Of a stretch of DNA of 64,000 nucleotides, positions 1-64,000 are shown one piece after another. The notes beneath the pieces are model-generated. The model did no database searches, was not told the origin of the DNA, and saw only the letters and a list, made by a program, of their open reading frames with translations. The stretch spans positions 544,001-608,000 of the forward strand of contig JBFWJS010000001.1 in assembly GCA_050253075.1 (NCBI GenBank). The letters are read 5' to 3'. Made by a program: the position numbers and the translations under genes. Numbering within the stretch: the first letter of the stretch is position 1; the number at the start of each line of letters is the position of its first letter. The DNA comes from Deferribacterales bacterium. GTDB lineage: Bacteria; Chrysiogenota; Deferribacteres; Deferribacterales; Geovibrionaceae.

Positions 1-984
1 ATGCCTGATATCCTCGATGCGGGCGATGTTGTTGTGAAGATAAGCAAAACGACCATATGCGGAACTGACCTTCATATATTGAAAGGCGACGTACCCACAT
101 GTGAGCCCGGCAGGATACTGGGGCATGAAGGCGTAGGAATAATAGAATCAGCAGGCTCCGCCGTGAAGTCATTCAAGAAAGGCGACAAGGTGCTGGTTTC
201 ATGTATAAACTCTTGTGGCATATGTGAATATTGCCGAAGGGGCATGTTTTCCCACTGTGAGACAGGCGGGTGGATACTGGGCAATACCATAGACGGCCTT
301 CAGGCTGAATATGCACGTATACCCCACGCAGATACCAGTCTGTATCACATCCCCGAAGGGATGGACGAGGAAGCCCTCGTGATGCTGAGCGACATCCTCC
401 CCACAGGCTTTGAGTGCGGCGTGCTGAACGGCAAGGTCGCCCCGGGGAGCACCGTTGCCATAGTGGGCGCAGGGCCTATAGGTCTCGCTGCGCTTCTGAC
501 GGCGCAGTTCTATTCACCTTCAAAGATAATCGTAATAGACATGGATAAGAGCAGGCTGGAAGTGGCAAAGAAATTCGGCGCTACAGATGTAGTGAACAAC
601 TCTGAAACCGACGCAGTGAAAGCCGTGCAGGCTCTCACGGGAGGCAAAGGGGTGGATACTGCTATGGAGGCCGTGGGCATACCGGCAACATTCGAGCTTT
701 GTCAGTATCTTATCGCTCCGGGCGGAGTGATCGCGAACATCGGCGTGCACGGTGTAAAGGCTGACCTGCATCTGGAAGACCTATGGTCTAAGAACATCAC
801 CATCACCACGAGACTGGTGGATACGGTCTCCACGCCTATGCTGCTGAAAACAGTGCAGGCTGAAAAGGTAGACCCGAAAAAGCTGATCACCCACAGGTTC
901 AAGCTGGATGACATAATGGAGGCATATGATGTCTTCGGAAGGGCTGCCGATACAGGCGCATTAAAGGTAATAATAGAAGCATAA
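1..984 (+). CDS. Zinc-dependent alcohol dehydrogenase family protein (MDR); N-terminus probably cut by window edge
   Basis: ICGTDLH and GHEGVG catalytic Zn motifs, CGICEYC...C structural Zn cluster, GAGPIG Rossmann motif. Confidence 0.9.
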   Translation: MPDILDAGDVVVKISKTTICGTDLHILKGDVPTCEPGRILGHEGVGIIESAGSAVKSFKKGDKVLVSCINSCGICEYCRRGMFSHCETGGWILGNTIDGLQAEYARIPHADTSLYHIPEGMDEEALVMLSDILPTGFECGVLNGKVAPGSTVAIVGAGPIGLAALLTAQFYSPSKIIVIDMDKSRLEVAKKFGATDVVNNSETDAVKAVQALTGGKGVDTAMEAVGIPATFELCQYLIAPGGVIANIGVHGVKADLHLEDLWSKNITITTRLVDTVSTPMLLKTVQAEKVDPKKLITHRFKLDDIMEAYDVFGRAADTGALKVIIEA

Positions 985-992
985 TCATACAG

Positions 993-1049
993 GCGGGTCG
1001 GAATATGGACGAAAATACGTAATGATTCCGATCCGCTCTCTTATTTTTT
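993..1049 (+). terminator. Putative intrinsic terminator
   Basis: GCGGGTCGGAAT (993-1004) pairs with ATTCCGATCCGC (1025-1036), T-rich tract follows; loop is unusually long (20 nt). Confidence 0.45.
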
Positions 1050-1118
1050 ACAAAACTTATATAGAAATTTCTGCTAAAACAGTTAATATTGAAACTAGTT
1101 AATGTCTAGGGGTGATCC

Positions 1119-2108
1119 GTGCGTAAATATATCCTTTCAATATTCCTGCCGATACTGGTCTTTATCAGCATAAACAGCTTTGCATATACTCTGATGCCTG
1201 CGAAAAAACATGCAGTAATCACAGGCTATACCCGAGCGGTGAGCACCATGAGCGTGACAGCCGAAACATCGGGCAGGCTCTCAGATGTGAGGCTCGCTAT
1301 GGGTGATGTCTCCGACGGATCCGTATTCGCAGTCATAGACCCCACATTCACCAAGTACGACATACAATCCGTAACAAACTCTATAAAGAAGATAGACGCC
1401 TCAGTAGAGAGGCTTGAAAATAATATCGCATACCTCAAAAAAGAGTTCGGCAGGACGGAATCGCTCTATCTCAGCGAGGTAGAGACCGAAAGCAGGCGTG
1501 ACGCCGCAAGACAGTCTCTGGATCAGGCTGAGATGAGCCGTGACGAGCTCCTTGTGGAGAAAGAATCTCTCGGCATACAGCTCTCGCAGCTGAACGAAGT
1601 GCTCCGCAGACAGTATCTGAAAGTCCCCGCAGGGTGGACAGTGACCACAAAGCCTCTGGAAAAGGGCGAGCTGATATCCGCAGGTGCGCTGATAGCCAAA
1701 GCGGGAGATTTCAGAAAGCTGATAGTCCCTGTATTTGTGGATAATGCCCAGATGGATTATCTGGTGAAATCGGGCGGCATAGACGTCACCGTGGCGGGTG
1801 TAAAGCATAAGGCAAGGGTGAACAGAGTGAGCCCCGCCTTTGACGAGACCACACGCAAACGCCCCGCAGAGCTCATCATAGACATGAGCGGTGTGGGCGG
1901 TCTGACCGTTGAGATACCCGTGGAGACCGATGCCGAAGGGCTGATGGTTCATAAAGATGCTGTGAACGAGAGATATGCGAACGCAAGGGTCGTGTCGAAC
2001 GGACAGGAGATAAAGGTCAGCATATCCGGACGTGACGGCGACATGGTCATACTTGCGCCGAATGAAAAGCTGAAAGCAGGGATGGAGCTCGAGGCGGTGA
2101 ATAAGTGA
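1119..2108 (+). CDS. RND efflux periplasmic adaptor (membrane fusion protein)
   Basis: Signal peptide, lipoyl-like half motifs flanking a coiled coil, SPAFDETTRK motif; overlaps RND permease gene. Confidence 0.8.
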   Translation: MRKYILSIFLPILVFISINSFAYTLMPAKKHAVITGYTRAVSTMSVTAETSGRLSDVRLAMGDVSDGSVFAVIDPTFTKYDIQSVTNSIKKIDASVERLENNIAYLKKEFGRTESLYLSEVETESRRDAARQSLDQAEMSRDELLVEKESLGIQLSQLNEVLRRQYLKVPAGWTVTTKPLEKGELISAGALIAKAGDFRKLIVPVFVDNAQMDYLVKSGGIDVTVAGVKHKARVNRVSPAFDETTRKRPAELIIDMSGVGGLTVEIPVETDAEGLMVHKDAVNERYANARVVSNGQEIKVSISGRDGDMVILAPNEKLKAGMELEAVNK

Positions 2109-5100
2109 AAGGATTCATAGAGTTCCTTTTATCCAAAAGGGCTGTCGTAAATGTTGTTTTTGCCATACTCCTTCTGGCGGGTATAAACAGCTTTATATCC
2201 TCGCCCATACAGAACATGCCCCCCGTCGATATCGGTAAGGTATTTATATATACCGTGTATTACGGTGCCTCACCCGACGATGTCGAGAGCCTTGTCACCA
2301 AAAAGATAGAAGACGCCATCGAAGACCTCGAAAACGTTGAATACATTCAGTCGAATTCCATGCGGAACGTCTCCGTGGTGGAGGTCAAATTCATCGACGA
2401 TTCAGACTATCAGGATCTCTATGACGAGATGCGCCTGAAGATACTTAATATAAAGAACGACCTGCCCGCAGAAGTGGACGAGCCTACATTCATCTATGTG
2501 GATACCGAGGCTTTTATGCCTGTTATGGCGGTGAATGTTTCGGGAGATGTATCAAACAAAACTCTCGAACTGCTCGCCACAGAGCTGAAGACCGAGATAC
2601 GCAAGATTGACGGCGTTGAATCTGTGGAGAAAACGGGGGAGTTCGAAGAGGAATTCCACGTTGCCCTTTCGCCTCAGAAGCTGAGGAAATACGGCATATC
2701 ATTCTATGAAGCGGCAAACGCAGTAAAGCTGGCGAACAGCCGTATCCCCGCAGGGACATACCGCAAGGGCGGGATGGAATATATGATGGACACTGGCGAG
2801 CGTTTTTCCTCGCAGGAATCCGTGCTGGACGCTGTGGTGAGAAAGGACGGCGACGGAAACTTTATCCGTGTGCGTGACCTCGCAGTATACGCAGGACCGA
2901 GCTTCCGTGACCCTGACATAATGGTGTCGGTGAACGGTAAGAGCGCAGTACAGCTCATCGTGAAAAAGCTCCGTGACGGCGACACATCCACCATAGCCAA
3001 AGAGATAAGGATCATATCCGACGAATTCGAGCAGATACACGCCGACGAAGGCGTTTCGATATACTACACACAGGACTCTACCCTTGAGATAGACGACTCC
3101 GTGCGTGTGCTCGGCGGGAACATGGTCATGGGTATCGTGCTGGTGGTGGTTATACTCTGGGTTGTGCTCGGGTTCAGGAACTCGATGCTGACATCCGTGG
3201 GGATACCTTTCTCCATCCTTTTTGCCGTGCTGATGAACCATGCCTTCGGATATTCTATTAATACTATTACAATATTCTCCTTTGTGCTGATATCGGGGAT
3301 CATCGTGGACGACTCCGTTATCATCGTGGAGAACATATACAGACACCTGCAGAACGGAAAGAGCATGAAGGATGCCGTGCGTGACGGTACGGCGGAGATA
3401 TTCTGGCCGGTGACATCGTCAGCGGTGACGACTATCCTCGCTTTCGTTCCTATGTTTATCATGACGGGCAGTACCGGTGATTTCTTTGCCTTCGTGCCTC
3501 TGACAGTGATATTTGCACTCGGTGCCTCGCTCATTGAGGCGCTATTCATCCTCCCCGTACATTACTATGAATGGGGGCCGAAAAGGGTGCACGACCACGA
3601 CGACGATGATCACGCCCATGTCAAAGGGGGCATATTCGGCTTTGCGTGGAACATATACAGCAGGATAATAACCGTGCTGCTGAACAACTCCGTGAAGACC
3701 CTTGTCGTCATGACTGTCGTCTTCTGGATAGCTATCGGCATACTTGTCGTTTCTGCTACCGGTGCTATACCGCTTATCAAGGTAAAGTTCTTCCCCGAGA
3801 GCTATTACAGATATCATGTGACATTCGAGATGCCTACGGGCACCCCTGTGGAGGTCACTGACGAGATAGTCAGGGACTATTCGAAATACATTATGGATAA
3901 AGGCGCAGGGGAAGCCTCTTCCGCTTCCGGTTATGCAGGATTTTTCGAAGATATGGATTATGTGCGCCACAGAGGGCACTACTACGGCTCGATAATCGTG
4001 ACACTGCCGCCGAGGACAGACCAGAAGTTCCCCGTGGCGGATGACGATGTGAATGCATACATAGACTACCTCAGACAGGATTTCATAGGATTTGCCAAAA
4101 ATAACGAAGAGAAATGGGGAGTTCTCCCCGATGTGAATATCTTCGGCGAAAATACGGGGCCTCCAGTCGGTAAAGACGTGAATGTCCGTGTGACTGCGAA
4201 CAGCCTCAGCGATGCCCAGAAGGCAGCGGATGAGGTGCTTAAATTCCTAGCTGAAAACCAAGAAACGAAAGTGCTGGTGGAACTGCAGGACAACAGAGCC
4301 AAAGAACAGGCAGCATTCGCCATAGTGCCCAGAAAGGACAAGGTGAAGGAATATAATCTGGACGAGACATCCGTCGTCGCCATCGCTTCAGGTGCGCTGA
4401 ACGGTATGTATGCGGGCAAGTACCGCTCGCTGGACGAAGAGATAGATCTGAAAGTGAAGCTGGTGAAAGATACGGATTATTACAACCACGGCTCAGACGG
4501 GATCACATCCCCTGAGGATGTTCTCATGCTGCCGATAGTCGAGAGCAGCACCCGACCGATATATCTGAAAGATGTGGTTTATATAGACTATAAGGCCGAG
4601 CCGAACGTTATGCGCAGGTATAACGGTAAGCCCGCAATAACAGTTACGGCGAACATCCCCGACGGCACAGACCTGACATCCAGCCGTGTGCAGAATCTGG
4701 TGAAGACGAACTTTCTCAATATCGCAGACAGATATCCGGGCGTTGTTATAGCTTTCGGAGGGGAATTCGAGGAGACAAACAGGGCATTTACGTCGCTCTT
4801 TGTGGCGTTTATCATTGCCGTGCTTGCCATATACCTTGTACTTACGGCGCAGTTCAACGACTATTTTCAGCCTATGCTGATACTTTCTGCCATAGCATTC
4901 GCCATTATCGGCGTGGTATACGGGATGTTTATCACCCGCTCCACGTTCACCATTCAGAGCTTTATCGCCGTGGTGGGGCTTGCGGGGGTAGCGGTGAATG
5001 ACTCGCTAATCCTCATAGATTTTATGAATGCGAGACGCAAAGAGGGGATGGCTCTCAGAGAGGCTGTCATGCGTGCGTGCAGTCAGCGTATGCGCCCGGT

Positions 5101-5305
5101 TCTCATCACTACTGTGACGACGATTCTCGGTCTGCTGCCTATGGCTGTGGGATTCCCGAATAAGTCTCTGGAGTGGTCGAGTATGGCGACAGCTTTTACG
5201 ACAGGGCTTGCCAGTGCGACGCTCCTTACACTGCTGATAGTTCCTGCGGAATATGAGCTGCTGGAAAGAATGCGCACATGGGTTCTGAACAAACGTAATA
5301 AATAA
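2105..5305 (+). CDS. RND efflux permease (AcrB/AcrD/AcrF family)
   Basis: 1066 aa, two large periplasmic loops, GIIVDDSVIIVEN and RMRPVLITTVTTILGLLPM motifs. Confidence 0.93.
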   Translation: MKGFIEFLLSKRAVVNVVFAILLLAGINSFISSPIQNMPPVDIGKVFIYTVYYGASPDDVESLVTKKIEDAIEDLENVEYIQSNSMRNVSVVEVKFIDDSDYQDLYDEMRLKILNIKNDLPAEVDEPTFIYVDTEAFMPVMAVNVSGDVSNKTLELLATELKTEIRKIDGVESVEKTGEFEEEFHVALSPQKLRKYGISFYEAANAVKLANSRIPAGTYRKGGMEYMMDTGERFSSQESVLDAVVRKDGDGNFIRVRDLAVYAGPSFRDPDIMVSVNGKSAVQLIVKKLRDGDTSTIAKEIRIISDEFEQIHADEGVSIYYTQDSTLEIDDSVRVLGGNMVMGIVLVVVILWVVLGFRNSMLTSVGIPFSILFAVLMNHAFGYSINTITIFSFVLISGIIVDDSVIIVENIYRHLQNGKSMKDAVRDGTAEIFWPVTSSAVTTILAFVPMFIMTGSTGDFFAFVPLTVIFALGASLIEALFILPVHYYEWGPKRVHDHDDDDHAHVKGGIFGFAWNIYSRIITVLLNNSVKTLVVMTVVFWIAIGILVVSATGAIPLIKVKFFPESYYRYHVTFEMPTGTPVEVTDEIVRDYSKYIMDKGAGEASSASGYAGFFEDMDYVRHRGHYYGSIIVTLPPRTDQKFPVADDDVNAYIDYLRQDFIGFAKNNEEKWGVLPDVNIFGENTGPPVGKDVNVRVTANSLSDAQKAADEVLKFLAENQETKVLVELQDNRAKEQAAFAIVPRKDKVKEYNLDETSVVAIASGALNGMYAGKYRSLDEEIDLKVKLVKDTDYYNHGSDGITSPEDVLMLPIVESSTRPIYLKDVVYIDYKAEPNVMRRYNGKPAITVTANIPDGTDLTSSRVQNLVKTNFLNIADRYPGVVIAFGGEFEETNRAFTSLFVAFIIAVLAIYLVLTAQFNDYFQPMLILSAIAFAIIGVVYGMFITRSTFTIQSFIAVVGLAGVAVNDSLILIDFMNARRKEGMALREAVMRACSQRMRPVLITTVTTILGLLPMAVGFPNKSLEWSSMATAFTTGLASATLLTLLIVPAEYELLERMRTWVLNKRNK

Positions 5306-5334
5306 TTGTCCCATTGTAGTAATGTGTATATAAT
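5306..5334 (+). promoter_or_regulatory. Putative sigma70 promoter
   Basis: TTGTCC-17bp-TATAAT upstream of the 5362 CDS. Confidence 0.55.
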
Positions 5335-5361
5335 CATCTAATTCTTATATGAGGTTATGAT

Positions 5362-6516
5362 TTGCTGGCAGACATACTTTTAAAGCTTGGCTTTCTGTCC
5401 CTTCCTACGTCTATATCGGGCGCAGAAGCGGCTTTGGGACTGCTCATCATCATGGCCTTTATCAAAGTGTTCAGGACGAAAGATTATTCTATCCTTAAAA
5501 AAGGCTTCTTCATCTTTTATATCTCGATGATAGCGATGGTTGTGATATCCGCTTTTACGGGGATAGATACGAAAGAATCCCTGAGAAGACTATCATCACC
5601 ATGGGTACTGATGTATCTCCCTGTTTTATACGTTATTTTCGAGGGTAAGGACAAGATAACCTATCTTATGTTTATGTTTACGGGCGGGATGCTCTCCACT
5701 TTTTACGGATTTTACAGATACTTTTTCGATCATCAATTACGCATGAAGGGTTTTCTCACCCATGCTCTGACATACGGTAACGTTACGGCGCTGGTATGCA
5801 TCACTGCTTTGGGTGTGCTGCTGTTTAAGGTGTATGAGAAAAGGTCGCATAAGTATATAACTCTCGCCGCTCTTATAATATGCACTGTCGGTCTGATAAT
5901 GTCAGGCAGCAGAGGCCCCATACTTTCCTTTGCCATATGCGCTTTGGCTATGGTGATATACCGCTTCAGGTGGCGAGGCGTCATTGCCGGGCTTTTGCTT
6001 TTTGCTCTGTTCAGCGGTGTTATTTACAGCGCTCCTTCTGTTAATAAAAGATTTGTCGGTACATTCGCAAATATAGATAAGCCAAAGTCGTCTATAGGAA
6101 CCCGTCTCATACTTTGGGATGCTACCAGCCAGGCGATAATGGTCAGACCCTTCTTTGGATACGGCAGCGGTAACTTTCGCAAGGTTATCAGCGAATATGT
6201 AAAAGTACCCGTGGCGAGCAGAGCACACGCACATAATACGTATCTCCAGTATACTTTCCTTCACGGATTCTTCGGCTTGGCGGCTTTGCTGGGCTTTCTG
6301 GGGTCGCTGATGTGGGAGATACTGAGGCGCAGGCGGAGCTCCGGTCTTATAAAGGTTTCTATATTCGTTCTTCTTCTTTTTATGCTGGAAGGTCTCACGG
6401 AGAATGCTCTGGGTGACTCAGAGGTTGTGATGGTATGTCTGGCGGTCATAGGTCTCGCCCTTGCACCGGGGAGACCCGCTATAACCGCTAAGAAAACTTC
6501 TACTGAAGCTGAATAG
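5362..6516 (+). CDS. O-antigen ligase / Wzy_C family membrane protein
   Basis: Polytopic membrane protein with SGSRG, R..LW, PFFGYGSGNF and HAHNTYLQ motifs. Confidence 0.85.
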   Translation: MLADILLKLGFLSLPTSISGAEAALGLLIIMAFIKVFRTKDYSILKKGFFIFYISMIAMVVISAFTGIDTKESLRRLSSPWVLMYLPVLYVIFEGKDKITYLMFMFTGGMLSTFYGFYRYFFDHQLRMKGFLTHALTYGNVTALVCITALGVLLFKVYEKRSHKYITLAALIICTVGLIMSGSRGPILSFAICALAMVIYRFRWRGVIAGLLLFALFSGVIYSAPSVNKRFVGTFANIDKPKSSIGTRLILWDATSQAIMVRPFFGYGSGNFRKVISEYVKVPVASRAHAHNTYLQYTFLHGFFGLAALLGFLGSLMWEILRRRRSSGLIKVSIFVLLLFMLEGLTENALGDSEVVMVCLAVIGLALAPGRPAITAKKTSTEAE

Positions 6517-7096
6517 AAGAAATTATCTCTTTCGCTTTTTCAGCCAGCTGTTCATTTGTACTTACATAAACGACTGTTATCTCCCATATCTGATCGTCTC
6601 TTTCGAGTATGGCTGACCTGAGTGCTGTGGGGTAGTCGCCTTTGAATCCTTCGCCTTTCACGAATGTTCCTTTCAGGTTTTCATCGGCAAAGGGTATAAC
6701 CTCGCTCTCGTATGCTCTGATGTCTCCGCTGGATTTTATCATCCCGTTGAGCTGTTCGGCATATTTCTCCGAGCTCAGGTCGTATTTGGCTGTTATGTGG
6801 TTTACCTTCAGCATGAAGGGTTCTGTCATATATTCGTATGCCGCATAGGCATCCAGTGTTTCTTTTGCATTTTCGTCGAGCTTAGTGGGGATGTGCTTCA
6901 TCTTTTCGGGAACGAAGAGGACCAGCCCTGTGTCTGCTATCTTTCTGGTGTCCCAGTTCTGGCTGAGTATCTCTGTAACAGTATTGCTTATGGCATCCTG
7001 CTGCTCTGAGTTGTTCATCATTTTTTTGGCGTATACCATACCGATAACGGCAACGATGAGTATCACTGCTATGAACTGAAGTCTTTTGTAATTCAT
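6500..7096 (-). CDS. Hypothetical membrane-anchored protein
   Basis: 198-aa ORF with N-terminal hydrophobic helix, AGGGA RBS-like site, fills gap between flanking genes. Confidence 0.65.
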   Translation of the reverse strand: MNYKRLQFIAVILIVAVIGMVYAKKMMNNSEQQDAISNTVTEILSQNWDTRKIADTGLVLFVPEKMKHIPTKLDENAKETLDAYAAYEYMTEPFMLKVNHITAKYDLSSEKYAEQLNGMIKSSGDIRAYESEVIPFADENLKGTFVKGEGFKGDYPTALRSAILERDDQIWEITVVYVSTNEQLAEKAKEIISSIQLQ

Positions 7097-7187
7097 ACTT
7101 CCCTCTGCATGTATAAGAATCTGAACAATTTAGCAGAAAAAATGTCTCATTTAAACAGGGATTTTCGGAAGCGGAAAACAAAAAGGC

Positions 7188-7216
7188 TTTACAAAAATCT
7201 GATTAGGATATAGGCT
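7188..7216 (+). promoter_or_regulatory. Putative sigma70 promoter of the SAM riboswitch leader
   Basis: TTTACA-17bp-TAGGCT ending about 9 nt before the aptamer. Confidence 0.5.
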
Positions 7217-7224
7217 AACTTGAA

Positions 7225-7334
7225 AACTTATCGAGAGTAGTGGAGGGACAAGGCCCTGTGAAGCTACAGCAGCCGGTCGGCATAGTAAGCTGATGTCTGG
7301 TGCTAATTCCGACCCTTAGAAGGAGAGATAAGTC
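7225..7334 (+). ncRNA. SAM-I riboswitch (S-box) aptamer
   Basis: ACTTATCGAGAG...GGAGGGA-CAAGGCCC-TGTGAAGC...GCAGCC...GGTGCTAATTCC...GATAAGT; P1 ACTTATC/GATAAGT; upstream of methionine genes. Confidence 0.95.
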
Positions 7335-7354
7335 GATATGTCTAAGTGCATACC

Positions 7355-7392
7355 GCCTCTCCCAATATACCTTGGGCAGAGGCTTTTTTTTT
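7355..7392 (+). terminator. Riboswitch expression-platform terminator
   Basis: GCCTCT-CCCAA/TTGGG-C-AGAGGC hairpin followed by T9, just before the GGAGG RBS. Confidence 0.85.
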
Positions 7393-7402
7393 GGAGGAAA
7401 TT

Positions 7403-8683
7403 ATGAGTAAGCAAAGGTTCGAGACGATCGCTATACACGGTGCATACAGGCCGGACGAAAAGACAGGCGCGACACAGGTTCCTATTTATCACTCAAATGC
7501 TTTCGAATTTAAAAGCATTGAGCACGCCGTCAGCCTTTTCGACCTGAAAGCTCCGGGATACATCTATTCCAGGCTGAACAACCCTACAGTAGACATACTG
7601 GAGCAGAGAGTAGCGATGCTCGAGGGCGGTGTAGCCGCTGTTGCCACATCTGCGGGGCAGTTCGCCACATACATGGCGATAACAACCATCGCAGGCGCAG
7701 GCGATAATATCGTCGCATCAGGAAAGCTCTACGGCGGTACATACAACCTTTTCGTACATACATTTAAAAAGCTCGGCATAGAGTTCCGCCTTGTTGATCA
7801 GGACGACCTCGAAGCATACAAAGCGGCAATAGATGAAAAAACAAAAGCTATATATATAGAATCCGTGAGCAACCCCGCAAGCGACCTTCCCGATATAGAT
7901 TCAATATCTGCCATCGCGAAGGAATACAAGCTCCCGCTCATCGTGGATAACACATACACCTCACCATACCTCTTTAAGCCTATCGAGCACGGTGCGGACA
8001 TCGTACTCCACTCCATGACAAAGTTCATGGGCGGACACGGCGCAGCTATGGGCGGTGTTGTTGTCGATGCGGGTACGTTCGACTGGAAAGGGAGCGGCAG
8101 ATTCCCTGAATTCACCGAACCGGACCCTTCATATCACGGCACGGTATACGCAGAAGCATTCGGCAATATGGCTTTCGCCATTAAGATGAGAGTGCAGATA
8201 CTCAGAGATGTGGGCGGTACACTTTCGCCTTCGAATGCTTTCCAGATACTCTGCGGGCTTGAGACCCTCGCCCTCAGAATGGAGCGTCACTGTGAAAATG
8301 CTTATAAACTCGCAGGCTTCCTCCTCGGATGTGAGGATGTGGAATGGGTTAACTATCCCGACCTGCCGGACAACAGAAACTATAAACGTGTTAAAGAACT
8401 GATGCCTAATGGCTCCGGTGCTATGATGTCCTTCGGGCTGAAGGGCGGATACGAAGCCTCCGTTAAATTCATCGAAAACGTGAAGCTGGCTATCCACGCC
8501 ACAAACCTCGGCGACGTGCGCACCATCGTGACACATCCGGCGAGCACGACACACCGTCAGCTCTCCGACGAACAGCTCGAGACTGCGGGCATTCCGAAAA
8601 GCCTCGTGCGTGTGGCTGTCGGCATCGAGCACATAGACGATATAATCGAAGACTTTCAGCAGGCTATGAAAGCAGGTAAATAA
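7403..8683 (+). CDS. metY: O-acetylhomoserine aminocarboxypropyltransferase (sulfhydrylase)
   Basis: YSRLNNPT, DNT and HSMTKFMGGHG PLP-lysine motif; start moved to ATG 7403 behind GGAGG RBS. Confidence 0.92.
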   Translation: MSKQRFETIAIHGAYRPDEKTGATQVPIYHSNAFEFKSIEHAVSLFDLKAPGYIYSRLNNPTVDILEQRVAMLEGGVAAVATSAGQFATYMAITTIAGAGDNIVASGKLYGGTYNLFVHTFKKLGIEFRLVDQDDLEAYKAAIDEKTKAIYIESVSNPASDLPDIDSISAIAKEYKLPLIVDNTYTSPYLFKPIEHGADIVLHSMTKFMGGHGAAMGGVVVDAGTFDWKGSGRFPEFTEPDPSYHGTVYAEAFGNMAFAIKMRVQILRDVGGTLSPSNAFQILCGLETLALRMERHCENAYKLAGFLLGCEDVEWVNYPDLPDNRNYKRVKELMPNGSGAMMSFGLKGGYEASVKFIENVKLAIHATNLGDVRTIVTHPASTTHRQLSDEQLETAGIPKSLVRVAVGIEHIDDIIEDFQQAMKAGK

Positions 8684-8685
8684 TT

Positions 8686-9795
8686 ATGTCAGATTCTGTC
8701 GGCGTTGTAAAAACGCAGTACGTCACGCTTAAAGACGATTTCTTTTTTGAGAGTGGACGGGTTATCTCCGGCGTTACGGTTGCCTATGAAACATACGGCA
8801 AACTGAACGAAGATAAGAGCAATGCCATACTGGTGTGCCATGCCCTCACGGGTAATGCCCACGCCGCAGGATATAACAGAGAAGACGAGCAAAAGCCCGG
8901 GTGGTGGGATCAGATGATCGGCCCGGGTAAAGCCTTTGATACAAATAAATATTTCGTTATCTGCTCCAACTTCCTCGGGAGCTGTTTCGGTACTACGGGC
9001 CCGAGCTCCGTAGACCCTCAGACAAAGAAACGCTACGGGCTTAAATTCCCCGTTGTGACTGTCAGAGACATGGTGAAACTGCAGAAAAAGCTGATAGACT
9101 ACCTCGGCATAGAAAAACTCCACTGCGTAGCGGGCGGTTCTATGGGCGGTATGCAGGCTCTCGAATGGGGCGCAACATTCCCATACGCCACAAAGAGCAT
9201 AATCCCTATCGCCGCATCGGCAGCCGTGACGCCTATGGCGATAGCATTCAACGCCATTGCAAAGTTCGCCATTATGAAAGACCCGAACTGGCGGGGCGGA
9301 GAATATTACGACGACGTGACACCTGTGGACGGGCTTGCCATAGCCCGCATGGCGGGGCACATCACGTATATGTCCGATGCCTCTTTCCACAGTAAATTCG
9401 GGCGGAGATACGCCAATTTTGAAGGTATATACGACTTCAAAGGTCTGTTCGAAGTGGAGAACTACCTCAGATATAACGGATATAAATTCACCGAAGTATA
9501 CGATGCCAATACATACCTTTACGTGCTGAAGGCTATGGACATCTTCGACCTTGCCTACGGACGCAACGGTCTGAAGGATGCTCTGCGCCTTATCACGGCA
9601 AAGACGCTGTTCATCACCTTTACGTCAGACTTCCTCTTTCCTCCGTATCAGACGGAAGAGCTGGTCAGCCTGATGAAGGAAATAGGCAACGAACCCGAGT
9701 GGCATAACATACAGTCCGACTACGGCCATGATGCTTTCCTTCTGGAGTTCGAGACACAGACGGACATCATCAGGGACTATCTGGAAAAGGTCTGA
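8686..9795 (+). CDS. metX: Homoserine O-acetyltransferase
   Basis: CHALTG, GWWD, GGSMGG nucleophile elbow, GHDAFL. Confidence 0.93.
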   Translation: MSDSVGVVKTQYVTLKDDFFFESGRVISGVTVAYETYGKLNEDKSNAILVCHALTGNAHAAGYNREDEQKPGWWDQMIGPGKAFDTNKYFVICSNFLGSCFGTTGPSSVDPQTKKRYGLKFPVVTVRDMVKLQKKLIDYLGIEKLHCVAGGSMGGMQALEWGATFPYATKSIIPIAASAAVTPMAIAFNAIAKFAIMKDPNWRGGEYYDDVTPVDGLAIARMAGHITYMSDASFHSKFGRRYANFEGIYDFKGLFEVENYLRYNGYKFTEVYDANTYLYVLKAMDIFDLAYGRNGLKDALRLITAKTLFITFTSDFLFPPYQTEELVSLMKEIGNEPEWHNIQSDYGHDAFLLEFETQTDIIRDYLEKV

Positions 9796-10508
9796 TGGGA
9801 TTCGACAACTCTGCCGAAAACTACCTTAAAAGCACCGACCACGCTGTCGGGAGCGACCTTGACTATTTCGAAAAATATTTTGCGGGCAGACGCTTTGACA
9901 GGGCTCTTGATGTGGCATGTGCCGCGGGGCATTTCGCCGCTGCTTTCCCTGCTGAGGATATCTATACCGCCGACATCAGCCTGAACATGCTGAAAACGGC
10001 GAAAAACTCATTCGGCTTTGACAAGCCTGTCCTGACAAGGGGCGAATTCCTGCCTTACAAAGACGATACGTTCGACCTTGTGGGATGCCGCATAGCCATG
10101 CATCACTTTATGAACCCCTGCATGTTTATAAACGATGTCTTCCGTGTGCTGAAGGCGGGCGGATACTTTGTGCTGATAGACTCTGTGGTCGGCTTCGAGG
10201 ATGCAGAGCTGAACCGCATAGAGCTCATCAGAGACACCACACACCGCAGGAGCTTTAAGGTAGAGGAAATACTGGCTATGGCTTCTGTGGAAGGCTTTGA
10301 GACGGAGGCGTCCGAGGTATTTTATAAAGAGCACATATTCGAAGAGTGGGCACGCAGGCTGAAACCTTCCGAAGAGCAGTATGAAGCGACAAAGGAAGCA
10401 TTCCTCTCTCTCCCTGAAAAGGTCAAAAAAGAACTCCGCCTGAAAACCGACGGCGGAACAATCCTCTCCTACACCGATAAAAAAGCCGTATTTATATTCA
10501 AAAAATAA
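9795..10508 (+). CDS. Class I SAM-dependent methyltransferase
   Basis: ALDVACAAGH motif I, LPYKDDTFDLV, RVLKAGG; coupled to metX. Confidence 0.85.
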   Translation: MGFDNSAENYLKSTDHAVGSDLDYFEKYFAGRRFDRALDVACAAGHFAAAFPAEDIYTADISLNMLKTAKNSFGFDKPVLTRGEFLPYKDDTFDLVGCRIAMHHFMNPCMFINDVFRVLKAGGYFVLIDSVVGFEDAELNRIELIRDTTHRRSFKVEEILAMASVEGFETEASEVFYKEHIFEEWARRLKPSEEQYEATKEAFLSLPEKVKKELRLKTDGGTILSYTDKKAVFIFKK

Positions 10509-10517
10509 CCTGCCTGC

Positions 10518-10551
10518 GTCATTGCGAGGAATTTTAATGACGAAGCAATCT
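10518..10551. repeat. REP-like palindromic element, half copy
   Basis: GTCATTGCGAGGAATTTTAATGACGAAGCAATCT, near identical to 13767-13799. Confidence 0.75.
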
Positions 10552-10573
10552 TAGCCTATTTAATATGAATAGG

Positions 10574-10617
10574 TTGACAATAAAGTTGTCAACTTTTATA
10601 TTAAAGTTGTCAACTTT
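10574..10617 (+). promoter_or_regulatory. Sigma70 promoter with tandem operator-like repeats
   Basis: TTGACA(10574)-17bp-TATATT(10597); TAAAGTTGTCAACTTT at 10581-10596 and 10602-10617. Confidence 0.75.
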
Positions 10618-10628
10618 AGAGGTGATAT

Positions 10629-11663
10629 ATGCGTGAAAGAACTAAGCAGATCAGAGAATTTATCCTTGAGAATGTTGAAAGCCATCCTAAAGATATAGCT
10701 GCTGTGACTGCAAAGAAGTTTGATATTTCCAGACAAGCAGTGAATAAGCATTTAAATACATTGACTGAAGAAGATATAATTCTTGCTAAAGGAAATAGAA
10801 ACAAAAGAGAGTATTTTGATATTTATTACTTAAGTTTCATAAAACGATATGACCTTGATGGACTTGATGAATCAATTGTTTTTGTTAATGATGTTGCACC
10901 TGTTTTTGTGAATTTCCCCAAGAATACATTGGATATTATAGAGTATGTTTTTACTGAAATTGTAAATAACGCAATTGATCATTCCGAAGGTGATGAATTA
11001 TGGGTACAGTTTTATGAAAGCCATACTCGTTTTGTTATGTATATTTATGATAACGGAGTGGGGATATTTAAAAAAATAATGAATGCGTTACAACTGCCAG
11101 ATGAAAAACTTGCGATTTTAGAACTGGCGAAGGGGAAATTCACAACAGATCCCGAAAATCATTCAGGTGAAGGTATATTCTTTTCAGCAAAAGCAAGCGA
11201 TAAATTCGAAATCATCTCTAATAGTAACCATTTTATGCATGATCTTAGCTCAAAATACGAGGATATGCTAAAAGATACTGACAGCAAGGCTGGTACTCAA
11301 ATCATTTTCGAAATTAAAAAGAAAACTAGAACAACACTTAAAGAAATCTTTGATAAATATTCAGATGATGAGTATGGATTTACAAAGACAGTAGTAAATG
11401 TTGAGCTTCTTCGTATTGGGAACGAGAATCTTATTTCGCGTTCTCAGGCTAAGAGGCTGATTGCCAGATTTGAAAAATTCAAGCATATCGAGCTGGATTT
11501 CAGTAATGTAGATTTTATAGGTCAAGCCTTTGCCGACGAAGTTTTTAGGGTTTTTCAACGCAAATACCCTGAAATAGTACTTGAGCCTGTGAATACCACG
11601 GAAGATGTGGATAAAATGATAAAAAGAGCAAGAGCGAAGCTGAAAGAGATGGAGCAAAACTAA
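10629..11663 (+). CDS. Winged-HTH + HATPase_c + STAS-like (DUF4325) protein
   Basis: ISRQAVNKHL helix, EIVNNAIDHS/DNGVGI/GEGIFF GHKL boxes, LDFSNVDFIGQAFADEVF C-terminal motif; visibly AT-rich. Confidence 0.78.
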   Translation: MRERTKQIREFILENVESHPKDIAAVTAKKFDISRQAVNKHLNTLTEEDIILAKGNRNKREYFDIYYLSFIKRYDLDGLDESIVFVNDVAPVFVNFPKNTLDIIEYVFTEIVNNAIDHSEGDELWVQFYESHTRFVMYIYDNGVGIFKKIMNALQLPDEKLAILELAKGKFTTDPENHSGEGIFFSAKASDKFEIISNSNHFMHDLSSKYEDMLKDTDSKAGTQIIFEIKKKTRTTLKEIFDKYSDDEYGFTKTVVNVELLRIGNENLISRSQAKRLIARFEKFKHIELDFSNVDFIGQAFADEVFRVFQRKYPEIVLEPVNTTEDVDKMIKRARAKLKEMEQN

Positions 11664-11717
11664 GCATTGCAGGTGATCAGATTTTGTTTTATTGTTGGGT
11701 ATGGGTGTTTATAAATA

Positions 11718-13505
11718 ATGACAACAGGACAAAGGTTTAATCTGCCTGTCATAGGCCGCTGGTTTATCCTCGGGTCTATCGTCGGGCTTGTTTCCGGTAT
11801 AGGGGCTATCATCTTCTTCCTGCTTCTGCAGGGGAGCTCCTTCTTCTTCATGGACTACATTGTAGGTCTGAGAGTGGAGGAAACTGCCGGTGAGCACGCC
11901 ATCTTCGGACATGCCGCAACAGAGCTTAAACGCTGGATGATATTCTTTGTCCCTGCTTTCGGCGGACTTTTATCAGGTTTTCTCGTATATAAATTTGCTC
12001 CCGAGGCGGAAGGCCACGGGACAGACGCAGCCATCAAAGCAATCCATTTTAAAAACGGACAGATAAGCTGGCAGGTGCCTATCATAAAGACATTCGCCAG
12101 TACCATCACTATCGGAACAGGCGGTTCAGGAGGACGAGAGGGTCCCATTGCACAGATCGGTGCGGGTTTCGCATCGTTTCTCGGCTCTGCTCTGAAACTG
12201 TCCGACAGGGAAAAACGCATCCTCACCGCCGCAGGCATGGGTGCGGGTGTCGGCGCTATATTCCGTTCGCCTCTGGCGGGTGCGATATTCGCTGCGGAGG
12301 TCTTATACTCCAGCTCTGATATGGAATACGAGGCACTTCTCCCCTCGACTATTACATCCATCATAGCCTATTCCGTCTTTTGCTCCGTATACGGCTGGGA
12401 ACCACTTTTCGGCACTCCCGACTTCGCATTTCAAAACCCTGCAGAGCTCATAGGATACTCTATACTAGGCTTTGCCTGTGCGCTTTTCGGATGGATATAC
12501 GTCAGGACATTTTACGGCATACATAAAGCATTTAAAAAGATGCACGTATCTGTTTATATAAAACCCGTTATCGGCGGTCTGCTCACAGGCTGCATAGGCT
12601 TCTTTATCCCGCAGGCTCTCTCGGGCAGTTATTCCCAGATAGAGCTGGGCATGCAGGGACAGCTTACCATCGGGTTCATCTTCATACTCATATTCGCAAA
12701 GATACTGACCACGTCTTTCAGCATTGGTTCAGGCGGTTCTGCGGGTATATTCGGTCCTTCGATGGTAATAGGTGCCGCTGTGGGCGGTTTTGTCGGGCTT
12801 GCTCTGAATAAGCTCGTGCCGTTCATCGCTCCCGAGCCGGGGGCTTATGTCGTCGTGGGTATGGCGGGCTTTTTCAGCGGTATAGCGAATACGCCCCTTT
12901 CGACCATCATAATGGTGAGCGAGATGACGGGGAACTATCATCTGCTCGTGCCGTCTATGTGGGTGAGCACCCTTGCCTTTCTGCTTTTACGGAAGACCAC
13001 AATGTATGTAAATCAGGTGCCTATGCGGAGCGAATCGCCCATCCATAAGGGTGAGTTCTTCGTGCAGGTGCTTCAGGATATAAAGGTCGCAGATGTCATG
13101 CGCCCGGACCCTATCATCCTTCCCGAGGATATGAAGTTTCACGACGTTTTTCAGTTTATCTCCCATACAAAGCACAACAACTTCCCCGTTGTGAAGGATG
13201 ACGATGTGCTGGTGGGTGTGCTCCTTTTCGAAGAGATACGTGAATTTGTATTTGAAGAAGGGCTGGAAGATCTGGTGGTAGCCGGTGAGGTGTGTGAGAA
13301 AGATGTTCCGACCATCCTGCCTACAAGCTCTCTGGCGGATGCCATCGAGTCCATCGGGTTTAAGAATGTCGAACTGCTCCCCGTTGTCGACCCTGAGACA
13401 CGTACAAAGCTGATGGGTATCATTACCCGCAGGGACATCATATCCACATATAACAAAGTGCTGCGTAAGCGTCAGAGCGAGAAAACAGAAGAGGTAGAGT
13501 TCTGA
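11718..13505 (+). CDS. ClC family chloride channel / H+/Cl- antiporter with CBS pair
   Basis: GHGT, GREGP, GIFGP signature motifs; C-terminal CBS domains. Confidence 0.92.
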   Translation: MTTGQRFNLPVIGRWFILGSIVGLVSGIGAIIFFLLLQGSSFFFMDYIVGLRVEETAGEHAIFGHAATELKRWMIFFVPAFGGLLSGFLVYKFAPEAEGHGTDAAIKAIHFKNGQISWQVPIIKTFASTITIGTGGSGGREGPIAQIGAGFASFLGSALKLSDREKRILTAAGMGAGVGAIFRSPLAGAIFAAEVLYSSSDMEYEALLPSTITSIIAYSVFCSVYGWEPLFGTPDFAFQNPAELIGYSILGFACALFGWIYVRTFYGIHKAFKKMHVSVYIKPVIGGLLTGCIGFFIPQALSGSYSQIELGMQGQLTIGFIFILIFAKILTTSFSIGSGGSAGIFGPSMVIGAAVGGFVGLALNKLVPFIAPEPGAYVVVGMAGFFSGIANTPLSTIIMVSEMTGNYHLLVPSMWVSTLAFLLLRKTTMYVNQVPMRSESPIHKGEFFVQVLQDIKVADVMRPDPIILPEDMKFHDVFQFISHTKHNNFPVVKDDDVLVGVLLFEEIREFVFEEGLEDLVVAGEVCEKDVPTILPTSSLADAIESIGFKNVELLPVVDPETRTKLMGIITRRDIISTYNKVLRKRQSEKTEEVEF

Positions 13506-13522
13506 TTAGTTAGATTAAAAAA

Positions 13523-13710
13523 ATCCGTCCTTGGATTTTTTAATTCACGCTCAGTCCGACAAGTCGTGACTTCGCTCCGCTTCGCGAGATACGTCCCTGT
13601 ATCTTTGGGTGCATGTGTTAGTGTCTATCCGTCCTTGGATTTTTTAATTCACGCTCAGTCCGACAAGTCGTGACTTCGCTCCGCTTCGTGAGCTACATCC
13701 ATGTATCTTT
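13523..13710. repeat. Tandem 84-bp direct repeat (two copies, 104-bp period)
   Basis: 13523-13606 and 13627-13710 differ at 4 positions; degenerate partial copy near 13947-13973. Confidence 0.9.
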
Positions 13711-13766
13711 AGTCACTAGTATTCATGCGTGGATGAATGATCAAATCACAGCATTAGAGCGTGGAA

Positions 13767-13854
13767 GTCATTGCGAGGAATTCAATGACGAAGCAATCTC
13801 GGGGCTAATTAACGAGTTCAGGGACTGCCACAGCCCTGCGGGCTTCGCAGTGAC
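13767..13854. repeat. REP-like palindromic element, full inverted pair
   Basis: GTCATTGCGAGG...GAAGCAATC and inverted GACTGCCAC...CTTCGCAGTGAC. Confidence 0.75.
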
Positions 13855-14083
13855 GTTTTTTCATATGCTCTACAACGAAGTTGTAACCTCGTGCATTAAG
13901 CACATGCGTAGCACTAGGACTACGGATTTACCTGAAATCTATAATTAATCTGTGCTTGATTTTTTAATTCACCTTCAGGTTGTCTTGAGTTATCTATCGT
14001 CATGTTCTAGTAAAAAAATGATTCCGTAACCGCCTGTGTATTCTGGGAAAATTAAATTGTGTAAATTTATTCAAAATTTTTTC

Positions 14084-14110
14084 TTAAGTTATCGTTTTTA
14101 TGGTCGATAC
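14084..14110 (+). promoter_or_regulatory. Putative sigma28 (FliA) promoter
   Basis: TTAAGTTA-N11-GTCGATAC versus consensus TAAAGTTT-N11-GCCGATAA, upstream of flagellin. Confidence 0.65.
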
Positions 14111-14117
14111 GATATAA

Positions 14118-14145
14118 GCAAGGATGCGCAATAAGAACAGGGAAG
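14118..14145 (+). promoter_or_regulatory. Putative CsrA-binding sites in flagellin leader
   Basis: GCA-AGGA-TGC hairpin (14118-14127) and CAGGGAAG (14138-14145). Confidence 0.5.
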
Positions 14146-14164
14146 TGCCCGTATAGGTGCGACC

Positions 14165-16159
14165 ATGAGCAGCATATACTACGCATCCAGTGCGACCAAT
14201 CTTTCTGCGTCCACTGCCGCGAATTACATGAATCGGTTCCAGGACGCTGTCAATCAATCAGTTGAGAGAATATCGTCCGGAAAAAAACTTAATTCCGCCA
14301 GTGATGACCCGTCACAGGTAGGCTATGCCGGCAGAATGCGCGCAGCCATTATGTCCTACAGAAAACTGAATGATAATATGCAGGACACGATAAGCATGCT
14401 TCAGACTGCGGACTACGCCGTATCCGGCACAGGCGGTATCGAATCCGTACTGCAGACCATCAGGGAAAAGGCTGTGCAGTCTGAGAATGTCACGCTCTCT
14501 TCACAGGACAGGCTGAACCTTCAGCTGGAGATAGAAGACCTGATAGAAGAGCTGGACGACATAGCCAAGACCACCGAATTCAACACGAAAAAACTGCTGA
14601 ACGGCGAAATGGGGGCAAAGCTCTCCAGTACGTCTGCCGACCTCGGCGGATACGCCACGGATGTTGTCAGCTCGGGATCATATTATTTCACAGACATCGA
14701 AGGTGCGACAAAACATGTCTTCGATGCGGATAATGCTCCGACACCGACTACTGATATCGCCATAGCCGACTACGACTATTCATCCACCCTCGGCATCAGC
14801 GGCTCCATCACTCTGGACGGCACAAATGCAAATGCCACAGGGGACTATGAGATACTCTTTAACAGTACATCCGGCTTCAGCGTGTATAACAACTCCACGG
14901 GGGTGCTGACAGCATCCGGCACAGTCGGCACAGAATTCACCCTGAACGGTATGGGTATAACAATAGAGAGCGACGGCACATTTGCCACTGATTATAAACT
15001 GAATATCTCCACCACAAACGGAAGCAATACCCTGACATCCGCCGAAGAGGGGAACAGAGGCACAAGCGCAGCGACAACCCTCACTGCGGGTACGTGGGGA
15101 TCAGACACCATGCTGAACTCTGCATTTTATCTGAAATTCACATACGACAGCGGAGCTCTGAAGTATGCCGCCTTTGACGAGGACGGCACAAGGATGGGCT
15201 CATGGGTGGAATCGGGACAGGAGTTCACGGCTTACGACTCTTCAAAGCTGGACGGAAGCTCGTTCACATTTACATCTGCTGATGCAGGCATCGGCGATAT
15301 CTGGAAAGTGGAATTCGGCAGCTATGACGCCCTCGGCTCCGCAGGGGGAACAGTATCCATAGCGAATGCCACGGCATCTTTCACATTCAGCTATACAGGC
15401 GACGATCAGCTCAGCGACATCGTGGACTATATAAACGAGAACGGCGCAGGCATAGCCACCGCATCCCTTGATACCTCTACCGGCTCGAGTATTCTAAAGA
15501 TCGAAGCGGACAATTACGGCGAGGAATACCGCCTGAATATGCGTGATGTCACCGGCAACCTCGTGTCTGCTCTCGGGCTGACAGAGGACGCAGACACAGG
15601 CACAGACGCCAGCCTTAAATACAGCGGAAAAACCTATGAGTCGTCTACGGGCTACTTTTACGGCATAGAGGACAATCTGGTCTTCGAAGTGGCAAATGAC
15701 GCATCCGTCGCAAGCGGATATGTGAACGTCACAGACAAATCACTGACACAGTATATGAACGCAAACGGCGGCGACAACGGCGTGAGCATCTTCATCCGTG
15801 ACCTGACGGCTGAGGGGCTGGGGTTGAAGAGAGCCGACGGCACATATGCTCTGGATGTGACAGACAACGCAGGCTCGGCCGCAGCAATAGCGAAGATAGA
15901 CAGGGTTATAGACACTGTCTCCGAAGAGGCCGCAAAGGTCGGCAGCCTGATAAACGCAGTGGATTATCACGTGGACTTTACCACTGATATATATACGGAA
16001 TATGAGAGAAATCTCAGCCTGCATGAGGATACAGACTTTGCAGAAGAAACAGCGAACTACTACGCGGCAGTTGCAGGACGCGATGCAGCAGCGGCTATGG
16101 TCGCCCAGGCGAACCTTATGCCGAGCCGTGTGCTCGCCCTTCTGGGGGTGACAGGCTAG
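14165..16159 (+). CDS. Flagellin family protein with large variable region
   Basis: ERISSGKKLNSASDDPS, ISMLQTAD, TEFNTKKLLNG; C-terminal DTDFAEE...AQAN. Confidence 0.9.
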   Translation: MSSIYYASSATNLSASTAANYMNRFQDAVNQSVERISSGKKLNSASDDPSQVGYAGRMRAAIMSYRKLNDNMQDTISMLQTADYAVSGTGGIESVLQTIREKAVQSENVTLSSQDRLNLQLEIEDLIEELDDIAKTTEFNTKKLLNGEMGAKLSSTSADLGGYATDVVSSGSYYFTDIEGATKHVFDADNAPTPTTDIAIADYDYSSTLGISGSITLDGTNANATGDYEILFNSTSGFSVYNNSTGVLTASGTVGTEFTLNGMGITIESDGTFATDYKLNISTTNGSNTLTSAEEGNRGTSAATTLTAGTWGSDTMLNSAFYLKFTYDSGALKYAAFDEDGTRMGSWVESGQEFTAYDSSKLDGSSFTFTSADAGIGDIWKVEFGSYDALGSAGGTVSIANATASFTFSYTGDDQLSDIVDYINENGAGIATASLDTSTGSSILKIEADNYGEEYRLNMRDVTGNLVSALGLTEDADTGTDASLKYSGKTYESSTGYFYGIEDNLVFEVANDASVASGYVNVTDKSLTQYMNANGGDNGVSIFIRDLTAEGLGLKRADGTYALDVTDNAGSAAAIAKIDRVIDTVSEEAAKVGSLINAVDYHVDFTTDIYTEYERNLSLHEDTDFAEETANYYAAVAGRDAAAAMVAQANLMPSRVLALLGVTG

Positions 16160-16189
16160 TTCTAAAAAGGACAGTATAGGAGGCAGTAA

Positions 16190-16513
16190 ATGGCTGTGTC
16201 AGTGTACGGTAATACATCGGCAATGCGTACGCAGTCTATGCTGACCACGGAGACGCAGAATATTGCAAGATCTGAACGTGCATACGAATCAGGGAGTTCG
16301 AAAGAATCGACAGGAATGGGTATGGACAAGGTCAGCATTTCAAAGGTAACTCTTGAGACATCAAGGGCTGTTAACGGCACTGCTAAAATTGAAAAGTCGG
16401 CGGGGTGTCTGTATAGCAAGAATCGTATTATTCCTGATATGCATGATTATATACAGATGATCAAGGATAATATGCAGGAACAGTACTCCGAAGACGACAG
16501 CTGTATAGGCTGA
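16190..16513 (+). CDS. Small hypothetical protein with flagellin-N-terminus-like start
   Basis: GGAGG RBS; MAVSVYGNTSAMRTQSML...YESG. Confidence 0.55.
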   Translation: MAVSVYGNTSAMRTQSMLTTETQNIARSERAYESGSSKESTGMGMDKVSISKVTLETSRAVNGTAKIEKSAGCLYSKNRIIPDMHDYIQMIKDNMQEQYSEDDSCIG

Positions 16514-16530
16514 AAACATAGGAGGCGGTT

Positions 16531-16797
16531 ATGTCCACAATAGATAGCAGGATGTCAGCCGCTGCCGAATACGCAAGGACCGCCCAGCAAAGAATGCTGG
16601 AATCAGAGGAACTGCGTAAACAGGACAGAGAAAAGGCCGAGCGCAGCAGTGAAGTGATCCGGGCGCAGAACAACGGTATCGCCACCCGTTCGAAAGAACT
16701 CCGACAGGAGGATCGGGAAGAGCAGCAGTACAGCGACAGGAGAGCTTCCAGAGCTCAGGAACCCGGCAAAGGCATCTACATGGATGAAATAGCCTGA
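16531..16797 (+). CDS. Small charged hypothetical protein
   Basis: GGAGG RBS; C-terminal GKGIYMDEIA resembles the GxxIDxxA ending of YjfB-like motility proteins. Confidence 0.65.
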   Translation: MSTIDSRMSAAAEYARTAQQRMLESEELRKQDREKAERSSEVIRAQNNGIATRSKELRQEDREEQQYSDRRASRAQEPGKGIYMDEIA

Positions 16798-16804
16798 CAT
16801 GATC

Positions 16805-16831
16805 AAAAGGCCGTTCGATGAGCGGCCTTTT
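16805..16831 (+). terminator. Intrinsic (possibly bidirectional) terminator
   Basis: AAAAGGCCG-TTCGATGAG-CGGCCTTTT. Confidence 0.8.
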
Positions 16832-16906
16832 ATCTTTTATCCGCTTGTAAATATATTAGTTTGTGGTCTATAGTATAAGTACAGGATAAGATAGAGGTTT
16901 ACAGAT

Positions 16907-18007
16907 TTGCTTCGGCTTATATTTATAGTCATCTTCAGCGCCGTCGCACTTTTCGGCTGCGGGAAGAAAAATGAAAAGACCGATGTCGGTTTTATCGGGA
17001 CAATATCGGGGAGATATTCGGATCTGGGTCAGGCCACTTTGCAGGGGGTCATGCTCGCTATTGAGAGCTACGGCGCATCCGAAAATATTAATCTGGTGGT
17101 CAAAGATGATTTCGGCAAGCCTTCTGACGGCGCAAGGATCATCAGCGAATTTGCTGAGGATAATGTGCGCTATGTCATCGGTCCGAGCATAAGCAGTGTC
17201 GCAACGGCTGTTGTCCCTATGCTGGAGGCTGCGAATGTACGAATGCTCAGCCCCACCGTCAGCACATCGTCCCTCGCCGGAAAAAAAGATAATTTCGCAA
17301 GGATAATGCCCCACAACAGCTTTAAGCAGGCGGGCGTGATATCCACATACCTTTTAAACAAACTCGATATCAAAGATATAGTGATCCTTTACGATTCCAG
17401 AAATTCTTCATACTCCAACGACATCGTTAAGCAGTTCGCCGAGGCATATATGGCCCAGGGCGGAAGTATAAGGGATGTGCGCTCTTTTAACCCTGATTCG
17501 GGGCAGAGCCTCTCCACCCTGCTGGACGACGACAGGGAAGACCCGCCGGCTATGTATTATGTCATCGGCTCGGCTATGGACACGTCTCTCATCATCTGGC
17601 AGATAAAGAAAGCAGGGATGAAGTCAAAGGTACTCATCAGAAAGTGGGCTGCATCGAGCGACTTTTACCGTCTGGGCGGCGAAGCCGTAGAGGGTGTAAT
17701 GCTCTTTGACTACTATATAAACACAGATACCGATCAGTATAAAGCATTTGCCAAAGCGTATAAGAAGAAATTCATGGCGGAGCCCAGCTGGATGGGTGTA
17801 TACGGATATGAGGCCGCAAGGATACTTCTGAATGCTCTGGATGAAGTGAAGTCGGGGATGAATTTCAACGCTGCCCTCGCCAAAGCCGCACAGAATAACG
17901 AGATACTTAAAAATATGGAATTTGACGAATACGGAGATGCCTACCTGCCTTTGCACTATTTCGTTATTGAAAACGGTGAAACAGTGTATAAGGGCCTCGC
18001 AGAATGA
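16907..18007 (+). CDS. LivJ-like periplasmic binding lipoprotein (sensor-associated)
   Basis: Lipobox ALFGC, VIGPSISS, YGYEAA; coupled to a kinase rather than ABC permeases. Confidence 0.8.
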   Translation: MLRLIFIVIFSAVALFGCGKKNEKTDVGFIGTISGRYSDLGQATLQGVMLAIESYGASENINLVVKDDFGKPSDGARIISEFAEDNVRYVIGPSISSVATAVVPMLEAANVRMLSPTVSTSSLAGKKDNFARIMPHNSFKQAGVISTYLLNKLDIKDIVILYDSRNSSYSNDIVKQFAEAYMAQGGSIRDVRSFNPDSGQSLSTLLDDDREDPPAMYYVIGSAMDTSLIIWQIKKAGMKSKVLIRKWAASSDFYRLGGEAVEGVMLFDYYINTDTDQYKAFAKAYKKKFMAEPSWMGVYGYEAARILLNALDEVKSGMNFNAALAKAAQNNEILKNMEFDEYGDAYLPLHYFVIENGETVYKGLAE

Positions 18008-20685
18008 AAAACCGCATCGGAATAGGCAAGCTCTTCATCATTATATTCATGTTCTTTCTGGTTCTGCCTCTTATGGCTATATCCATGATATTCCTCTCCA
18101 CAGTCTATGAAACCAACAGCAAAAAGATATCAAGGGACATCGAAGCCGTCACCTATGCCATAGCGTCTAAGGTGAATACAAGGCTCGAGGTGCCCGCCAC
18201 ATACATGATGACCCTCGCAGACCTCATCACCGAAAAGGGCTCGGAAGCCGACCTTAAAGAACTGGTGCATCTGGGGATAAAGAACAATACGGTGTTCAGC
18301 GCCATATACATTCTGGACAGTGAGAAACGCATAAAAGAGCTGGCATTCAGCAGCTTTACAAAATACGCCAGAGAGGACTTCATCGGGATAAAACTGAACG
18401 AGGTCAAAAAGTTCGAAGACTATAGCTATTACTGGAGCAGTCCGTTTATCTCTCTGGTGAATAACGACTATGTGGTCAGGGTGTCCGTGGGTATGCCTGA
18501 CGGATACGTGGTCAGCGACATCAGTCTTAAATTCCTCGCATCCTCCCTTATCAAAAGCAGCCTGCTGGACATGACCAGTATATACCTCGTCAGCGACGAC
18601 GGTAATGTTATTTCGTCAAACTTTGAAAGTGACGAATACATCCACTCCAGCATGTTTGAGCACCCTCTGGTGAAAGAGGGTCTGAGGGGAAGGCACCTGC
18701 TGAAAGGCTATGTATGGGAAGGCAAAAATAAGATAGGCGCAATATATAAACTGCCTATCACGAGCTGGTATCTCCTGCTGGAGCAGGATCAGACAGAGGC
18801 TTTCAGGTTTTTCAAAGAGATTCTTAACATAGCGGTCATATCGGCTTTTCTGGTGCTGTTCTTCATCGTTGCTGTACTATTTTTCCTCAGACGAAAGCTG
18901 ATAAAGCCTATCCGTACCCTCACTATACAGAGTGAGAAGGTGTCCCGAGGGGATGTGATAAAGTTCAGCGAAGAGGAAAAGGCCGTTTTCGCAGAGCTGC
19001 ACACACTTTACGAAGGCTTTGAAAACATGTCTGCGAAGATACGCAAGAGGGAAGCATCACTCAAAGAGAAAGAAGAATACATCCGCTCCATATTCGACTC
19101 CACCACAAACACGGGCATAATGGTGTTCAGCGCATACGGCGAAGGCTCGCTGACGGATGCCAATATGGGCGCCCAGCTTATGCTCGGGTATAAGCTGTCT
19201 GAGATGATAGGCTTTGACCCTGCGGGTTTTGTGAAAGGGGGCGGAGACGACATAGGCAGGCTCATGCGGGACGCTGTGAAGCGGTACAGCATGACCACCG
19301 GACGATTCGAAATGGTGAAAAAGAACGGCATCCTATTCCCCGTGCTGGGGACTGTGCATCCGCTCATCTCAGACAAGGGAGATATAGAGCATTTTATCGT
19401 CGTTTTCATCGACATTACAGAGATCACCCGTGTGCAGAATGCTCTGGAAAATGAGAAAGAGCATCTGGACGTCACCCTTAAAAGCATCGGTGAAGGCGTT
19501 ATCGCCACAGACAAACAGGGACGTGTGACCCTGCTGAACAGCAGCGCAGAGAGCATCCTCGCCCAGAAGAGCAGATATCTGCTGGGGCACAGCATAAAGG
19601 AAGTGATGCGCATATACGACTTTGAAACGGGGGATGACCTCGCAGACGAGCTGGTAGCAAGCGGTATAGGCTCTAAGCGGACATTCCGTGCAAATATCAT
19701 AAGCAAACACGCAGGTATAATCACGGTGACGCTGACAGCATCGGGCATGCTGAACAGTAAAGGCGAGATACTAGGCTTTGTTTACGTTTTCCGTGATATC
19801 ACCGACCGCATAAAGATGGATCAGGAGCTTATCAAACGAAAGGTAGAGCTGGAAACAGTTAATAAAAACCTCGAAAAACGCATTACGGAAGAGACAGAAA
19901 AGAGGCGGAAAAATGAACAGCTTCTCTTCGAACAGGCAAAGTTCGCCGCTATGGGACAGATGATAAGTGCCATTGCTCACCAGTGGAGACAGCCTCTTAA
20001 CGCCCTCGCCCTTTATACGCAGGATATAGAGGAAGCCTACGAACACGACGAGGTGAATGCGGAGTATCTTTCTAAATTTGTAGAAAATTCCATGAAGATG
20101 ATAAATCACATGTCGGGGACCATTGACGACTTTAGAAATTTCTTCCACTCCACCAATCTCAAAGAGGAAGTGGACTTTGTACGGGTGGTCTGCGACAGTA
20201 TATCGCTGATATCCACACAGCTGAAAAATCAGAATATAAATTATGAGCTGACAATTATTGCCGATGGTAAAGAGGACGTGTTTGTGAACTCCATGCCTGC
20301 GCCGAATGTTAAATACGGCAGGGAGATAAAGATAATCACCAGCGAGCTGAAGCAGGTTGTGCTGAACATAATGCAGAACGCTCGTGATGCCATCAGCGAG
20401 AAACGCACGGGAGCCCTGAAAAGAGCAGGGAATATACATATAACTGTGGCGTATGATAAAAATAAGGTAGTGACAACCATAGGCAACGACGGAGGCAACA
20501 TCCCCGAGGAGCATCTGGTCAGCATATTCGACCCTTATTACACCACAAAGCCCGAGGGAGAAGGCACGGGGATAGGTCTTTACATGTCTAAAGTGATGGT
20601 GGAAGACCACATGGGAGGTCTGCTCGTAGCGGGTAATATAGACGGCGGAGCCGTGTTCACAATCACTCTCTACTATGATGAGTAA
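18004..20685 (+). CDS. Membrane sensor histidine kinase (Cache-HAMP-PAS-PAS-HK)
   Basis: Two TM helices, IAHQWRQPLN H-box, NIMQNA, GTGIGLY. Confidence 0.9.
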   Translation: MKNRIGIGKLFIIIFMFFLVLPLMAISMIFLSTVYETNSKKISRDIEAVTYAIASKVNTRLEVPATYMMTLADLITEKGSEADLKELVHLGIKNNTVFSAIYILDSEKRIKELAFSSFTKYAREDFIGIKLNEVKKFEDYSYYWSSPFISLVNNDYVVRVSVGMPDGYVVSDISLKFLASSLIKSSLLDMTSIYLVSDDGNVISSNFESDEYIHSSMFEHPLVKEGLRGRHLLKGYVWEGKNKIGAIYKLPITSWYLLLEQDQTEAFRFFKEILNIAVISAFLVLFFIVAVLFFLRRKLIKPIRTLTIQSEKVSRGDVIKFSEEEKAVFAELHTLYEGFENMSAKIRKREASLKEKEEYIRSIFDSTTNTGIMVFSAYGEGSLTDANMGAQLMLGYKLSEMIGFDPAGFVKGGGDDIGRLMRDAVKRYSMTTGRFEMVKKNGILFPVLGTVHPLISDKGDIEHFIVVFIDITEITRVQNALENEKEHLDVTLKSIGEGVIATDKQGRVTLLNSSAESILAQKSRYLLGHSIKEVMRIYDFETGDDLADELVASGIGSKRTFRANIISKHAGIITVTLTASGMLNSKGEILGFVYVFRDITDRIKMDQELIKRKVELETVNKNLEKRITEETEKRRKNEQLLFEQAKFAAMGQMISAIAHQWRQPLNALALYTQDIEEAYEHDEVNAEYLSKFVENSMKMINHMSGTIDDFRNFFHSTNLKEEVDFVRVVCDSISLISTQLKNQNINYELTIIADGKEDVFVNSMPAPNVKYGREIKIITSELKQVVLNIMQNARDAISEKRTGALKRAGNIHITVAYDKNKVVTTIGNDGGNIPEEHLVSIFDPYYTTKPEGEGTGIGLYMSKVMVEDHMGGLLVAGNIDGGAVFTITLYYDE

Positions 20686-20750
20686 AAAAATATTACATTG
20701 TAAGTAGTGTTTATGTGTGATAGAAAAGTTATTATAGGTAGTATACAGAT

Positions 20751-22001
20751 ATGGGACTAGTTTATATTGATGACGTAAAACCCGGAATGAAACTTGAAAA
20801 GGACCTTGTGTGCCCTAACGGTCGATTTCTGCTCGGAAAAGGCGCCGTTTTTGAAACCAAGCATATCAAGATAGCAAAATCCTGGGGAATAACCGAAGCA
20901 TTCATTGAAGGTAAAGATAAAAATCTGCTGGACAGCGAGGCTGAGGCGGCATTTTCTCCGGAAGAGCTGGACACTGCCGAACAGATCCTTCAGCAGAATT
21001 TTAAGAATACAGACATGTCTGTAGATGCCACAAAAGAAATATTCAGGCTGAACAAGCTGACAATAGCAAGAGCGCTGAAAGACGGAGATCTCTCCGCCGA
21101 GGACGCTCTTAAACCTATAGAAGTGGGCGAACTGAAAGTACCTGCCCCGATAGATAAATCTAAAATGACAGCGGCCTCACTCGTCGAAAAAGAGATAGGG
21201 CTCGCGTCTTTCCCCGACATCTACTACAAGATCAACGAAGTTCTCAACTCTCCCAGAAGCTCTGCATCACACATGGCAGACGTGGTGGAGAAGGATACCA
21301 GCTTATCCGCAAAACTTCTTAAGATCGTTAACAGCGCATTTTACAGTTTCCCTTCGAAGATAGATTCCATAAGACGTGCCATCACTATCATCGGCACGAA
21401 AGAGCTGGCGACCCTTGCTGTCGGCATCTCTGCCATTGAGGCATTTCAGGGTATACCAAAAGAGCTGACAAACATGAGACTCTTCTGGAGACATTCCATC
21501 GCCTGCGGTGTTTTCGCAAGGCTGCTCGGCACATATGTCGAGGGTGTTTCCACAGAGAGACTTTTCGTCTCCGGTCTGCTTCACGACGTGGGCAGACTCG
21601 TGCTTTTCCGCTCTCTCCCGGAATACTCCGCATATTCGCTTCAGCTCAGCATAAGAGACTGCAGACCTCTCGCCTCTGTGGAGAAAGAGCTGCTCGGTTT
21701 TGAACATGCCGATGTGGGCAGTGCCCTTATGGAAAAGTGGAAATTCCCTACTAAGCTCATAAAGAACGTAAGATTCCACCATGCTGATGCAGCTGTGGAT
21801 ATAGAGTCGTCTATACTGAACATTGCGGACTGCCTTGCCATAGCATTTGGTTCGCCTGTGTCGGTGTCTACTGTCGTGCCTTCGATAAACCCTGCGATAT
21901 GGAACAGCCTCGGGCTTTCGCCTTCGGTTATCCAGCCTATCGTCAGCCAGTCGGAACGCCAGATAGATGAGATCGAAGACGTATTTTTTGCGGTGCTATA
22001 A
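20751..22001 (+). CDS. HDOD domain protein
   Basis: LLKIVNSAFY, FWRHS, GLLHDVGRL, HADVG, VRFHH. Confidence 0.88.
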   Translation: MGLVYIDDVKPGMKLEKDLVCPNGRFLLGKGAVFETKHIKIAKSWGITEAFIEGKDKNLLDSEAEAAFSPEELDTAEQILQQNFKNTDMSVDATKEIFRLNKLTIARALKDGDLSAEDALKPIEVGELKVPAPIDKSKMTAASLVEKEIGLASFPDIYYKINEVLNSPRSSASHMADVVEKDTSLSAKLLKIVNSAFYSFPSKIDSIRRAITIIGTKELATLAVGISAIEAFQGIPKELTNMRLFWRHSIACGVFARLLGTYVEGVSTERLFVSGLLHDVGRLVLFRSLPEYSAYSLQLSIRDCRPLASVEKELLGFEHADVGSALMEKWKFPTKLIKNVRFHHADAAVDIESSILNIADCLAIAFGSPVSVSTVVPSINPAIWNSLGLSPSVIQPIVSQSERQIDEIEDVFFAVL

Positions 22002-23536
22002 TGGATAAAGAACGGGTCAGGTTTCTCGAGGAGAGGGTCGAATACCTTCTTCAGGAGAAAACCGGAACACTTAAAGCTCTTGAAAACGTGCTTGAGGTCG
22101 ATGACCTTTCCGTAAGCCTGAACAAGCTGGAAAGTACTGATATCATTGTGCAGCGTGCTTATAAAAAGCTGTCCAAGCTGATAAAGGTGAAGTGCGCCGG
22201 CTTTATGCTGGTGGACGAGACCAGCGGATTCTTTACCCCTGCTGCATTCTTCCCCGAAGAGTGCCGTGACGACCTCATCGCTGAAACAGATAAACTCATC
22301 ATGGACAACACCTTCGCCCTTGCGGTGAAGGCGAACAGATCCATCACCGTAAAGAGCAAAGAGCTGAAAGGATATCTCCTCGTACACGCCCTCTCTACAG
22401 TTTCCAGAACGAGAGGCATGTTCATATGTCATCTGGACATGAGCAAAGAGGATGTGCCAGATGCGGTATTCTCGCTCATCACCATCGTAATGAATAACAC
22501 GGCTCACCTTCTGGAGAGCTTCGAACTATACAACAGAAACAAAACTGCCAATGAGCTCCTAACTAAGAGTGTGCAGCGTCTGGAGCAGTCGGAAACCCAC
22601 CTCAAGAGCTTTAACGAAAAGCTGGAGGAAGAGGTCGAATCCCGTACGAAAGAGCTGAAAGCGACAAACTCTCTCCTCGAAAACGAGATAAGCGAGAGGA
22701 AAAAGATAGAGAAGCTCCTCATTCAGCAGAAGGAAGCACTCGAAAACCTGAACGAAACTCTTGAAAACAGAGTAGCGATAGAGACAGAAAACCGCAGAAA
22801 GAGCGAACAGGTGCTCCACGAACAGAGCAAGATGGCAGCAATGGGTCAGATGCTCACTGCCATATCCCACCAGTGGAGACAGCCCCTTAACTCTCTCGGC
22901 CTCGTGATACAGGACATTCAGGACGAGTACGACGAGAACGGACTCTCAAAAGAATACCTGAACGAAAGCATAGCAAAAGCTGTGAAGCTGCTCCTGCATA
23001 TGTCATCGACCATAGACGATTTTCGTACTCTGGTGGAGACTGAGGACGAGAACGGCGGCGAGTTTAACGTGTTTGATGCGGTGAAGGATGTCTCTGCACT
23101 CCTTTCCGAAAGCTATAATAACGACGGTATCTTTATAGAATCTGAATGTCTGGTGGAAAATGGACAGGAAAACAGCCTCATTCTCAAAGGCGATGCGGGC
23201 ATATTCAAACAGATACTGATGAACATTTTCGCGAATTCGAAAGATGCCATATCCGAAAGGCTGAAAGGCGGCAAGATGTCCAGAGGGAGCATCCGCATAT
23301 CCGTGCGTGTGGAAGACGGTGCTCTTGTCACCGACATAGTGGACAACGGCGGCGGTATCGCTGCGGCTGTGCTAGACAGGGTTTTCGAGCCTTATTTCAC
23401 CACAAAGGAAGACAAGAAAGGCACAGGCATCGGACTGTATATGTCAAAGATTTTTATCGAAGAACATATGCAGGGTTCCATTACGGCGGGGAATACAGGC
23501 GACGGAGCTGTCGTCACACTCGTCTTTTCTTTATAA
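22001..23536 (+). CDS. Cytoplasmic sensor histidine kinase
   Basis: ISHQWRQPLN, DNGGGI, GTGIGLY; GAF-like N-terminus and coiled coil. Confidence 0.88.
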   Translation: MDKERVRFLEERVEYLLQEKTGTLKALENVLEVDDLSVSLNKLESTDIIVQRAYKKLSKLIKVKCAGFMLVDETSGFFTPAAFFPEECRDDLIAETDKLIMDNTFALAVKANRSITVKSKELKGYLLVHALSTVSRTRGMFICHLDMSKEDVPDAVFSLITIVMNNTAHLLESFELYNRNKTANELLTKSVQRLEQSETHLKSFNEKLEEEVESRTKELKATNSLLENEISERKKIEKLLIQQKEALENLNETLENRVAIETENRRKSEQVLHEQSKMAAMGQMLTAISHQWRQPLNSLGLVIQDIQDEYDENGLSKEYLNESIAKAVKLLLHMSSTIDDFRTLVETEDENGGEFNVFDAVKDVSALLSESYNNDGIFIESECLVENGQENSLILKGDAGIFKQILMNIFANSKDAISERLKGGKMSRGSIRISVRVEDGALVTDIVDNGGGIAAAVLDRVFEPYFTTKEDKKGTGIGLYMSKIFIEEHMQGSITAGNTGDGAVVTLVFSL

Positions 23537-23610
23537 TCTAAGCACTTATCGTTTGCAGACAGACATCGGCAGAGTTATCTTTTAAATAGACAGTAAAGCT
23601 GTATCCAAAG

Positions 23611-26600
23611 GTGACAATGGGCAGATATATTAAGAACCTGACCGTAATTTCTGATGATGTGCGGGGGCTTTTTGAAAGTGAGCTTTCGCCTGAGTACAGT
23701 GTCGTGAGCTCCTCTGATGCTTTGCAGGGGCTGAACCGTGACTTTGTACTGATAGACGCACGCAGTGAGGATACGCCCGTTAGCGATCTTCTCCGTGTGA
23801 TAAACTCTCCGCTCATAATAGCCGCAGGCGCTTCTGCCGAAGTCAAAAGAGATATCCTGAAACATAAATCCACAGTCTTTCTGACCGTTCCCCTTATGGA
23901 AAGCGAGCTCGAAAATATCATCCTGATGAATACATCCTGCCGAAATATGAATCTGGAAGAACAGATATACGAAGAATTTATCGAAAACACCGACGACATA
24001 GTTACAAGGGTGAACGGCGATGCAGTATTCACCTATGTGAACGGAGCGTGCGAGAGGCTCTACGGCCTTCCCAGAAGCAGTCTGATCGGGAGCAGTGCCC
24101 TTGATTATGTCCACCCCGATGACGTGGAGCGCACCAGAGACGCATTCGAAAGCTGGATTAAAAACCGAGCAGGCAGAGCATCTTTTATAAACAGATACAT
24201 ACTCCCCGACGGCAGTGAAATACAGCTCTTATGGACTATAAATCTGCACTATTCCTCTTCGGGCGGGTTTCTTTATGCCAACAGCATCGCACGGGACGTT
24301 ACAGAACGCATCGTCGCCGAGAAAGCATTGAAAAAGAGCGAATCATCCCTGCGGGCTATACTGGACGCCGCAGAGGATGTCGTCATCATGATAGACAGGA
24401 ACGGAACCATACTGGACTGCAACATACACTTTGCGAAGCTGATGAGGGAGGATATCGGATCTCTCCTCGGGCAGTGCGTCTGGGATATACCATACATAGG
24501 CAAGAGCGGCGAACGTAAGCTGATATTCGAGGAAGTAGTCAGGACGGGAAAAGCCGTAAAGTTCGAGGACTACGGCGGACGTGCGTGGTATTCCGTACAC
24601 GCTGCACCCGTTGCCGTGGAAGACTCGGCTATGGAGCGGTATGTGGTCTTTGCAAAGGACATAACCGAAAAGAAAGAATCCGAAGAATACGATAAAATGA
24701 ACGAAGAACGCCACAGATCCCTTGCCATACTGGGGCAGATGTACGAGGCGGACTTTGAAGAGATACTGGAATTCGCCCTTGAGAGTGCGATGATACAGGC
24801 CATGAGCCTGGGCGGATTCATAGCAGAATATGACAGCGTGGACAACTCGCTGCGGATGAATGTCATAAAGAAACCGCAGGATAAAATGGTGCGGATATGC
24901 AGTGGTGAGAGAGTCGACCTTGCACAGTTCTCCGATATCGCATCGGCACTGTCGGGGAAGAAACCCGTGCTGAGGAATCGGCAGAGGGTGCTCGTCCCCT
25001 GTATCGAAAAGGGGTGTCAGGAATACCTGGAAAACGCCATCATAGTGCCCATTATGGCACAGGGCGAGCCGAGGCTGGTGCTCTGCGTATACGGTAAAAA
25101 GACAAGCTATCATAATACCGAATCCCTCGGTCTGGTGCACTTCATGGAGGGGGTGTGGAGGCTGAAAGAGCGGAAAGACACAGAAAAGACCATTAGTCAG
25201 CTTAATCTGGAGCTGGAGAGGAAGGTTGCCGTGCGCACTGCTCAGCTCAAAGAGAGCGAGGTGCGGTTCCGCACAGCTTTTGAGTCCACCGTGCACGGCA
25301 TGGTAATAATCGGGCTGACGGGGATGATACTGCAGGCGAATGCCTCATATGCAAAGATGCTGGGGTATGACGAAGACGAACTGGTCGGCATGGGGATGGG
25401 TGCTATCACACATCCTGATGATAGGGAAAAGAGCAGGGATTCTCTGGCTGAACTGATAGCGGGGAATTCCGAACACATTGAGCTCATAAAAAGATATGTG
25501 AGAAAGGACGGAGGGTATGTCACGGCGACGGTGAATGCCGCACTCATAAGAAATGATGCGGGCGAGCCTGCATATGTTGTTTCAAACGTGGTGAACATCA
25601 CCGAGACGGAGATGATGCGCAAGGAGCGGGATAAGATATTCGAGCTCAGCCGGGACCTGATAGGTATCGCAGATTTCAAAGGACATCTTTACTACATAAA
25701 CCCTGCCTTTTGCGAACTGCTCGGATACAGCGTGGACGAGCTGATGAACAGGAACCTCTTCGAGGTTTTCCGTGACGAGGACAGAGCACAGGCAGAGGAT
25801 ATATTCTCTATGCTGGACGGGAATGACGGCGGATTCGTCTATGACTCGTTTCATAATCTGCCCGAGGGTAAATCCAGGTGGATATCATGGACATTCAACA
25901 CTGACAGGCAGAACAACCGCCTGTACGGCATAGGGCGTGATGTCACAGACAGGACAATGCACGAGGAAAATCTGAAAAAAGCGAAAGACGAGGCTGAGAA
26001 AGCGAACCGTGCAAAGAGCGAATTTCTCGCTAATATCAGCCATGAGATAAGAACACCGCTTAACGCAGTTATAGGATTCAGCGAGCTCCTTTCCACACAG
26101 GTATACGACTCCAAAGGACTGTCATACATAGACTCTATAAAGACGAGCGGTAAGTCTCTGCTGAACCTTATCAACGACATTCTGGATATATCAAAGCTGG
26201 AATCCGTGGACGCCACGCCCGTTCTGATACCTTCGAACATAAAGAACCTGATGGACGAGATGATGCGTGTCTTCGGATACCGCACATTCAACTCAGGGAT
26301 AAAGCTGGGCTACTCCATCGATAAGGATGTGCCTGACTATATGCTTATCGATGTATCGAGGCTGAGGCAGGTTCTGCTGAACCTGATAGGCAATGCAGTT
26401 AAATTCACAGATAAAGGGAGTGTGGATGTGTTTGTCAGTGCGGTGAAGCACATGGACAAGCACTATGATCTTTCCATACGTGTGGAGGATACGGGGATAG
26501 GTATCCCTGAAGATGAATTTGAAAATATATTTCAGCCTTTCAGGCAGCGTGCCGGGCAGAATGTTAATAAATACGGCGGAACGGGGCTTGGGCTTTCGAT

Positions 26601-27381
26601 AGCGTCTAAGCTGATGAAGATCATCGGCGGAGATATCAGCCTGGAGAGCAAGATCGGTGTCGGCAGCAGTTTTACTGTCTTTATCCCGAATGTAGCCGAA
26701 AGCGGGGTGACGGTACCCGACGAAGTGTCAGACAGCGTCAGATACACCTTTGAACATGCGAGGGTGATAGTCGCAGATGACGACATCACCAGAGACATCA
26801 TAAGAGAGATGTTGGACGACACGGGGCTGTCTGTGCTGGAAGCGCATAATGTCCTTGCTGCGGGGCACATAGCAGAGGAGATACACCCCGAGGTGATTTT
26901 ACTGTCTGCAAGGCTGGAGGACAGAAATGTCTGTGAAGCATCTTCATGGCTTAAGAGCATGGTGCCTGAAGCAAAAATCATAGCGCTCATTTCAGATGAG
27001 CTCCACTGCAGAGACGTGTCGATGATAGATGACGTGCTCGTAAAGCCGATAACATTCGGAAAGCTGATGACGTCACTTGAGAAATACATCTCCGTGAGGG
27101 AGAAAAAGATATACGAAACATCCCCGAGACGGGCGGGGGGCAGTGAAAATATAATTATTCCGCCGAAAGATACTTTTGACAATGAATTAAAACAGCTTAT
27201 ATTTAAATATGAAGGCGTTGTCGATTTTGATTATTTAGAGAAGCTGACAGCGAGGCTGAGACTTTCGGGCGATGCCTTTGCAGAGCTGGTCGAACGCCTT
27301 GATTATTTTACTGAGAATATGGAGATACAAAACATCAAGCGTATGCTGGATGAACTGAGGGATCGTATCTCTGTCGAGTGA
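23611..27381 (+). CDS. Multi-PAS/GAF hybrid histidine kinase with degenerate receiver domains (start may be ATG 23617)
   Basis: VHPDD/THPDD PAS motifs, FLANISHEIRTPLN, NLIGNAVKFT, GGTGLGL. Confidence 0.88.
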   Translation: MTMGRYIKNLTVISDDVRGLFESELSPEYSVVSSSDALQGLNRDFVLIDARSEDTPVSDLLRVINSPLIIAAGASAEVKRDILKHKSTVFLTVPLMESELENIILMNTSCRNMNLEEQIYEEFIENTDDIVTRVNGDAVFTYVNGACERLYGLPRSSLIGSSALDYVHPDDVERTRDAFESWIKNRAGRASFINRYILPDGSEIQLLWTINLHYSSSGGFLYANSIARDVTERIVAEKALKKSESSLRAILDAAEDVVIMIDRNGTILDCNIHFAKLMREDIGSLLGQCVWDIPYIGKSGERKLIFEEVVRTGKAVKFEDYGGRAWYSVHAAPVAVEDSAMERYVVFAKDITEKKESEEYDKMNEERHRSLAILGQMYEADFEEILEFALESAMIQAMSLGGFIAEYDSVDNSLRMNVIKKPQDKMVRICSGERVDLAQFSDIASALSGKKPVLRNRQRVLVPCIEKGCQEYLENAIIVPIMAQGEPRLVLCVYGKKTSYHNTESLGLVHFMEGVWRLKERKDTEKTISQLNLELERKVAVRTAQLKESEVRFRTAFESTVHGMVIIGLTGMILQANASYAKMLGYDEDELVGMGMGAITHPDDREKSRDSLAELIAGNSEHIELIKRYVRKDGGYVTATVNAALIRNDAGEPAYVVSNVVNITETEMMRKERDKIFELSRDLIGIADFKGHLYYINPAFCELLGYSVDELMNRNLFEVFRDEDRAQAEDIFSMLDGNDGGFVYDSFHNLPEGKSRWISWTFNTDRQNNRLYGIGRDVTDRTMHEENLKKAKDEAEKANRAKSEFLANISHEIRTPLNAVIGFSELLSTQVYDSKGLSYIDSIKTSGKSLLNLINDILDISKLESVDATPVLIPSNIKNLMDEMMRVFGYRTFNSGIKLGYSIDKDVPDYMLIDVSRLRQVLLNLIGNAVKFTDKGSVDVFVSAVKHMDKHYDLSIRVEDTGIGIPEDEFENIFQPFRQRAGQNVNKYGGTGLGLSIASKLMKIIGGDISLESKIGVGSSFTVFIPNVAESGVTVPDEVSDSVRYTFEHARVIVADDDITRDIIREMLDDTGLSVLEAHNVLAAGHIAEEIHPEVILLSARLEDRNVCEASSWLKSMVPEAKIIALISDELHCRDVSMIDDVLVKPITFGKLMTSLEKYISVREKKIYETSPRRAGGSENIIIPPKDTFDNELKQLIFKYEGVVDFDYLEKLTARLRLSGDAFAELVERLDYFTENMEIQNIKRMLDELRDRISVE

Positions 27382-27394
27382 TCGGGAAGGAAAT

Positions 27395-28354
27395 ATGGAA
27401 AGAAATGATATGCATGTGCTCATCGTCGATGACAACCCGCAGAACCTGAAGGTGCTGGGGAATGTGCTGAGACAGAACACCGACTACAGTCTTGCTTTCG
27501 CCGTTAGCGGAGAGGAAGCTCTTGAATATATAGCGAAGAATCTGCCTGATATGATACTGCTGGATGTGATGATGCCGGGCATGGACGGGTTTCAGGTCTG
27601 TGAAAAGCTGAGTAATGACGAGGCGACATCGGACATCCCCGTTATATTCATAACCGCAAAGAGCGAGCCCGAGGACGTCATAAAGGGCTTTAAAGTTGGC
27701 GGTGTGGACTATGTGACGAAGCCCTTTAACGAGGCTGAGCTGCTCATGCGCATCACCACGCACATGGAGCTGAAGAAATCCCGTGATATGCTGGAGCAGA
27801 AGAATAGAGAGCTGACCGAAGCATATGATAAGATCGAGCACCTTGCCCTGACAGACACCCTGACGGGTATACCGAACAGGCGTAACCTTACAAACCTCAT
27901 GGGGAAAGAGGCATCCCGAAGCAGAAGGAACGGGACGACATTTTCCATGATAATGTGCGATATAGACTTTTTCAAAAAAGTGAACGATACCTACGGCCAC
28001 GACACAGGTGACTATGTCCTTTGCGAAGTGGCATCAGAGATACAGGGTAAACTGCGCAGGCAGGACGTTGTGGGCAGATGGGGCGGAGAGGAATTCCTCA
28101 TTATGCTCCCGGAGACAAAGATGGAGGACGCCACAGGTGTCGCAGAAAAGCTGAGAGCCGCTATAGAAAACAAAGAAATGAACTTTGGCGGGCATAAATT
28201 CAACGTCACTATGACATTCGGCGTGTCAGTCTTCGAAGGCGAGCTGGGCATCGAAAAGAGCATCAAAAAAGCAGACGATGCACTCTATGAAGGGAAGCAG
28301 TCGGGACGTAATAAGGTCGTTCAGGCACACACTAAGCTGAGAAACTATCTTTAA
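27395..28354 (+). CDS. Response regulator diguanylate cyclase (REC-GGDEF)
   Basis: ILLDVMMP receiver; RRQD I-site and GRWGGEEF active site. Confidence 0.92.
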   Translation: MERNDMHVLIVDDNPQNLKVLGNVLRQNTDYSLAFAVSGEEALEYIAKNLPDMILLDVMMPGMDGFQVCEKLSNDEATSDIPVIFITAKSEPEDVIKGFKVGGVDYVTKPFNEAELLMRITTHMELKKSRDMLEQKNRELTEAYDKIEHLALTDTLTGIPNRRNLTNLMGKEASRSRRNGTTFSMIMCDIDFFKKVNDTYGHDTGDYVLCEVASEIQGKLRRQDVVGRWGGEEFLIMLPETKMEDATGVAEKLRAAIENKEMNFGGHKFNVTMTFGVSVFEGELGIEKSIKKADDALYEGKQSGRNKVVQAHTKLRNYL

Positions 28355-28868
28355 GATATTTCAGAGCGTCGTGCAGGTCATGGGCGAAGTAGTCCGCCTC
28401 GGGCACATCTGATGCCTCGTATCTGCTTGATACCAGTATGCATCTGCTGAGCCCTGCGTTCTTACCCGCCTGAACATCGGAACGCTTGTCCCCTATTATC
28501 ATTGATTCTGCCATGTTTATACCGTATTTGTCCTTTGCTTCGAGGAGCATCCCCGGCGCAGGCTTGCGGCAGAGGCACTCGCCGCCGAATTCGGGATGGT
28601 GTGGACAGTGGAAAAATTCTTTAACCGTTATCCCCTCTTCTTTTAACTTTTCAGACATGAATTCGTGGAGCTTTAATACATCGCTCTCGGCATACAGGCC
28701 TCTGGCGACCCCGGCCTGATTTGTCACTACGAACAGCTCAAAACCTCTGCCAATGGCGTATTTCAACAGGTCGAATATTCCGTCGACAAATTCGACATCT
28801 TCAGGTTTGTGTATGTATCCTTTGTCGATATTTATTATGCCGTCTCTGTCTAAAAAAAGTGCCTTCAT
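28332..28868 (-). CDS. gmhB: D-glycero-D-manno-heptose 1,7-bisphosphate phosphatase
   Basis: FLDRDG, VTNQAG, CPHHP...CLCRKP, IGDKRSD. Confidence 0.88.
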   Translation of the reverse strand: MKALFLDRDGIINIDKGYIHKPEDVEFVDGIFDLLKYAIGRGFELFVVTNQAGVARGLYAESDVLKLHEFMSEKLKEEGITVKEFFHCPHHPEFGGECLCRKPAPGMLLEAKDKYGINMAESMIIGDKRSDVQAGKNAGLSRCILVSSRYEASDVPEADYFAHDLHDALKYLKDSFSA

Positions 28869-29027
28869 GAATTAGTAATCCTTATTAATTAACAGTGTAA
28901 ATTACTGATTAATATTTCTTTATTATATACGATATTTTATGTATTATTATTGCATTTTGGGTGCAATGATAACACAATAAAGATACAATATTAAATAATA
29001 AAGAGTAAACAGCGGGATCTGCATATA

Positions 29028-29816
29028 ATGGGTTCAATCATCACATTTGCGAATAAAAAGGGCGGGAGCGGTAAAACCTCCTCGGTTGTTAATACAGCAG
29101 GGATATTAGGCGCACGAGGCTATAAGGTGCTCCTTGTGGACCTCGACCCTCAGGCTCACCTTTCTTTCTGGTCGGGCGTAAATACCTATGATACTTACCT
29201 TTCTGTTTACGATTCCCTTTTGGGGAGCTGTACTGGGGGCGACTGCCTCTTTAAGACGGAGCATCAGCTTTTCGATGTGCTCCCTGCAGCGACGAATTTC
29301 TCCATGAGCCTTCTGCGGAAACTGCTGGAGGGTGAAAGACCCGAGGCTAGGCTTGCTAAGGTTCTGATGGAGTTTAAGAATGATTATGATTATATCCTGA
29401 TAGATACTCCGCCCACAGTCGCCGTGCTCACCCTGAATGCTCTGGTGGCTGCGACACACGTTATGATACCTATCCTGCTGAACTTCCTCGCGATAGAGGG
29501 GCTGGCTCAGCTTACGCAGAATATATACCGCATCAACGCATCATTTAACCCTGATGTGAGGATGGCCGGCATCATACCGAACCAGTACGACATACGCAGT
29601 AATCATTCTAAGAGGGTTATGCGTGAGATACAGGAGAACTTCGGCGAAGAGATGGTCTCGCCGAGGATAAGAAACGACATAAAGATAGCGGAAGCGCCGG
29701 AATACCGCATTCCGATAAATCTTTATGCACCGAAAAGCAGAGGTACTATGGACTTTAACATGCTTGCGGATTTTGTAGAGACGAGATCAGGTAATATTAC
29801 AGGGGGACAGATATGA
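29028..29816 (+). CDS. ParA/Soj family ATPase (chemosensory-cluster associated)
   Basis: KKGGSGKTS deviant Walker A, DLDPQ, IDTPP. Confidence 0.88.
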   Translation: MGSIITFANKKGGSGKTSSVVNTAGILGARGYKVLLVDLDPQAHLSFWSGVNTYDTYLSVYDSLLGSCTGGDCLFKTEHQLFDVLPAATNFSMSLLRKLLEGERPEARLAKVLMEFKNDYDYILIDTPPTVAVLTLNALVAATHVMIPILLNFLAIEGLAQLTQNIYRINASFNPDVRMAGIIPNQYDIRSNHSKRVMREIQENFGEEMVSPRIRNDIKIAEAPEYRIPINLYAPKSRGTMDFNMLADFVETRSGNITGGQI

Positions 29817-31309
29817 AATACCCTGTGGGTATCGACTTTGGTACTACAAACTCGATGATAGCAGTTTATAAAGAAGGGGGCGGGATAGAGGTTATCTCAT
29901 CCGACAGCGGGAAACGCTTTCTCCCTTCGGTGGTTTATTTCAAAAACGGCTCCGAGGCTGTGACGGGGGATAACGCCCGCAGTATGCAGCTTCTGGAATC
30001 TGAGAGCACCGTCTCAAACGTGAAGAGATACATGGGCTCTGATAAAACATTCGAACTATACGGCAAGACATATACTCCGCAGGAACTGGCTGCCATATTT
30101 TTCAGAAAGCTGAAGATGCTGTATACGGACTATACCGGGCAGAAGGGTGCGGACGCTGTTATCACCGTGCCTGCGTATTTCGACCACCTCCAGCGTGAGG
30201 CGGTGCGTGCCGCTGCCGAGTCTGCGGGTTTTGATGTGCTCTCTCTGCTGAATGAGCCCACAGCCGCAGCACTCTATTACAACAACATCGGAAAGCAGGA
30301 GGGCGAGCTCTGCCTTGTATTTGATCTCGGCGGCGGAACCCTCGACATAAGCATCATAGAGATGCAGAAGGAACACCTCAAGGTCGTCGCCACTGGCGGA
30401 TCCACGCAGATAGGCGGGTTCGACTTTGACGTCGCTTTGGCAGACTACTTCAACGAAGAGTTCATCAAAGCCCATGAGATAGACCTCAGAAGCGACCCTA
30501 TCGCATTTCAGCAGCTTCTATTTCAGGCGGAAAAGGCTAAGATGGAGCTCTCGTCACTGAATGAGACCAGCCTCGTGATACCATACATCACAGTCACTCC
30601 GAAGGGGCCGCTGCATTTTAAAAAAGATCTGGACAGAGTCCTTTTTGACAAGATAACAAAACCTATCAGTGATAAGATAGAGAAGATAGTCAAAGATACG
30701 CTGGAAGTGAACGGCTATAAGGTAGAAGATATCAGCCGTGTGCTCCCTGTCGGCGGTGCGAGCAGGATCTGCAATGTACGCAGTCTCGTTGCCGACATCT
30801 TCGGTCAGACCATAAGCAAGGATCTGAACCCCGAAGAGGCCGTTGTGTGCGGTGCCGCAGTGAATGCGGCCATGCAGACAGGCATTATTACGGATAAGAA
30901 ATTTTATGATGTCACCAGTCATAATCTTGGGATAGAGGACGACAACGGCGACTTCGAAGTTATTATGCAGAAAAACGAGCCTTATCCGGTTGAGTTTTCG
31001 ACCAGATTCACCACCGCAAAGAGTGATCTGGAAAGTGTCACCGTTCATGTTTTACAGGATATGGCGAGGTCTGCGCTGAATGTCTCGGACAGTCCGTCAG
31101 AGGACCCTGATTATTTTGTCAGTCTTGGCAAGTTTGACTTTCAGCTTGATAAAAACATAGCGGAAAACCTCATAGACATAGGCTTTGAGATAGATATGAG
31201 CGGCATCGTGAGCGTCCGTGCGAAGGATATGAACACGGGCAAAGAGCATGATTTCACGCTGAAAGCAGAAGTCGATTGGGAAAAAATTAAGAACATAAAA
31301 ATATACTAA
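29813..31309 (+). CDS. Hsp70 family protein (DnaK paralogue lacking C-terminal lid)
   Basis: GIDFGTTNS, TVPAYF, NEPTAAA, FDLGGGTLDIS, VGGASRI; 498 aa. Confidence 0.88.
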   Translation: MKYPVGIDFGTTNSMIAVYKEGGGIEVISSDSGKRFLPSVVYFKNGSEAVTGDNARSMQLLESESTVSNVKRYMGSDKTFELYGKTYTPQELAAIFFRKLKMLYTDYTGQKGADAVITVPAYFDHLQREAVRAAAESAGFDVLSLLNEPTAAALYYNNIGKQEGELCLVFDLGGGTLDISIIEMQKEHLKVVATGGSTQIGGFDFDVALADYFNEEFIKAHEIDLRSDPIAFQQLLFQAEKAKMELSSLNETSLVIPYITVTPKGPLHFKKDLDRVLFDKITKPISDKIEKIVKDTLEVNGYKVEDISRVLPVGGASRICNVRSLVADIFGQTISKDLNPEEAVVCGAAVNAAMQTGIITDKKFYDVTSHNLGIEDDNGDFEVIMQKNEPYPVEFSTRFTTAKSDLESVTVHVLQDMARSALNVSDSPSEDPDYFVSLGKFDFQLDKNIAENLIDIGFEIDMSGIVSVRAKDMNTGKEHDFTLKAEVDWEKIKNIKIY

Positions 31310-31338
31310 GATAATTTTAACATCTTTGGAGGTACGGG

Positions 31339-33579
31339 ATGAAAAAGCTGGCCAAACCATCCAGTCTGGAAGGCAACACAGGGATAATCAAAAAAGACGG
31401 CGAAGACGTTCTGAAAAGACGCGACGACTCTAAGAGACAAGCCGCAGAAAAAGCGAGAGCCAGAACTCTGGCTAAACAGCAGACAAATGCAGAGAGGCTC
31501 GCAACTGCGTCTGAAGAGATGGCTTCCGCCATTGAACAGGCCTCCAGTGCTTCCGATCAGCTTAATACTTCTATGGATGAGGTTTCCACAGCTTCTGCTC
31601 AGGTCAGCACCAGTGCCGAAGGTATAAAGAACGATACCATCGCTCTGGAAAGTGATGCGAAGAATATTCTTACTACTTCCTCAGACTATGAAAAGTCCAC
31701 AGGCGAGCTCATAAACAAGGTCGGCGCAACAGTGACGGCAGCAAACGAGCTGAAAGAATCTGTTCAGGACACCACGGATAAAGTTGAGGAATCAACACAG
31801 CTGGTAGACCAGCTCAAAGAGAAAGCAGACTCCATCGGACAGATCGTACAGGTAGTTACAAAGATCGCAGATCAGACAAACCTTCTCGCTCTTAACGCGG
31901 CTATCGAGGCTGCCAGAGCAGGCGAGCACGGCAAAGGATTCGCCGTTGTCGCTGACGAGGTGAGGACTCTGGCAGAGGTTTCCGAAAAATCTGCTAAGAC
32001 GATCAAAAGCGTTATCGACACATCTCTCGGTCAGGTGAACCAGGTGGTGGCAAAGGTTGAGGGCTTCCTCTCTCTTTCCAGAACAAACCTGTTCAAAGCC
32101 GACTTTATCAGCAAGCAGTGTACGACTGTACGCGGACATACCGACGAGATAGGCATAGAAGTGAATAAGGTAAAAACAGGCGCACAGCGCATCAGCGAGG
32201 AATCAAGCAAGTCTATGGACCTCGTGAGCAGGCTGGCGTCTTCATCCGAGCAGAATGCAGCAGCATCCGAAGAGGTGAGTAAGTTCACCGCTGAGCAGTC
32301 TAAGGCTTTCAGTGAACTGACCATCGCAGCACAGGAGCTGGCGGAGATGTCCGACGACCTTAAGCACTCCACAGACATAGCCAAATCATCCGAAGAGGTA
32401 GCAGCAGCAGCCGAAGAGCTCTCCAGCACCATCGAAGAGCTTAACGCATCCGCAGACGAAGTTCTCAAAGCTATCGACCAGATGGACATAGGCACCACAG
32501 AGATATTCGAGGAGATATCGGGGATCACTAAGGAATTCAAGATAATCTCCAAAGCGATAGAAGAAGGAAAGGCGAGCTGGAAGTATATGTTCGAGCTCGG
32601 ACATAAAGTAGACGATGCTCTGGAGGAGATCAAAGCTCTCGACCACATCGTGTTCATCAACCAGCTTCAGGAATCTATAAACAACAACACTGAGTTCAAA
32701 GGTCAGCTCGACCCTTCAAAATGTGCTTTCGGAGCATGGTATCAGACATACAAACCTGAGCCGGGCAAGGAAGAGAGAGCATACGACGACATCAGAGAGC
32801 CGCACAACCACGTGCATCTCGGCGCCGCAGAGATAGTCGAGATGATGAGAGACGGCAAACTTCAGGACGCCAGAGAGATATACTCTAATAAAGTGAAGCC
32901 TTCCGTTGATCAGTTCAAAGGACATTTCAGAGATTTCCGCCATGGTATAGAGCTTGTGGTTAAGGGCTTTGTCGGTTCGATAAACAACCTCCGCGAGGTT
33001 CATGAGGAAGTTTCACTCCTGAGCAAATCTTTCAGCAGTATCAGAAAGATCGTGGACACTATCACAAACGTCGCCATACAGACAAACATGCTGGCCGTTA
33101 ACGGTAATATCGAAGCCGCACGCTCGGGCGAATTCGGCAGAGGATTCTCCGTGGTGGCAGCAGACATCCGTGCGCTGGCGAACGAATCCGCAGATAACGC
33201 AGACAAGATGAAAGACATCCTCGACGAGATGTATGAGCGTGTTATCAACTTCCAGAACGAGCTGGCAGAGATAACAGCCCTTATCAGAGTGCAGATAGAG
33301 AAATCTCAGTCTGCCGTGGACAACCTCGTGAGCGTTGTCGTGATAAGAAAGCGTCTCGTAGAGCTCGCTAACAAGTGTGTGGACTATGTCGATGCCGGGG
33401 CCGAAAAAGTGGCTAAGGTAGAAGAGGCTTGTGCACAGGGACTCGAAGCCGGTGAAAACCTTAAGTCTCTCTCCGAGGAAGCTAAAACAGCGGCTGACGA
33501 GCAGGTTAAAGGACTTCAGGAGATAGCGGCAGCATCCGAAGAGGTTGCGTCTCTGGCTGATGAAATGCAGGTATTCTAA
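31339..33579 (+). CDS. Cytoplasmic methyl-accepting chemotaxis protein with two signalling tips and a CZB-like insert
   Basis: [25 protein letters not shown] and [27 protein letters not shown]...CAFGAWY...HNHVH; no TM helix. Confidence 0.88.
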
Positions 33580-33616
33580 GCAGTTCCTCCATATATAGGC
33601 AATGCAGGAGGATGCT

Positions 33617-35119
33617 ATGTCAGATAATACAATAGATAACATCTATGTCTCTTTCGATGTAGGTGAAGAGACATACGGGATAAGCATCGAGGATGTGCGT
33701 CAGATAATACGTGTGCCTAAGATAACCCGTGTGCCTAAAATGCCCGACTATGTGCTGGGGATGACAAACCTGCGGGGAGAAGTTCTGCCCCTGGTGGATC
33801 TGTCCATGCGCATGGGGTATGAGCACCCTTGTGAACACGGCGAAGACACCCGTGTCATCGTTGTGGATAAAAGAGGGATACTCACCGGGCTGATAGTGGA
33901 ATCCGTGAATGAAGTGAAGTCCACAGAACTGCACGACATAGATAAATTCCCCGAGATACTCAACGCCGGCGTTGATAAGAAGTTTATCTCGGGCATTCTG
34001 AAAGTGGCAGACGGCGGACATGTTGCCATCATTCAGATAATAAACACCGATGAGATAATCGACATCGAGGCTGCCAGCAAGCAGCTCGAAAAGAACGGTT
34101 CACTGGTAAAGAGAGAAAAGACGGCGGAAGAATCCCACGGCGGCGTGATAGACGAACAGCGCTTTATCAGCTTCAACATCACGTCTCAGGAATACGCCAT
34201 CGAGATACATAAGATAAACGAGATCATATGGATGCCTGAGGTGACAAGCGTTCCCGGACTTCCGAAATATGTTCTCGGCATCTTCTCCCTCAGGGGGCAG
34301 GTTATCCCGCTTTTGTCACTGCACGATAAATTCGGCATGAAGCTGAAGACCGACGCAGAGACCACCCGTGTGGTGATAGTGGATATCAGCAATGTGCTGG
34401 TAGCCTTTGCCGCCGACAGGGTGAACGCTGTGCTCAGTGTCGAAGACAGCCTGATAGAAGAACCGCCGAAGATATACGAAGACGACGATTCTGAAGTTTC
34501 TGCGGTGCTGAAGCTGGATAAAGGTAAAAGGCTCGTTATGGTGCTCGAACCGGAGCATCTGATAGACGACGCAGAGCTGGAAGCACTGAAACATGTGGCA
34601 GACCAGAGTACGGAGAGTGTAATGGGCGAACACGGCATGGATAATGCAGCAGAAGAAGAAAAACAGATAGTAACCTTTCAGATAGAGAACGAAAACTACG
34701 GTATCTATATCGAAAAGGTACAGGAAATAAACAGATATACAAATGTGACCAAAATACCTAAGACCCCGAAATTCGTCGAGGGCATCATAAACCTGCGTGG
34801 TGAAGTGATACCGCTCATCGACCTCCGCTCCAGATTCGAGCTGGAGAAGAAGGAGAGGGACGAATTCACCCGTGTGATCATAGTAAATCTTCAGAGCATG
34901 AAGGTCGGCTTTGTGGTGGACTGGGTGGACGAGGTTCTGCGCATCAGGGAAGACCAGATAGACAATGTGCCCCCTGTGTTAAGCGCAGCAGTGAATTCTG
35001 AGTTTATTGACGGTGTCGTTAATTTCGACAAAAACGGGAAGATGATACTTCTGCTTGATGTGGAAGAGCTCTTTTCCAAGGCGGAGATCAAAAAACTGGA
35101 GAATTTACAGGAAGGATGA
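33617..35119 (+). CDS. cheW: Triple-domain CheW
   Basis: Three copies of G(M/I)xxLRG(E/Q)V(L/I)PL; start set at ATG 33617 behind GGAGGA. Confidence 0.9.
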   Translation: MSDNTIDNIYVSFDVGEETYGISIEDVRQIIRVPKITRVPKMPDYVLGMTNLRGEVLPLVDLSMRMGYEHPCEHGEDTRVIVVDKRGILTGLIVESVNEVKSTELHDIDKFPEILNAGVDKKFISGILKVADGGHVAIIQIINTDEIIDIEAASKQLEKNGSLVKREKTAEESHGGVIDEQRFISFNITSQEYAIEIHKINEIIWMPEVTSVPGLPKYVLGIFSLRGQVIPLLSLHDKFGMKLKTDAETTRVVIVDISNVLVAFAADRVNAVLSVEDSLIEEPPKIYEDDDSEVSAVLKLDKGKRLVMVLEPEHLIDDAELEALKHVADQSTESVMGEHGMDNAAEEEKQIVTFQIENENYGIYIEKVQEINRYTNVTKIPKTPKFVEGIINLRGEVIPLIDLRSRFELEKKERDEFTRVIIVNLQSMKVGFVVDWVDEVLRIREDQIDNVPPVLSAAVNSEFIDGVVNFDKNGKMILLLDVEELFSKAEIKKLENLQEG

Positions 35120-36186
35120 AAAAAGTAAGGGTTCTAATTGTCGACGACTCTGCGCTGATGCGTAAGAAGATCTCTGAGATGCTGGATACGGCTTTCGGCA
35201 TCGAGGTGATCGGCACTGCCAGAAACGGTGAGGACGGGATAAACAAAGCTATGGAGCTGAAGCCCGATGTCATCACTCTGGACGTGAACATGCCCGTTAT
35301 GGACGGGCTGACTGCTCTGCGCATCATCATCGAACGTGAGATATGCCCTGTTGTCATGCTCAGCTCTCTGACACAGGAGGGGACGAGTACTACATTCGAG
35401 GCGATGGAAGCAGGTGCTTTCGACTTTGTGGCGAAACCCAGCGGAACTGTCTCACGGGATATCGATATAGTTCGTAAAGAACTTGTGAGAAAAGTTAAAG
35501 CTGCTGCGGGCATGGGGCTCTCAAAGCTGACACGACACATCGAGGTAGAGGAACTGCCCGAGGGTGAGAGTGTCAACGAGATGGAGCTTAAACCTGTCGA
35601 TGCGGCAGATTTCCGAGCGGTGGCTATGGGTATATCAACAGGCGGTCCTAAGACCATCTTTGATGTCATACCCAGAATACCTGCGGATATAAACGCTGCG
35701 CTCTTCCTTGTACAGCATATGCCTGTGGGGTTTACCGAATCCTTCGCACAGAGGCTGAACAAGGCCTCAAGGATATTTGTGAAAGAGGCGGCAGCGGGCG
35801 ACATCGTGACACCCGGCGTCTGCTATGTGGGCAAGGCGGGGTATCACCTTACGATGTATAAAAAGCATAACGGAGTCACAACCCTGCGACTGGGCAAGAC
35901 TCCGGACCACGCATTCATCCCCAGTGCGGACATCATGATGGAGTCCGTCACAAAGGTCTTCGGCAGTAATACTCTCGGAGTGCTGATGACAGGGATGGGG
36001 GACGACGGTGCGAGGTCTATGTGCGGGATAAGAAAGGCGGGCGGATACACCATCGCCGAGTCTGAAGAGACAGCTATCGTTTACGGTATGCCGAGGGAAG
36101 CCGTGGAGAGAGGATGCGCAGACATCGTGCTCCCCAGCCATAAGATAGCCGCCGAGATAACCAGAAAGATAAGCAGAGGATGGTAA
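35116..36186 (+). CDS. cheB: Chemotaxis response regulator methylesterase
   Basis: REC domain + GISTGGP, VQHMP, MTGMGDDGA. Confidence 0.95.
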   Translation: MKKVRVLIVDDSALMRKKISEMLDTAFGIEVIGTARNGEDGINKAMELKPDVITLDVNMPVMDGLTALRIIIEREICPVVMLSSLTQEGTSTTFEAMEAGAFDFVAKPSGTVSRDIDIVRKELVRKVKAAAGMGLSKLTRHIEVEELPEGESVNEMELKPVDAADFRAVAMGISTGGPKTIFDVIPRIPADINAALFLVQHMPVGFTESFAQRLNKASRIFVKEAAAGDIVTPGVCYVGKAGYHLTMYKKHNGVTTLRLGKTPDHAFIPSADIMMESVTKVFGSNTLGVLMTGMGDDGARSMCGIRKAGGYTIAESEETAIVYGMPREAVERGCADIVLPSHKIAAEITRKISRGW

Positions 36187-36187
36187 G

Positions 36188-36487
36188 ATGGAAATAAAAG
36201 AGCTGAAGACAAAGGTCAAGGTCGGTTTTCCTGAAGAGTCTGAGATATTCATGGCTGAAGAATTCCTTGAAGAGCTGAGCAAGGTCAGCCTGAAGGAAAA
36301 GCCCGTTGAAATAGACTTTTCCGCTGTGCAGACCTTAGACACGGTTTTTTTCCAGCTTGCTGTCAGTATTATAAAAACGATAAACAGCAGTAATAATAAA
36401 ATCACCCTTAGATCTTCCGAGGCATTGGAAAATGCCGAGGCGCTTTACGGTATTAATCTGGGTGATCTGATTGGTGGAGGGAATTAA
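36188..36487 (+). CDS. STAS domain protein
   Basis: IDFSAVQTLDTVFFQL; typical position in che cluster. Confidence 0.7.
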   Translation: MEIKELKTKVKVGFPEESEIFMAEEFLEELSKVSLKEKPVEIDFSAVQTLDTVFFQLAVSIIKTINSSNNKITLRSSEALENAEALYGINLGDLIGGGN

Positions 36488-36852
36488 TGAAAAAAATCCT
36501 GATTGTCGATGATGCGATAACCATGAGACAGCTCGTGGCGGCTACGCTTAAATCTGCCGGATATGAAGTCGTCGATGCCAGAGACGGAGTGGACGCTCTT
36601 AAAAAACTGGAAGCAGAGGGGCGATTCAACCTGATAGTTTCCGACGTGAATATGCCTAATATGGACGGGATAACATTCCTTAAGGAAGTGAAGGCTAACC
36701 CTAAGCATAAATTTACCCCTGTGATAATGCTGACCACAGAGTCTCAGGCAAATATCAAAGAGGAAGGGAGAAAGGCCGGTGCGAAAGCATGGATCGTAAA
36801 GCCGTTTAAGCCGAACGACCTGCTGGCAGTGGTGAAGAAGATCATCGGCTGA
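36487..36852 (+). CDS. cheY: CheY-type single-domain response regulator
   Basis: ILIVDD, SDVNMPNMDG, MLTTE, WIVKPF. Confidence 0.9.
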   Translation: MKKILIVDDAITMRQLVAATLKSAGYEVVDARDGVDALKKLEAEGRFNLIVSDVNMPNMDGITFLKEVKANPKHKFTPVIMLTTESQANIKEEGRKAGAKAWIVKPFKPNDLLAVVKKIIG

Positions 36853-36878
36853 TGATAGTAATTCCAAAGGAGTAGCAT

Positions 36879-37940
36879 GTGGAAAAGAGTGAGCTGCTGA
36901 AAGCATTGCAGAATGACGATGAAGCAGAACGTATATATGCAGTTGAAGATGTCATCGATCTGAAGGATAAGAGCCTTTATCCTGTCATTATCGACCACAT
37001 GGAAAAAGAAGAAAGCAGGCTCGTGCGTGAGCTCATCGTGGAAGGGCTGAAGGTTATGGATGTGTCGGACAGCTACGACGCCATCTCAAAATACTTCGAA
37101 TCCACAGATGCCTATGTCCGCAACTGTGCTATAGAGATATTCGGTGCGAAGGGTGAGGACGCCGTTGCATTCCTCACATCCATCATGGACAACGAAGACA
37201 AAGAGGTGCGGAAGCTCATTCTGGACAGTCTGGTCGCCACCAGCTCCAAATACTCCATACCCGCTCTCCGTGCTGCGCTGAATGATAAGGCGGCTAATGT
37301 TATGATCACCGCCATAGAATATCTGGGCAAGATATACGATGAGGAATCCCTGAGGGATGTGCTCGACATCTTTATCAGAGCGGATGAGCCGATGGTTCGC
37401 TCCGCATGCCTCGAGACACTGACACTGATGGGCAACTCCGACATAGTCGACACAGTGCTCAACACCCTCGGGCAGACAGGCGTGGAGGGTTTTTATAAAC
37501 CCAGCGTCATAAGGCTGGTGGGGGAAAAGGGCGGGAAACGCCATCTGGAATTTCTGCTCTCGTTTCTGAATAATAAGAACACAATGTATTTCCGTGAGGT
37601 TTCAAACGGGATACTTAAGATAGTCTCAAGAGAGAACATAGAACAGCTCGACGAGATACATACAAAATTCATGCTGAATAATTTAAAAAATCTGAACGGC
37701 TACGCAGAGGAAAGGCTCACATTCCTCTATATCATAGCAAAGCTGAACATACCTGATAAAGAAACCCTTTATGAGGAACTGGCGTCTGATGACAATGAAG
37801 ACCTTTCACTCACTGCCATAGAGCACCTTGCTGATATTGATAAAGACCGTGCCGTCAGACTTATTGAAAACAAGTTAAAGCTGGCTGAGGGGGAACACAG
37901 TAGAAATCTGTCCGCATTGCTGGATAGTATCAAGGAGTGA
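36879..37940 (+). CDS. HEAT-repeat protein
   Basis: Repeated D..VR..A/L helical units; adjacent to cheR. Confidence 0.8.
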   Translation: MEKSELLKALQNDDEAERIYAVEDVIDLKDKSLYPVIIDHMEKEESRLVRELIVEGLKVMDVSDSYDAISKYFESTDAYVRNCAIEIFGAKGEDAVAFLTSIMDNEDKEVRKLILDSLVATSSKYSIPALRAALNDKAANVMITAIEYLGKIYDEESLRDVLDIFIRADEPMVRSACLETLTLMGNSDIVDTVLNTLGQTGVEGFYKPSVIRLVGEKGGKRHLEFLLSFLNNKNTMYFREVSNGILKIVSRENIEQLDEIHTKFMLNNLKNLNGYAEERLTFLYIIAKLNIPDKETLYEELASDDNEDLSLTAIEHLADIDKDRAVRLIENKLKLAEGEHSRNLSALLDSIKE

Positions 37941-37950
37941 CAGGGAGTCT

Positions 37951-38778
37951 ATGCATATAAATTCAGATGATTTCAAGGATCTGACAGCTTTTATTTATAA
38001 GAAATCAGGCATCAAGTTTGAAGCCAAGAAGATGTACTTTATTAACAAACGGGTAGCGAAAAGATTAGAAGACCTCGGCATGGACAGTGTCAGAGACTAC
38101 ATGCGCTACCTGAAGTTTAAAGACGACGGATCGGAGATGCAGGAACTGATGAACCTGCTGACCGTGAATGAGACATACTTCTTCAGAGAGTTCCACACGC
38201 TGGAGACCTTCGCAGAGCACTGCCTGCAGGAGATAGTGGAGGAAAAACTGAAGAGGGGCGACAGAAAACTGCGGATATGGTCTGCGGGATGCTCCACCGG
38301 TGAAGAGCCGTACACCCTCGGCATAATAGTGAGGGAGATGCTCGACGATTTTGCCGACTGGGATGTGGAGATTGTCGCCAGCGACATAGACGAAAATGTA
38401 CTGGAAAAGGCACAGAGCGCCTGTTACGACGACAGAAGCGTGAAGGACGTGCCTAATGCGTATTACACAAGGTACTTCAATGTGGCAAGAGGATGCCACA
38501 TGCCCGTGGACGAGATACGCGATATGGTTACGTTCGAACACCTGAACCTTATGGACAGAATGGCCATGAGGAAAAAGCGTAACTTCGATTTTGTCTTTTG
38601 CAGGAATGTTTTGATATATTTTGACGAGATATCCAGAAAGCAGGTCGTAGACCATTTCTACATATCGCTGAACAAGGGGGGATACATTTTCCTGGGGCAC
38701 AGCGAGTCTGTAGGGCGCATCACGACAGCTTTCAAGATGAAGCGATTCGGTTCTAGTGTGGTATATTACAAGGGGTAA
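37951..38778 (+). CDS. cheR: Chemotaxis protein-glutamate methyltransferase
   Basis: TVNETYFFRE, IWSAGCSTGEEPY, FCRNVLIYF. Confidence 0.95.
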   Translation: MHINSDDFKDLTAFIYKKSGIKFEAKKMYFINKRVAKRLEDLGMDSVRDYMRYLKFKDDGSEMQELMNLLTVNETYFFREFHTLETFAEHCLQEIVEEKLKRGDRKLRIWSAGCSTGEEPYTLGIIVREMLDDFADWDVEIVASDIDENVLEKAQSACYDDRSVKDVPNAYYTRYFNVARGCHMPVDEIRDMVTFEHLNLMDRMAMRKKRNFDFVFCRNVLIYFDEISRKQVVDHFYISLNKGGYIFLGHSESVGRITTAFKMKRFGSSVVYYKG

Positions 38779-38783
38779 TCTGT

Positions 38784-39149
38784 ATGGCTATTAAGGTGCT
38801 AGTAATTGATGATTCAGATATGGTGAGGCACTTTCACAGTAATATTCTGAAATCTGCCGGTTTTGATGCGGACGGAGCGATAGACGGCATGGATGCGTTG
38901 GAAAAATCCATGAAGACCAACTATTCACTGATGCTCTGTGACCTGAACATGCCCAGAATGGACGGCATCACGTTTATAAAAGAATTCCGCAAGACAGGTA
39001 AGGAAACCCCTATCATTATCATTACCACACAGGAAGAGATCGAAAACAGAAGGAAAGGATATGAATCCGGCGCGAACCTTTATATCACAAAGCCGGTGAA
39101 ACCCGATGACCTTATAATGAATATAAAAATGCTTCTCGGCATAATTTAG
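38784..39149 (+). CDS. Single-domain response regulator (CheY-like)
   Basis: VLVIDD, CDLNMPRMDG, YITKP. Confidence 0.88.
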   Translation: MAIKVLVIDDSDMVRHFHSNILKSAGFDADGAIDGMDALEKSMKTNYSLMLCDLNMPRMDGITFIKEFRKTGKETPIIIITTQEEIENRRKGYESGANLYITKPVKPDDLIMNIKMLLGII

Positions 39150-39165
39150 TGAGACGGAGTTTGCT

Positions 39166-42090
39166 ATGACCCAAATAGATATGGAACAATTCAGACTAGG
39201 GTTTTTAGAGGAAGCTACGGATCTCCTTGAGGAGGCCAATGAGAATATCCTCCGTGCCGAGTCGGAAGGCGACCTTGAGCTTTTTAACGCTGTTTTCAGA
39301 GGGATCCACACCATCAAAGGGAGTGCGGGCGGATTCGGCTTTGACGAGATGTCAGACTTTGCCCATCATCTGGAAACACTGCTGGACAAACTGCGCAATG
39401 GCGAGCTTACCATAGACGGCGACATCACAGACCTCCTGCTGAAAGGTATCGACACACTTTTCGAGATGGTGGACTACGTCAAAGATAAGAAAACATACGA
39501 CAAAGACCTCACAGAGCTAATAGCTCTTTATGAAAATAGAGCAGTAGAAGATGCCGAGGCCGCATCATCCGAAGAAGAAGGAGCCGAAGAAGCCCCCGCA
39601 GCAGACAGCAGGCTGAGGGTTTCCCCTGAGCTGACAGAAAAGCTGAAAAGCAGTCACCCGGGGTTCGGCAAGCCTTATAAGGTGGATGTAAAATTCACCG
39701 ATGAAATGCTCGAAAACGGTTACGACCCGCTCACCCTCTTTGCAAACCTGAGAGAGATATCAGACGTATTCATAGCCGAGACAGACATCTCCGCCATTCC
39801 TGCGTCTGAGTCCATCGAGCCGTATAAGCTGTATCTGCGCCCTGAAATATATATAATCAGCGACGCCACACATGCAGAGATAAACGACCTCGCATTCGAC
39901 GACGACATCATGACCGTCACCGAGATAAACTTAGACGCTGCCCCTGAAGAGGCTCCGAAAGCTGCTGCAAAAGCAGAGGAAAAACCTGTGCAAAGTGCAC
40001 CCGCACAGGCTCAGGAAGAGATAGACCTCACAGGGCTGGACACAGAGATGCTGTCCGAGCTGGCGACAGGCATCGAGGACTACTTCGAATCTATCGAAAA
40101 TTACCTTATAGAAATAGAAAAGACTGGCTCAGGCTCCCGTGATGCAGTGGATAACATCTTCAGAGTGTTCCACAATATCAAAGGGGACTGTGGATATGTG
40201 GGCTTTTCCTTTATGGAGAAATATGCTCACCTCGTTGAAAATATGCTGGATAAGGTGCGTGACGGCGTTGTCCAGTTTGATAATAAGGCGGCTGAGTTCA
40301 TTCTCAATGTTATCTCAGACGTGAAGTCACTGGTGGCGGCCATCCTGAACGGTGAGAAACCTCACCTGCCGAAGACATATAAAATGCTCACAGACCTCTC
40401 GGGCACAATGGTAGAGCACACAGAAGCTGTCCATGTGGTATCTGAGGATGTGAAGATATTCCTCGGACAGGTCGACCAGTTCATCGAGATGATAGAAATG
40501 GCGGAGAACTCACCCACGGGCAGACAGATACTGAAACGTGCTGCTGCCGGGCTGCGTAATGCTGCGAAGTTCATCGGATTTAAGGATCTTACAGACCTCG
40601 CCGTTGCATTTGAGGAAAAGGCCGTAAAGGGCGAAGACCACGGCGAAGTTCTTGCCAGTATCTCAAACTATATCTCTCAGCTGAAATCACCTCCGAAGAA
40701 GCTCGGCGAGCTCCTTGTGGAATCAGGCAAAGTGACCCCCGAAGAGATAGCCCATGCGAAATCTCAGCAGAAGAGAATCGGTGAGATACTCGTAGACCAG
40801 GGTAAGCTGAACAAGGACGACCTCGACGTAGTGCTGAAAAAGCAGAACATCATGAAAGCGGCGGAGAAATCACGCCCGCAGGATGACGACGAGCCTAGAG
40901 ACACAGCAGTATCAAAAGAGAAAATATCCCAGTCCATGAAAGTGGATCAGGAGAAGATAGATAAATTTACCAATACTATAGGCGAGCTCACAGTGGCCAA
41001 GAATGCCTATGAGTATATGGTGCAGAAGCTGATAAAGGATTATGACCTCCCGACCAGCCTCATAAAGGATATCAAGGACAACTCAAACCTGATATCAAGG
41101 ATATCTCAGGATTTGCAGAGGGATATACTTGCCCTTCGCATGGTTTCCATCAAGCAGGTTTTCAACAAATTCCCCCGTGTGGTCAGAGATATATCACGCA
41201 AACAGAATAAAGAGATCGACCTCCGCATCATCGGAGAAGACACAGAGATAGATAAAAAGATCGCAGATATACTCTCCGACCCGCTTGTGCATCTGGTGAG
41301 GAACGCATGTGACCACGGACTCGAGCCTGCATCCGAGAGGGAGACAGCGGGCAAGTACGGCACAGGCAGTCTCATACTTAAGGCATATAACGAAGGCAGC
41401 TTTGTTTATATCGAGGTTATCGACGACGGACGTGGCATAAACAGCGAGAAAGTATATAAGAAAGCGCTGAGCAAAGGAATGATTCCGGAGGATGCAAATC
41501 TTTCTGAAAAAGAGATAATCCAGTTCATTCTTGCTCCCGGCTTTTCCACTGCGGATAAAGTTACGGACATATCAGGCAGAGGCGTCGGCATGGATGTGGT
41601 GAAAAGCTCCATCATAAGTGTCGGCGGTACGATAGACGTTTCGTCCTCTCAGGGCGAGGGTACAAGGGTGACCATGAAGATACCCGTGACCATAGGCATG
41701 TCTACATCCCTGCTGGTGAATATGGGCGGAACCGATTTCTATGCATTCCCTATAGAGAATGTGGCAGAGACCATAATAGTAGACAAAGCCGAGGTGAAAG
41801 ACCTTCATTTCGGCAAAGGTATATATTACAGAGGCAATGTCCTCCCGCTTTTCCAACTGTCTAAGCTGTTGGGAGGAGAGGATAAAGAGCTGGATGATGA
41901 AGTAAGTATAGTAATTTCCGTTACAGATGCAGGCAAAACGGGTATCATTGTAGATGAACTGCTGAACAGGATGGATATCGCTATCAAGCCTGTGCCTGAG
42001 TATTTCGCACATCTGAACTACATCGGCGGTGTTACGATACTCGGCGACGGTCAGGCGGTTCTGGTGCTTAATGTGAATAAGTTATTTTAA
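39166..42090 (+). CDS. cheA: Chemotaxis histidine kinase with two HPt domains and MshEN-like motif
   Basis: FRGIHTIKG, FRVFHNIKG, HLVRNACDHG, SGRGVGMDVV, C-terminal CheW domain. Confidence 0.95.
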   Translation: MTQIDMEQFRLGFLEEATDLLEEANENILRAESEGDLELFNAVFRGIHTIKGSAGGFGFDEMSDFAHHLETLLDKLRNGELTIDGDITDLLLKGIDTLFEMVDYVKDKKTYDKDLTELIALYENRAVEDAEAASSEEEGAEEAPAADSRLRVSPELTEKLKSSHPGFGKPYKVDVKFTDEMLENGYDPLTLFANLREISDVFIAETDISAIPASESIEPYKLYLRPEIYIISDATHAEINDLAFDDDIMTVTEINLDAAPEEAPKAAAKAEEKPVQSAPAQAQEEIDLTGLDTEMLSELATGIEDYFESIENYLIEIEKTGSGSRDAVDNIFRVFHNIKGDCGYVGFSFMEKYAHLVENMLDKVRDGVVQFDNKAAEFILNVISDVKSLVAAILNGEKPHLPKTYKMLTDLSGTMVEHTEAVHVVSEDVKIFLGQVDQFIEMIEMAENSPTGRQILKRAAAGLRNAAKFIGFKDLTDLAVAFEEKAVKGEDHGEVLASISNYISQLKSPPKKLGELLVESGKVTPEEIAHAKSQQKRIGEILVDQGKLNKDDLDVVLKKQNIMKAAEKSRPQDDDEPRDTAVSKEKISQSMKVDQEKIDKFTNTIGELTVAKNAYEYMVQKLIKDYDLPTSLIKDIKDNSNLISRISQDLQRDILALRMVSIKQVFNKFPRVVRDISRKQNKEIDLRIIGEDTEIDKKIADILSDPLVHLVRNACDHGLEPASERETAGKYGTGSLILKAYNEGSFVYIEVIDDGRGINSEKVYKKALSKGMIPEDANLSEKEIIQFILAPGFSTADKVTDISGRGVGMDVVKSSIISVGGTIDVSSSQGEGTRVTMKIPVTIGMSTSLLVNMGGTDFYAFPIENVAETIIVDKAEVKDLHFGKGIYYRGNVLPLFQLSKLLGGEDKELDDEVSIVISVTDAGKTGIIVDELLNRMDIAIKPVPEYFAHLNYIGGVTILGDGQAVLVLNVNKLF

Positions 42091-42105
42091 CGGAGCGGGT
42101 GTGGT

Positions 42106-42128
42106 ATGAACGTATTTGTTATAGACGA
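42106..42128 (+). pseudogene. 5' stub of a response-regulator gene interrupted by the prophage
   Basis: GGAG RBS then MNVFVIDD (receiver beta1 + acidic pair); reading becomes unrelated and stops at 42186. Confidence 0.65.
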
Positions 42129-42175
42129 TGTCGAAGAGTACCATAATAAGAAGAGAAAACGTACTATAAACTTTT

Positions 42176-42215
42176 ACGGGATATGACGGGATAATGTGGG
42201 ATAAGATGGGATTTC
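42176..42215. repeat. Four GGGAT motifs at exact 10-bp spacing near the prophage end
   Basis: TACGGGATAT GACGGGATAA TGTGGGATAA GATGGGATTT. Confidence 0.75.
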
Positions 42216-42255
42216 CAAACATATTGAAAGAATAAGAAGGAACTATTTAAATCTC

Positions 42256-42612
42256 TTATTCGAGTTCGTCCTTCAGTGACAACGCATAGGAACTTCTATT
42301 GATGATAGCACGGATATGACTCTCTGAAAGACCAAACTCCTTAGCCAGATCTCTTTGATTAGAACCCGTAAACTTTTTCATGATCTGCCTATCTCTCTCT
42401 GGTCTAAACATCTGCTTTGTAGAATGAATGTAAATGTTCATGCCGCCAGTCTGAGAACCGACAACGAGTACAGAACGGACTGCGATCCTTTCGGCTGAAG
42501 ACTCGGAAATGCCTTCTTTGCAGGCGGCCGAAAAAATCGCCTCCGCAACTATTCTGGAATCTCCGGAGAGATCGTCAAGTTTTACTATCTGATCTTCAGG
42601 CTGCCACTTCAT
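42256..42612 (-). CDS. Mor/C family transcription activator
   Basis: GGMNIYI, RDRQIMKKFTGSNQRDLAKEFGLSESHIRAII. Confidence 0.88.
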   Translation of the reverse strand: MKWQPEDQIVKLDDLSGDSRIVAEAIFSAACKEGISESSAERIAVRSVLVVGSQTGGMNIYIHSTKQMFRPERDRQIMKKFTGSNQRDLAKEFGLSESHIRAIINRSSYALSLKDELE

Positions 42613-43385
42613 CAGTCTGACTCTCTCTGTAATTTGGCCGCAGTTTGGGCAACCTTTGCAAGCAGTACTGCAGAATGTGTTAAGCTGCCGTCAGGAGCAA
42701 TCAGCTTGTTGTGATTGAGATAAGCAAGCTCAGCTCGTGATACAAGTATCAGATTTTCAAGAGTGATGTTCTGTTTGTCTCCATCAGCAAATATGATTGC
42801 ATGGCCTTCGGGTATTTCGCCGTGCGCATTTTCCCATATCATACGGTGCTTATATTTCCATACATTAGGTTCGCTGATTTTAACTTTAAGATAGCCGTCT
42901 CTGTCAGTAATTTCTGTGCCGACCTCGACAGCATTTTTAGGACGGTTCCCTTTTTTGAATGATGTGCGATTAGCACCCATAAAACCTTTCTTGCCTTTAT
43001 CCCAGGGGATGTGTCCTTTTTTAAAACGAGTGTTACGGCCATTACATAGATGATTCACTGAACATATCCGTTTGATAGAGTCACGGCCGTGATCAGTCTT
43101 GAAGTGCTCATTAAACAATAATGTTAGTTCAGCAATACTACGACCAGTGATATTCTCTTTAAGGAAGTCTATATGCACAGCAAAAAACTTTTGATTAGGT
43201 GACTGCCCTCTGCGGTGTCCACGAGGGCAGTCATTTGTGAGTTCATGCCTTTTGCATGTACTCCTAATCTGGTCTACAGACAAGGCAAGCCCAAACTCAG
43301 AGTTAAATAACTCTGTCAGATCCTTATAGCTTATACCTTTGATATTCTGCTTTAAGAATGTAATATGAAAATTCATATACCTCAT
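42612..43385 (-). CDS. HNH endonuclease family protein
   Basis: KHRMIWE...FADGDKQNITLENL HNH_3-like motif; FKKG repeats; duplicated N-terminal helical unit. Confidence 0.82.
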   Translation of the reverse strand: MRYMNFHITFLKQNIKGISYKDLTELFNSEFGLALSVDQIRSTCKRHELTNDCPRGHRRGQSPNQKFFAVHIDFLKENITGRSIAELTLLFNEHFKTDHGRDSIKRICSVNHLCNGRNTRFKKGHIPWDKGKKGFMGANRTSFKKGNRPKNAVEVGTEITDRDGYLKVKISEPNVWKYKHRMIWENAHGEIPEGHAIIFADGDKQNITLENLILVSRAELAYLNHNKLIAPDGSLTHSAVLLAKVAQTAAKLQRESD

Positions 43386-43386
43386 C

Positions 43387-43641
43387 TTAATCTTGAGCCT
43401 CTATTGCAGTTTTACTGTTAAAGACATCGGGCATATCACCATATACTTCTCCTTTCTGAGCAGCTATGTGAGCTTTCAGCACTAAAGCATTATTTGCAAT
43501 AATTTGCTTTGATACGTCTGTAATAGCCTTTGCTCTGATAATCTCTGTTTTCAATTCATCTCCCGTGGTTTCTTCATCAGAGAGTCTTTCTAACTGTGCA
43601 AACAAGTGGTTTGTTAGGTCGATACTTTTGTTCTTTGGCAT
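43387..43641 (-). CDS. Conserved phage hypothetical protein
   Basis: AAGGAG RBS; LTNHLFAQLERLSDE...EIIRAKAI motif typical of small genes preceding such HNH genes. Confidence 0.75.
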   Translation of the reverse strand: MPKNKSIDLTNHLFAQLERLSDEETTGDELKTEIIRAKAITDVSKQIIANNALVLKAHIAAQKGEVYGDMPDVFNSKTAIEAQD

Positions 43642-43657
43642 TGTTGTCTCCTTATAT

Positions 43658-43720
43658 TGGTCTGCCTCATCAGTGCGGAGAGACCATTCTCCACAGACGC
43701 TCCATGCGGAGCGTTTCGGC
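43658..43720 (-). ncRNA. Hammerhead ribozyme, type II, with pseudoknot
   Basis: Minus strand GCC-GAAA-CGCUCC-GCAU-GGAGCG-UC-UGUGGAGA-AUGGUC-UCUCCGCA-CUGAUGA-GGC-AGACCA: all core nucleotides and stems I-III present. Confidence 0.9.
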
Positions 43721-43992
43721 TATGATTCGGTTGATTTTAATAGTGTGTCTTTTACAGAGTTGAATATGAACTCAGCAGCCTCCTCTGCTGCTTCTTGTGT
43801 AAATTCATCAAAGCATCTGCATAGCTCTTCTATGCCTTCATCAGAGTCGTTATAGTTAAAGCTAAAGCTAGCTCCTCCTAAACCTTCAGGCCTAACTTTA
43901 ACACTGATACTAGGTTCATCTTCATGATCCTCTTTCAGTACAAGGATCTGTCCATATTTCTCTGTCTCATATAGTTTTGCGAACTTGTCCAT
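43720..43992 (-). CDS. Phage hypothetical protein
   Basis: AAGGAG RBS, 90 aa, in early operon. Confidence 0.7.
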   Translation of the reverse strand: MDKFAKLYETEKYGQILVLKEDHEDEPSISVKVRPEGLGGASFSFNYNDSDEGIEELCRCFDEFTQEAAEEAAEFIFNSVKDTLLKSTES

Positions 43993-44002
43993 TCTCTACT
44001 CC

Positions 44003-44215
44003 TTATTTGATGAGTTCTTTTGTTTGTTTGATTACTGCTTCTTTCTCTTCATCTGTCAGTTTGTGGTTATTAACGACTGTTTCGATGATGAGACGATATT
44101 CTTTAATGACTTCTATTTTGCGTTTATCACTTAAGTTCAAGCTGTATAAACAAGAGCCCAAGGCTAAAAGCAGAAATACGAAAACGCCTACAATAACTAA
44201 AGTGGCTTCATTCAT
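44003..44215 (-). CDS. Small membrane hypothetical protein
   Basis: N-terminal TM helix, AAGGAG RBS, overlaps upstream gene end. Confidence 0.65.
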   Translation of the reverse strand: MNEATLVIVGVFVFLLLALGSCLYSLNLSDKRKIEVIKEYRLIIETVVNNHKLTDEEKEAVIKQTKELIK

Positions 44216-44741
44216 TGTCTACTCCTTTGTTCATGTTTGCTTTTTTCCAGTCTTTGAAAGACATGCCAGGGTTTTCACGTTTACAGTCCAGATATGGCTG
44301 CACATAATCTGAGATGTCTGATGTGGAGATCCCTGTCATTTGTTTCAGTTTTTCTATTACTTTCTGAGCGTCCCAGTCGAAGAATAACTGATTGTCTGTA
44401 AAGTCTATGAGTCCTTTATCGTGCTGTTTCTGCAGCCAGAGTTCGAAGCCGTTTTCGTATTTCCAGGGATACTGGTCTGCCAGAAACTGAATAAGACGGA
44501 GCTGGCTTTCTGAGATGCCGCCGCCTTGCTGTTTCTTCGGTCTATTCTTTGGTCTGCGCTTCATCTTGAAGCCTTTCTTTTTCAGCTCGTCTATGAGCTG
44601 AGTCGCCTGGAAGTATGTCAGTTCCTTTGAACTCTTCACTTTAAATCTGGCGAGCATGTCTCTGTATGTGTCCTCATCCATGCCGAGCTTCGTCTTTGCA
44701 ACGTGTATCAGCGTTATCTGCTTTGCTTCTATCATCCTCAT
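44208..44741 (-). CDS. GemA / Mu gp16 family protein (DUF1018)
   Basis: LIHVAKTKLGMDEDTYRDML...SSKELT; start moved to ATG 44741 behind GAGGT. Confidence 0.85.
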   Translation of the reverse strand: MRMIEAKQITLIHVAKTKLGMDEDTYRDMLARFKVKSSKELTYFQATQLIDELKKKGFKMKRRPKNRPKKQQGGGISESQLRLIQFLADQYPWKYENGFELWLQKQHDKGLIDFTDNQLFFDWDAQKVIEKLKQMTGISTSDISDYVQPYLDCKRENPGMSFKDWKKANMNKGVDNE

Positions 44742-44866
44742 GTGTACCTCTTTAAGCCCCTGCGCCCACAAAGGGGCACAGGGTTTGTTAAGGGGGGGAA
44801 ATGGCTGGGGGAAGTAAACCCCACTGGAGGCTCGACAAGCAAGCCGCCAGCGGGACACACATCCCG

Positions 44867-45484
44867 CTATTTGTCTTTAATATCTAGCTTCGCTATGTCC
44901 AGGCTGATAGCTTTCCATTCGCTTTCTGGTGTATCCCTCTCGTAGAATCTGATATAGTTCTTGCTGCCTGTTACAACGATGGAATCGCTGATGATATCCA
45001 TAGCCTTTTTCCACTCTGCCTCTTCTATCGCTAGGCGGCGGAGACCGAGAAGGCGGGACACGGATATTTTGCCTTCTTTGTCCACCTCAAAAGCATCCAT
45101 GACAACTACCTTCAGGTTTACGTTTGCTCCATCGCTCCATTCCTGAATCAGGTCGTCAATGATCGCTTTTGCAGCCTTCAGGCTTTCGTCAAATGTTATG
45201 TGTTCGCTAACCTGGATATTTACCTTCATACAGCCACAGTAGCTAAGTAGGCTGATATTGCCTTTCTTCCCTCCCAGCTCCACGCCGTGTTCGGCGGCGA
45301 TGAGATCAACGAAGTCGTTGACCTGATTTGTCGCCTCTGTCTTAAAATGCTGTAAGCCTGCCTGCTCGCACTTTGCATCTGCTATGAGCTTTTTCACAAG
45401 CTCGTCACGGAGCAGATCAGCAGGCTTTACCTTATCCGTTGGAACCATATGACCCTGTGCATTTGTTAAGAATCCGTCCATCAT
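44867..45484 (-). CDS. DUF3164 family phage protein
   Basis: NAQGHMVP...DLLRDELV, GGKKGNISLLSY, WKKAMDII...SKNYIRFYER. Confidence 0.85.
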   Translation of the reverse strand: MMDGFLTNAQGHMVPTDKVKPADLLRDELVKKLIADAKCEQAGLQHFKTEATNQVNDFVDLIAAEHGVELGGKKGNISLLSYCGCMKVNIQVSEHITFDESLKAAKAIIDDLIQEWSDGANVNLKVVVMDAFEVDKEGKISVSRLLGLRRLAIEEAEWKKAMDIISDSIVVTGSKNYIRFYERDTPESEWKAISLDIAKLDIKDK

Positions 45485-45693
45485 TCACCTCTGATGTTTT
45501 TATAGTATGTCCCAAGAGACTCTGCTCCCTGAGACCTGAACTCTTCCATAAGATCAAACACATCTATGCTGTCCACTAGCTGACTTGTTGCTTCTGTAAA
45601 ATCCATATAATCTTTTGCACTAAGTGCCAGTGTTCGCAGCTCTTCTTTTTGCTCTCTGATCTTCTTTTGCCTTTGTGTCGCTAGCCCTTCCAT
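45481..45693 (-). CDS. Phage hypothetical protein
   Basis: 70 aa, ATGA-coupled to downstream gene. Confidence 0.6.
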   Translation of the reverse strand: MEGLATQRQKKIREQKEELRTLALSAKDYMDFTEATSQLVDSIDVFDLMEEFRSQGAESLGTYYKNIRGE

Positions 45694-45701
45694 TTCTTCA
45701 C

Positions 45702-46892
45702 CTATGCCTTGAAGATAACGTCTGCGGTTACAAGCTCTTCGCCTATATTCGCTGCGAAGTTCATAGCCTTTGCCACAAGGTTATTAATAGTTAGAGGGTA
45801 TGTGTGATACTCAACGTCACCGAGCTTACCTCTTGATTTCAGCTTTCTATAGATAGCTTCATAGGCATCTTTGGCAAAGATAGTGGAGATGTTCTTACAG
45901 CCTACTCTGTTGAACTTGTGGATAAGATACTTCTCCACTTCTTCCTGTGTCATGCCTGTGATCTGAGCTTTATCCATACGGCGTGTAAGCTCTCTGAGGT
46001 CGTGTCGTTTATCTGATAGAGTGGTCTCCAGCTCTGGCTGCCCAAAGAAGACAACACCGCAAAGAGACTGAAAACCGTTCTTTAGCTCTGCGATCCTCTT
46101 CACAGACTTGAGAGCTTTGATGTTTAGCAGTTCTGCATCTTCGATGAATAAGACTTGCTGATATCCGGTTTCGCACCTGTTAGTAAGCAGCTGGATAGCC
46201 TGTCTGGATTTCTGCTCTCTTCGGATCTTCGGCTTTTCCTCCGGAGCTATGTCCATGATGATAGCATCCAGAAGAGACTCCGGTGTGATGCTGGACTTGT
46301 CCAGTATCTGAGGGAAGATCACCTTTATACCTTCGTCCTCCAGCTGCTCTGCTGCTGCCATGCGGATAGCGGATTTACCACAGCCGACTTCGCCATAGAC
46401 AGCGAACATGCCTTTATGATGTGCGGTTGAAAGGATCATCTCTTTTACGAATAGGTGATCCTCTGAATAGTAGATATCATCGACACTGTTTATGTCGCCT
46501 ACGAATGGATTTTTAAACAGCTTGAAATACTTCATTGTTCTCATGTTTATCATCTCTGCCTCCTCTGGCTCTGCTTCAAACTCTGCTGCTTTTTTCAGCT
46601 GAAATGGTTTCTTCCTCTCTTGTCCTGCTATGCGTCCTCTGCCGATCTTTCCGCTTTCCTCGTCATCCAGCCAGAGGTCTGCCATCGTGTACTCGTTTGT
46701 ATCCATCCACTCTGTGAGCTTTGGGTATACTTCAAAAGCCTTTGCTATTTTTTCGTCAAACTGCTCTCTCTTCGCAGGGAAGACTCCCTTCACAGCGAGA
46801 GATAAGGCCGCTGGGCTGAAGCCTGCTGTCTTTGATAACTGTGCCTGGCTGATACCGTTCTCACGAAGACATCGTTTCAGTAGTGCCTGCAT
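45702..46892 (-). CDS. Transposition AAA+ ATPase (MuB analogue, ExeA-like) with N-terminal HTH
   Basis: GEVGCGKS Walker A, LFIEDAE Walker B, FFGQPEL. Confidence 0.88.
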   Translation of the reverse strand: MQALLKRCLRENGISQAQLSKTAGFSPAALSLAVKGVFPAKREQFDEKIAKAFEVYPKLTEWMDTNEYTMADLWLDDEESGKIGRGRIAGQERKKPFQLKKAAEFEAEPEEAEMINMRTMKYFKLFKNPFVGDINSVDDIYYSEDHLFVKEMILSTAHHKGMFAVYGEVGCGKSAIRMAAAEQLEDEGIKVIFPQILDKSSITPESLLDAIIMDIAPEEKPKIRREQKSRQAIQLLTNRCETGYQQVLFIEDAELLNIKALKSVKRIAELKNGFQSLCGVVFFGQPELETTLSDKRHDLRELTRRMDKAQITGMTQEEVEKYLIHKFNRVGCKNISTIFAKDAYEAIYRKLKSRGKLGDVEYHTYPLTINNLVAKAMNFAANIGEELVTADVIFKA

Positions 46893-48534
46893 CTGTGTCT
46901 CCTCCTTCTGTTATTTCCCACACGATCTTCTCAGCTTCCTTCAGTGATACTGACGATCCATACTTGTCACGCAGTTCCTGATTCATACCCTTTGGTATAC
47001 TGCCGAGCTTTTTAGATATCCTGTCGAGTACATCAATTATGGGGATGCGCTTATCCTCCAGTGTCTCTATCTTTGCGAGCTCGTGTGCTGTGCCGTGTTT
47101 TGAAATGTATTCGGGAACATCTTCTGATCTGTTGCCCATGACTGTGAGACTGCCACCGAAAGGCAGGTCTCCTTTTTTTCTATTGTCTCCGTATGCGAGG
47201 TTTTCTGATATTGCTTCCTGCTTTTGCAGGTCTGACTCTGGCAGTGCTTTGTACTCCTGCCCGATGATCGGTGCATCCTCTCTGAACCCTGCTTCGTTCT
47301 TTGCTATTGGTTCGACAATGTATTCCTGATCGTTGAACACCACGCCGATCTTCGGCCAGTCGAATACACGCAGGACAACCTGTACCTTGCTCTTGCGTGG
47401 AATGATGCCTGGTATCATGCGCAGGTCGTAGTCCAGAGTGCGGAACGGGATAGCATAGTGAGCGTCAACTGTCCTAGGTACTTCCGGCTCACGAAAGAGA
47501 TCCTGAAGCAGCTTCCTCTCCGGAAGGTTGATAAGCTGCTCTGGCTTGATTGTCATCCAGAGTGAGTTTCTGCTCTGCTTTGTTCTGCGGTGTATGCGTT
47601 CTGAGTTTATGGAAATACACCAGTCTGTGACCCATGTGTTGATATCTTCCAGAGAGTGAGCCGGCTGCAGACGGAGCCCTGATTCGAAACTGCCTTCGAC
47701 AAAATTATGCATACGTTCCACAGCACCCTGTATCTGTGACTGGTACGGCGTTGACTTTGGAGTTTCGACATTCAGCCTCTTCAGCCAGCCCATGATAGTC
47801 TTGCTCATGTTCGCAGAGCCGTGGTCTCTCAGGAGCTGGGCAGGTACACCTCTGAATGGCAGCTTGCCGCTCTTTTCTTCCCATGCGGAGATGAGGAAGT
47901 CGAAAAGGTCTGCCTGTGTCTCACCGCTGCTGTAGTAATACTTTACGTAGATAGCCCCGCTGTAGTGGTCTACCAGGACATAGCGCAGCAGACGCTGCTT
48001 TATCTGTTTGAAGTTTTCGATCTTGTTTTTATATAAAGACTTCTCGTCTCTCAGTCCGATCTGTCCGTCTTTCAGGTAATACTGGATACAGACCGAGGAA
48101 TCCACAACATGAACGTGGTTCGGGTGCAGGCTTCTCATCTGGACTGCCGGCTTTGCTGTTCCCATTGTCTTTTTGTCCATTTGTCTGTCCTTTAGGATGC
48201 GGTTCAGAGTGCTTACGCTTACGCTTCCTTTTTCTATTACGCCGTTGTTTTCGGCTATGCGCAGAGCCTCATTCATGGGCATGTGTGCGCCTTTGTTCTC
48301 TCTGGATGTTGTCATCAGCAGAGAGTGCAGGAACTGTATCTGATGCTTATTCATAGTACACTTGCCTGCGTCTGTTCTCTTTTGTCTGCCGCTGGAGAAG
48401 CCGTTTGCACGGGCTCTGCGGTAGAGCGTTGATTCGCACAGACCCGTTGTTTTCTGATACGCTTTGATTATCTCTCTTCGGGCAGAGGGGGTATCAGCTT
48501 TTTGCAGTTTCTCTGCCAGTTCCCTTTCCCACAT
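46861..48534 (-). CDS. DDE transposase (MuA analogue, rve/integrase-core type)
   Basis: HPNHVHVVDSS, LVDHYSG, LRDHGSA, GAVERMH. Confidence 0.9.
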   Translation of the reverse strand: MWERELAEKLQKADTPSARREIIKAYQKTTGLCESTLYRRARANGFSSGRQKRTDAGKCTMNKHQIQFLHSLLMTTSRENKGAHMPMNEALRIAENNGVIEKGSVSVSTLNRILKDRQMDKKTMGTAKPAVQMRSLHPNHVHVVDSSVCIQYYLKDGQIGLRDEKSLYKNKIENFKQIKQRLLRYVLVDHYSGAIYVKYYYSSGETQADLFDFLISAWEEKSGKLPFRGVPAQLLRDHGSANMSKTIMGWLKRLNVETPKSTPYQSQIQGAVERMHNFVEGSFESGLRLQPAHSLEDINTWVTDWCISINSERIHRRTKQSRNSLWMTIKPEQLINLPERKLLQDLFREPEVPRTVDAHYAIPFRTLDYDLRMIPGIIPRKSKVQVVLRVFDWPKIGVVFNDQEYIVEPIAKNEAGFREDAPIIGQEYKALPESDLQKQEAISENLAYGDNRKKGDLPFGGSLTVMGNRSEDVPEYISKHGTAHELAKIETLEDKRIPIIDVLDRISKKLGSIPKGMNQELRDKYGSSVSLKEAEKIVWEITEGGDTDAGTTETMSS

Positions 48535-48536
48535 GC

Positions 48537-49565
48537 TTAATCCTTTGGTACTTTGTTATCGCACTTATATGTCTGAAAACCGTCACTGTAGAAATCTCTG
48601 CGTTCGCATGTGTCGCCTTTCTGGCATGTGTCGCACGGCAGCTCCGGCATGGCGTTGTCTGCTGCTGTGAAGCTGTCGCTGTATGCTGTGCCTTGCATCA
48701 CATCGTTAAAGATTTCTTCCAGATCTTTGACAACAGATATGTACTCTGCCTCCATCGTCGGTGTCATATCCTGTGGGAGATTGTGACGCTCCAGCTTTAT
48801 CAGCTGGCCCTTTGCGATTATCTTTATATTCTGTATATTACGAATAAATTTCTGCTCGTCTGCTGAGATGCCCAAAGCCTCTGCGGAGGCTTCATGCTTT
48901 GCCAGCTCGGATGCCATATCATCTATGGTTTTCTGCTTTGCAGAGATAACCTTTTGAGATGTTTTATTGAGCTGCTTTTCACGCTCTATTTGTTCGTCTT
49001 TCTTTTTCAGCAGGCCTTCCAGTGCTTCTTTTAACTCGTCTTTGTCGGTGAGGGGGATCTCTGTCTGGTCTCCGGATGCATCTATAATGATTCTGTCGTC
49101 TTGTATGGACAGTGTGCCTTCGGCTGCCTGACTGCGGAGCTGACGAAGCTCTCTATAACCAAGTCCAAAAGTGGCGACTGTCGCCAAAAACTCTTCGCCC
49201 AGAGCTTGTAGATTCTGTAAGTTTTCATCAGCCTGCCTACGTGAGATACCTATTGATTGACAGTAGTTTTCCCATGTTCCGATGCCTGGCATGTCTTTAT
49301 AGACTTTGTTTTCTTTGACTTTTTTTAGAAGCATAAAAGTGGCGACTGTCGCCACTTTTGAAATAAAACTGACTCCCTCTATGCGTCCAGTAAGTTTGAA
49401 TGCATCTGCTATCAGAGCCTCTCTCTCCTGCTGGTTTACAGGCTGAAGGGCTTGCTCCTCCATAACCTCTTCGGCTACTACTTCTTCTGCCGCTGCGAGG
49501 TCTAGCTCTGCTCTGTCGGCTGCTGCCTGTGTTTCATCTATTGTTTCTTTCTTTTTCCCTGCCAT
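48537..49565 (-). CDS. Phage HTH/coiled-coil protein (DUF3102-like)
   Basis: TWENYCQSIGISRRQADENL HTH-like segment, coiled coil, GGAGG RBS. Confidence 0.7.
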   Translation of the reverse strand: MAGKKKETIDETQAAADRAELDLAAAEEVVAEEVMEEQALQPVNQQEREALIADAFKLTGRIEGVSFISKVATVATFMLLKKVKENKVYKDMPGIGTWENYCQSIGISRRQADENLQNLQALGEEFLATVATFGLGYRELRQLRSQAAEGTLSIQDDRIIIDASGDQTEIPLTDKDELKEALEGLLKKKDEQIEREKQLNKTSQKVISAKQKTIDDMASELAKHEASAEALGISADEQKFIRNIQNIKIIAKGQLIKLERHNLPQDMTPTMEAEYISVVKDLEEIFNDVMQGTAYSDSFTAADNAMPELPCDTCQKGDTCERRDFYSDGFQTYKCDNKVPKD

Positions 49566-49590
49566 TTCTTCCTCCTGTCCTCGGCATCTG

Positions 49591-49599
49591 TGTTATAAT
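49591..49599 (+). promoter_or_regulatory. Extended -10 promoter
   Basis: TG-T-TATAAT, followed by GAGGTG RBS and ATG 49617. Confidence 0.65.
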
Positions 49600-49616
49600 C
49601 AGATCAGAGGTGACAT

Positions 49617-49829
49617 ATGCTTAGTGATCAATCTGTTGAATTCGCTTGTGGAAATTGCAACCATAAGCTCCATGTAAAAATGAAGGACATGAAGCCTGGT
49701 GGAAGTATTACTTGCCCGTCCTGTGGAGCTATTACTAACTTTACGGGAGATGACATATCAAAGCCCGTTGCCCAGTTTGATAAAGCCATCTCTGATATCC
49801 AGAAGGCTTTCAAAAAGTTTGGTAAATAA
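49617..49829 (+). CDS. Small zinc-ribbon protein, opposite to early operon
   Basis: CGNC and CPSC pairs; own promoter and RBS. Confidence 0.72.
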   Translation: MLSDQSVEFACGNCNHKLHVKMKDMKPGGSITCPSCGAITNFTGDDISKPVAQFDKAISDIQKAFKKFGK

Positions 49830-49976
49830 CTCTTCGGCCTCTTGGCTGAGTGTTGCTACCTGCTCTTTTGATTCTATACGGTTGATTACTTTTGCGGTGC
49901 TCTGTATTGCTATGATCAGGTCTTGCTTTGCTCCTTCGTTTACGAGGAGCTCTATCTGTAATTCTCTCTTTGCCAT
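49758..49976 (-). CDS. Phage hypothetical protein
   Basis: AAGGAG RBS, 72 aa. Confidence 0.55.
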   Translation of the reverse strand: MAKRELQIELLVNEGAKQDLIIAIQSTAKVINRIESKEQVATLSQEAEELFTKLFESLLDIRDGFIKLGNGL

Positions 49977-49986
49977 CTTTATCTCC

Positions 49987-50187
49987 TTACATTAAGACGT
50001 AGACTTTCTGGTCTTCGTCATAGGTGTATTCATATGTGCCTTCAGATGTTTTAAAAACTATGTAGTCGTAGGGTACACAGTCGTCTCCGATATATGGTTT
50101 CGCATCTGCTGCATACTCTGACAGCATCGCCATCTGATTTGGGGTGTATGTGTCTCTTGGTAGAGTGCTGTATAATCCTTTGCTCAT
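49987..50187 (-). CDS. Phage hypothetical protein
   Basis: 66 aa, tightly packed in early operon. Confidence 0.55.
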   Translation of the reverse strand: MSKGLYSTLPRDTYTPNQMAMLSEYAADAKPYIGDDCVPYDYIVFKTSEGTYEYTYDEDQKVYVLM

Positions 50188-50188
50188 G

Positions 50189-50446
50189 TTATGGCCCCAG
50201 TCTATTAAGAGTGAGTTGTCTGTTTCGCCACTCTGCGAGAGACTTTGTCTGCTCTGCCTCTTCGGGAGTGAGCAGGACGCCAGACGGCCTTACGTTGTCG
50301 GTGAAGACTTCGCAGTATTCTGCTGTGCAGTAGAACGCTGATGAAGATCCGTCTGAAGATTTAAGGAATTGCTTAGCCTCGCTGCGGCATGAGCCACAGC
50401 AGTCGAATATGAGCTCATGCTTTGTCTTTGGCAGATCCTTTCTCAT
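50189..50446 (-). CDS. Phage hypothetical protein
   Basis: 85 aa, Cys-containing, ATGA-coupled. Confidence 0.55.
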   Translation of the reverse strand: MRKDLPKTKHELIFDCCGSCRSEAKQFLKSSDGSSSAFYCTAEYCEVFTDNVRPSGVLLTPEEAEQTKSLAEWRNRQLTLNRLGP

Positions 50447-51150
50447 AGCTCGTCTTCCTTATTAAAAAAGGATGTGGGCTTGCCGCACTTTGGGCAGTAT
50501 GGATCATCTGCCAGACCTATTGCGGTGTGTCCGCAATTGTTGCATTCCTGATGACACTGACGGAGATCCCCGCCACATGTGCGGCAAAATCTATCTGTGG
50601 TGTCTTTCACTGGCTCTTTGCATGACTTGCATGTGTGGGCTGTAGTTGTGTCTTCCTGCTTTTCTGGCTCGGCTTCATCAAAGAATCTTTCAGATATGTC
50701 ACAACCTGACCATAGAGGATATGTGCGACAATCGAACCAGACAGAGCCTGATCTGAAATCCTCTGGCCAGAGTGTGCGCATGGCTTCTGATTTACCATAC
50801 TGCTTTGCAGGTTCGGTGAAAACAATACGATCTTTTAATGAGAGAGGAAACTGTCTGAGAAACGCTAACTGATAAGAGCCCAGACCTCTCTCTGCTCTCT
50901 TGATAGACTCTAAGGCAGCAAATGCTGTGGCTGCTGCCTGAACGAGTTCTCTTTCCGCATCGGCAATGGTTTCGGCTTTTTCTATCTTATGACAGATGCC
51001 CTCTATGATGAGTCCCCATTGGTTCATTGAGTGGGTGTCATCGTGGTCTGAGCCGCCCCATTTCGTGTCTTGTCTCTGGCGTTCTGCTTCGACAAGTTTG
51101 AATATCTGATGCATATCATCAGTCATCGGTATGAAGTGTTTCTTAGTCAT
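50443..51150 (-). CDS. Phage protein: MazG-like helical N-terminus plus double zinc ribbon
   Basis: ERQRQDTKWG...ELVQAAA; four CxxC pairs at C-terminus. Confidence 0.65.
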   Translation of the reverse strand: MTKKHFIPMTDDMHQIFKLVEAERQRQDTKWGGSDHDDTHSMNQWGLIIEGICHKIEKAETIADAERELVQAAATAFAALESIKRAERGLGSYQLAFLRQFPLSLKDRIVFTEPAKQYGKSEAMRTLWPEDFRSGSVWFDCRTYPLWSGCDISERFFDEAEPEKQEDTTTAHTCKSCKEPVKDTTDRFCRTCGGDLRQCHQECNNCGHTAIGLADDPYCPKCGKPTSFFNKEDEL

Positions 51151-51436
51151 TGCCTAGCTCCTGATTTATGTTTGTCTGTGCTGCCTGTAGCTTTGCTTTA
51201 CGGCGTGCATAAAGCATTGTTACCGCCTGACCTAGCTCCCACTGACCACCGACAGAACGGACGTATTTCCTGCTCTCCATTGTGACGAGGTAGTTCTTTG
51301 CTGAGGTGTATGTGATATCCATCTCGTCTGCTATTGCCTGTGTGCCCACAGGCTGTTTCTGCAGACTGAGCATGTCGAGGATATCCAGAGCCTTAGCCAC
51401 AGTGGATAATTCTGTGTATCCGCCCACTTTAGCCAT
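51143..51436 (-). CDS. IclR-type winged-HTH protein
   Basis: STVAKALDILDML...IADEMDITYTSAKNYLVTM...WELG. Confidence 0.75.
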   Translation of the reverse strand: MAKVGGYTELSTVAKALDILDMLSLQKQPVGTQAIADEMDITYTSAKNYLVTMESRKYVRSVGGQWELGQAVTMLYARRKAKLQAAQTNINQELGND

Positions 51437-51923
51437 TGTTCTGCTCCTGCATCTTCATCTGGAGTCTGCGCTTTCTGGCAGATTCTCTGACACTGTGGGC
51501 AGCGTTGATCAGCTCGTTTGCCTCACGCTCTATCTGCTCCAGTTCTTCTACGGTGTAGACTCCGTCCATGCGAGCCTCTGCATCTGCGCTTATGACATCG
51601 CTAGCTTCACGCATCATCTTTGCCACGTTTACCTGCAGGCTTTCCTGTGATGGTTTTTGCTCGGTATCCAGGACGACACGGCCGCCTATTTTGGATGCCA
51701 TCCAGTCCACCATTATTGTGTTGCCCAGACCTTCGCACAGTAGCGGGATGTTACGAGCTGATGGGTCGTATTCCGGATCAGTGAACATTCTTTGTAGCGT
51801 GCTGCTCGGTATGCCGGAGCTGATAGCCAGGTCTTTGAATGTGGCAGGGCTCATTGCTTTTGCGAATTCCTTTGCCTGCTGGAATGAGATTTCTCTCAGA
51901 TCAGGCATTCTGTTAAGTGTCAT
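51429..51923 (-). CDS. Phage regulatory CII-like protein
   Basis: N-terminal HTH; C-terminal EASDVI...DGVYTVEELEQI. Confidence 0.7.
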   Translation of the reverse strand: MTLNRMPDLREISFQQAKEFAKAMSPATFKDLAISSGIPSSTLQRMFTDPEYDPSARNIPLLCEGLGNTIMVDWMASKIGGRVVLDTEQKPSQESLQVNVAKMMREASDVISADAEARMDGVYTVEELEQIEREANELINAAHSVRESARKRRLQMKMQEQNNG

Positions 51924-52047
51924 ATTAGTTGTCTCCTATATTGTTCCTATCCCTGCAAATTACTAGGATTGAAAGAATCCTCCCCATGTGCTTCAATCAT
52001 GGGGAGGCAAACCCAGGAGTGTTTCAGGAGGGAAAGGGTATTATGTT

Positions 52048-52245
52048 TCATTTGATGCCGAGCAGTTCTTTGGCTGCTGCTTCGATGCGGTCTGAGTCTA
52101 TCTTGCCGTTAAAAAACTGGCTGACAGAAGCACCCGTTACTTCTGCTTTTTCGGCGATTTGTGTTTGTGTGATTTTTTTACGTCGGCGGATTTTGTCTAA
52201 TTCGTTACGTTTAGTGAGTTTTTCGATTGCTAGATCAATGTGCAT
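52048..52245 (-). CDS. Ner/Cro-like HTH protein
   Basis: ITQTQIAEKAEVTGASVSQFFNG; first gene of leftward operon. Confidence 0.8.
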   Translation of the reverse strand: MHIDLAIEKLTKRNELDKIRRRKKITQTQIAEKAEVTGASVSQFFNGKIDSDRIEAAAKELLGIK

Positions 52246-52285
52246 TATGATAACCTCAAGTAGTTTTTAAGTAATAAGTAACTAA

Positions 52286-52338
52286 ATAATACATCAAAAT
52301 GAGGTAATGTCAAATATTAACTTTATCATTTCGAGGTA
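52286..52338. promoter_or_regulatory. Immunity-region early promoter and operators
   Basis: Minus-strand TTGACA (52313-52308)-16bp-TATTAT; imperfect palindromes TACATCAAAATGAGGTA (52290-52306) and TTTATCATTTCGAGGTA (52322-52338). Confidence 0.6.
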
Positions 52339-52359
52339 TTGTTTGCGGTGTAAATGTAA

Positions 52360-52785
52360 ATGTTTGGAGCACAACTGAAAAAGATAAGAAAAGAGTTAGA
52401 GCTTTCACAAACTCAATTTGGTGAACGACTTGGAAAAGGTTTGGCAACAATACAAAGATGGGAAGCACTAGAGGAACCGCCAAAGGATTCTATAATAAAT
52501 CTCATATGTAGTGTTTTTGGTATTAGTGAAACATGGTTGAAAACAGGCACAGGTAACATGTATGGCTCATATTCAAATAACCAAAGCATACAAAAGAATT
52601 ACGGAATACAGATACAAAATAATGGTAACATAACCCATTTTGGAACGCCTACAAACCCTATGACAGAGGGCGTTGAGAAAGACGTTAAGGAACTGTTTGA
52701 AATGATTTTAGAATATGGTACCCCAAAAATCATCAAACAGTTTAAGTCAAAAATGGAAGCTATTAAAAAACTTCATGAGGAGTAG
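52360..52785 (+). CDS. XRE-family prophage repressor
   Basis: LKKIRKELELSQTQFGERLG...WLKTGTGNM; divergent from Ner-like gene. Confidence 0.85.
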   Translation: MFGAQLKKIRKELELSQTQFGERLGKGLATIQRWEALEEPPKDSIINLICSVFGISETWLKTGTGNMYGSYSNNQSIQKNYGIQIQNNGNITHFGTPTNPMTEGVEKDVKELFEMILEYGTPKIIKQFKSKMEAIKKLHEE

Positions 52786-52790
52786 AACCA

Positions 52791-53852
52791 ATGGATACAA
52801 TATATGGAATTATCTTTTGGGCAATAATTATCTATTATTTTTATAACCGAAGAAAAAAGAAAAAGATGTCTGAAAATGTAAATGTTAAAACACCTGTCAG
52901 AAAGGAAAACTCTGAGAATAATATAGTTCATCAGGTGGATAATATAGATGGGGTGGTAGTACAGAAGACGAGGATGCCAGAAGATATTGCACACTTACTT
53001 TGGTTCTCTAATGGTAAATATAAGAATTATGATCCTGACTCTGTTGGGAACACTATCGATACAGGTCTTGGTATTTCTTTTAAAGCATACATGAATACAG
53101 ATATAGAACCGAGTCTGATAGACATTACACTTCCAATAAAGAAGCCGCATGACCTCATGTTTGTTGAAGCATTAGGCTATTGGCCAAGATATGAAAACCT
53201 TAACCCTGAGCAAAGATGGGTTTACCTTAGCTGGCTTCAGAATATTGAAATTTCAGTTGATATAGGCTATGTATTTTTATTTTATTACGGTCTTGAAAGA
53301 CATCTGTTCTTAGGAGATATAGACGCAGCATTTGATATGATACTACGGCTGAATGCTAATCATAATAATAATTCATTCCATAGCTACTCAACCAATGCTT
53401 TGCTTGGCGCAATACTATATCACAAGCGTTCTGATCTGCTTGAAAAGTTTCTGCTCAGTACATCAAATTTCGTTATTTCAGAGCTTTACTTATTCGTTAA
53501 GCTTTTATTAGATAAACCACTTCTCGCAGAAGAAATAATAGCATTGTCAAGCAAAGTGGGCTTTACGAATAAAAGATATATAAAATCTGACTATGAATTA
53601 TTTATAAAAATATTAAAGAAAGAGATTCTGGAGCAAACTGGATCTGAGAATTTATCTTGGCAGAATTTAGATATTGATCAATGCCCAATGATAAAAACAA
53701 CACTTACTGCTAACCAGTCGATATCTCCACGTGAGATATCAATACCAGATGTTATGCAAGATTATAGATATAAAACATTAGTAAATAAGTTATTAAAATC
53801 TACGCATGAAAAAGTGAAAGTTGAATTGAGAGAGCTTAGAAAAAAGGTGTGA
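52791..53852 (+). CDS. TerB N-terminal domain protein (accessory/moron)
   Basis: YWPRYENLNPEQRWVYLSWL...DIGYVFLFYYGLERHL; N-terminal TM; AT-rich. Confidence 0.78.
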   Translation: MDTIYGIIFWAIIIYYFYNRRKKKKMSENVNVKTPVRKENSENNIVHQVDNIDGVVVQKTRMPEDIAHLLWFSNGKYKNYDPDSVGNTIDTGLGISFKAYMNTDIEPSLIDITLPIKKPHDLMFVEALGYWPRYENLNPEQRWVYLSWLQNIEISVDIGYVFLFYYGLERHLFLGDIDAAFDMILRLNANHNNNSFHSYSTNALLGAILYHKRSDLLEKFLLSTSNFVISELYLFVKLLLDKPLLAEEIIALSSKVGFTNKRYIKSDYELFIKILKKEILEQTGSENLSWQNLDIDQCPMIKTTLTANQSISPREISIPDVMQDYRYKTLVNKLLKSTHEKVKVELRELRKKV

Positions 53853-54094
53853 GCTCTCATGTGTTGACACCTATCTTATATCTGTATATTCTGAGACACT
53901 CCAAACATAAACCCCTTAACTTATTATAATTTCTTCAAACTCCCCGTAGTGTAATAATCAACCATATTGCCTAATGTGACTCTTAAGCCAATCGGAATTT
54001 GCCATCCGTGGAAATTCCGACATGCGCTCGCACCACACAAGTGTGGTTTCGCTGCGCACGGCGAAACAGCATCATGCTGTTTTAGGAGACACAC

Positions 54095-54559
54095 ATGGCA
54101 AGACTTTCAAACATAATCATACACTGCAGCGACAGCACATTTGGCTCTGCTGCTATTATACGTCAATGGCATCTGCAACGTGGCTGGAGAGACATCGGCT
54201 ATCACTTTGTGATCTGTAACGGCAAGATCGCACCTGATCTCTTTATTCCTGAGATGGACGGTAGTATCGAAACCGGCAGACCGCTGGACGGCGATCACTT
54301 CATCACTGGTGATGAAGTGGGCGCACATGCGCTTGGGTATAACTCTAACTCTATCGGCATCTGCAATATCGGTGTCAGATCATTTTCTCTTAATCAAATG
54401 GCATCTCTGCATGACCTGCTTTTCAGGCTCATGGACAAATTCGACATACCTATAGAAAACATTCTCGGACATTACGAGACAGCGCAGGCACACGGCAAAA
54501 CATGCCCGAACTTTGATGTCTCTGAGCTCCGTGAGTTTATGAAATCATACAGACCGTAG
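54095..54559 (+). CDS. Endolysin, N-acetylmuramoyl-L-alanine amidase (Amidase_2, T7-lysozyme-like)
   Basis: IIIHCS, GWRDIGYHFVI, GAHALGYN, GH...KTCPNF. Confidence 0.92.
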   Translation: MARLSNIIIHCSDSTFGSAAIIRQWHLQRGWRDIGYHFVICNGKIAPDLFIPEMDGSIETGRPLDGDHFITGDEVGAHALGYNSNSIGICNIGVRSFSLNQMASLHDLLFRLMDKFDIPIENILGHYETAQAHGKTCPNFDVSELREFMKSYRP

Positions 54560-54568
54560 GAGGTATTG

Positions 54569-54997
54569 ATGAAGATATTAAGATCTATTTTTCTCGTCCT
54601 GCTGCTTGCTTTTGCGGCGGTGGGCTGTACGGCTGACCCTGTGGTGGCAGACTCTGTGGGCAATATCCTGAGCGGATATGTATTCCCTGCGCTGGCATCT
54701 CTGGGCGGTGTCTTGGCACTGATGGCTATGCAGCAGTTCCAAAAGAAGACGGGCATACAGCTGAAGAAAGAGCAGATGCAGTATGTGCAGAACATGGCAG
54801 AGGAAGCTGTGCTCTATGTGACGGAGATAGCGGCCCAGAAGGCTAAGTATTCTGTCAAGCTCCACGCTGGCGAAAAGAAACAGATGGCTATGACAAAGCT
54901 GGTATCTGCTGTACCAACGCTGTCTAAGACAGAGGCAGACGAAGCTATACACGCTGCACTGGCACGCATAGGCGAAGGAGCATCGGCAGTATCATGA
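54569..54997 (+). CDS. Putative holin-like membrane protein with lipobox (ORF track start 54566)
   Basis: Follows endolysin; AVGC lipobox, TM helix, LL-H-holin-like AEEAVLYV...GEKK tail. Confidence 0.5.
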   Translation: MKILRSIFLVLLLAFAAVGCTADPVVADSVGNILSGYVFPALASLGGVLALMAMQQFQKKTGIQLKKEQMQYVQNMAEEAVLYVTEIAAQKAKYSVKLHAGEKKQMAMTKLVSAVPTLSKTEADEAIHAALARIGEGASAVS

Positions 54998-55119
54998 CAC
55001 TGCTAGCGATTGTTCAGCTGGTGTCGGCAGTGCTGCCACTGGCTATGAAAGGGATAAGATCCGTGCAGGCTAAACGCAAGTCTGCACGGGTGATACGTGA
55101 GATCAGGGGTGAGGTATGA
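54994..55119 (+). CDS. 41-aa hydrophobic/cationic peptide (not in ORF track)
   Basis: MTLLAIVQLVSAVLPLAMKGIRSVQAKRKSARVIREIRGEV; ATGA overlaps at both ends. Confidence 0.6.
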   Translation: MTLLAIVQLVSAVLPLAMKGIRSVQAKRKSARVIREIRGEV

Positions 55120-55478
55120 CACCGGAACAGATAGCTGCTTTTTCCGCCATTGCTACACTTCTGGAAAGAATAGGTACATGGCCAGTGGGTACATTGATTG
55201 TTGTGATGCTTATTTCACCCTGGGCGATTCTGGTCTGGGTGACTATTACCCAGCGTAAGCAGCTGGACGAGTTTGTAAAATCTGCAAACACACAGTCAGC
55301 GCAGTTTAAACAGATGTATGAGAACAATGCAGAGCTTGTGAAAGGCTTTCTGCGTCTGAGCACTGACCTGCACGACACCGTGGTCCTGAACATAAGGGAG
55401 CTGACAGAGATGAAAGACATAGCAAAGAATAACCAAATCTGCCCACTGGTGCGTGAGCAAGGGAGAATGAAGCCATGA
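55116..55478 (+). CDS. Phage membrane protein
   Basis: One TM helix plus coiled coil, between lysis and packaging genes. Confidence 0.65.
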   Translation: MTPEQIAAFSAIATLLERIGTWPVGTLIVVMLISPWAILVWVTITQRKQLDEFVKSANTQSAQFKQMYENNAELVKGFLRLSTDLHDTVVLNIRELTEMKDIAKNNQICPLVREQGRMKP

Positions 55479-55723
55479 GCAGTAATAGACTGATCATGCA
55501 GGGGAAGCTGCAGGAGCTGAAAGAACAGCGCAGAAAGCTGACTCTGCGGGCTGACAGCCTTATGGAGTCTATCACTGCTGACCTGACTCTGTATGAGGTG
55601 ACGAAGCTGGTTGATATAGATACTGAACGTGTGAGGGTGCTAAGCACTGAGCTGGACGAGATCAAGCAAGAAGTGCTGGAGCTGGACACACATATACAAA
55701 AGCTGAGGGATGAACTTGGGTGA
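55475..55723 (+). CDS. Phage coiled-coil hypothetical protein
   Basis: 82 aa, ATGA-coupled. Confidence 0.65.
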   Translation: MSSNRLIMQGKLQELKEQRRKLTLRADSLMESITADLTLYEVTKLVDIDTERVRVLSTELDEIKQEVLELDTHIQKLRDELG

Positions 55724-56240
55724 GCATAGCAAACGCCGCAGCAGCATAGAGAGCGAGCTGCCCGAAAACATCCGCAAGGAACTGCGGCGCCGACTGGTGG
55801 AAGATAACGAGACCTATGACGATATCACCGCATGGCTGAACGCTGAAGGGTATGACATAAGCCGCTCTGCTGTGGGACGATACGGTAAAACCTTCTTTGA
55901 CATTGTTAAAGATATGAAGGTGATAGAAGAGCAGTCCGCAACGCTGGTGGGTGATGAGGCAAGCAGCATGGTTCTGGAGGAAGCAACGACTAAGCTGATC
56001 CTGAACAAGCTGATGCAGATGCTGATGACAGATGATGTGGATCTGAAGAAAAGCACAAGGATCATGACCGACCTGGCGAACCTGCAGAAGTCGAACGTGA
56101 GCAGGGAAAAGCTGAAGATAGAGATCAGAGACAGAGCGAAGGCTGTCGCTGAAAAAGTGGCAGGAATAGCTAAGAAGAAAGGTCTGACACCGGACACAGT
56201 TGCGAGGATCAAGAAAGAGATCCTGGGCATTAGTAAATAA
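55710..56240 (+). CDS. Mu gp27-like protein (DUF3486; putative terminase small subunit)
   Basis: RRSSIESELP...GYDISRSAVGRY...GLTPDTVARIKKEILGI. Confidence 0.85.
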   Translation: MNLGEHSKRRSSIESELPENIRKELRRRLVEDNETYDDITAWLNAEGYDISRSAVGRYGKTFFDIVKDMKVIEEQSATLVGDEASSMVLEEATTKLILNKLMQMLMTDDVDLKKSTRIMTDLANLQKSNVSREKLKIEIRDRAKAVAEKVAGIAKKKGLTPDTVARIKKEILGISK

Positions 56241-56253
56241 CACAGGGAAATCC

Positions 56254-57771
56254 ATGAAAGCAGTTATGGCTGAAAGCACTGACAAACACATAAAGCCGAT
56301 ACAGACAGTTACCGCAAGTAACGGTGATGATATCCGCATCCTTCTGAAATATCAGGCTGACTGGTGTGCTGATCTGGCTGATGTGAAGTTTCTGGAAAAG
56401 TCCAGACGTATCGGCGGGACATTCGGAGAGATACTGGATGACTGTCTGACTGCTGCCGGAGAGATCGGAGACGATATCTGGTACATCGGATACAACAAAG
56501 AGATGGCGCAAGAGTTCATACGTGCGGCAGCTGAGTTTGTCCGTGTGCTGCACAATGAGCTGGTTGATATAGATGAAGAGATAATAGAAGACGAAAACAA
56601 AGATATCCTGACCTATGTGATCAAGCTGGCTAGTGGACACAGAGTGTCTGCTCTGTCCTCTGCTCCGTCTAACCTGAGAGGTAAGCAAGGGATCATCGTA
56701 ATAGATGAAGCTGCTTTCCATGAAGACCTCGAAGAGGTGCTGAAGGCTGCCCTGGCTATGCTGATCTGGGGCGGAAAGGTCAGAGTCATCAGCACCCATA
56801 ACGGTATAGACAACACCTTTGCAATATACATCAAAGATATCAAAGAAGGCAGGCTGCCATATAGCCTGCACACAGTAACATTCAGAGATGCTATCGCTGA
56901 TGGGCTCTATAAACGTATCTGTCTGGTGAGCGGAAAGGAATACTCACCGGAAGCGGAAGATGCGTTTGTAGAATCTATCTATCAACAATACGGCGAAGCG
57001 GCGGATGAAGAGCTGGACTGTATACCTAAGAAGTCCGGCAAGAGCTACTTCAACAGTGCTGTTGTGGAAAACAACCTGGATAAGGGCATCCCTTATCTGG
57101 AATTTGGGAAGCCTGACGAATGGAAGCTGCTTGACCCTGATGTCCGCAGAGCTGAGATCACTGAGTGGTGTGAGGAAAATCTGACTCCGCTGCTGGAGAT
57201 GTACGACAAGGAGACAGTGTGGTTCGGAGAGGACTTCGCACGTAATGGTGATGCAACTATCTTTGACCCTTGCTTCGATGATGGAGACAACTTTACAAGC
57301 ATGTTCCTGCTGGAGCTTCGCAATATCCCGTTCGCAGATCAGGAGACATTTCTCTTCTTTATCCTTGACCGTGTAAACCTCGGCGGGGCTGCACTGGACG
57401 CTACAGGTAACGGTGCCCAGATAGCAGAGAACACTGCACTGCGCTATGGAGTAGACCGTGTGCATGAGATCAAGCTGAATCAAAAGTGGTATCAGGAAAA
57501 TGTGCCACGCTATAAGACACGCCTGGAAGACGGCACTATACGCATGGCTGACAATCAGGCTGTGCGTGATGACCACAGGGTGTGGGTGTCGGCGAATGGT
57601 GTGCCGACTATCGGTAAGAGAATCAACTCAAAAGGTAAGAAACACCACGGCGATATCGTCATAGCAAAGGTTATGGCTGTGTATGCCAGAAACAATATAG
57701 AGGTGCTGGAGACAGAAGTGATGTCTGCAGCAAAGAGAGAAGGATACAGGGAGGCCGCCTATTATGGCTGA
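56254..57771 (+). CDS. Terminase large subunit (Mu gp28-like); start uncertain (56254 or 56266)
   Basis: EKSRRIGGT, IDEAAFH, ISTHNG, GEDFAR, DATGNG, HGD. Confidence 0.92.
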   Translation: MKAVMAESTDKHIKPIQTVTASNGDDIRILLKYQADWCADLADVKFLEKSRRIGGTFGEILDDCLTAAGEIGDDIWYIGYNKEMAQEFIRAAAEFVRVLHNELVDIDEEIIEDENKDILTYVIKLASGHRVSALSSAPSNLRGKQGIIVIDEAAFHEDLEEVLKAALAMLIWGGKVRVISTHNGIDNTFAIYIKDIKEGRLPYSLHTVTFRDAIADGLYKRICLVSGKEYSPEAEDAFVESIYQQYGEAADEELDCIPKKSGKSYFNSAVVENNLDKGIPYLEFGKPDEWKLLDPDVRRAEITEWCEENLTPLLEMYDKETVWFGEDFARNGDATIFDPCFDDGDNFTSMFLLELRNIPFADQETFLFFILDRVNLGGAALDATGNGAQIAENTALRYGVDRVHEIKLNQKWYQENVPRYKTRLEDGTIRMADNQAVRDDHRVWVSANGVPTIGKRINSKGKKHHGDIVIAKVMAVYARNNIEVLETEVMSAAKREGYREAAYYG

Positions 57772-59275
57772 TGGAATATATACGGCAGATGGCAGATGGA
57801 TGGACTTTAGCGACAGTTCGCAGATGCTGGACGAGGTGGCGACAAGGGCAACCAGAGGTGAGGTATTTAACTGGCTGGGAACTCTGGCAGATCCTGATCC
57901 TATCCTGCGTAAGCTGTTTCAGGGGGATGAGGTATTCGATGACCTGATGAGCGATGACGAGGTCATAACAGCCACCCAGGGGCGCAAGCTCGGATCGCTG
58001 GGTATGGAGTATGAGTTTCGTGCTGGAGCATTAAAAGATGAGGAAGCAACAGATGAAGCCAATAGGACTTACACAATGCTGGCTCAGGATCTGGAGAATA
58101 TAGATATATACAACCTGATAGCTCAGATGCTGGATACGCCTTTTTACGGTTTTGTACCTGTGGAGCTGCTCTGGAAGATGGAGAATGGATACTGGAGGCT
58201 GAAGGATCTGTGTCCACGGCCGACCAGCTGGTTTGCTTTCGATGATAAGAATCAGCCCCGATTCATGACTCTGGACAGCGGCATGAACGGTAAGCCGCTG
58301 CCAAAAAATAAGTTCGTCCTTGTGAGACATTTCCCGACATATAAGAACCCATACGGACTGCGCCTGCTATCAAGATGTTTCTGGCCTGTTGCGCTGAAGC
58401 GTGGCGGGCGAAAATTCTGGGGGATATTCGCAGAGCGTTTCGGTATGCCCTGGGTGATCGGCAAATATGCCAAAGGCACACAATACGCTGATAAGCGTGA
58501 GATGCTGTCTAACCTGACAAACATGGTGCAGGACGCAGTGGCTATCATCCCGCAGGGTGGCGGAGTGGAGCTCCTGAGTAATAACGGATCTGGCGGTCAG
58601 GTACACCAGAAGCTGATAGAGCACATGGACGCTGCCATTAGTAAAGTGCTGCAAGGGCAGACTCTGACCAGCTCAGTATCAAAAGATGGTGCTGCATACT
58701 CTGCAGGCAAGGTGCACGCATCAACACTGGCATCTTATCAGGCCGCAGACCGAAAGCTGGTAAAGGCAGCGATGGAAGAGATAGCCTGGATATACACCAA
58801 GGTAAATGCAGCTGCTGGCGTGATCAGTCCTAGCTTCCACTGGCCTGAAGATGAGGCTGAAGAGCAGGAAGATACAGCAGGCAGAGATACACGACTTACA
58901 CAGCAGGGTGTCAGGTTCACTAAGAAGTATTACATGAAACAATACAACCTGGAAGAAGACGACCTGGATGTTGATACCGGTTCTGACAGAGGGAGTGACG
59001 GGCTTATGTTTGCTGACAGTAAGAATAAAAAGTTTACACCGGAGCAACAGGCAATAGAAGACCTGGTGACTGAAGCTGTGGGTAAAGCATCTATGAAAAA
59101 CATAGAGCAGGCAGTGCGTAAAGCAGTAGATGAAAGCTCAGACTATGAGGAGCTGATGGAACGCCTGGCTGCACTTTTACCTGATTTGAATAATGAGGAC
59201 ATGCAGGATGTTCTGGAGAGAGCTGCTGTTATCTCTGCAGGATATGGCACCACTATAGAAGACGAACGGGAATAA
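57764..59275 (+). CDS. Portal protein (Mu gp29-like, DUF935)
   Basis: NPYGLRLLSRCFWP, FAERFGMPWVIGKY, ISKVLQGQTLTS. Confidence 0.92.
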   Translation: MADGIYTADGRWMDFSDSSQMLDEVATRATRGEVFNWLGTLADPDPILRKLFQGDEVFDDLMSDDEVITATQGRKLGSLGMEYEFRAGALKDEEATDEANRTYTMLAQDLENIDIYNLIAQMLDTPFYGFVPVELLWKMENGYWRLKDLCPRPTSWFAFDDKNQPRFMTLDSGMNGKPLPKNKFVLVRHFPTYKNPYGLRLLSRCFWPVALKRGGRKFWGIFAERFGMPWVIGKYAKGTQYADKREMLSNLTNMVQDAVAIIPQGGGVELLSNNGSGGQVHQKLIEHMDAAISKVLQGQTLTSSVSKDGAAYSAGKVHASTLASYQAADRKLVKAAMEEIAWIYTKVNAAAGVISPSFHWPEDEAEEQEDTAGRDTRLTQQGVRFTKKYYMKQYNLEEDDLDVDTGSDRGSDGLMFADSKNKKFTPEQQAIEDLVTEAVGKASMKNIEQAVRKAVDESSDYEELMERLAALLPDLNNEDMQDVLERAAVISAGYGTTIEDERE

Positions 59276-59387
59276 GGCGTTTTAACGCATTAAATATATG
59301 AAACAGCCGAATGTGCGTATTTAGCACAAACGGCCGGATAAGGGCATTTATAAACGTTTTTAAACGCATATATAAGCGAGGTTTCGA

Positions 59388-60635
59388 GTGAGCAGTATTG
59401 AGCTGATGGAATTAAAAGAAGCTGTTGAGTTCTGGGGAGGTAAAACGCCCCTGCCTGTGGATGAGTTTAAGGCTCTGACAGAGGTGGAGAGGCAGCGTGC
59501 TTTTACTGTGTCTGGTATATCCAGCCAGGATGCCCTGGCATCTATCTATCAGCAGATAGGTAGTGCTGTGAAAGACGGCCTCAGCTATGAAGATTTTAAA
59601 AACAGTGATGTATGGGAAAAGACAGGCTTTCAGGATAAGGGCTACAGGATAGACAATATCTTCCGCACTAACATGCAGAGTTCGCTGATGGCTGGCAGAT
59701 ATGCAAGCCTGCGTAAGTCGAAGCTGAAGGAATACTGGATGTATTCTGCTGTGAATGATAGCAGGACACGCCCCGCTCATACTGCACTGCACGGCAAAGT
59801 GTATCACAGAGACCATGCCTTTTGGATCACATGGTTTCCCGTTAACGGGTATCGCTGCCGCTGTGGAGTGCGTGCGTATTCTGCTGCTCAGGTGAAACGC
59901 ATGGAGCTGCATGTTGAACAGGATGATCTGACAGGTCAGGTGATAGATGTTGTGCATCCGGAGACCGGAGAAGTTTCAAAAGTGAAGCTGATACCTGATG
60001 CCGGCTTTGCAGGAAATCCTGCTGAAGGACTTGCACAGCTTTCACCAAGTGAAGCCACAGATATAAAAGACCTGACAGACAGAGCCAGATGCAGAAAAGA
60101 CTTTGCAGATGACTGCCGTATACCGTTGAAAGACATAGACCCGAAATACATCATAGATGTGAAAGACACAGACATAATGCCAAAGGGGCTGAAGCCTGAA
60201 GAGTATGCCGAGGCATTCCTGAATGAGTTTAACCTGAAGATGGAAGGGAGCGCAGTGATAACTGTACCAGGGATGAGGCTACCCTTTGTGATCAGTAAGA
60301 CGCTGTTTATAGATAAGCAGACAGGGCTGTGGAAGATAGAGAAGTCCGGCCGTGAGCAGTATATGAAACCTCTGGCCTGGACAATCCAGAATCCTTTTGA
60401 GGTTTGGTCTGTACCTGCGGAGGTTGCAAACAAACCTATGGCTGTGGCACGGCTGTTGAAGCTCTTTAAAACTTCGGCAGGACAGATCGGCGGCTTTGGT
60501 GTGTTTAACCTGGCAGGCAGCAGATATCTGCCGGCGACAGTCTTTGCACCGAATGCAGAGAAAGGCAGTGTTGAAAAAGTGCTGAAGTATCTGGAAAAGC
60601 AGAGAGTCGGAGTTTTGTCCTATAGGCAAAAGTAA
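59388..60635 (+). CDS. MuF (gp30-like) head protein with C-terminal PBECR-like nuclease-fold extension
   Basis: AVNDSRTRPAH...FPVNGYRCRC MuF motif; C-terminal KSGREQY...TIQNPFEVW. Confidence 0.82.
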   Translation: MSSIELMELKEAVEFWGGKTPLPVDEFKALTEVERQRAFTVSGISSQDALASIYQQIGSAVKDGLSYEDFKNSDVWEKTGFQDKGYRIDNIFRTNMQSSLMAGRYASLRKSKLKEYWMYSAVNDSRTRPAHTALHGKVYHRDHAFWITWFPVNGYRCRCGVRAYSAAQVKRMELHVEQDDLTGQVIDVVHPETGEVSKVKLIPDAGFAGNPAEGLAQLSPSEATDIKDLTDRARCRKDFADDCRIPLKDIDPKYIIDVKDTDIMPKGLKPEEYAEAFLNEFNLKMEGSAVITVPGMRLPFVISKTLFIDKQTGLWKIEKSGREQYMKPLAWTIQNPFEVWSVPAEVANKPMAVARLLKLFKTSAGQIGGFGVFNLAGSRYLPATVFAPNAEKGSVEKVLKYLEKQRVGVLSYRQK

Positions 60636-60754
60636 ACCCGATGTGATCCAGCCATCGGGAGGCAACACCCTTGCTGATTGCCGCCACTGGTCTGACGGTC
60701 AGGGTACGCTACCTGATTTAAATATAGTTGAAAGACTTTGAGAGGTCAAGAGAT

Positions 60755-61609
60755 ATGAAGATAGAGGTTTTTAGAACCGGACAACACAGAGATGCAGGGG
60801 GGCAGGAGTACGAAGCTACGCCGGAAAAACTGCATCAGATAGCAAATGACTATAATGTGTCTGACCATGATGCCCCTGTGGTCATAGGGCATCCGGCGGA
60901 TAATGCCCCGGCATACGGCTGGGTAAAGGCGCTATCTGTGGCGGGTGACAGACTGATGGCAGAACTGCGGGACATCCAGCCGGAGTTTAAAGACTGGGTG
61001 AACCGCAGTCTGTTTAAGAAACGCAGTATAAGCCTTTACCCCTCTGGACTGCTCCGACATGTGGGCTTTCTGGGGGCACTGCCTCCGGCGGTGAAAGGCT
61101 TGAAAGATTTTGAATTTAAGTCCGGTGAGGGCTTTGAACAATACGAGTATGAAGACATACAAGACCAAAAGGAGGTCGATATGACACTTGAAGAGCTGCA
61201 AGCGCAGCTGAAGGTAATGCAGGATCGTCTCAGTGTTCTTGAGACGGAGAAGAAACAGGAAACAGAGCGTGCTGATAAAGCGGAAGCCGATCTTGAAAAA
61301 GTGAACACAGAGTTCTCTGATGCTCAGGCAAAACAGGCTAAGGCTGAGCTGACACAGTTCGTTGATCAGCTGGTAGCGGATGAAAAGCTGCTCGGTAAAG
61401 ATAAGGCTAATGTGCTGGCATTCGCTGAAGGACTCGCTGCAGGCGGTAAGGTTATCAACTTCAGCGATAAAGAGGAAACTCCTCTGGCTGCTTTCAAGGC
61501 TCTGATGAGCGGTATGCCTAAGCTGACTGATCTGTCGCATGACTTTTCAGACAGTAACCCTGGCAGACAGACCGAGCAGACAGAAACAATCAAAAACGGG
61601 CAGGTGTAA
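60755..61609 (+). CDS. Prohead protease/scaffold (Mu gpI-like)
   Basis: IEVFRTG, APVVIGHP, PAYGWV, LRHVGFLGALPPAVKGL; start set at ATG 60755. Confidence 0.85.
   Translation: MKIEVFRTGQHRDAGGQEYEATPEKLHQIANDYNVSDHDAPVVIGHPADNAPAYGWVKALSVAGDRLMAELRDIQPEFKDWVNRSLFKKRSISLYPSGLLRHVGFLGALPPAVKGLKDFEFKSGEGFEQYEYEDIQDQKEVDMTLEELQAQLKVMQDRLSVLETEKKQETERADKAEADLEKVNTEFSDAQAKQAKAELTQFVDQLVADEKLLGKDKANVLAFAEGLAAGGKVINFSDKEETPLAAFKALMSGMPKLTDLSHDFSDSNPGRQTEQTETIKNGQV
61181..61609 (+). CDS. Nested in-frame scaffolding protein (Mu gpZ-like)
   Basis: AAGGAGGT RBS then in-frame ATG at 61181 preceding a coiled-coil region. Confidence 0.65.
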   Translation: MTLEELQAQLKVMQDRLSVLETEKKQETERADKAEADLEKVNTEFSDAQAKQAKAELTQFVDQLVADEKLLGKDKANVLAFAEGLAAGGKVINFSDKEETPLAAFKALMSGMPKLTDLSHDFSDSNPGRQTEQTETIKNGQV

Positions 61610-61612
61610 AAG

Positions 61613-61969
61613 ATGGATAATATACTGAAATCTATCACAGTCTCAGACAAAAAGATCCTTGATGATATTCATCCTCCCGTCGTGATGACAAGAGGACTCG
61701 CTGACCACGCTGAGGATATCCCTGCGGGGACTATAGTGGCTGTAAATGGTACGGGCACCACTATAGTGTATGACCCAGACGGCACTGCGCCGACGAATGT
61801 ACCGACAGGAGTTCTGCTCCGTGATGCGGCAGTAGATGCAGATGTGGCAGACATCCTGGTACATGGGTGTGTTTTTGCTGATGTGCTCCTCGTAGAAGGA
61901 TCAGCGGCTGACTCTGCAGCACTCATTGCGCTGGAAACAAACACTCAAATCTTTGTAACTAGGAGATAG
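61613..61969 (+). CDS. Head decoration protein
   Basis: IPAGTIVA...PTGVLL...VHG; sits between scaffold and capsid. Confidence 0.7.
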   Translation: MDNILKSITVSDKKILDDIHPPVVMTRGLADHAEDIPAGTIVAVNGTGTTIVYDPDGTAPTNVPTGVLLRDAAVDADVADILVHGCVFADVLLVEGSAADSAALIALETNTQIFVTRR

Positions 61970-61974
61970 AAAAG

Positions 61975-62952
61975 ATGAATATAGACCTTCGTCAGATATT
62001 TTCAAAAGCGGCGTTTATCAGATCATTGAATCTGCTTTCGCCTATCAGCTCTGTAGCTGTGGATAACATCTACAAGAACGTGCAGAACATCGCAAACCCT
62101 GTGATCCCTCTGGCTGATCTGTTTACTCAGATCAAGACTGTGGGACTCAGTACCCGTGGCGGTAAATACATCGACCTTTCCGGTTCGACAGAACTGGGTG
62201 CGAAGTGGGTGGAACCGTTCCCCATTAAGCTGAAGGAATCGCTCAATGGTGTTGAACTGAACAACCTGAAGATGCTTTCTGAAACAAGCATCGAAGCATG
62301 GAGACAGCAGAAGATCAACAAGGTACGCCAGACAAACCGTGCGACAACAGAGTATCAGGCTGTAAAAGCTCTGTCTGGAAAGATAGAGATGCCTGTCATC
62401 ACAGATGACGGATCTTCGGCTACGTATACCGTAGACTACGGCACACCAGCAACACTGACACCGGCAAAAGCCTTTAACGCTGTGGATGCGTCAGTAGAAA
62501 CAGTAGAAAAGTTTCTGTTAGACATGGCTGCAAAGGTTATCGAATCAGGCTACTCTGAAGTGGAGTTCTGGGCTGGTAAGGATGTCTGGTTTGCTATCTA
62601 TGCTCTCATCCAGGCAGTGCCAAACGACACACGTATCAGTGCAAAAGTCGAAGGACAGACGATCATCACTGCTGCAGGTAAAGTGAAGCTCCGCAATGAG
62701 CTGGTATATAACCCTACATCGAAGGCCTTTGAGCCGACAGTAGCAGCGAATAAGATCATGTGTATTGCGATGAACGCACCGCATACACTCGCTTATGCTG
62801 CGATAGACGACCTCGACGGAAACCTTGAAGCAGTACCGCTCTTTATGAAACCGATCAAAGACCCTGAAGGCGGCTGGAAGATACTTACTGAGTCTAAGCC
62901 TCTGCCGGCTCCGGTGATCAGAGCTATCTGCTGGGCAACAGCTATATCGTAA
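61975..62952 (+). CDS. Major capsid protein
   Basis: 325 aa, TTEYQAVKALSGKI, VDYG, ESKPLP motifs resembling gpE-type capsids. Confidence 0.82.
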   Translation: MNIDLRQIFSKAAFIRSLNLLSPISSVAVDNIYKNVQNIANPVIPLADLFTQIKTVGLSTRGGKYIDLSGSTELGAKWVEPFPIKLKESLNGVELNNLKMLSETSIEAWRQQKINKVRQTNRATTEYQAVKALSGKIEMPVITDDGSSATYTVDYGTPATLTPAKAFNAVDASVETVEKFLLDMAAKVIESGYSEVEFWAGKDVWFAIYALIQAVPNDTRISAKVEGQTIITAAGKVKLRNELVYNPTSKAFEPTVAANKIMCIAMNAPHTLAYAAIDDLDGNLEAVPLFMKPIKDPEGGWKILTESKPLPAPVIRAICWATAIS

Positions 62953-62965
62953 ATAGGAGGGGAGT

Positions 62966-63397
62966 ATGTACTGCAGTATTGATGATATCAAAAAGTATCT
63001 GGACTCTGAGGTGGTGGATCAGGTGGTCGCTGGCCGTCCTGGTCTTATCGAAAGTCACATTGAAGATGTGAGCGGAGAGATTGATGATCATCTGCGTGGG
63101 CGGTATGTACTCCCTATCTCTGTGGAAACTCCGGCTGTGATTAACCGTTGCTGTGCTGTGCTGGTAGCATATCGCACTCTTGGCGGTATCACAGGTGTGA
63201 TGGATACAGACAAAACAACAGAAAATGCACTGATGTATCTGCAGAAGCAGGCAGCCAGTGTTGACAAAATATTAGCAAACATCTCCGAAGGGAAGATGCG
63301 TCTGGGGCTGGCGGAAGCACAAGCAGATAGCGGGACAACAGATAATGAGCTGCTAACGAGCACTCGGCCCCAGACTTTTAACTTTGAAGGATATTGA
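62966..63397 (+). CDS. Mu gp36-like head-tail connector (DUF1320)
   Basis: MYCSIDDI...EIDDHLRGRYVLP...ISEGKMRLG. Confidence 0.85.
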   Translation: MYCSIDDIKKYLDSEVVDQVVAGRPGLIESHIEDVSGEIDDHLRGRYVLPISVETPAVINRCCAVLVAYRTLGGITGVMDTDKTTENALMYLQKQAASVDKILANISEGKMRLGLAEAQADSGTTDNELLTSTRPQTFNFEGY

Positions 63398-63398
63398 T

Positions 63399-63902
63399 AT
63401 GGCTAAGGATGGATTTCGCCTGGATATGGGAGCACTTCAAAAGGTTGTCGGGAATATGCTGGACGGGATGTCGAAGACAGAAGACCTTATGGAGGAGATC
63501 GGCATGCACATGGTGGACGAGATCCAGGCTGCTATGGATGCCGAGGAAACATTTGACGGGGAAAAATGGCCTGAAGGTAACAGAAGCGGACAGGCTCTCA
63601 GAAATACAAGCAAGCTGTGGGGAGCAATTGCATATGAAGCGACAGGCGACTCTGTGGCTGTGGGAGTTGGGCAGGCAGCAGCAGACAGACACCCCGAAGT
63701 ACATAACGAAGGGATGACTATCAGACCAAAAAATAAGAAGGCTCTGAAGTTTCAGCTGCCTAACGGGACATGGCGCACAGTTAAGAAAGTGGTCATACCG
63801 AAGAGGGAATTTGTCCCTGACTTTGGAGAAAGTACCCGAGCACAGGATGAGATCAGGGAGCTTTGCTCTGAATATATGCAAGAGATCATGGGGATCAAAT
63901 AA
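63399..63902 (+). CDS. Phage virion morphogenesis protein (gpG / tail completion family); ORF track start 63384
   Basis: DGEKW, LRNTSKL, VHNEG, IPKREF. Confidence 0.78.
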   Translation: MAKDGFRLDMGALQKVVGNMLDGMSKTEDLMEEIGMHMVDEIQAAMDAEETFDGEKWPEGNRSGQALRNTSKLWGAIAYEATGDSVAVGVGQAAADRHPEVHNEGMTIRPKNKKALKFQLPNGTWRTVKKVVIPKREFVPDFGESTRAQDEIRELCSEYMQEIMGIK

Positions 63903-64000
63903 TGAATAGTGCAGCACTCTTTGAGTATCTGAAATCTGTCTTTGTTGATTGCGGAGTGGACGCTGTGAATGTTCATGATGCTCACAAGACCAACATCCTG
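63902..64000 (+). CDS. Partial phage gene running off the window
   Basis: TAATG coupling; open frame MNSAALFEYLKSVF... to window end. Confidence 0.5.
   Translation, partial: MNSAALFEYLKSVFVDCGVDAVNVHDAHKTNIL

Follow-up and report, generated by a model that had tools for sequence, protein, structure and literature searches.

Type II hammerhead ribozymes with the kind of pseudoknot considered here have been described in prophages, where they flank genes of inconstant identity and where a role in the processing of long transcripts was proposed (Perreault 2011, PMC3088659). In the same study, tandem hammerheads flank ardA in Agrobacterium tumefaciens, and clusters occur in Clostridium scindens and Azorhizobium caulinodans. 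Three clusters of prophage type II hammerheads cleave in vitro and one in vivo; fast cleavage needs the pseudoknot, and 4 of the 18 consensus hammerheads assayed were inactive. Hammerhead cleavage leaves a 2',3'-cyclic phosphate and a 5'-OH, and the role that self-cleaving ribozymes play in bacteria and phages is still open (Weinberg 2019, PMC6765202). Our search of the literature, in which few subscription journals were covered, found nothing beyond Perreault 2011 that ties hammerheads to genes for HNH nucleases, to Mu-like phages or to the recombination of cassettes.

The window, that is, the whole stretch of 64,000 nucleotides analysed here, carries a single ribozyme of this type, inside the early operon of a transposable prophage. 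It is real, well-formed and ordinary in kind, and belongs to a class known since 2011. We describe its anatomy and surroundings, its distribution among related phage loci, and the explanations that can be given for its position.

Anatomy of the ribozyme and of the B3-type prophage around it

The Rfam model Hammerhead_II (RF02276) matched positions 43656-43721 of the minus strand with 63.6 bits, against a gathering cut-off of 37 (E 7.6e-11 in the window), and the model was covered end to end (positions 1-66 of 66). The 3.04-Mb genome gave no other RF02276 match, and none of the 14 control genomes contained one. Our own descriptor, run over the whole genome, returned two matches: the motif at 43658..43720 and a long AT-rich one without Rfam support. 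The freshwater-2 RNA (RF02980) was rejected as a reading of the site, with 27.2 bits against a gathering cut-off of 49.9 (E 0.045).

The core agrees with the consensus C3 U4 G5 A6 N7 G8 A9 / G12 A13 A14 A15 / U16 H17, as defined in the methods of Perreault 2011 (PMC3088659). Three helices surround it, stems I and III closed by loops and stem II open, with no mismatch next to the core; the pseudoknot between loop I and the 3' tail, for which at least 4 pairs are expected, can form 5. By core, helices, score and pseudoknot the element is a type II hammerhead of family RF02276, and its cleavage is predicted. The arrangement of clustered hammerheads, in which two or more flank a gene or block, is absent, with one match in the window and in the genome.

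The preliminary description had read here a complete type II hammerhead with CUGAUGA and GAAA core strands, a GUC triplet with a predicted cut between 43696 and 43695, a 6-bp stem III and a 3-bp open stem II, and had suggested a search with the Rfam hammerhead models; the search and the letters themselves bear this out. Its 8-bp stem I and its pairing of the tail GACCA with the loop UGGUC are also present in the sequence, with a correction of length: '7-8 bp' and '4-5 bp' are fairer, because among 36 aligned homologues the innermost stem I pair forms in 19 and the fifth pseudoknot pair in 20.

In the same alignment 91.9% of the cells pair, compared with 33.5-41.6% in slid controls; because the search pattern already constrained part of the core and of stem II, the alignment is uninformative for those parts. 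For the pseudoknot, 83.2% of the cells are paired, and three of the five pairs show changes on both sides. The folding energy of the ribozyme is unremarkable (z -1.58; 15 of 200 shuffles were equally good). The predicted minimum fold, from a model without pseudoknots, contains stems I and III and places the 3' strand of stem II in a 4-bp helix with the start-codon region. This predicted preference of the nearest-neighbour fold for another small helix over stem II counts against the explanation that we favour below.

Table 1. Ribozyme, early operon and prophage features (window numbering)
Feature	Position	Strand	Basis
B3-type transposable prophage, 33.3 kb, TG 42129 to CA 75460	42129..64000 in window		ends, marker genes
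Candidate early promoter, ~8.6 kb upstream; sigma-70-like site with the best match, 11 of 12	52286..52313	minus	consensus match only
Transposase	46861-48534	minus	domain/PHROG matches
MuB-like ATPase	45702-46892	minus	domain/PHROG matches
DUF3164	44867-45484	minus	domain/PHROG matches
GemA	44208-44858	minus	domain/PHROG matches
Upstream 90-aa gene, phrog_9037; stop codon overlaps stem II	43720..43992	minus	ORF, PHROG
Type II hammerhead ribozyme, pseudoknotted between loop I and 3' tail	43658..43720	minus	Rfam RF02276, sequence, covariation
Open stem II, 3 bp	5' GCC 43720-43718 / GGC 43666-43664	minus	sequence, Rfam
Core strand GAAA	43717-43714	minus	sequence
Stem III hairpin, CGCUCC 43713-43708 / GGAGCG 43703-43698, 6 bp + core A-U pair	43698..43713	minus	sequence, fold, covariation
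Predicted cut, after GUC 43698-43696	between 43696 and 43695	minus	sequence
Stem I hairpin, 43695-43688 / 43681-43674, loop 43687-43682	43674..43695	minus	sequence, fold
Core strand CUGAUGA	43673-43667	minus	sequence, Rfam
3' tail GACCA, complement of loop I UGGUC (43682-43686); pseudoknot	43658..43662	minus	sequence, covariation
Shine-Dalgarno-like AAGGAG of small gene, outside ribozyme	43648..43653	minus	sequence
84-aa small gene, phrog_2044	43387..43641	minus	PHROG
257-aa HNH endonuclease (HNH_3; phrog_1891)	42612..43385	minus	domain/PHROG matches
Mor-family transcription activator, final gene of early operon	42256..42612	minus	domain/PHROG matches

The early operon runs leftward in the order transposase, MuB-like ATPase, DUF3164, GemA, a 70-aa ORF, phrog_9037, ribozyme, phrog_2044 (the small gene), HNH (phrog_1891) and Mor. 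The ribozyme lies on the coding strand and occupies the 78-nt gap from the stop codon to the next start. It had been described as starting in the stop codon of the gene at 43720 and ending about 5 nt before the ribosome binding site (RBS), and the sequence agrees: the 5' G of stem II is the last base of the TAG of ORF 43720-43992, AAGGAG begins 5 nt after the ribozyme tail, and the ATG of the small gene is at 43641. The orientation of the genes suggests that the early transcript crosses the ribozyme. Sigma-70-like sites on the minus strand were not above chance (9 found, 13.9 expected in shuffles).

A second CUGAUGA, at 42611-42617 of the minus strand, falls on the overlap of the HNH stop and the Mor start and was considered as a degenerate second ribozyme. 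The scan at the gathering cut-off and the descriptor were both empty there, and we attribute it to chance; the Rfam scan at E <= 1 covered 43400-44000. Elsewhere in the window, a SAM riboswitch (RF00162, 67.6 bits) is located at 7225-7334 of the plus strand.

The prophage has the transposase, ATPase, GemA and Mor/C markers, the TG...CA ends and the 6-bp target duplication of the B3 type; its CA end lies 11.5 kb past the window edge. It is inserted in a gene for a CheY-like receiver that immediately follows cheA. This gene, part of a chemotaxis operon, is broken at codon 7-8 (42108-42129 and 75460 onward), and the lysogen may be without the function of this CheY-like regulator.

A blastn search for close relatives of the prophage gave no match among 50,697 phage records. 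Among 100 related genomes, three contained a gene for DUF3164 (39-45% identity), and no type II hammerhead was found in the 7-kb stretches around these three genes. RF02276 matches were obtained in 2 of 60 related genomes. A same-family genome with a Mu-like early region (locus L508, G009:C1:87000-97000) has hammerheads at 4738 and 6838, both after Mor; L508 is possibly a defective prophage, its region soon giving way to host genes.

Distribution of the ribozyme and of the small-gene/HNH pair

Phage loci selected by DUF3164 were compared (80 fetched; 75 distinct after removal of 5 duplicates). A type II hammerhead is present in 21 of the 75, in every case on the coding strand and downstream of DUF3164, with none on the opposite strand. 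The ribozyme is dispensable, because the fetched stretch of the other 54 loci is without one. Mor was detected downstream in 55 loci; the ribozyme stands between DUF3164 and Mor in 20 of these, and 35 have none there. Counted by gene junctions in the 55 loci, there are 22 ribozymes at about 227 DUF3164-to-Mor junctions and none at about 354 junctions upstream; the gene calls are rough, and the Fisher p of 5e-10 is overstated, kin not being independent. The distance from ribozyme to Mor ranges from 666 to 3284 nt.

The small gene was followed separately through 242 fetched loci, with 208 distinct contexts among the 238 that had enough upstream DNA. An HNH gene like that of the window follows it in 205 of the 214 loci with enough downstream DNA; phrog_2044 and phrog_1891 make up a nearly invariant pair, which occurs in many phyla and in phages of many types. 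By the descriptor, only 6 of the 242 loci have a type II hammerhead, at no more than 60 nt from the small gene in L002, L139 and L154, at 252 nt in L109, and at 1153 nt in L041 and L124, which have the same sequence. Mu-like markers, which 13 of the loci have, accompany each of the six, and the other loci gave 0 of 229. A check of 20 loci with Rfam bore out the descriptor every time, for 8 positives and 12 negatives.

The reverse search gave a similar picture. Scans with ribozyme patterns reached at least 255 viral loci; of the matches listed, 223 pass the descriptor, and one of these, L488, has the small gene. The co-occurrence of ribozyme and HNH in related prophages, which the preliminary description had proposed to check, is not observed as a rule in either direction. 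Direct adjacency of ribozyme and small gene is found in the window, L002, L139, L154 and L488; among the 13 Mu-like small-gene loci it occurs in 3, which is not above the base rate (P = 0.12). The ribozyme goes with this region of the early operon of such phages, not with the HNH gene.

The gap upstream of the small gene is 30 nt or less in 138 of 204 distinct contexts. Other ribozyme classes were not found upstream of it in about 20 loci scanned with all of Rfam. The stem III pattern of the window ribozyme occurs in 120 viral loci, 100 of them valid by descriptor; in the three stem III-pattern loci that have the small gene, the gene lies about 1.4 kb away and there is no type II layout. In three gut-phage loci (L601, L623 and L646, near 2000) the same stem III and GUC are followed by a short hairpin and an RBS, with no CUGANGA downstream; these are probably another hammerhead permutation. 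In the Mu-like locus L530, which is without ribozyme, HNH and small gene stand in swapped order. PHROGs labels phrog_2044 'RNA polymerase beta subunit'. The model of the small protein is a short helical hairpin (pLDDT 76.7) with no match in the PDB at E <= 0.001, and neither the model nor the search supports this label; the protein may be a partner or an inhibitor of the nuclease.

The layout seen in the window, from stop codon through ribozyme to start codon, is common to most of the phage type II hammerheads sampled. In a survey of 307 unique ribozymes among the matches listed, an ORF ends within 6 nt before the GAAA in 211 of 298 hammerheads, compared with 6.7% of random positions, and a Shine-Dalgarno-like site and start codon follow within 45 nt in 240 of 302, compared with 19.8%. 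The control consisted of 4400 random positions, mostly in coding DNA, and shows intergenic placement mainly; the tight packing is in part that of any compact intergenic element.

The ORF after the ribozyme has a median length of 92 aa. When 150 of 247 such genes were scanned, 93 were without PHROG hit, no family was represented more than five times, and one was an HNH gene; two anti-restriction genes are among those that follow the sampled ribozymes. Type II hammerheads also occur outside the Mu-like phages: among the matches listed, 46 of the 138 ribozyme loci of at least 3 kb have a Mu marker by tblastn. Some phage contigs (L283-L286, L392-L393, L300 and L431-L433) contain 3 to 12 type II hammerheads in about 5 kb, before almost every small gene.

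A probable self-cutting spacer and the alternatives

The explanation that we favour, and consider probable, is that the ribozyme works as a self-cutting spacer within the accessory (SEE) stretch of the early operon and lets the two halves of the message turn over and be translated independently. Once transcribed, it would cut co-transcriptionally after the GUC at 43696, with a 2',3'-cyclic phosphate left on the upstream side and a 5'-OH on the downstream side. The early mRNA of about 10 kb would be separated into an upstream piece, from transposase to phrog_9037, with the stem III hairpin as its 3' end, and a downstream piece of about 1.4 kb, with the small gene, HNH and Mor, whose 5' end would be the stem I hairpin with no unpaired base. 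Terminal hairpins protect RNA ends. Both new ends would be expected to resist end-dependent decay, so that the halves could acquire independent turnover and translation, and the benefit would be generic to whatever genes follow the ribozyme. As part of the same explanation, the small-gene/HNH pair is probably a separately mobile module that stands behind the ribozyme here by happenstance.

This explanation draws on the RF02276 match with its intact core, on the covariation, which extends to the pseudoknot, on the shared layout, on the variety of the genes that follow, on the 21 of 75 loci with a ribozyme, always in the coding orientation, and on the cleavage of other prophage hammerheads (Perreault 2011). 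In E. coli a 5'-OH slows end-dependent decay (bioRxiv 2020.07.22.216051). Against the explanation stand the 54 of 75 related loci with no ribozyme in the fetched stretch and the 4 inactive hammerheads among the 18 assayed. By analogy with glmS (Weinberg 2019, PMC6765202), the effect of cleavage could instead be destabilising. A ribosome that halts at the TAG, which overlaps stem II, would occlude this stem together with GAAA and might delay folding. Unmasking of the RBS by cleavage was considered and rejected: the predicted mean unpaired probability of AAGGAG is 0.77 before and 0.80 after.

It is also possible, though we advance it tentatively, that the ribozyme DNA serves as a conserved junction for the gain and loss of accessory genes, recombination at or between copies adding or removing a unit of stop codon, ribozyme, RBS and gene. 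In the Desulfovibrio prophage L154 the small gene and HNH are flanked by two hammerhead copies, which form an exact 62-bp repeat (1149-1210 and 2243-2304) that starts directly behind the stop codon and stops directly ahead of the RBS. The unit between the repeats is 1094 bp long and has a GC of 0.40, compared with 0.58 in the flanks. Three viral contigs (L590, L591 and L592) have the flanks of L154 at 98-99.5%, with one ribozyme (near 2929) and no unit. A ribozyme can therefore be the border of a gene indel; this is one event, and the low GC of the insert suggests that it was a gain.

Among the matches listed, 7 of 80 neighbouring ribozyme pairs, L154 included, are at least 90% identical, compared with 0.4% of 1500 random pairs; the other 73 pairs, however, are below 90%. 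Identity among the four HNH proteins whose genes adjoin a ribozyme is only 36-43%, and they form no group on a tree of 179 tips with weak support, which suggests separate arrivals of their genes.

Applied to the window, this would mean that the small-gene/HNH pair came in the same way, and that the second ribozyme copy was lost or never formed. Such an origin is compatible with the self-cutting spacer. Against it, the window unit has a single ribozyme copy and no GC step (0.40, and 0.41 upstream), the adjacency in Mu-like loci does not exceed its base rate, and no close relative of the prophage, in which an empty site could be sought, was found among the 50,697 phage records and 100 related genomes. 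One ribozyme copy cannot excise a gene as circular RNA. With somewhat less confidence still, it may be proposed that transposable phages have, in their accessory early region, a natural system of gene cassettes whose junctions are type II hammerheads, acting as insulators in RNA and as crossover points in DNA, and that the small-gene/HNH pair entered this slot several times, in one case (L154 compared with L590-L592) with a visible exact duplication of the ribozyme, possibly driven by HNH cutting the empty allele.

The preliminary description had suggested that cleavage could set the timing of late-gene activation. Its position fits: in the window Mor is on the piece that would be released, and the 22 ribozymes of the 55 Mu-like loci are all placed in the interval from DUF3164 to Mor, with none upstream, although these loci include kin that are not independent. 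We nevertheless think it unlikely that cleavage specifically sets the level or timing of Mor, and hence late transcription. The interval from DUF3164 to Mor is the variable SEE region anyway, as B3-type phages are described in PMC8705779; most of these loci have no ribozyme there, and where there is one its spacing to Mor varies about fivefold, as given above. Both ribozymes of L508 come after Mor, 92 of the 138 loci of at least 3 kb, among the matches listed, have no Mu marker, and access to the RBS is predicted to be unchanged by cleavage.

Less probable again is that the window ribozyme is an inactive relic or a neutral passenger: it is absent from most relatives, but it scores 63.6 bits with no core position or helix impaired, and the prophage ends and target duplication are intact as well.

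The least credible reading, which we regard as very improbable, takes ribozyme, small gene and HNH for one selfish mobile (homing) element, as the mobile ribozyme-HNH cassette of the preliminary description would have it: the five cases of direct adjacency and the L154 indel speak for it, but in 236 of the 242 small-gene loci a descriptor that Rfam backed wherever checked finds no type II hammerhead, HNH follows the small gene all the same, the six positives are confined to the 13 Mu-like loci, and the ribozyme-adjacent copies are not one group, so that as a general unit the element is largely refuted and the cassette survives in L154 only.

Comparison with known systems

The window copy brings no new chemistry. 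It offers a clean case, in which a single ribozyme lies upstream of a late-gene activator and the prophage ends are intact, so that one core mutation could tell if cleavage matters. More use can be made of the comparison of loci than of this copy: about one quarter of the sampled B3/Mu-like early operons have a ribozyme, in the variable region only, and in one pair of filled and empty alleles a gene indel has the ribozyme as its exact border.

RiboJ and other engineered ribozyme insulators cleave themselves just upstream of an RBS and leave a defined 5'-OH end with a hairpin. The window ribozyme differs in being natural and intercistronic, and in having a type II topology that would cap both products; the analogy is one of function, not of family. 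The glmS ribozyme shares self-cleavage upstream of a bacterial coding sequence (PMC6765202), whereas it has another fold, depends on a ligand and is destabilising; the window ribozyme has no evident ligand site.

With the B3-type prophages described in PMC8705779 the host prophage shares the TG...CA ends, the 6-bp duplication, transposase, ATPase, GemA and Mor, divergent arms and variable small genes. At 33.3 kb it is shorter than the 36-39 kb given there. Ribozymes are unmentioned in the passages of that source on B3-type prophages, whereas here they occur in 21 of the 75 related loci.

The closest comparison is with the hammerheads of Perreault 2011 (PMC3088659). The window has a single copy instead of a cluster, and its neighbours phrog_2044, HNH and Mor are not among the genes named in the main-text passages on these hammerheads. 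The tandem and clustered cases of A. tumefaciens, C. scindens and A. caulinodans demonstrably cleave, whereas the window copy is unpaired and its cleavage predicted. As in those three cases, the ribozyme lies among phage accessory genes, and its class is the same: open stem II, stems I and III closed by hairpin loops, the same core and pseudoknot, and an intergenic position among prophage genes.
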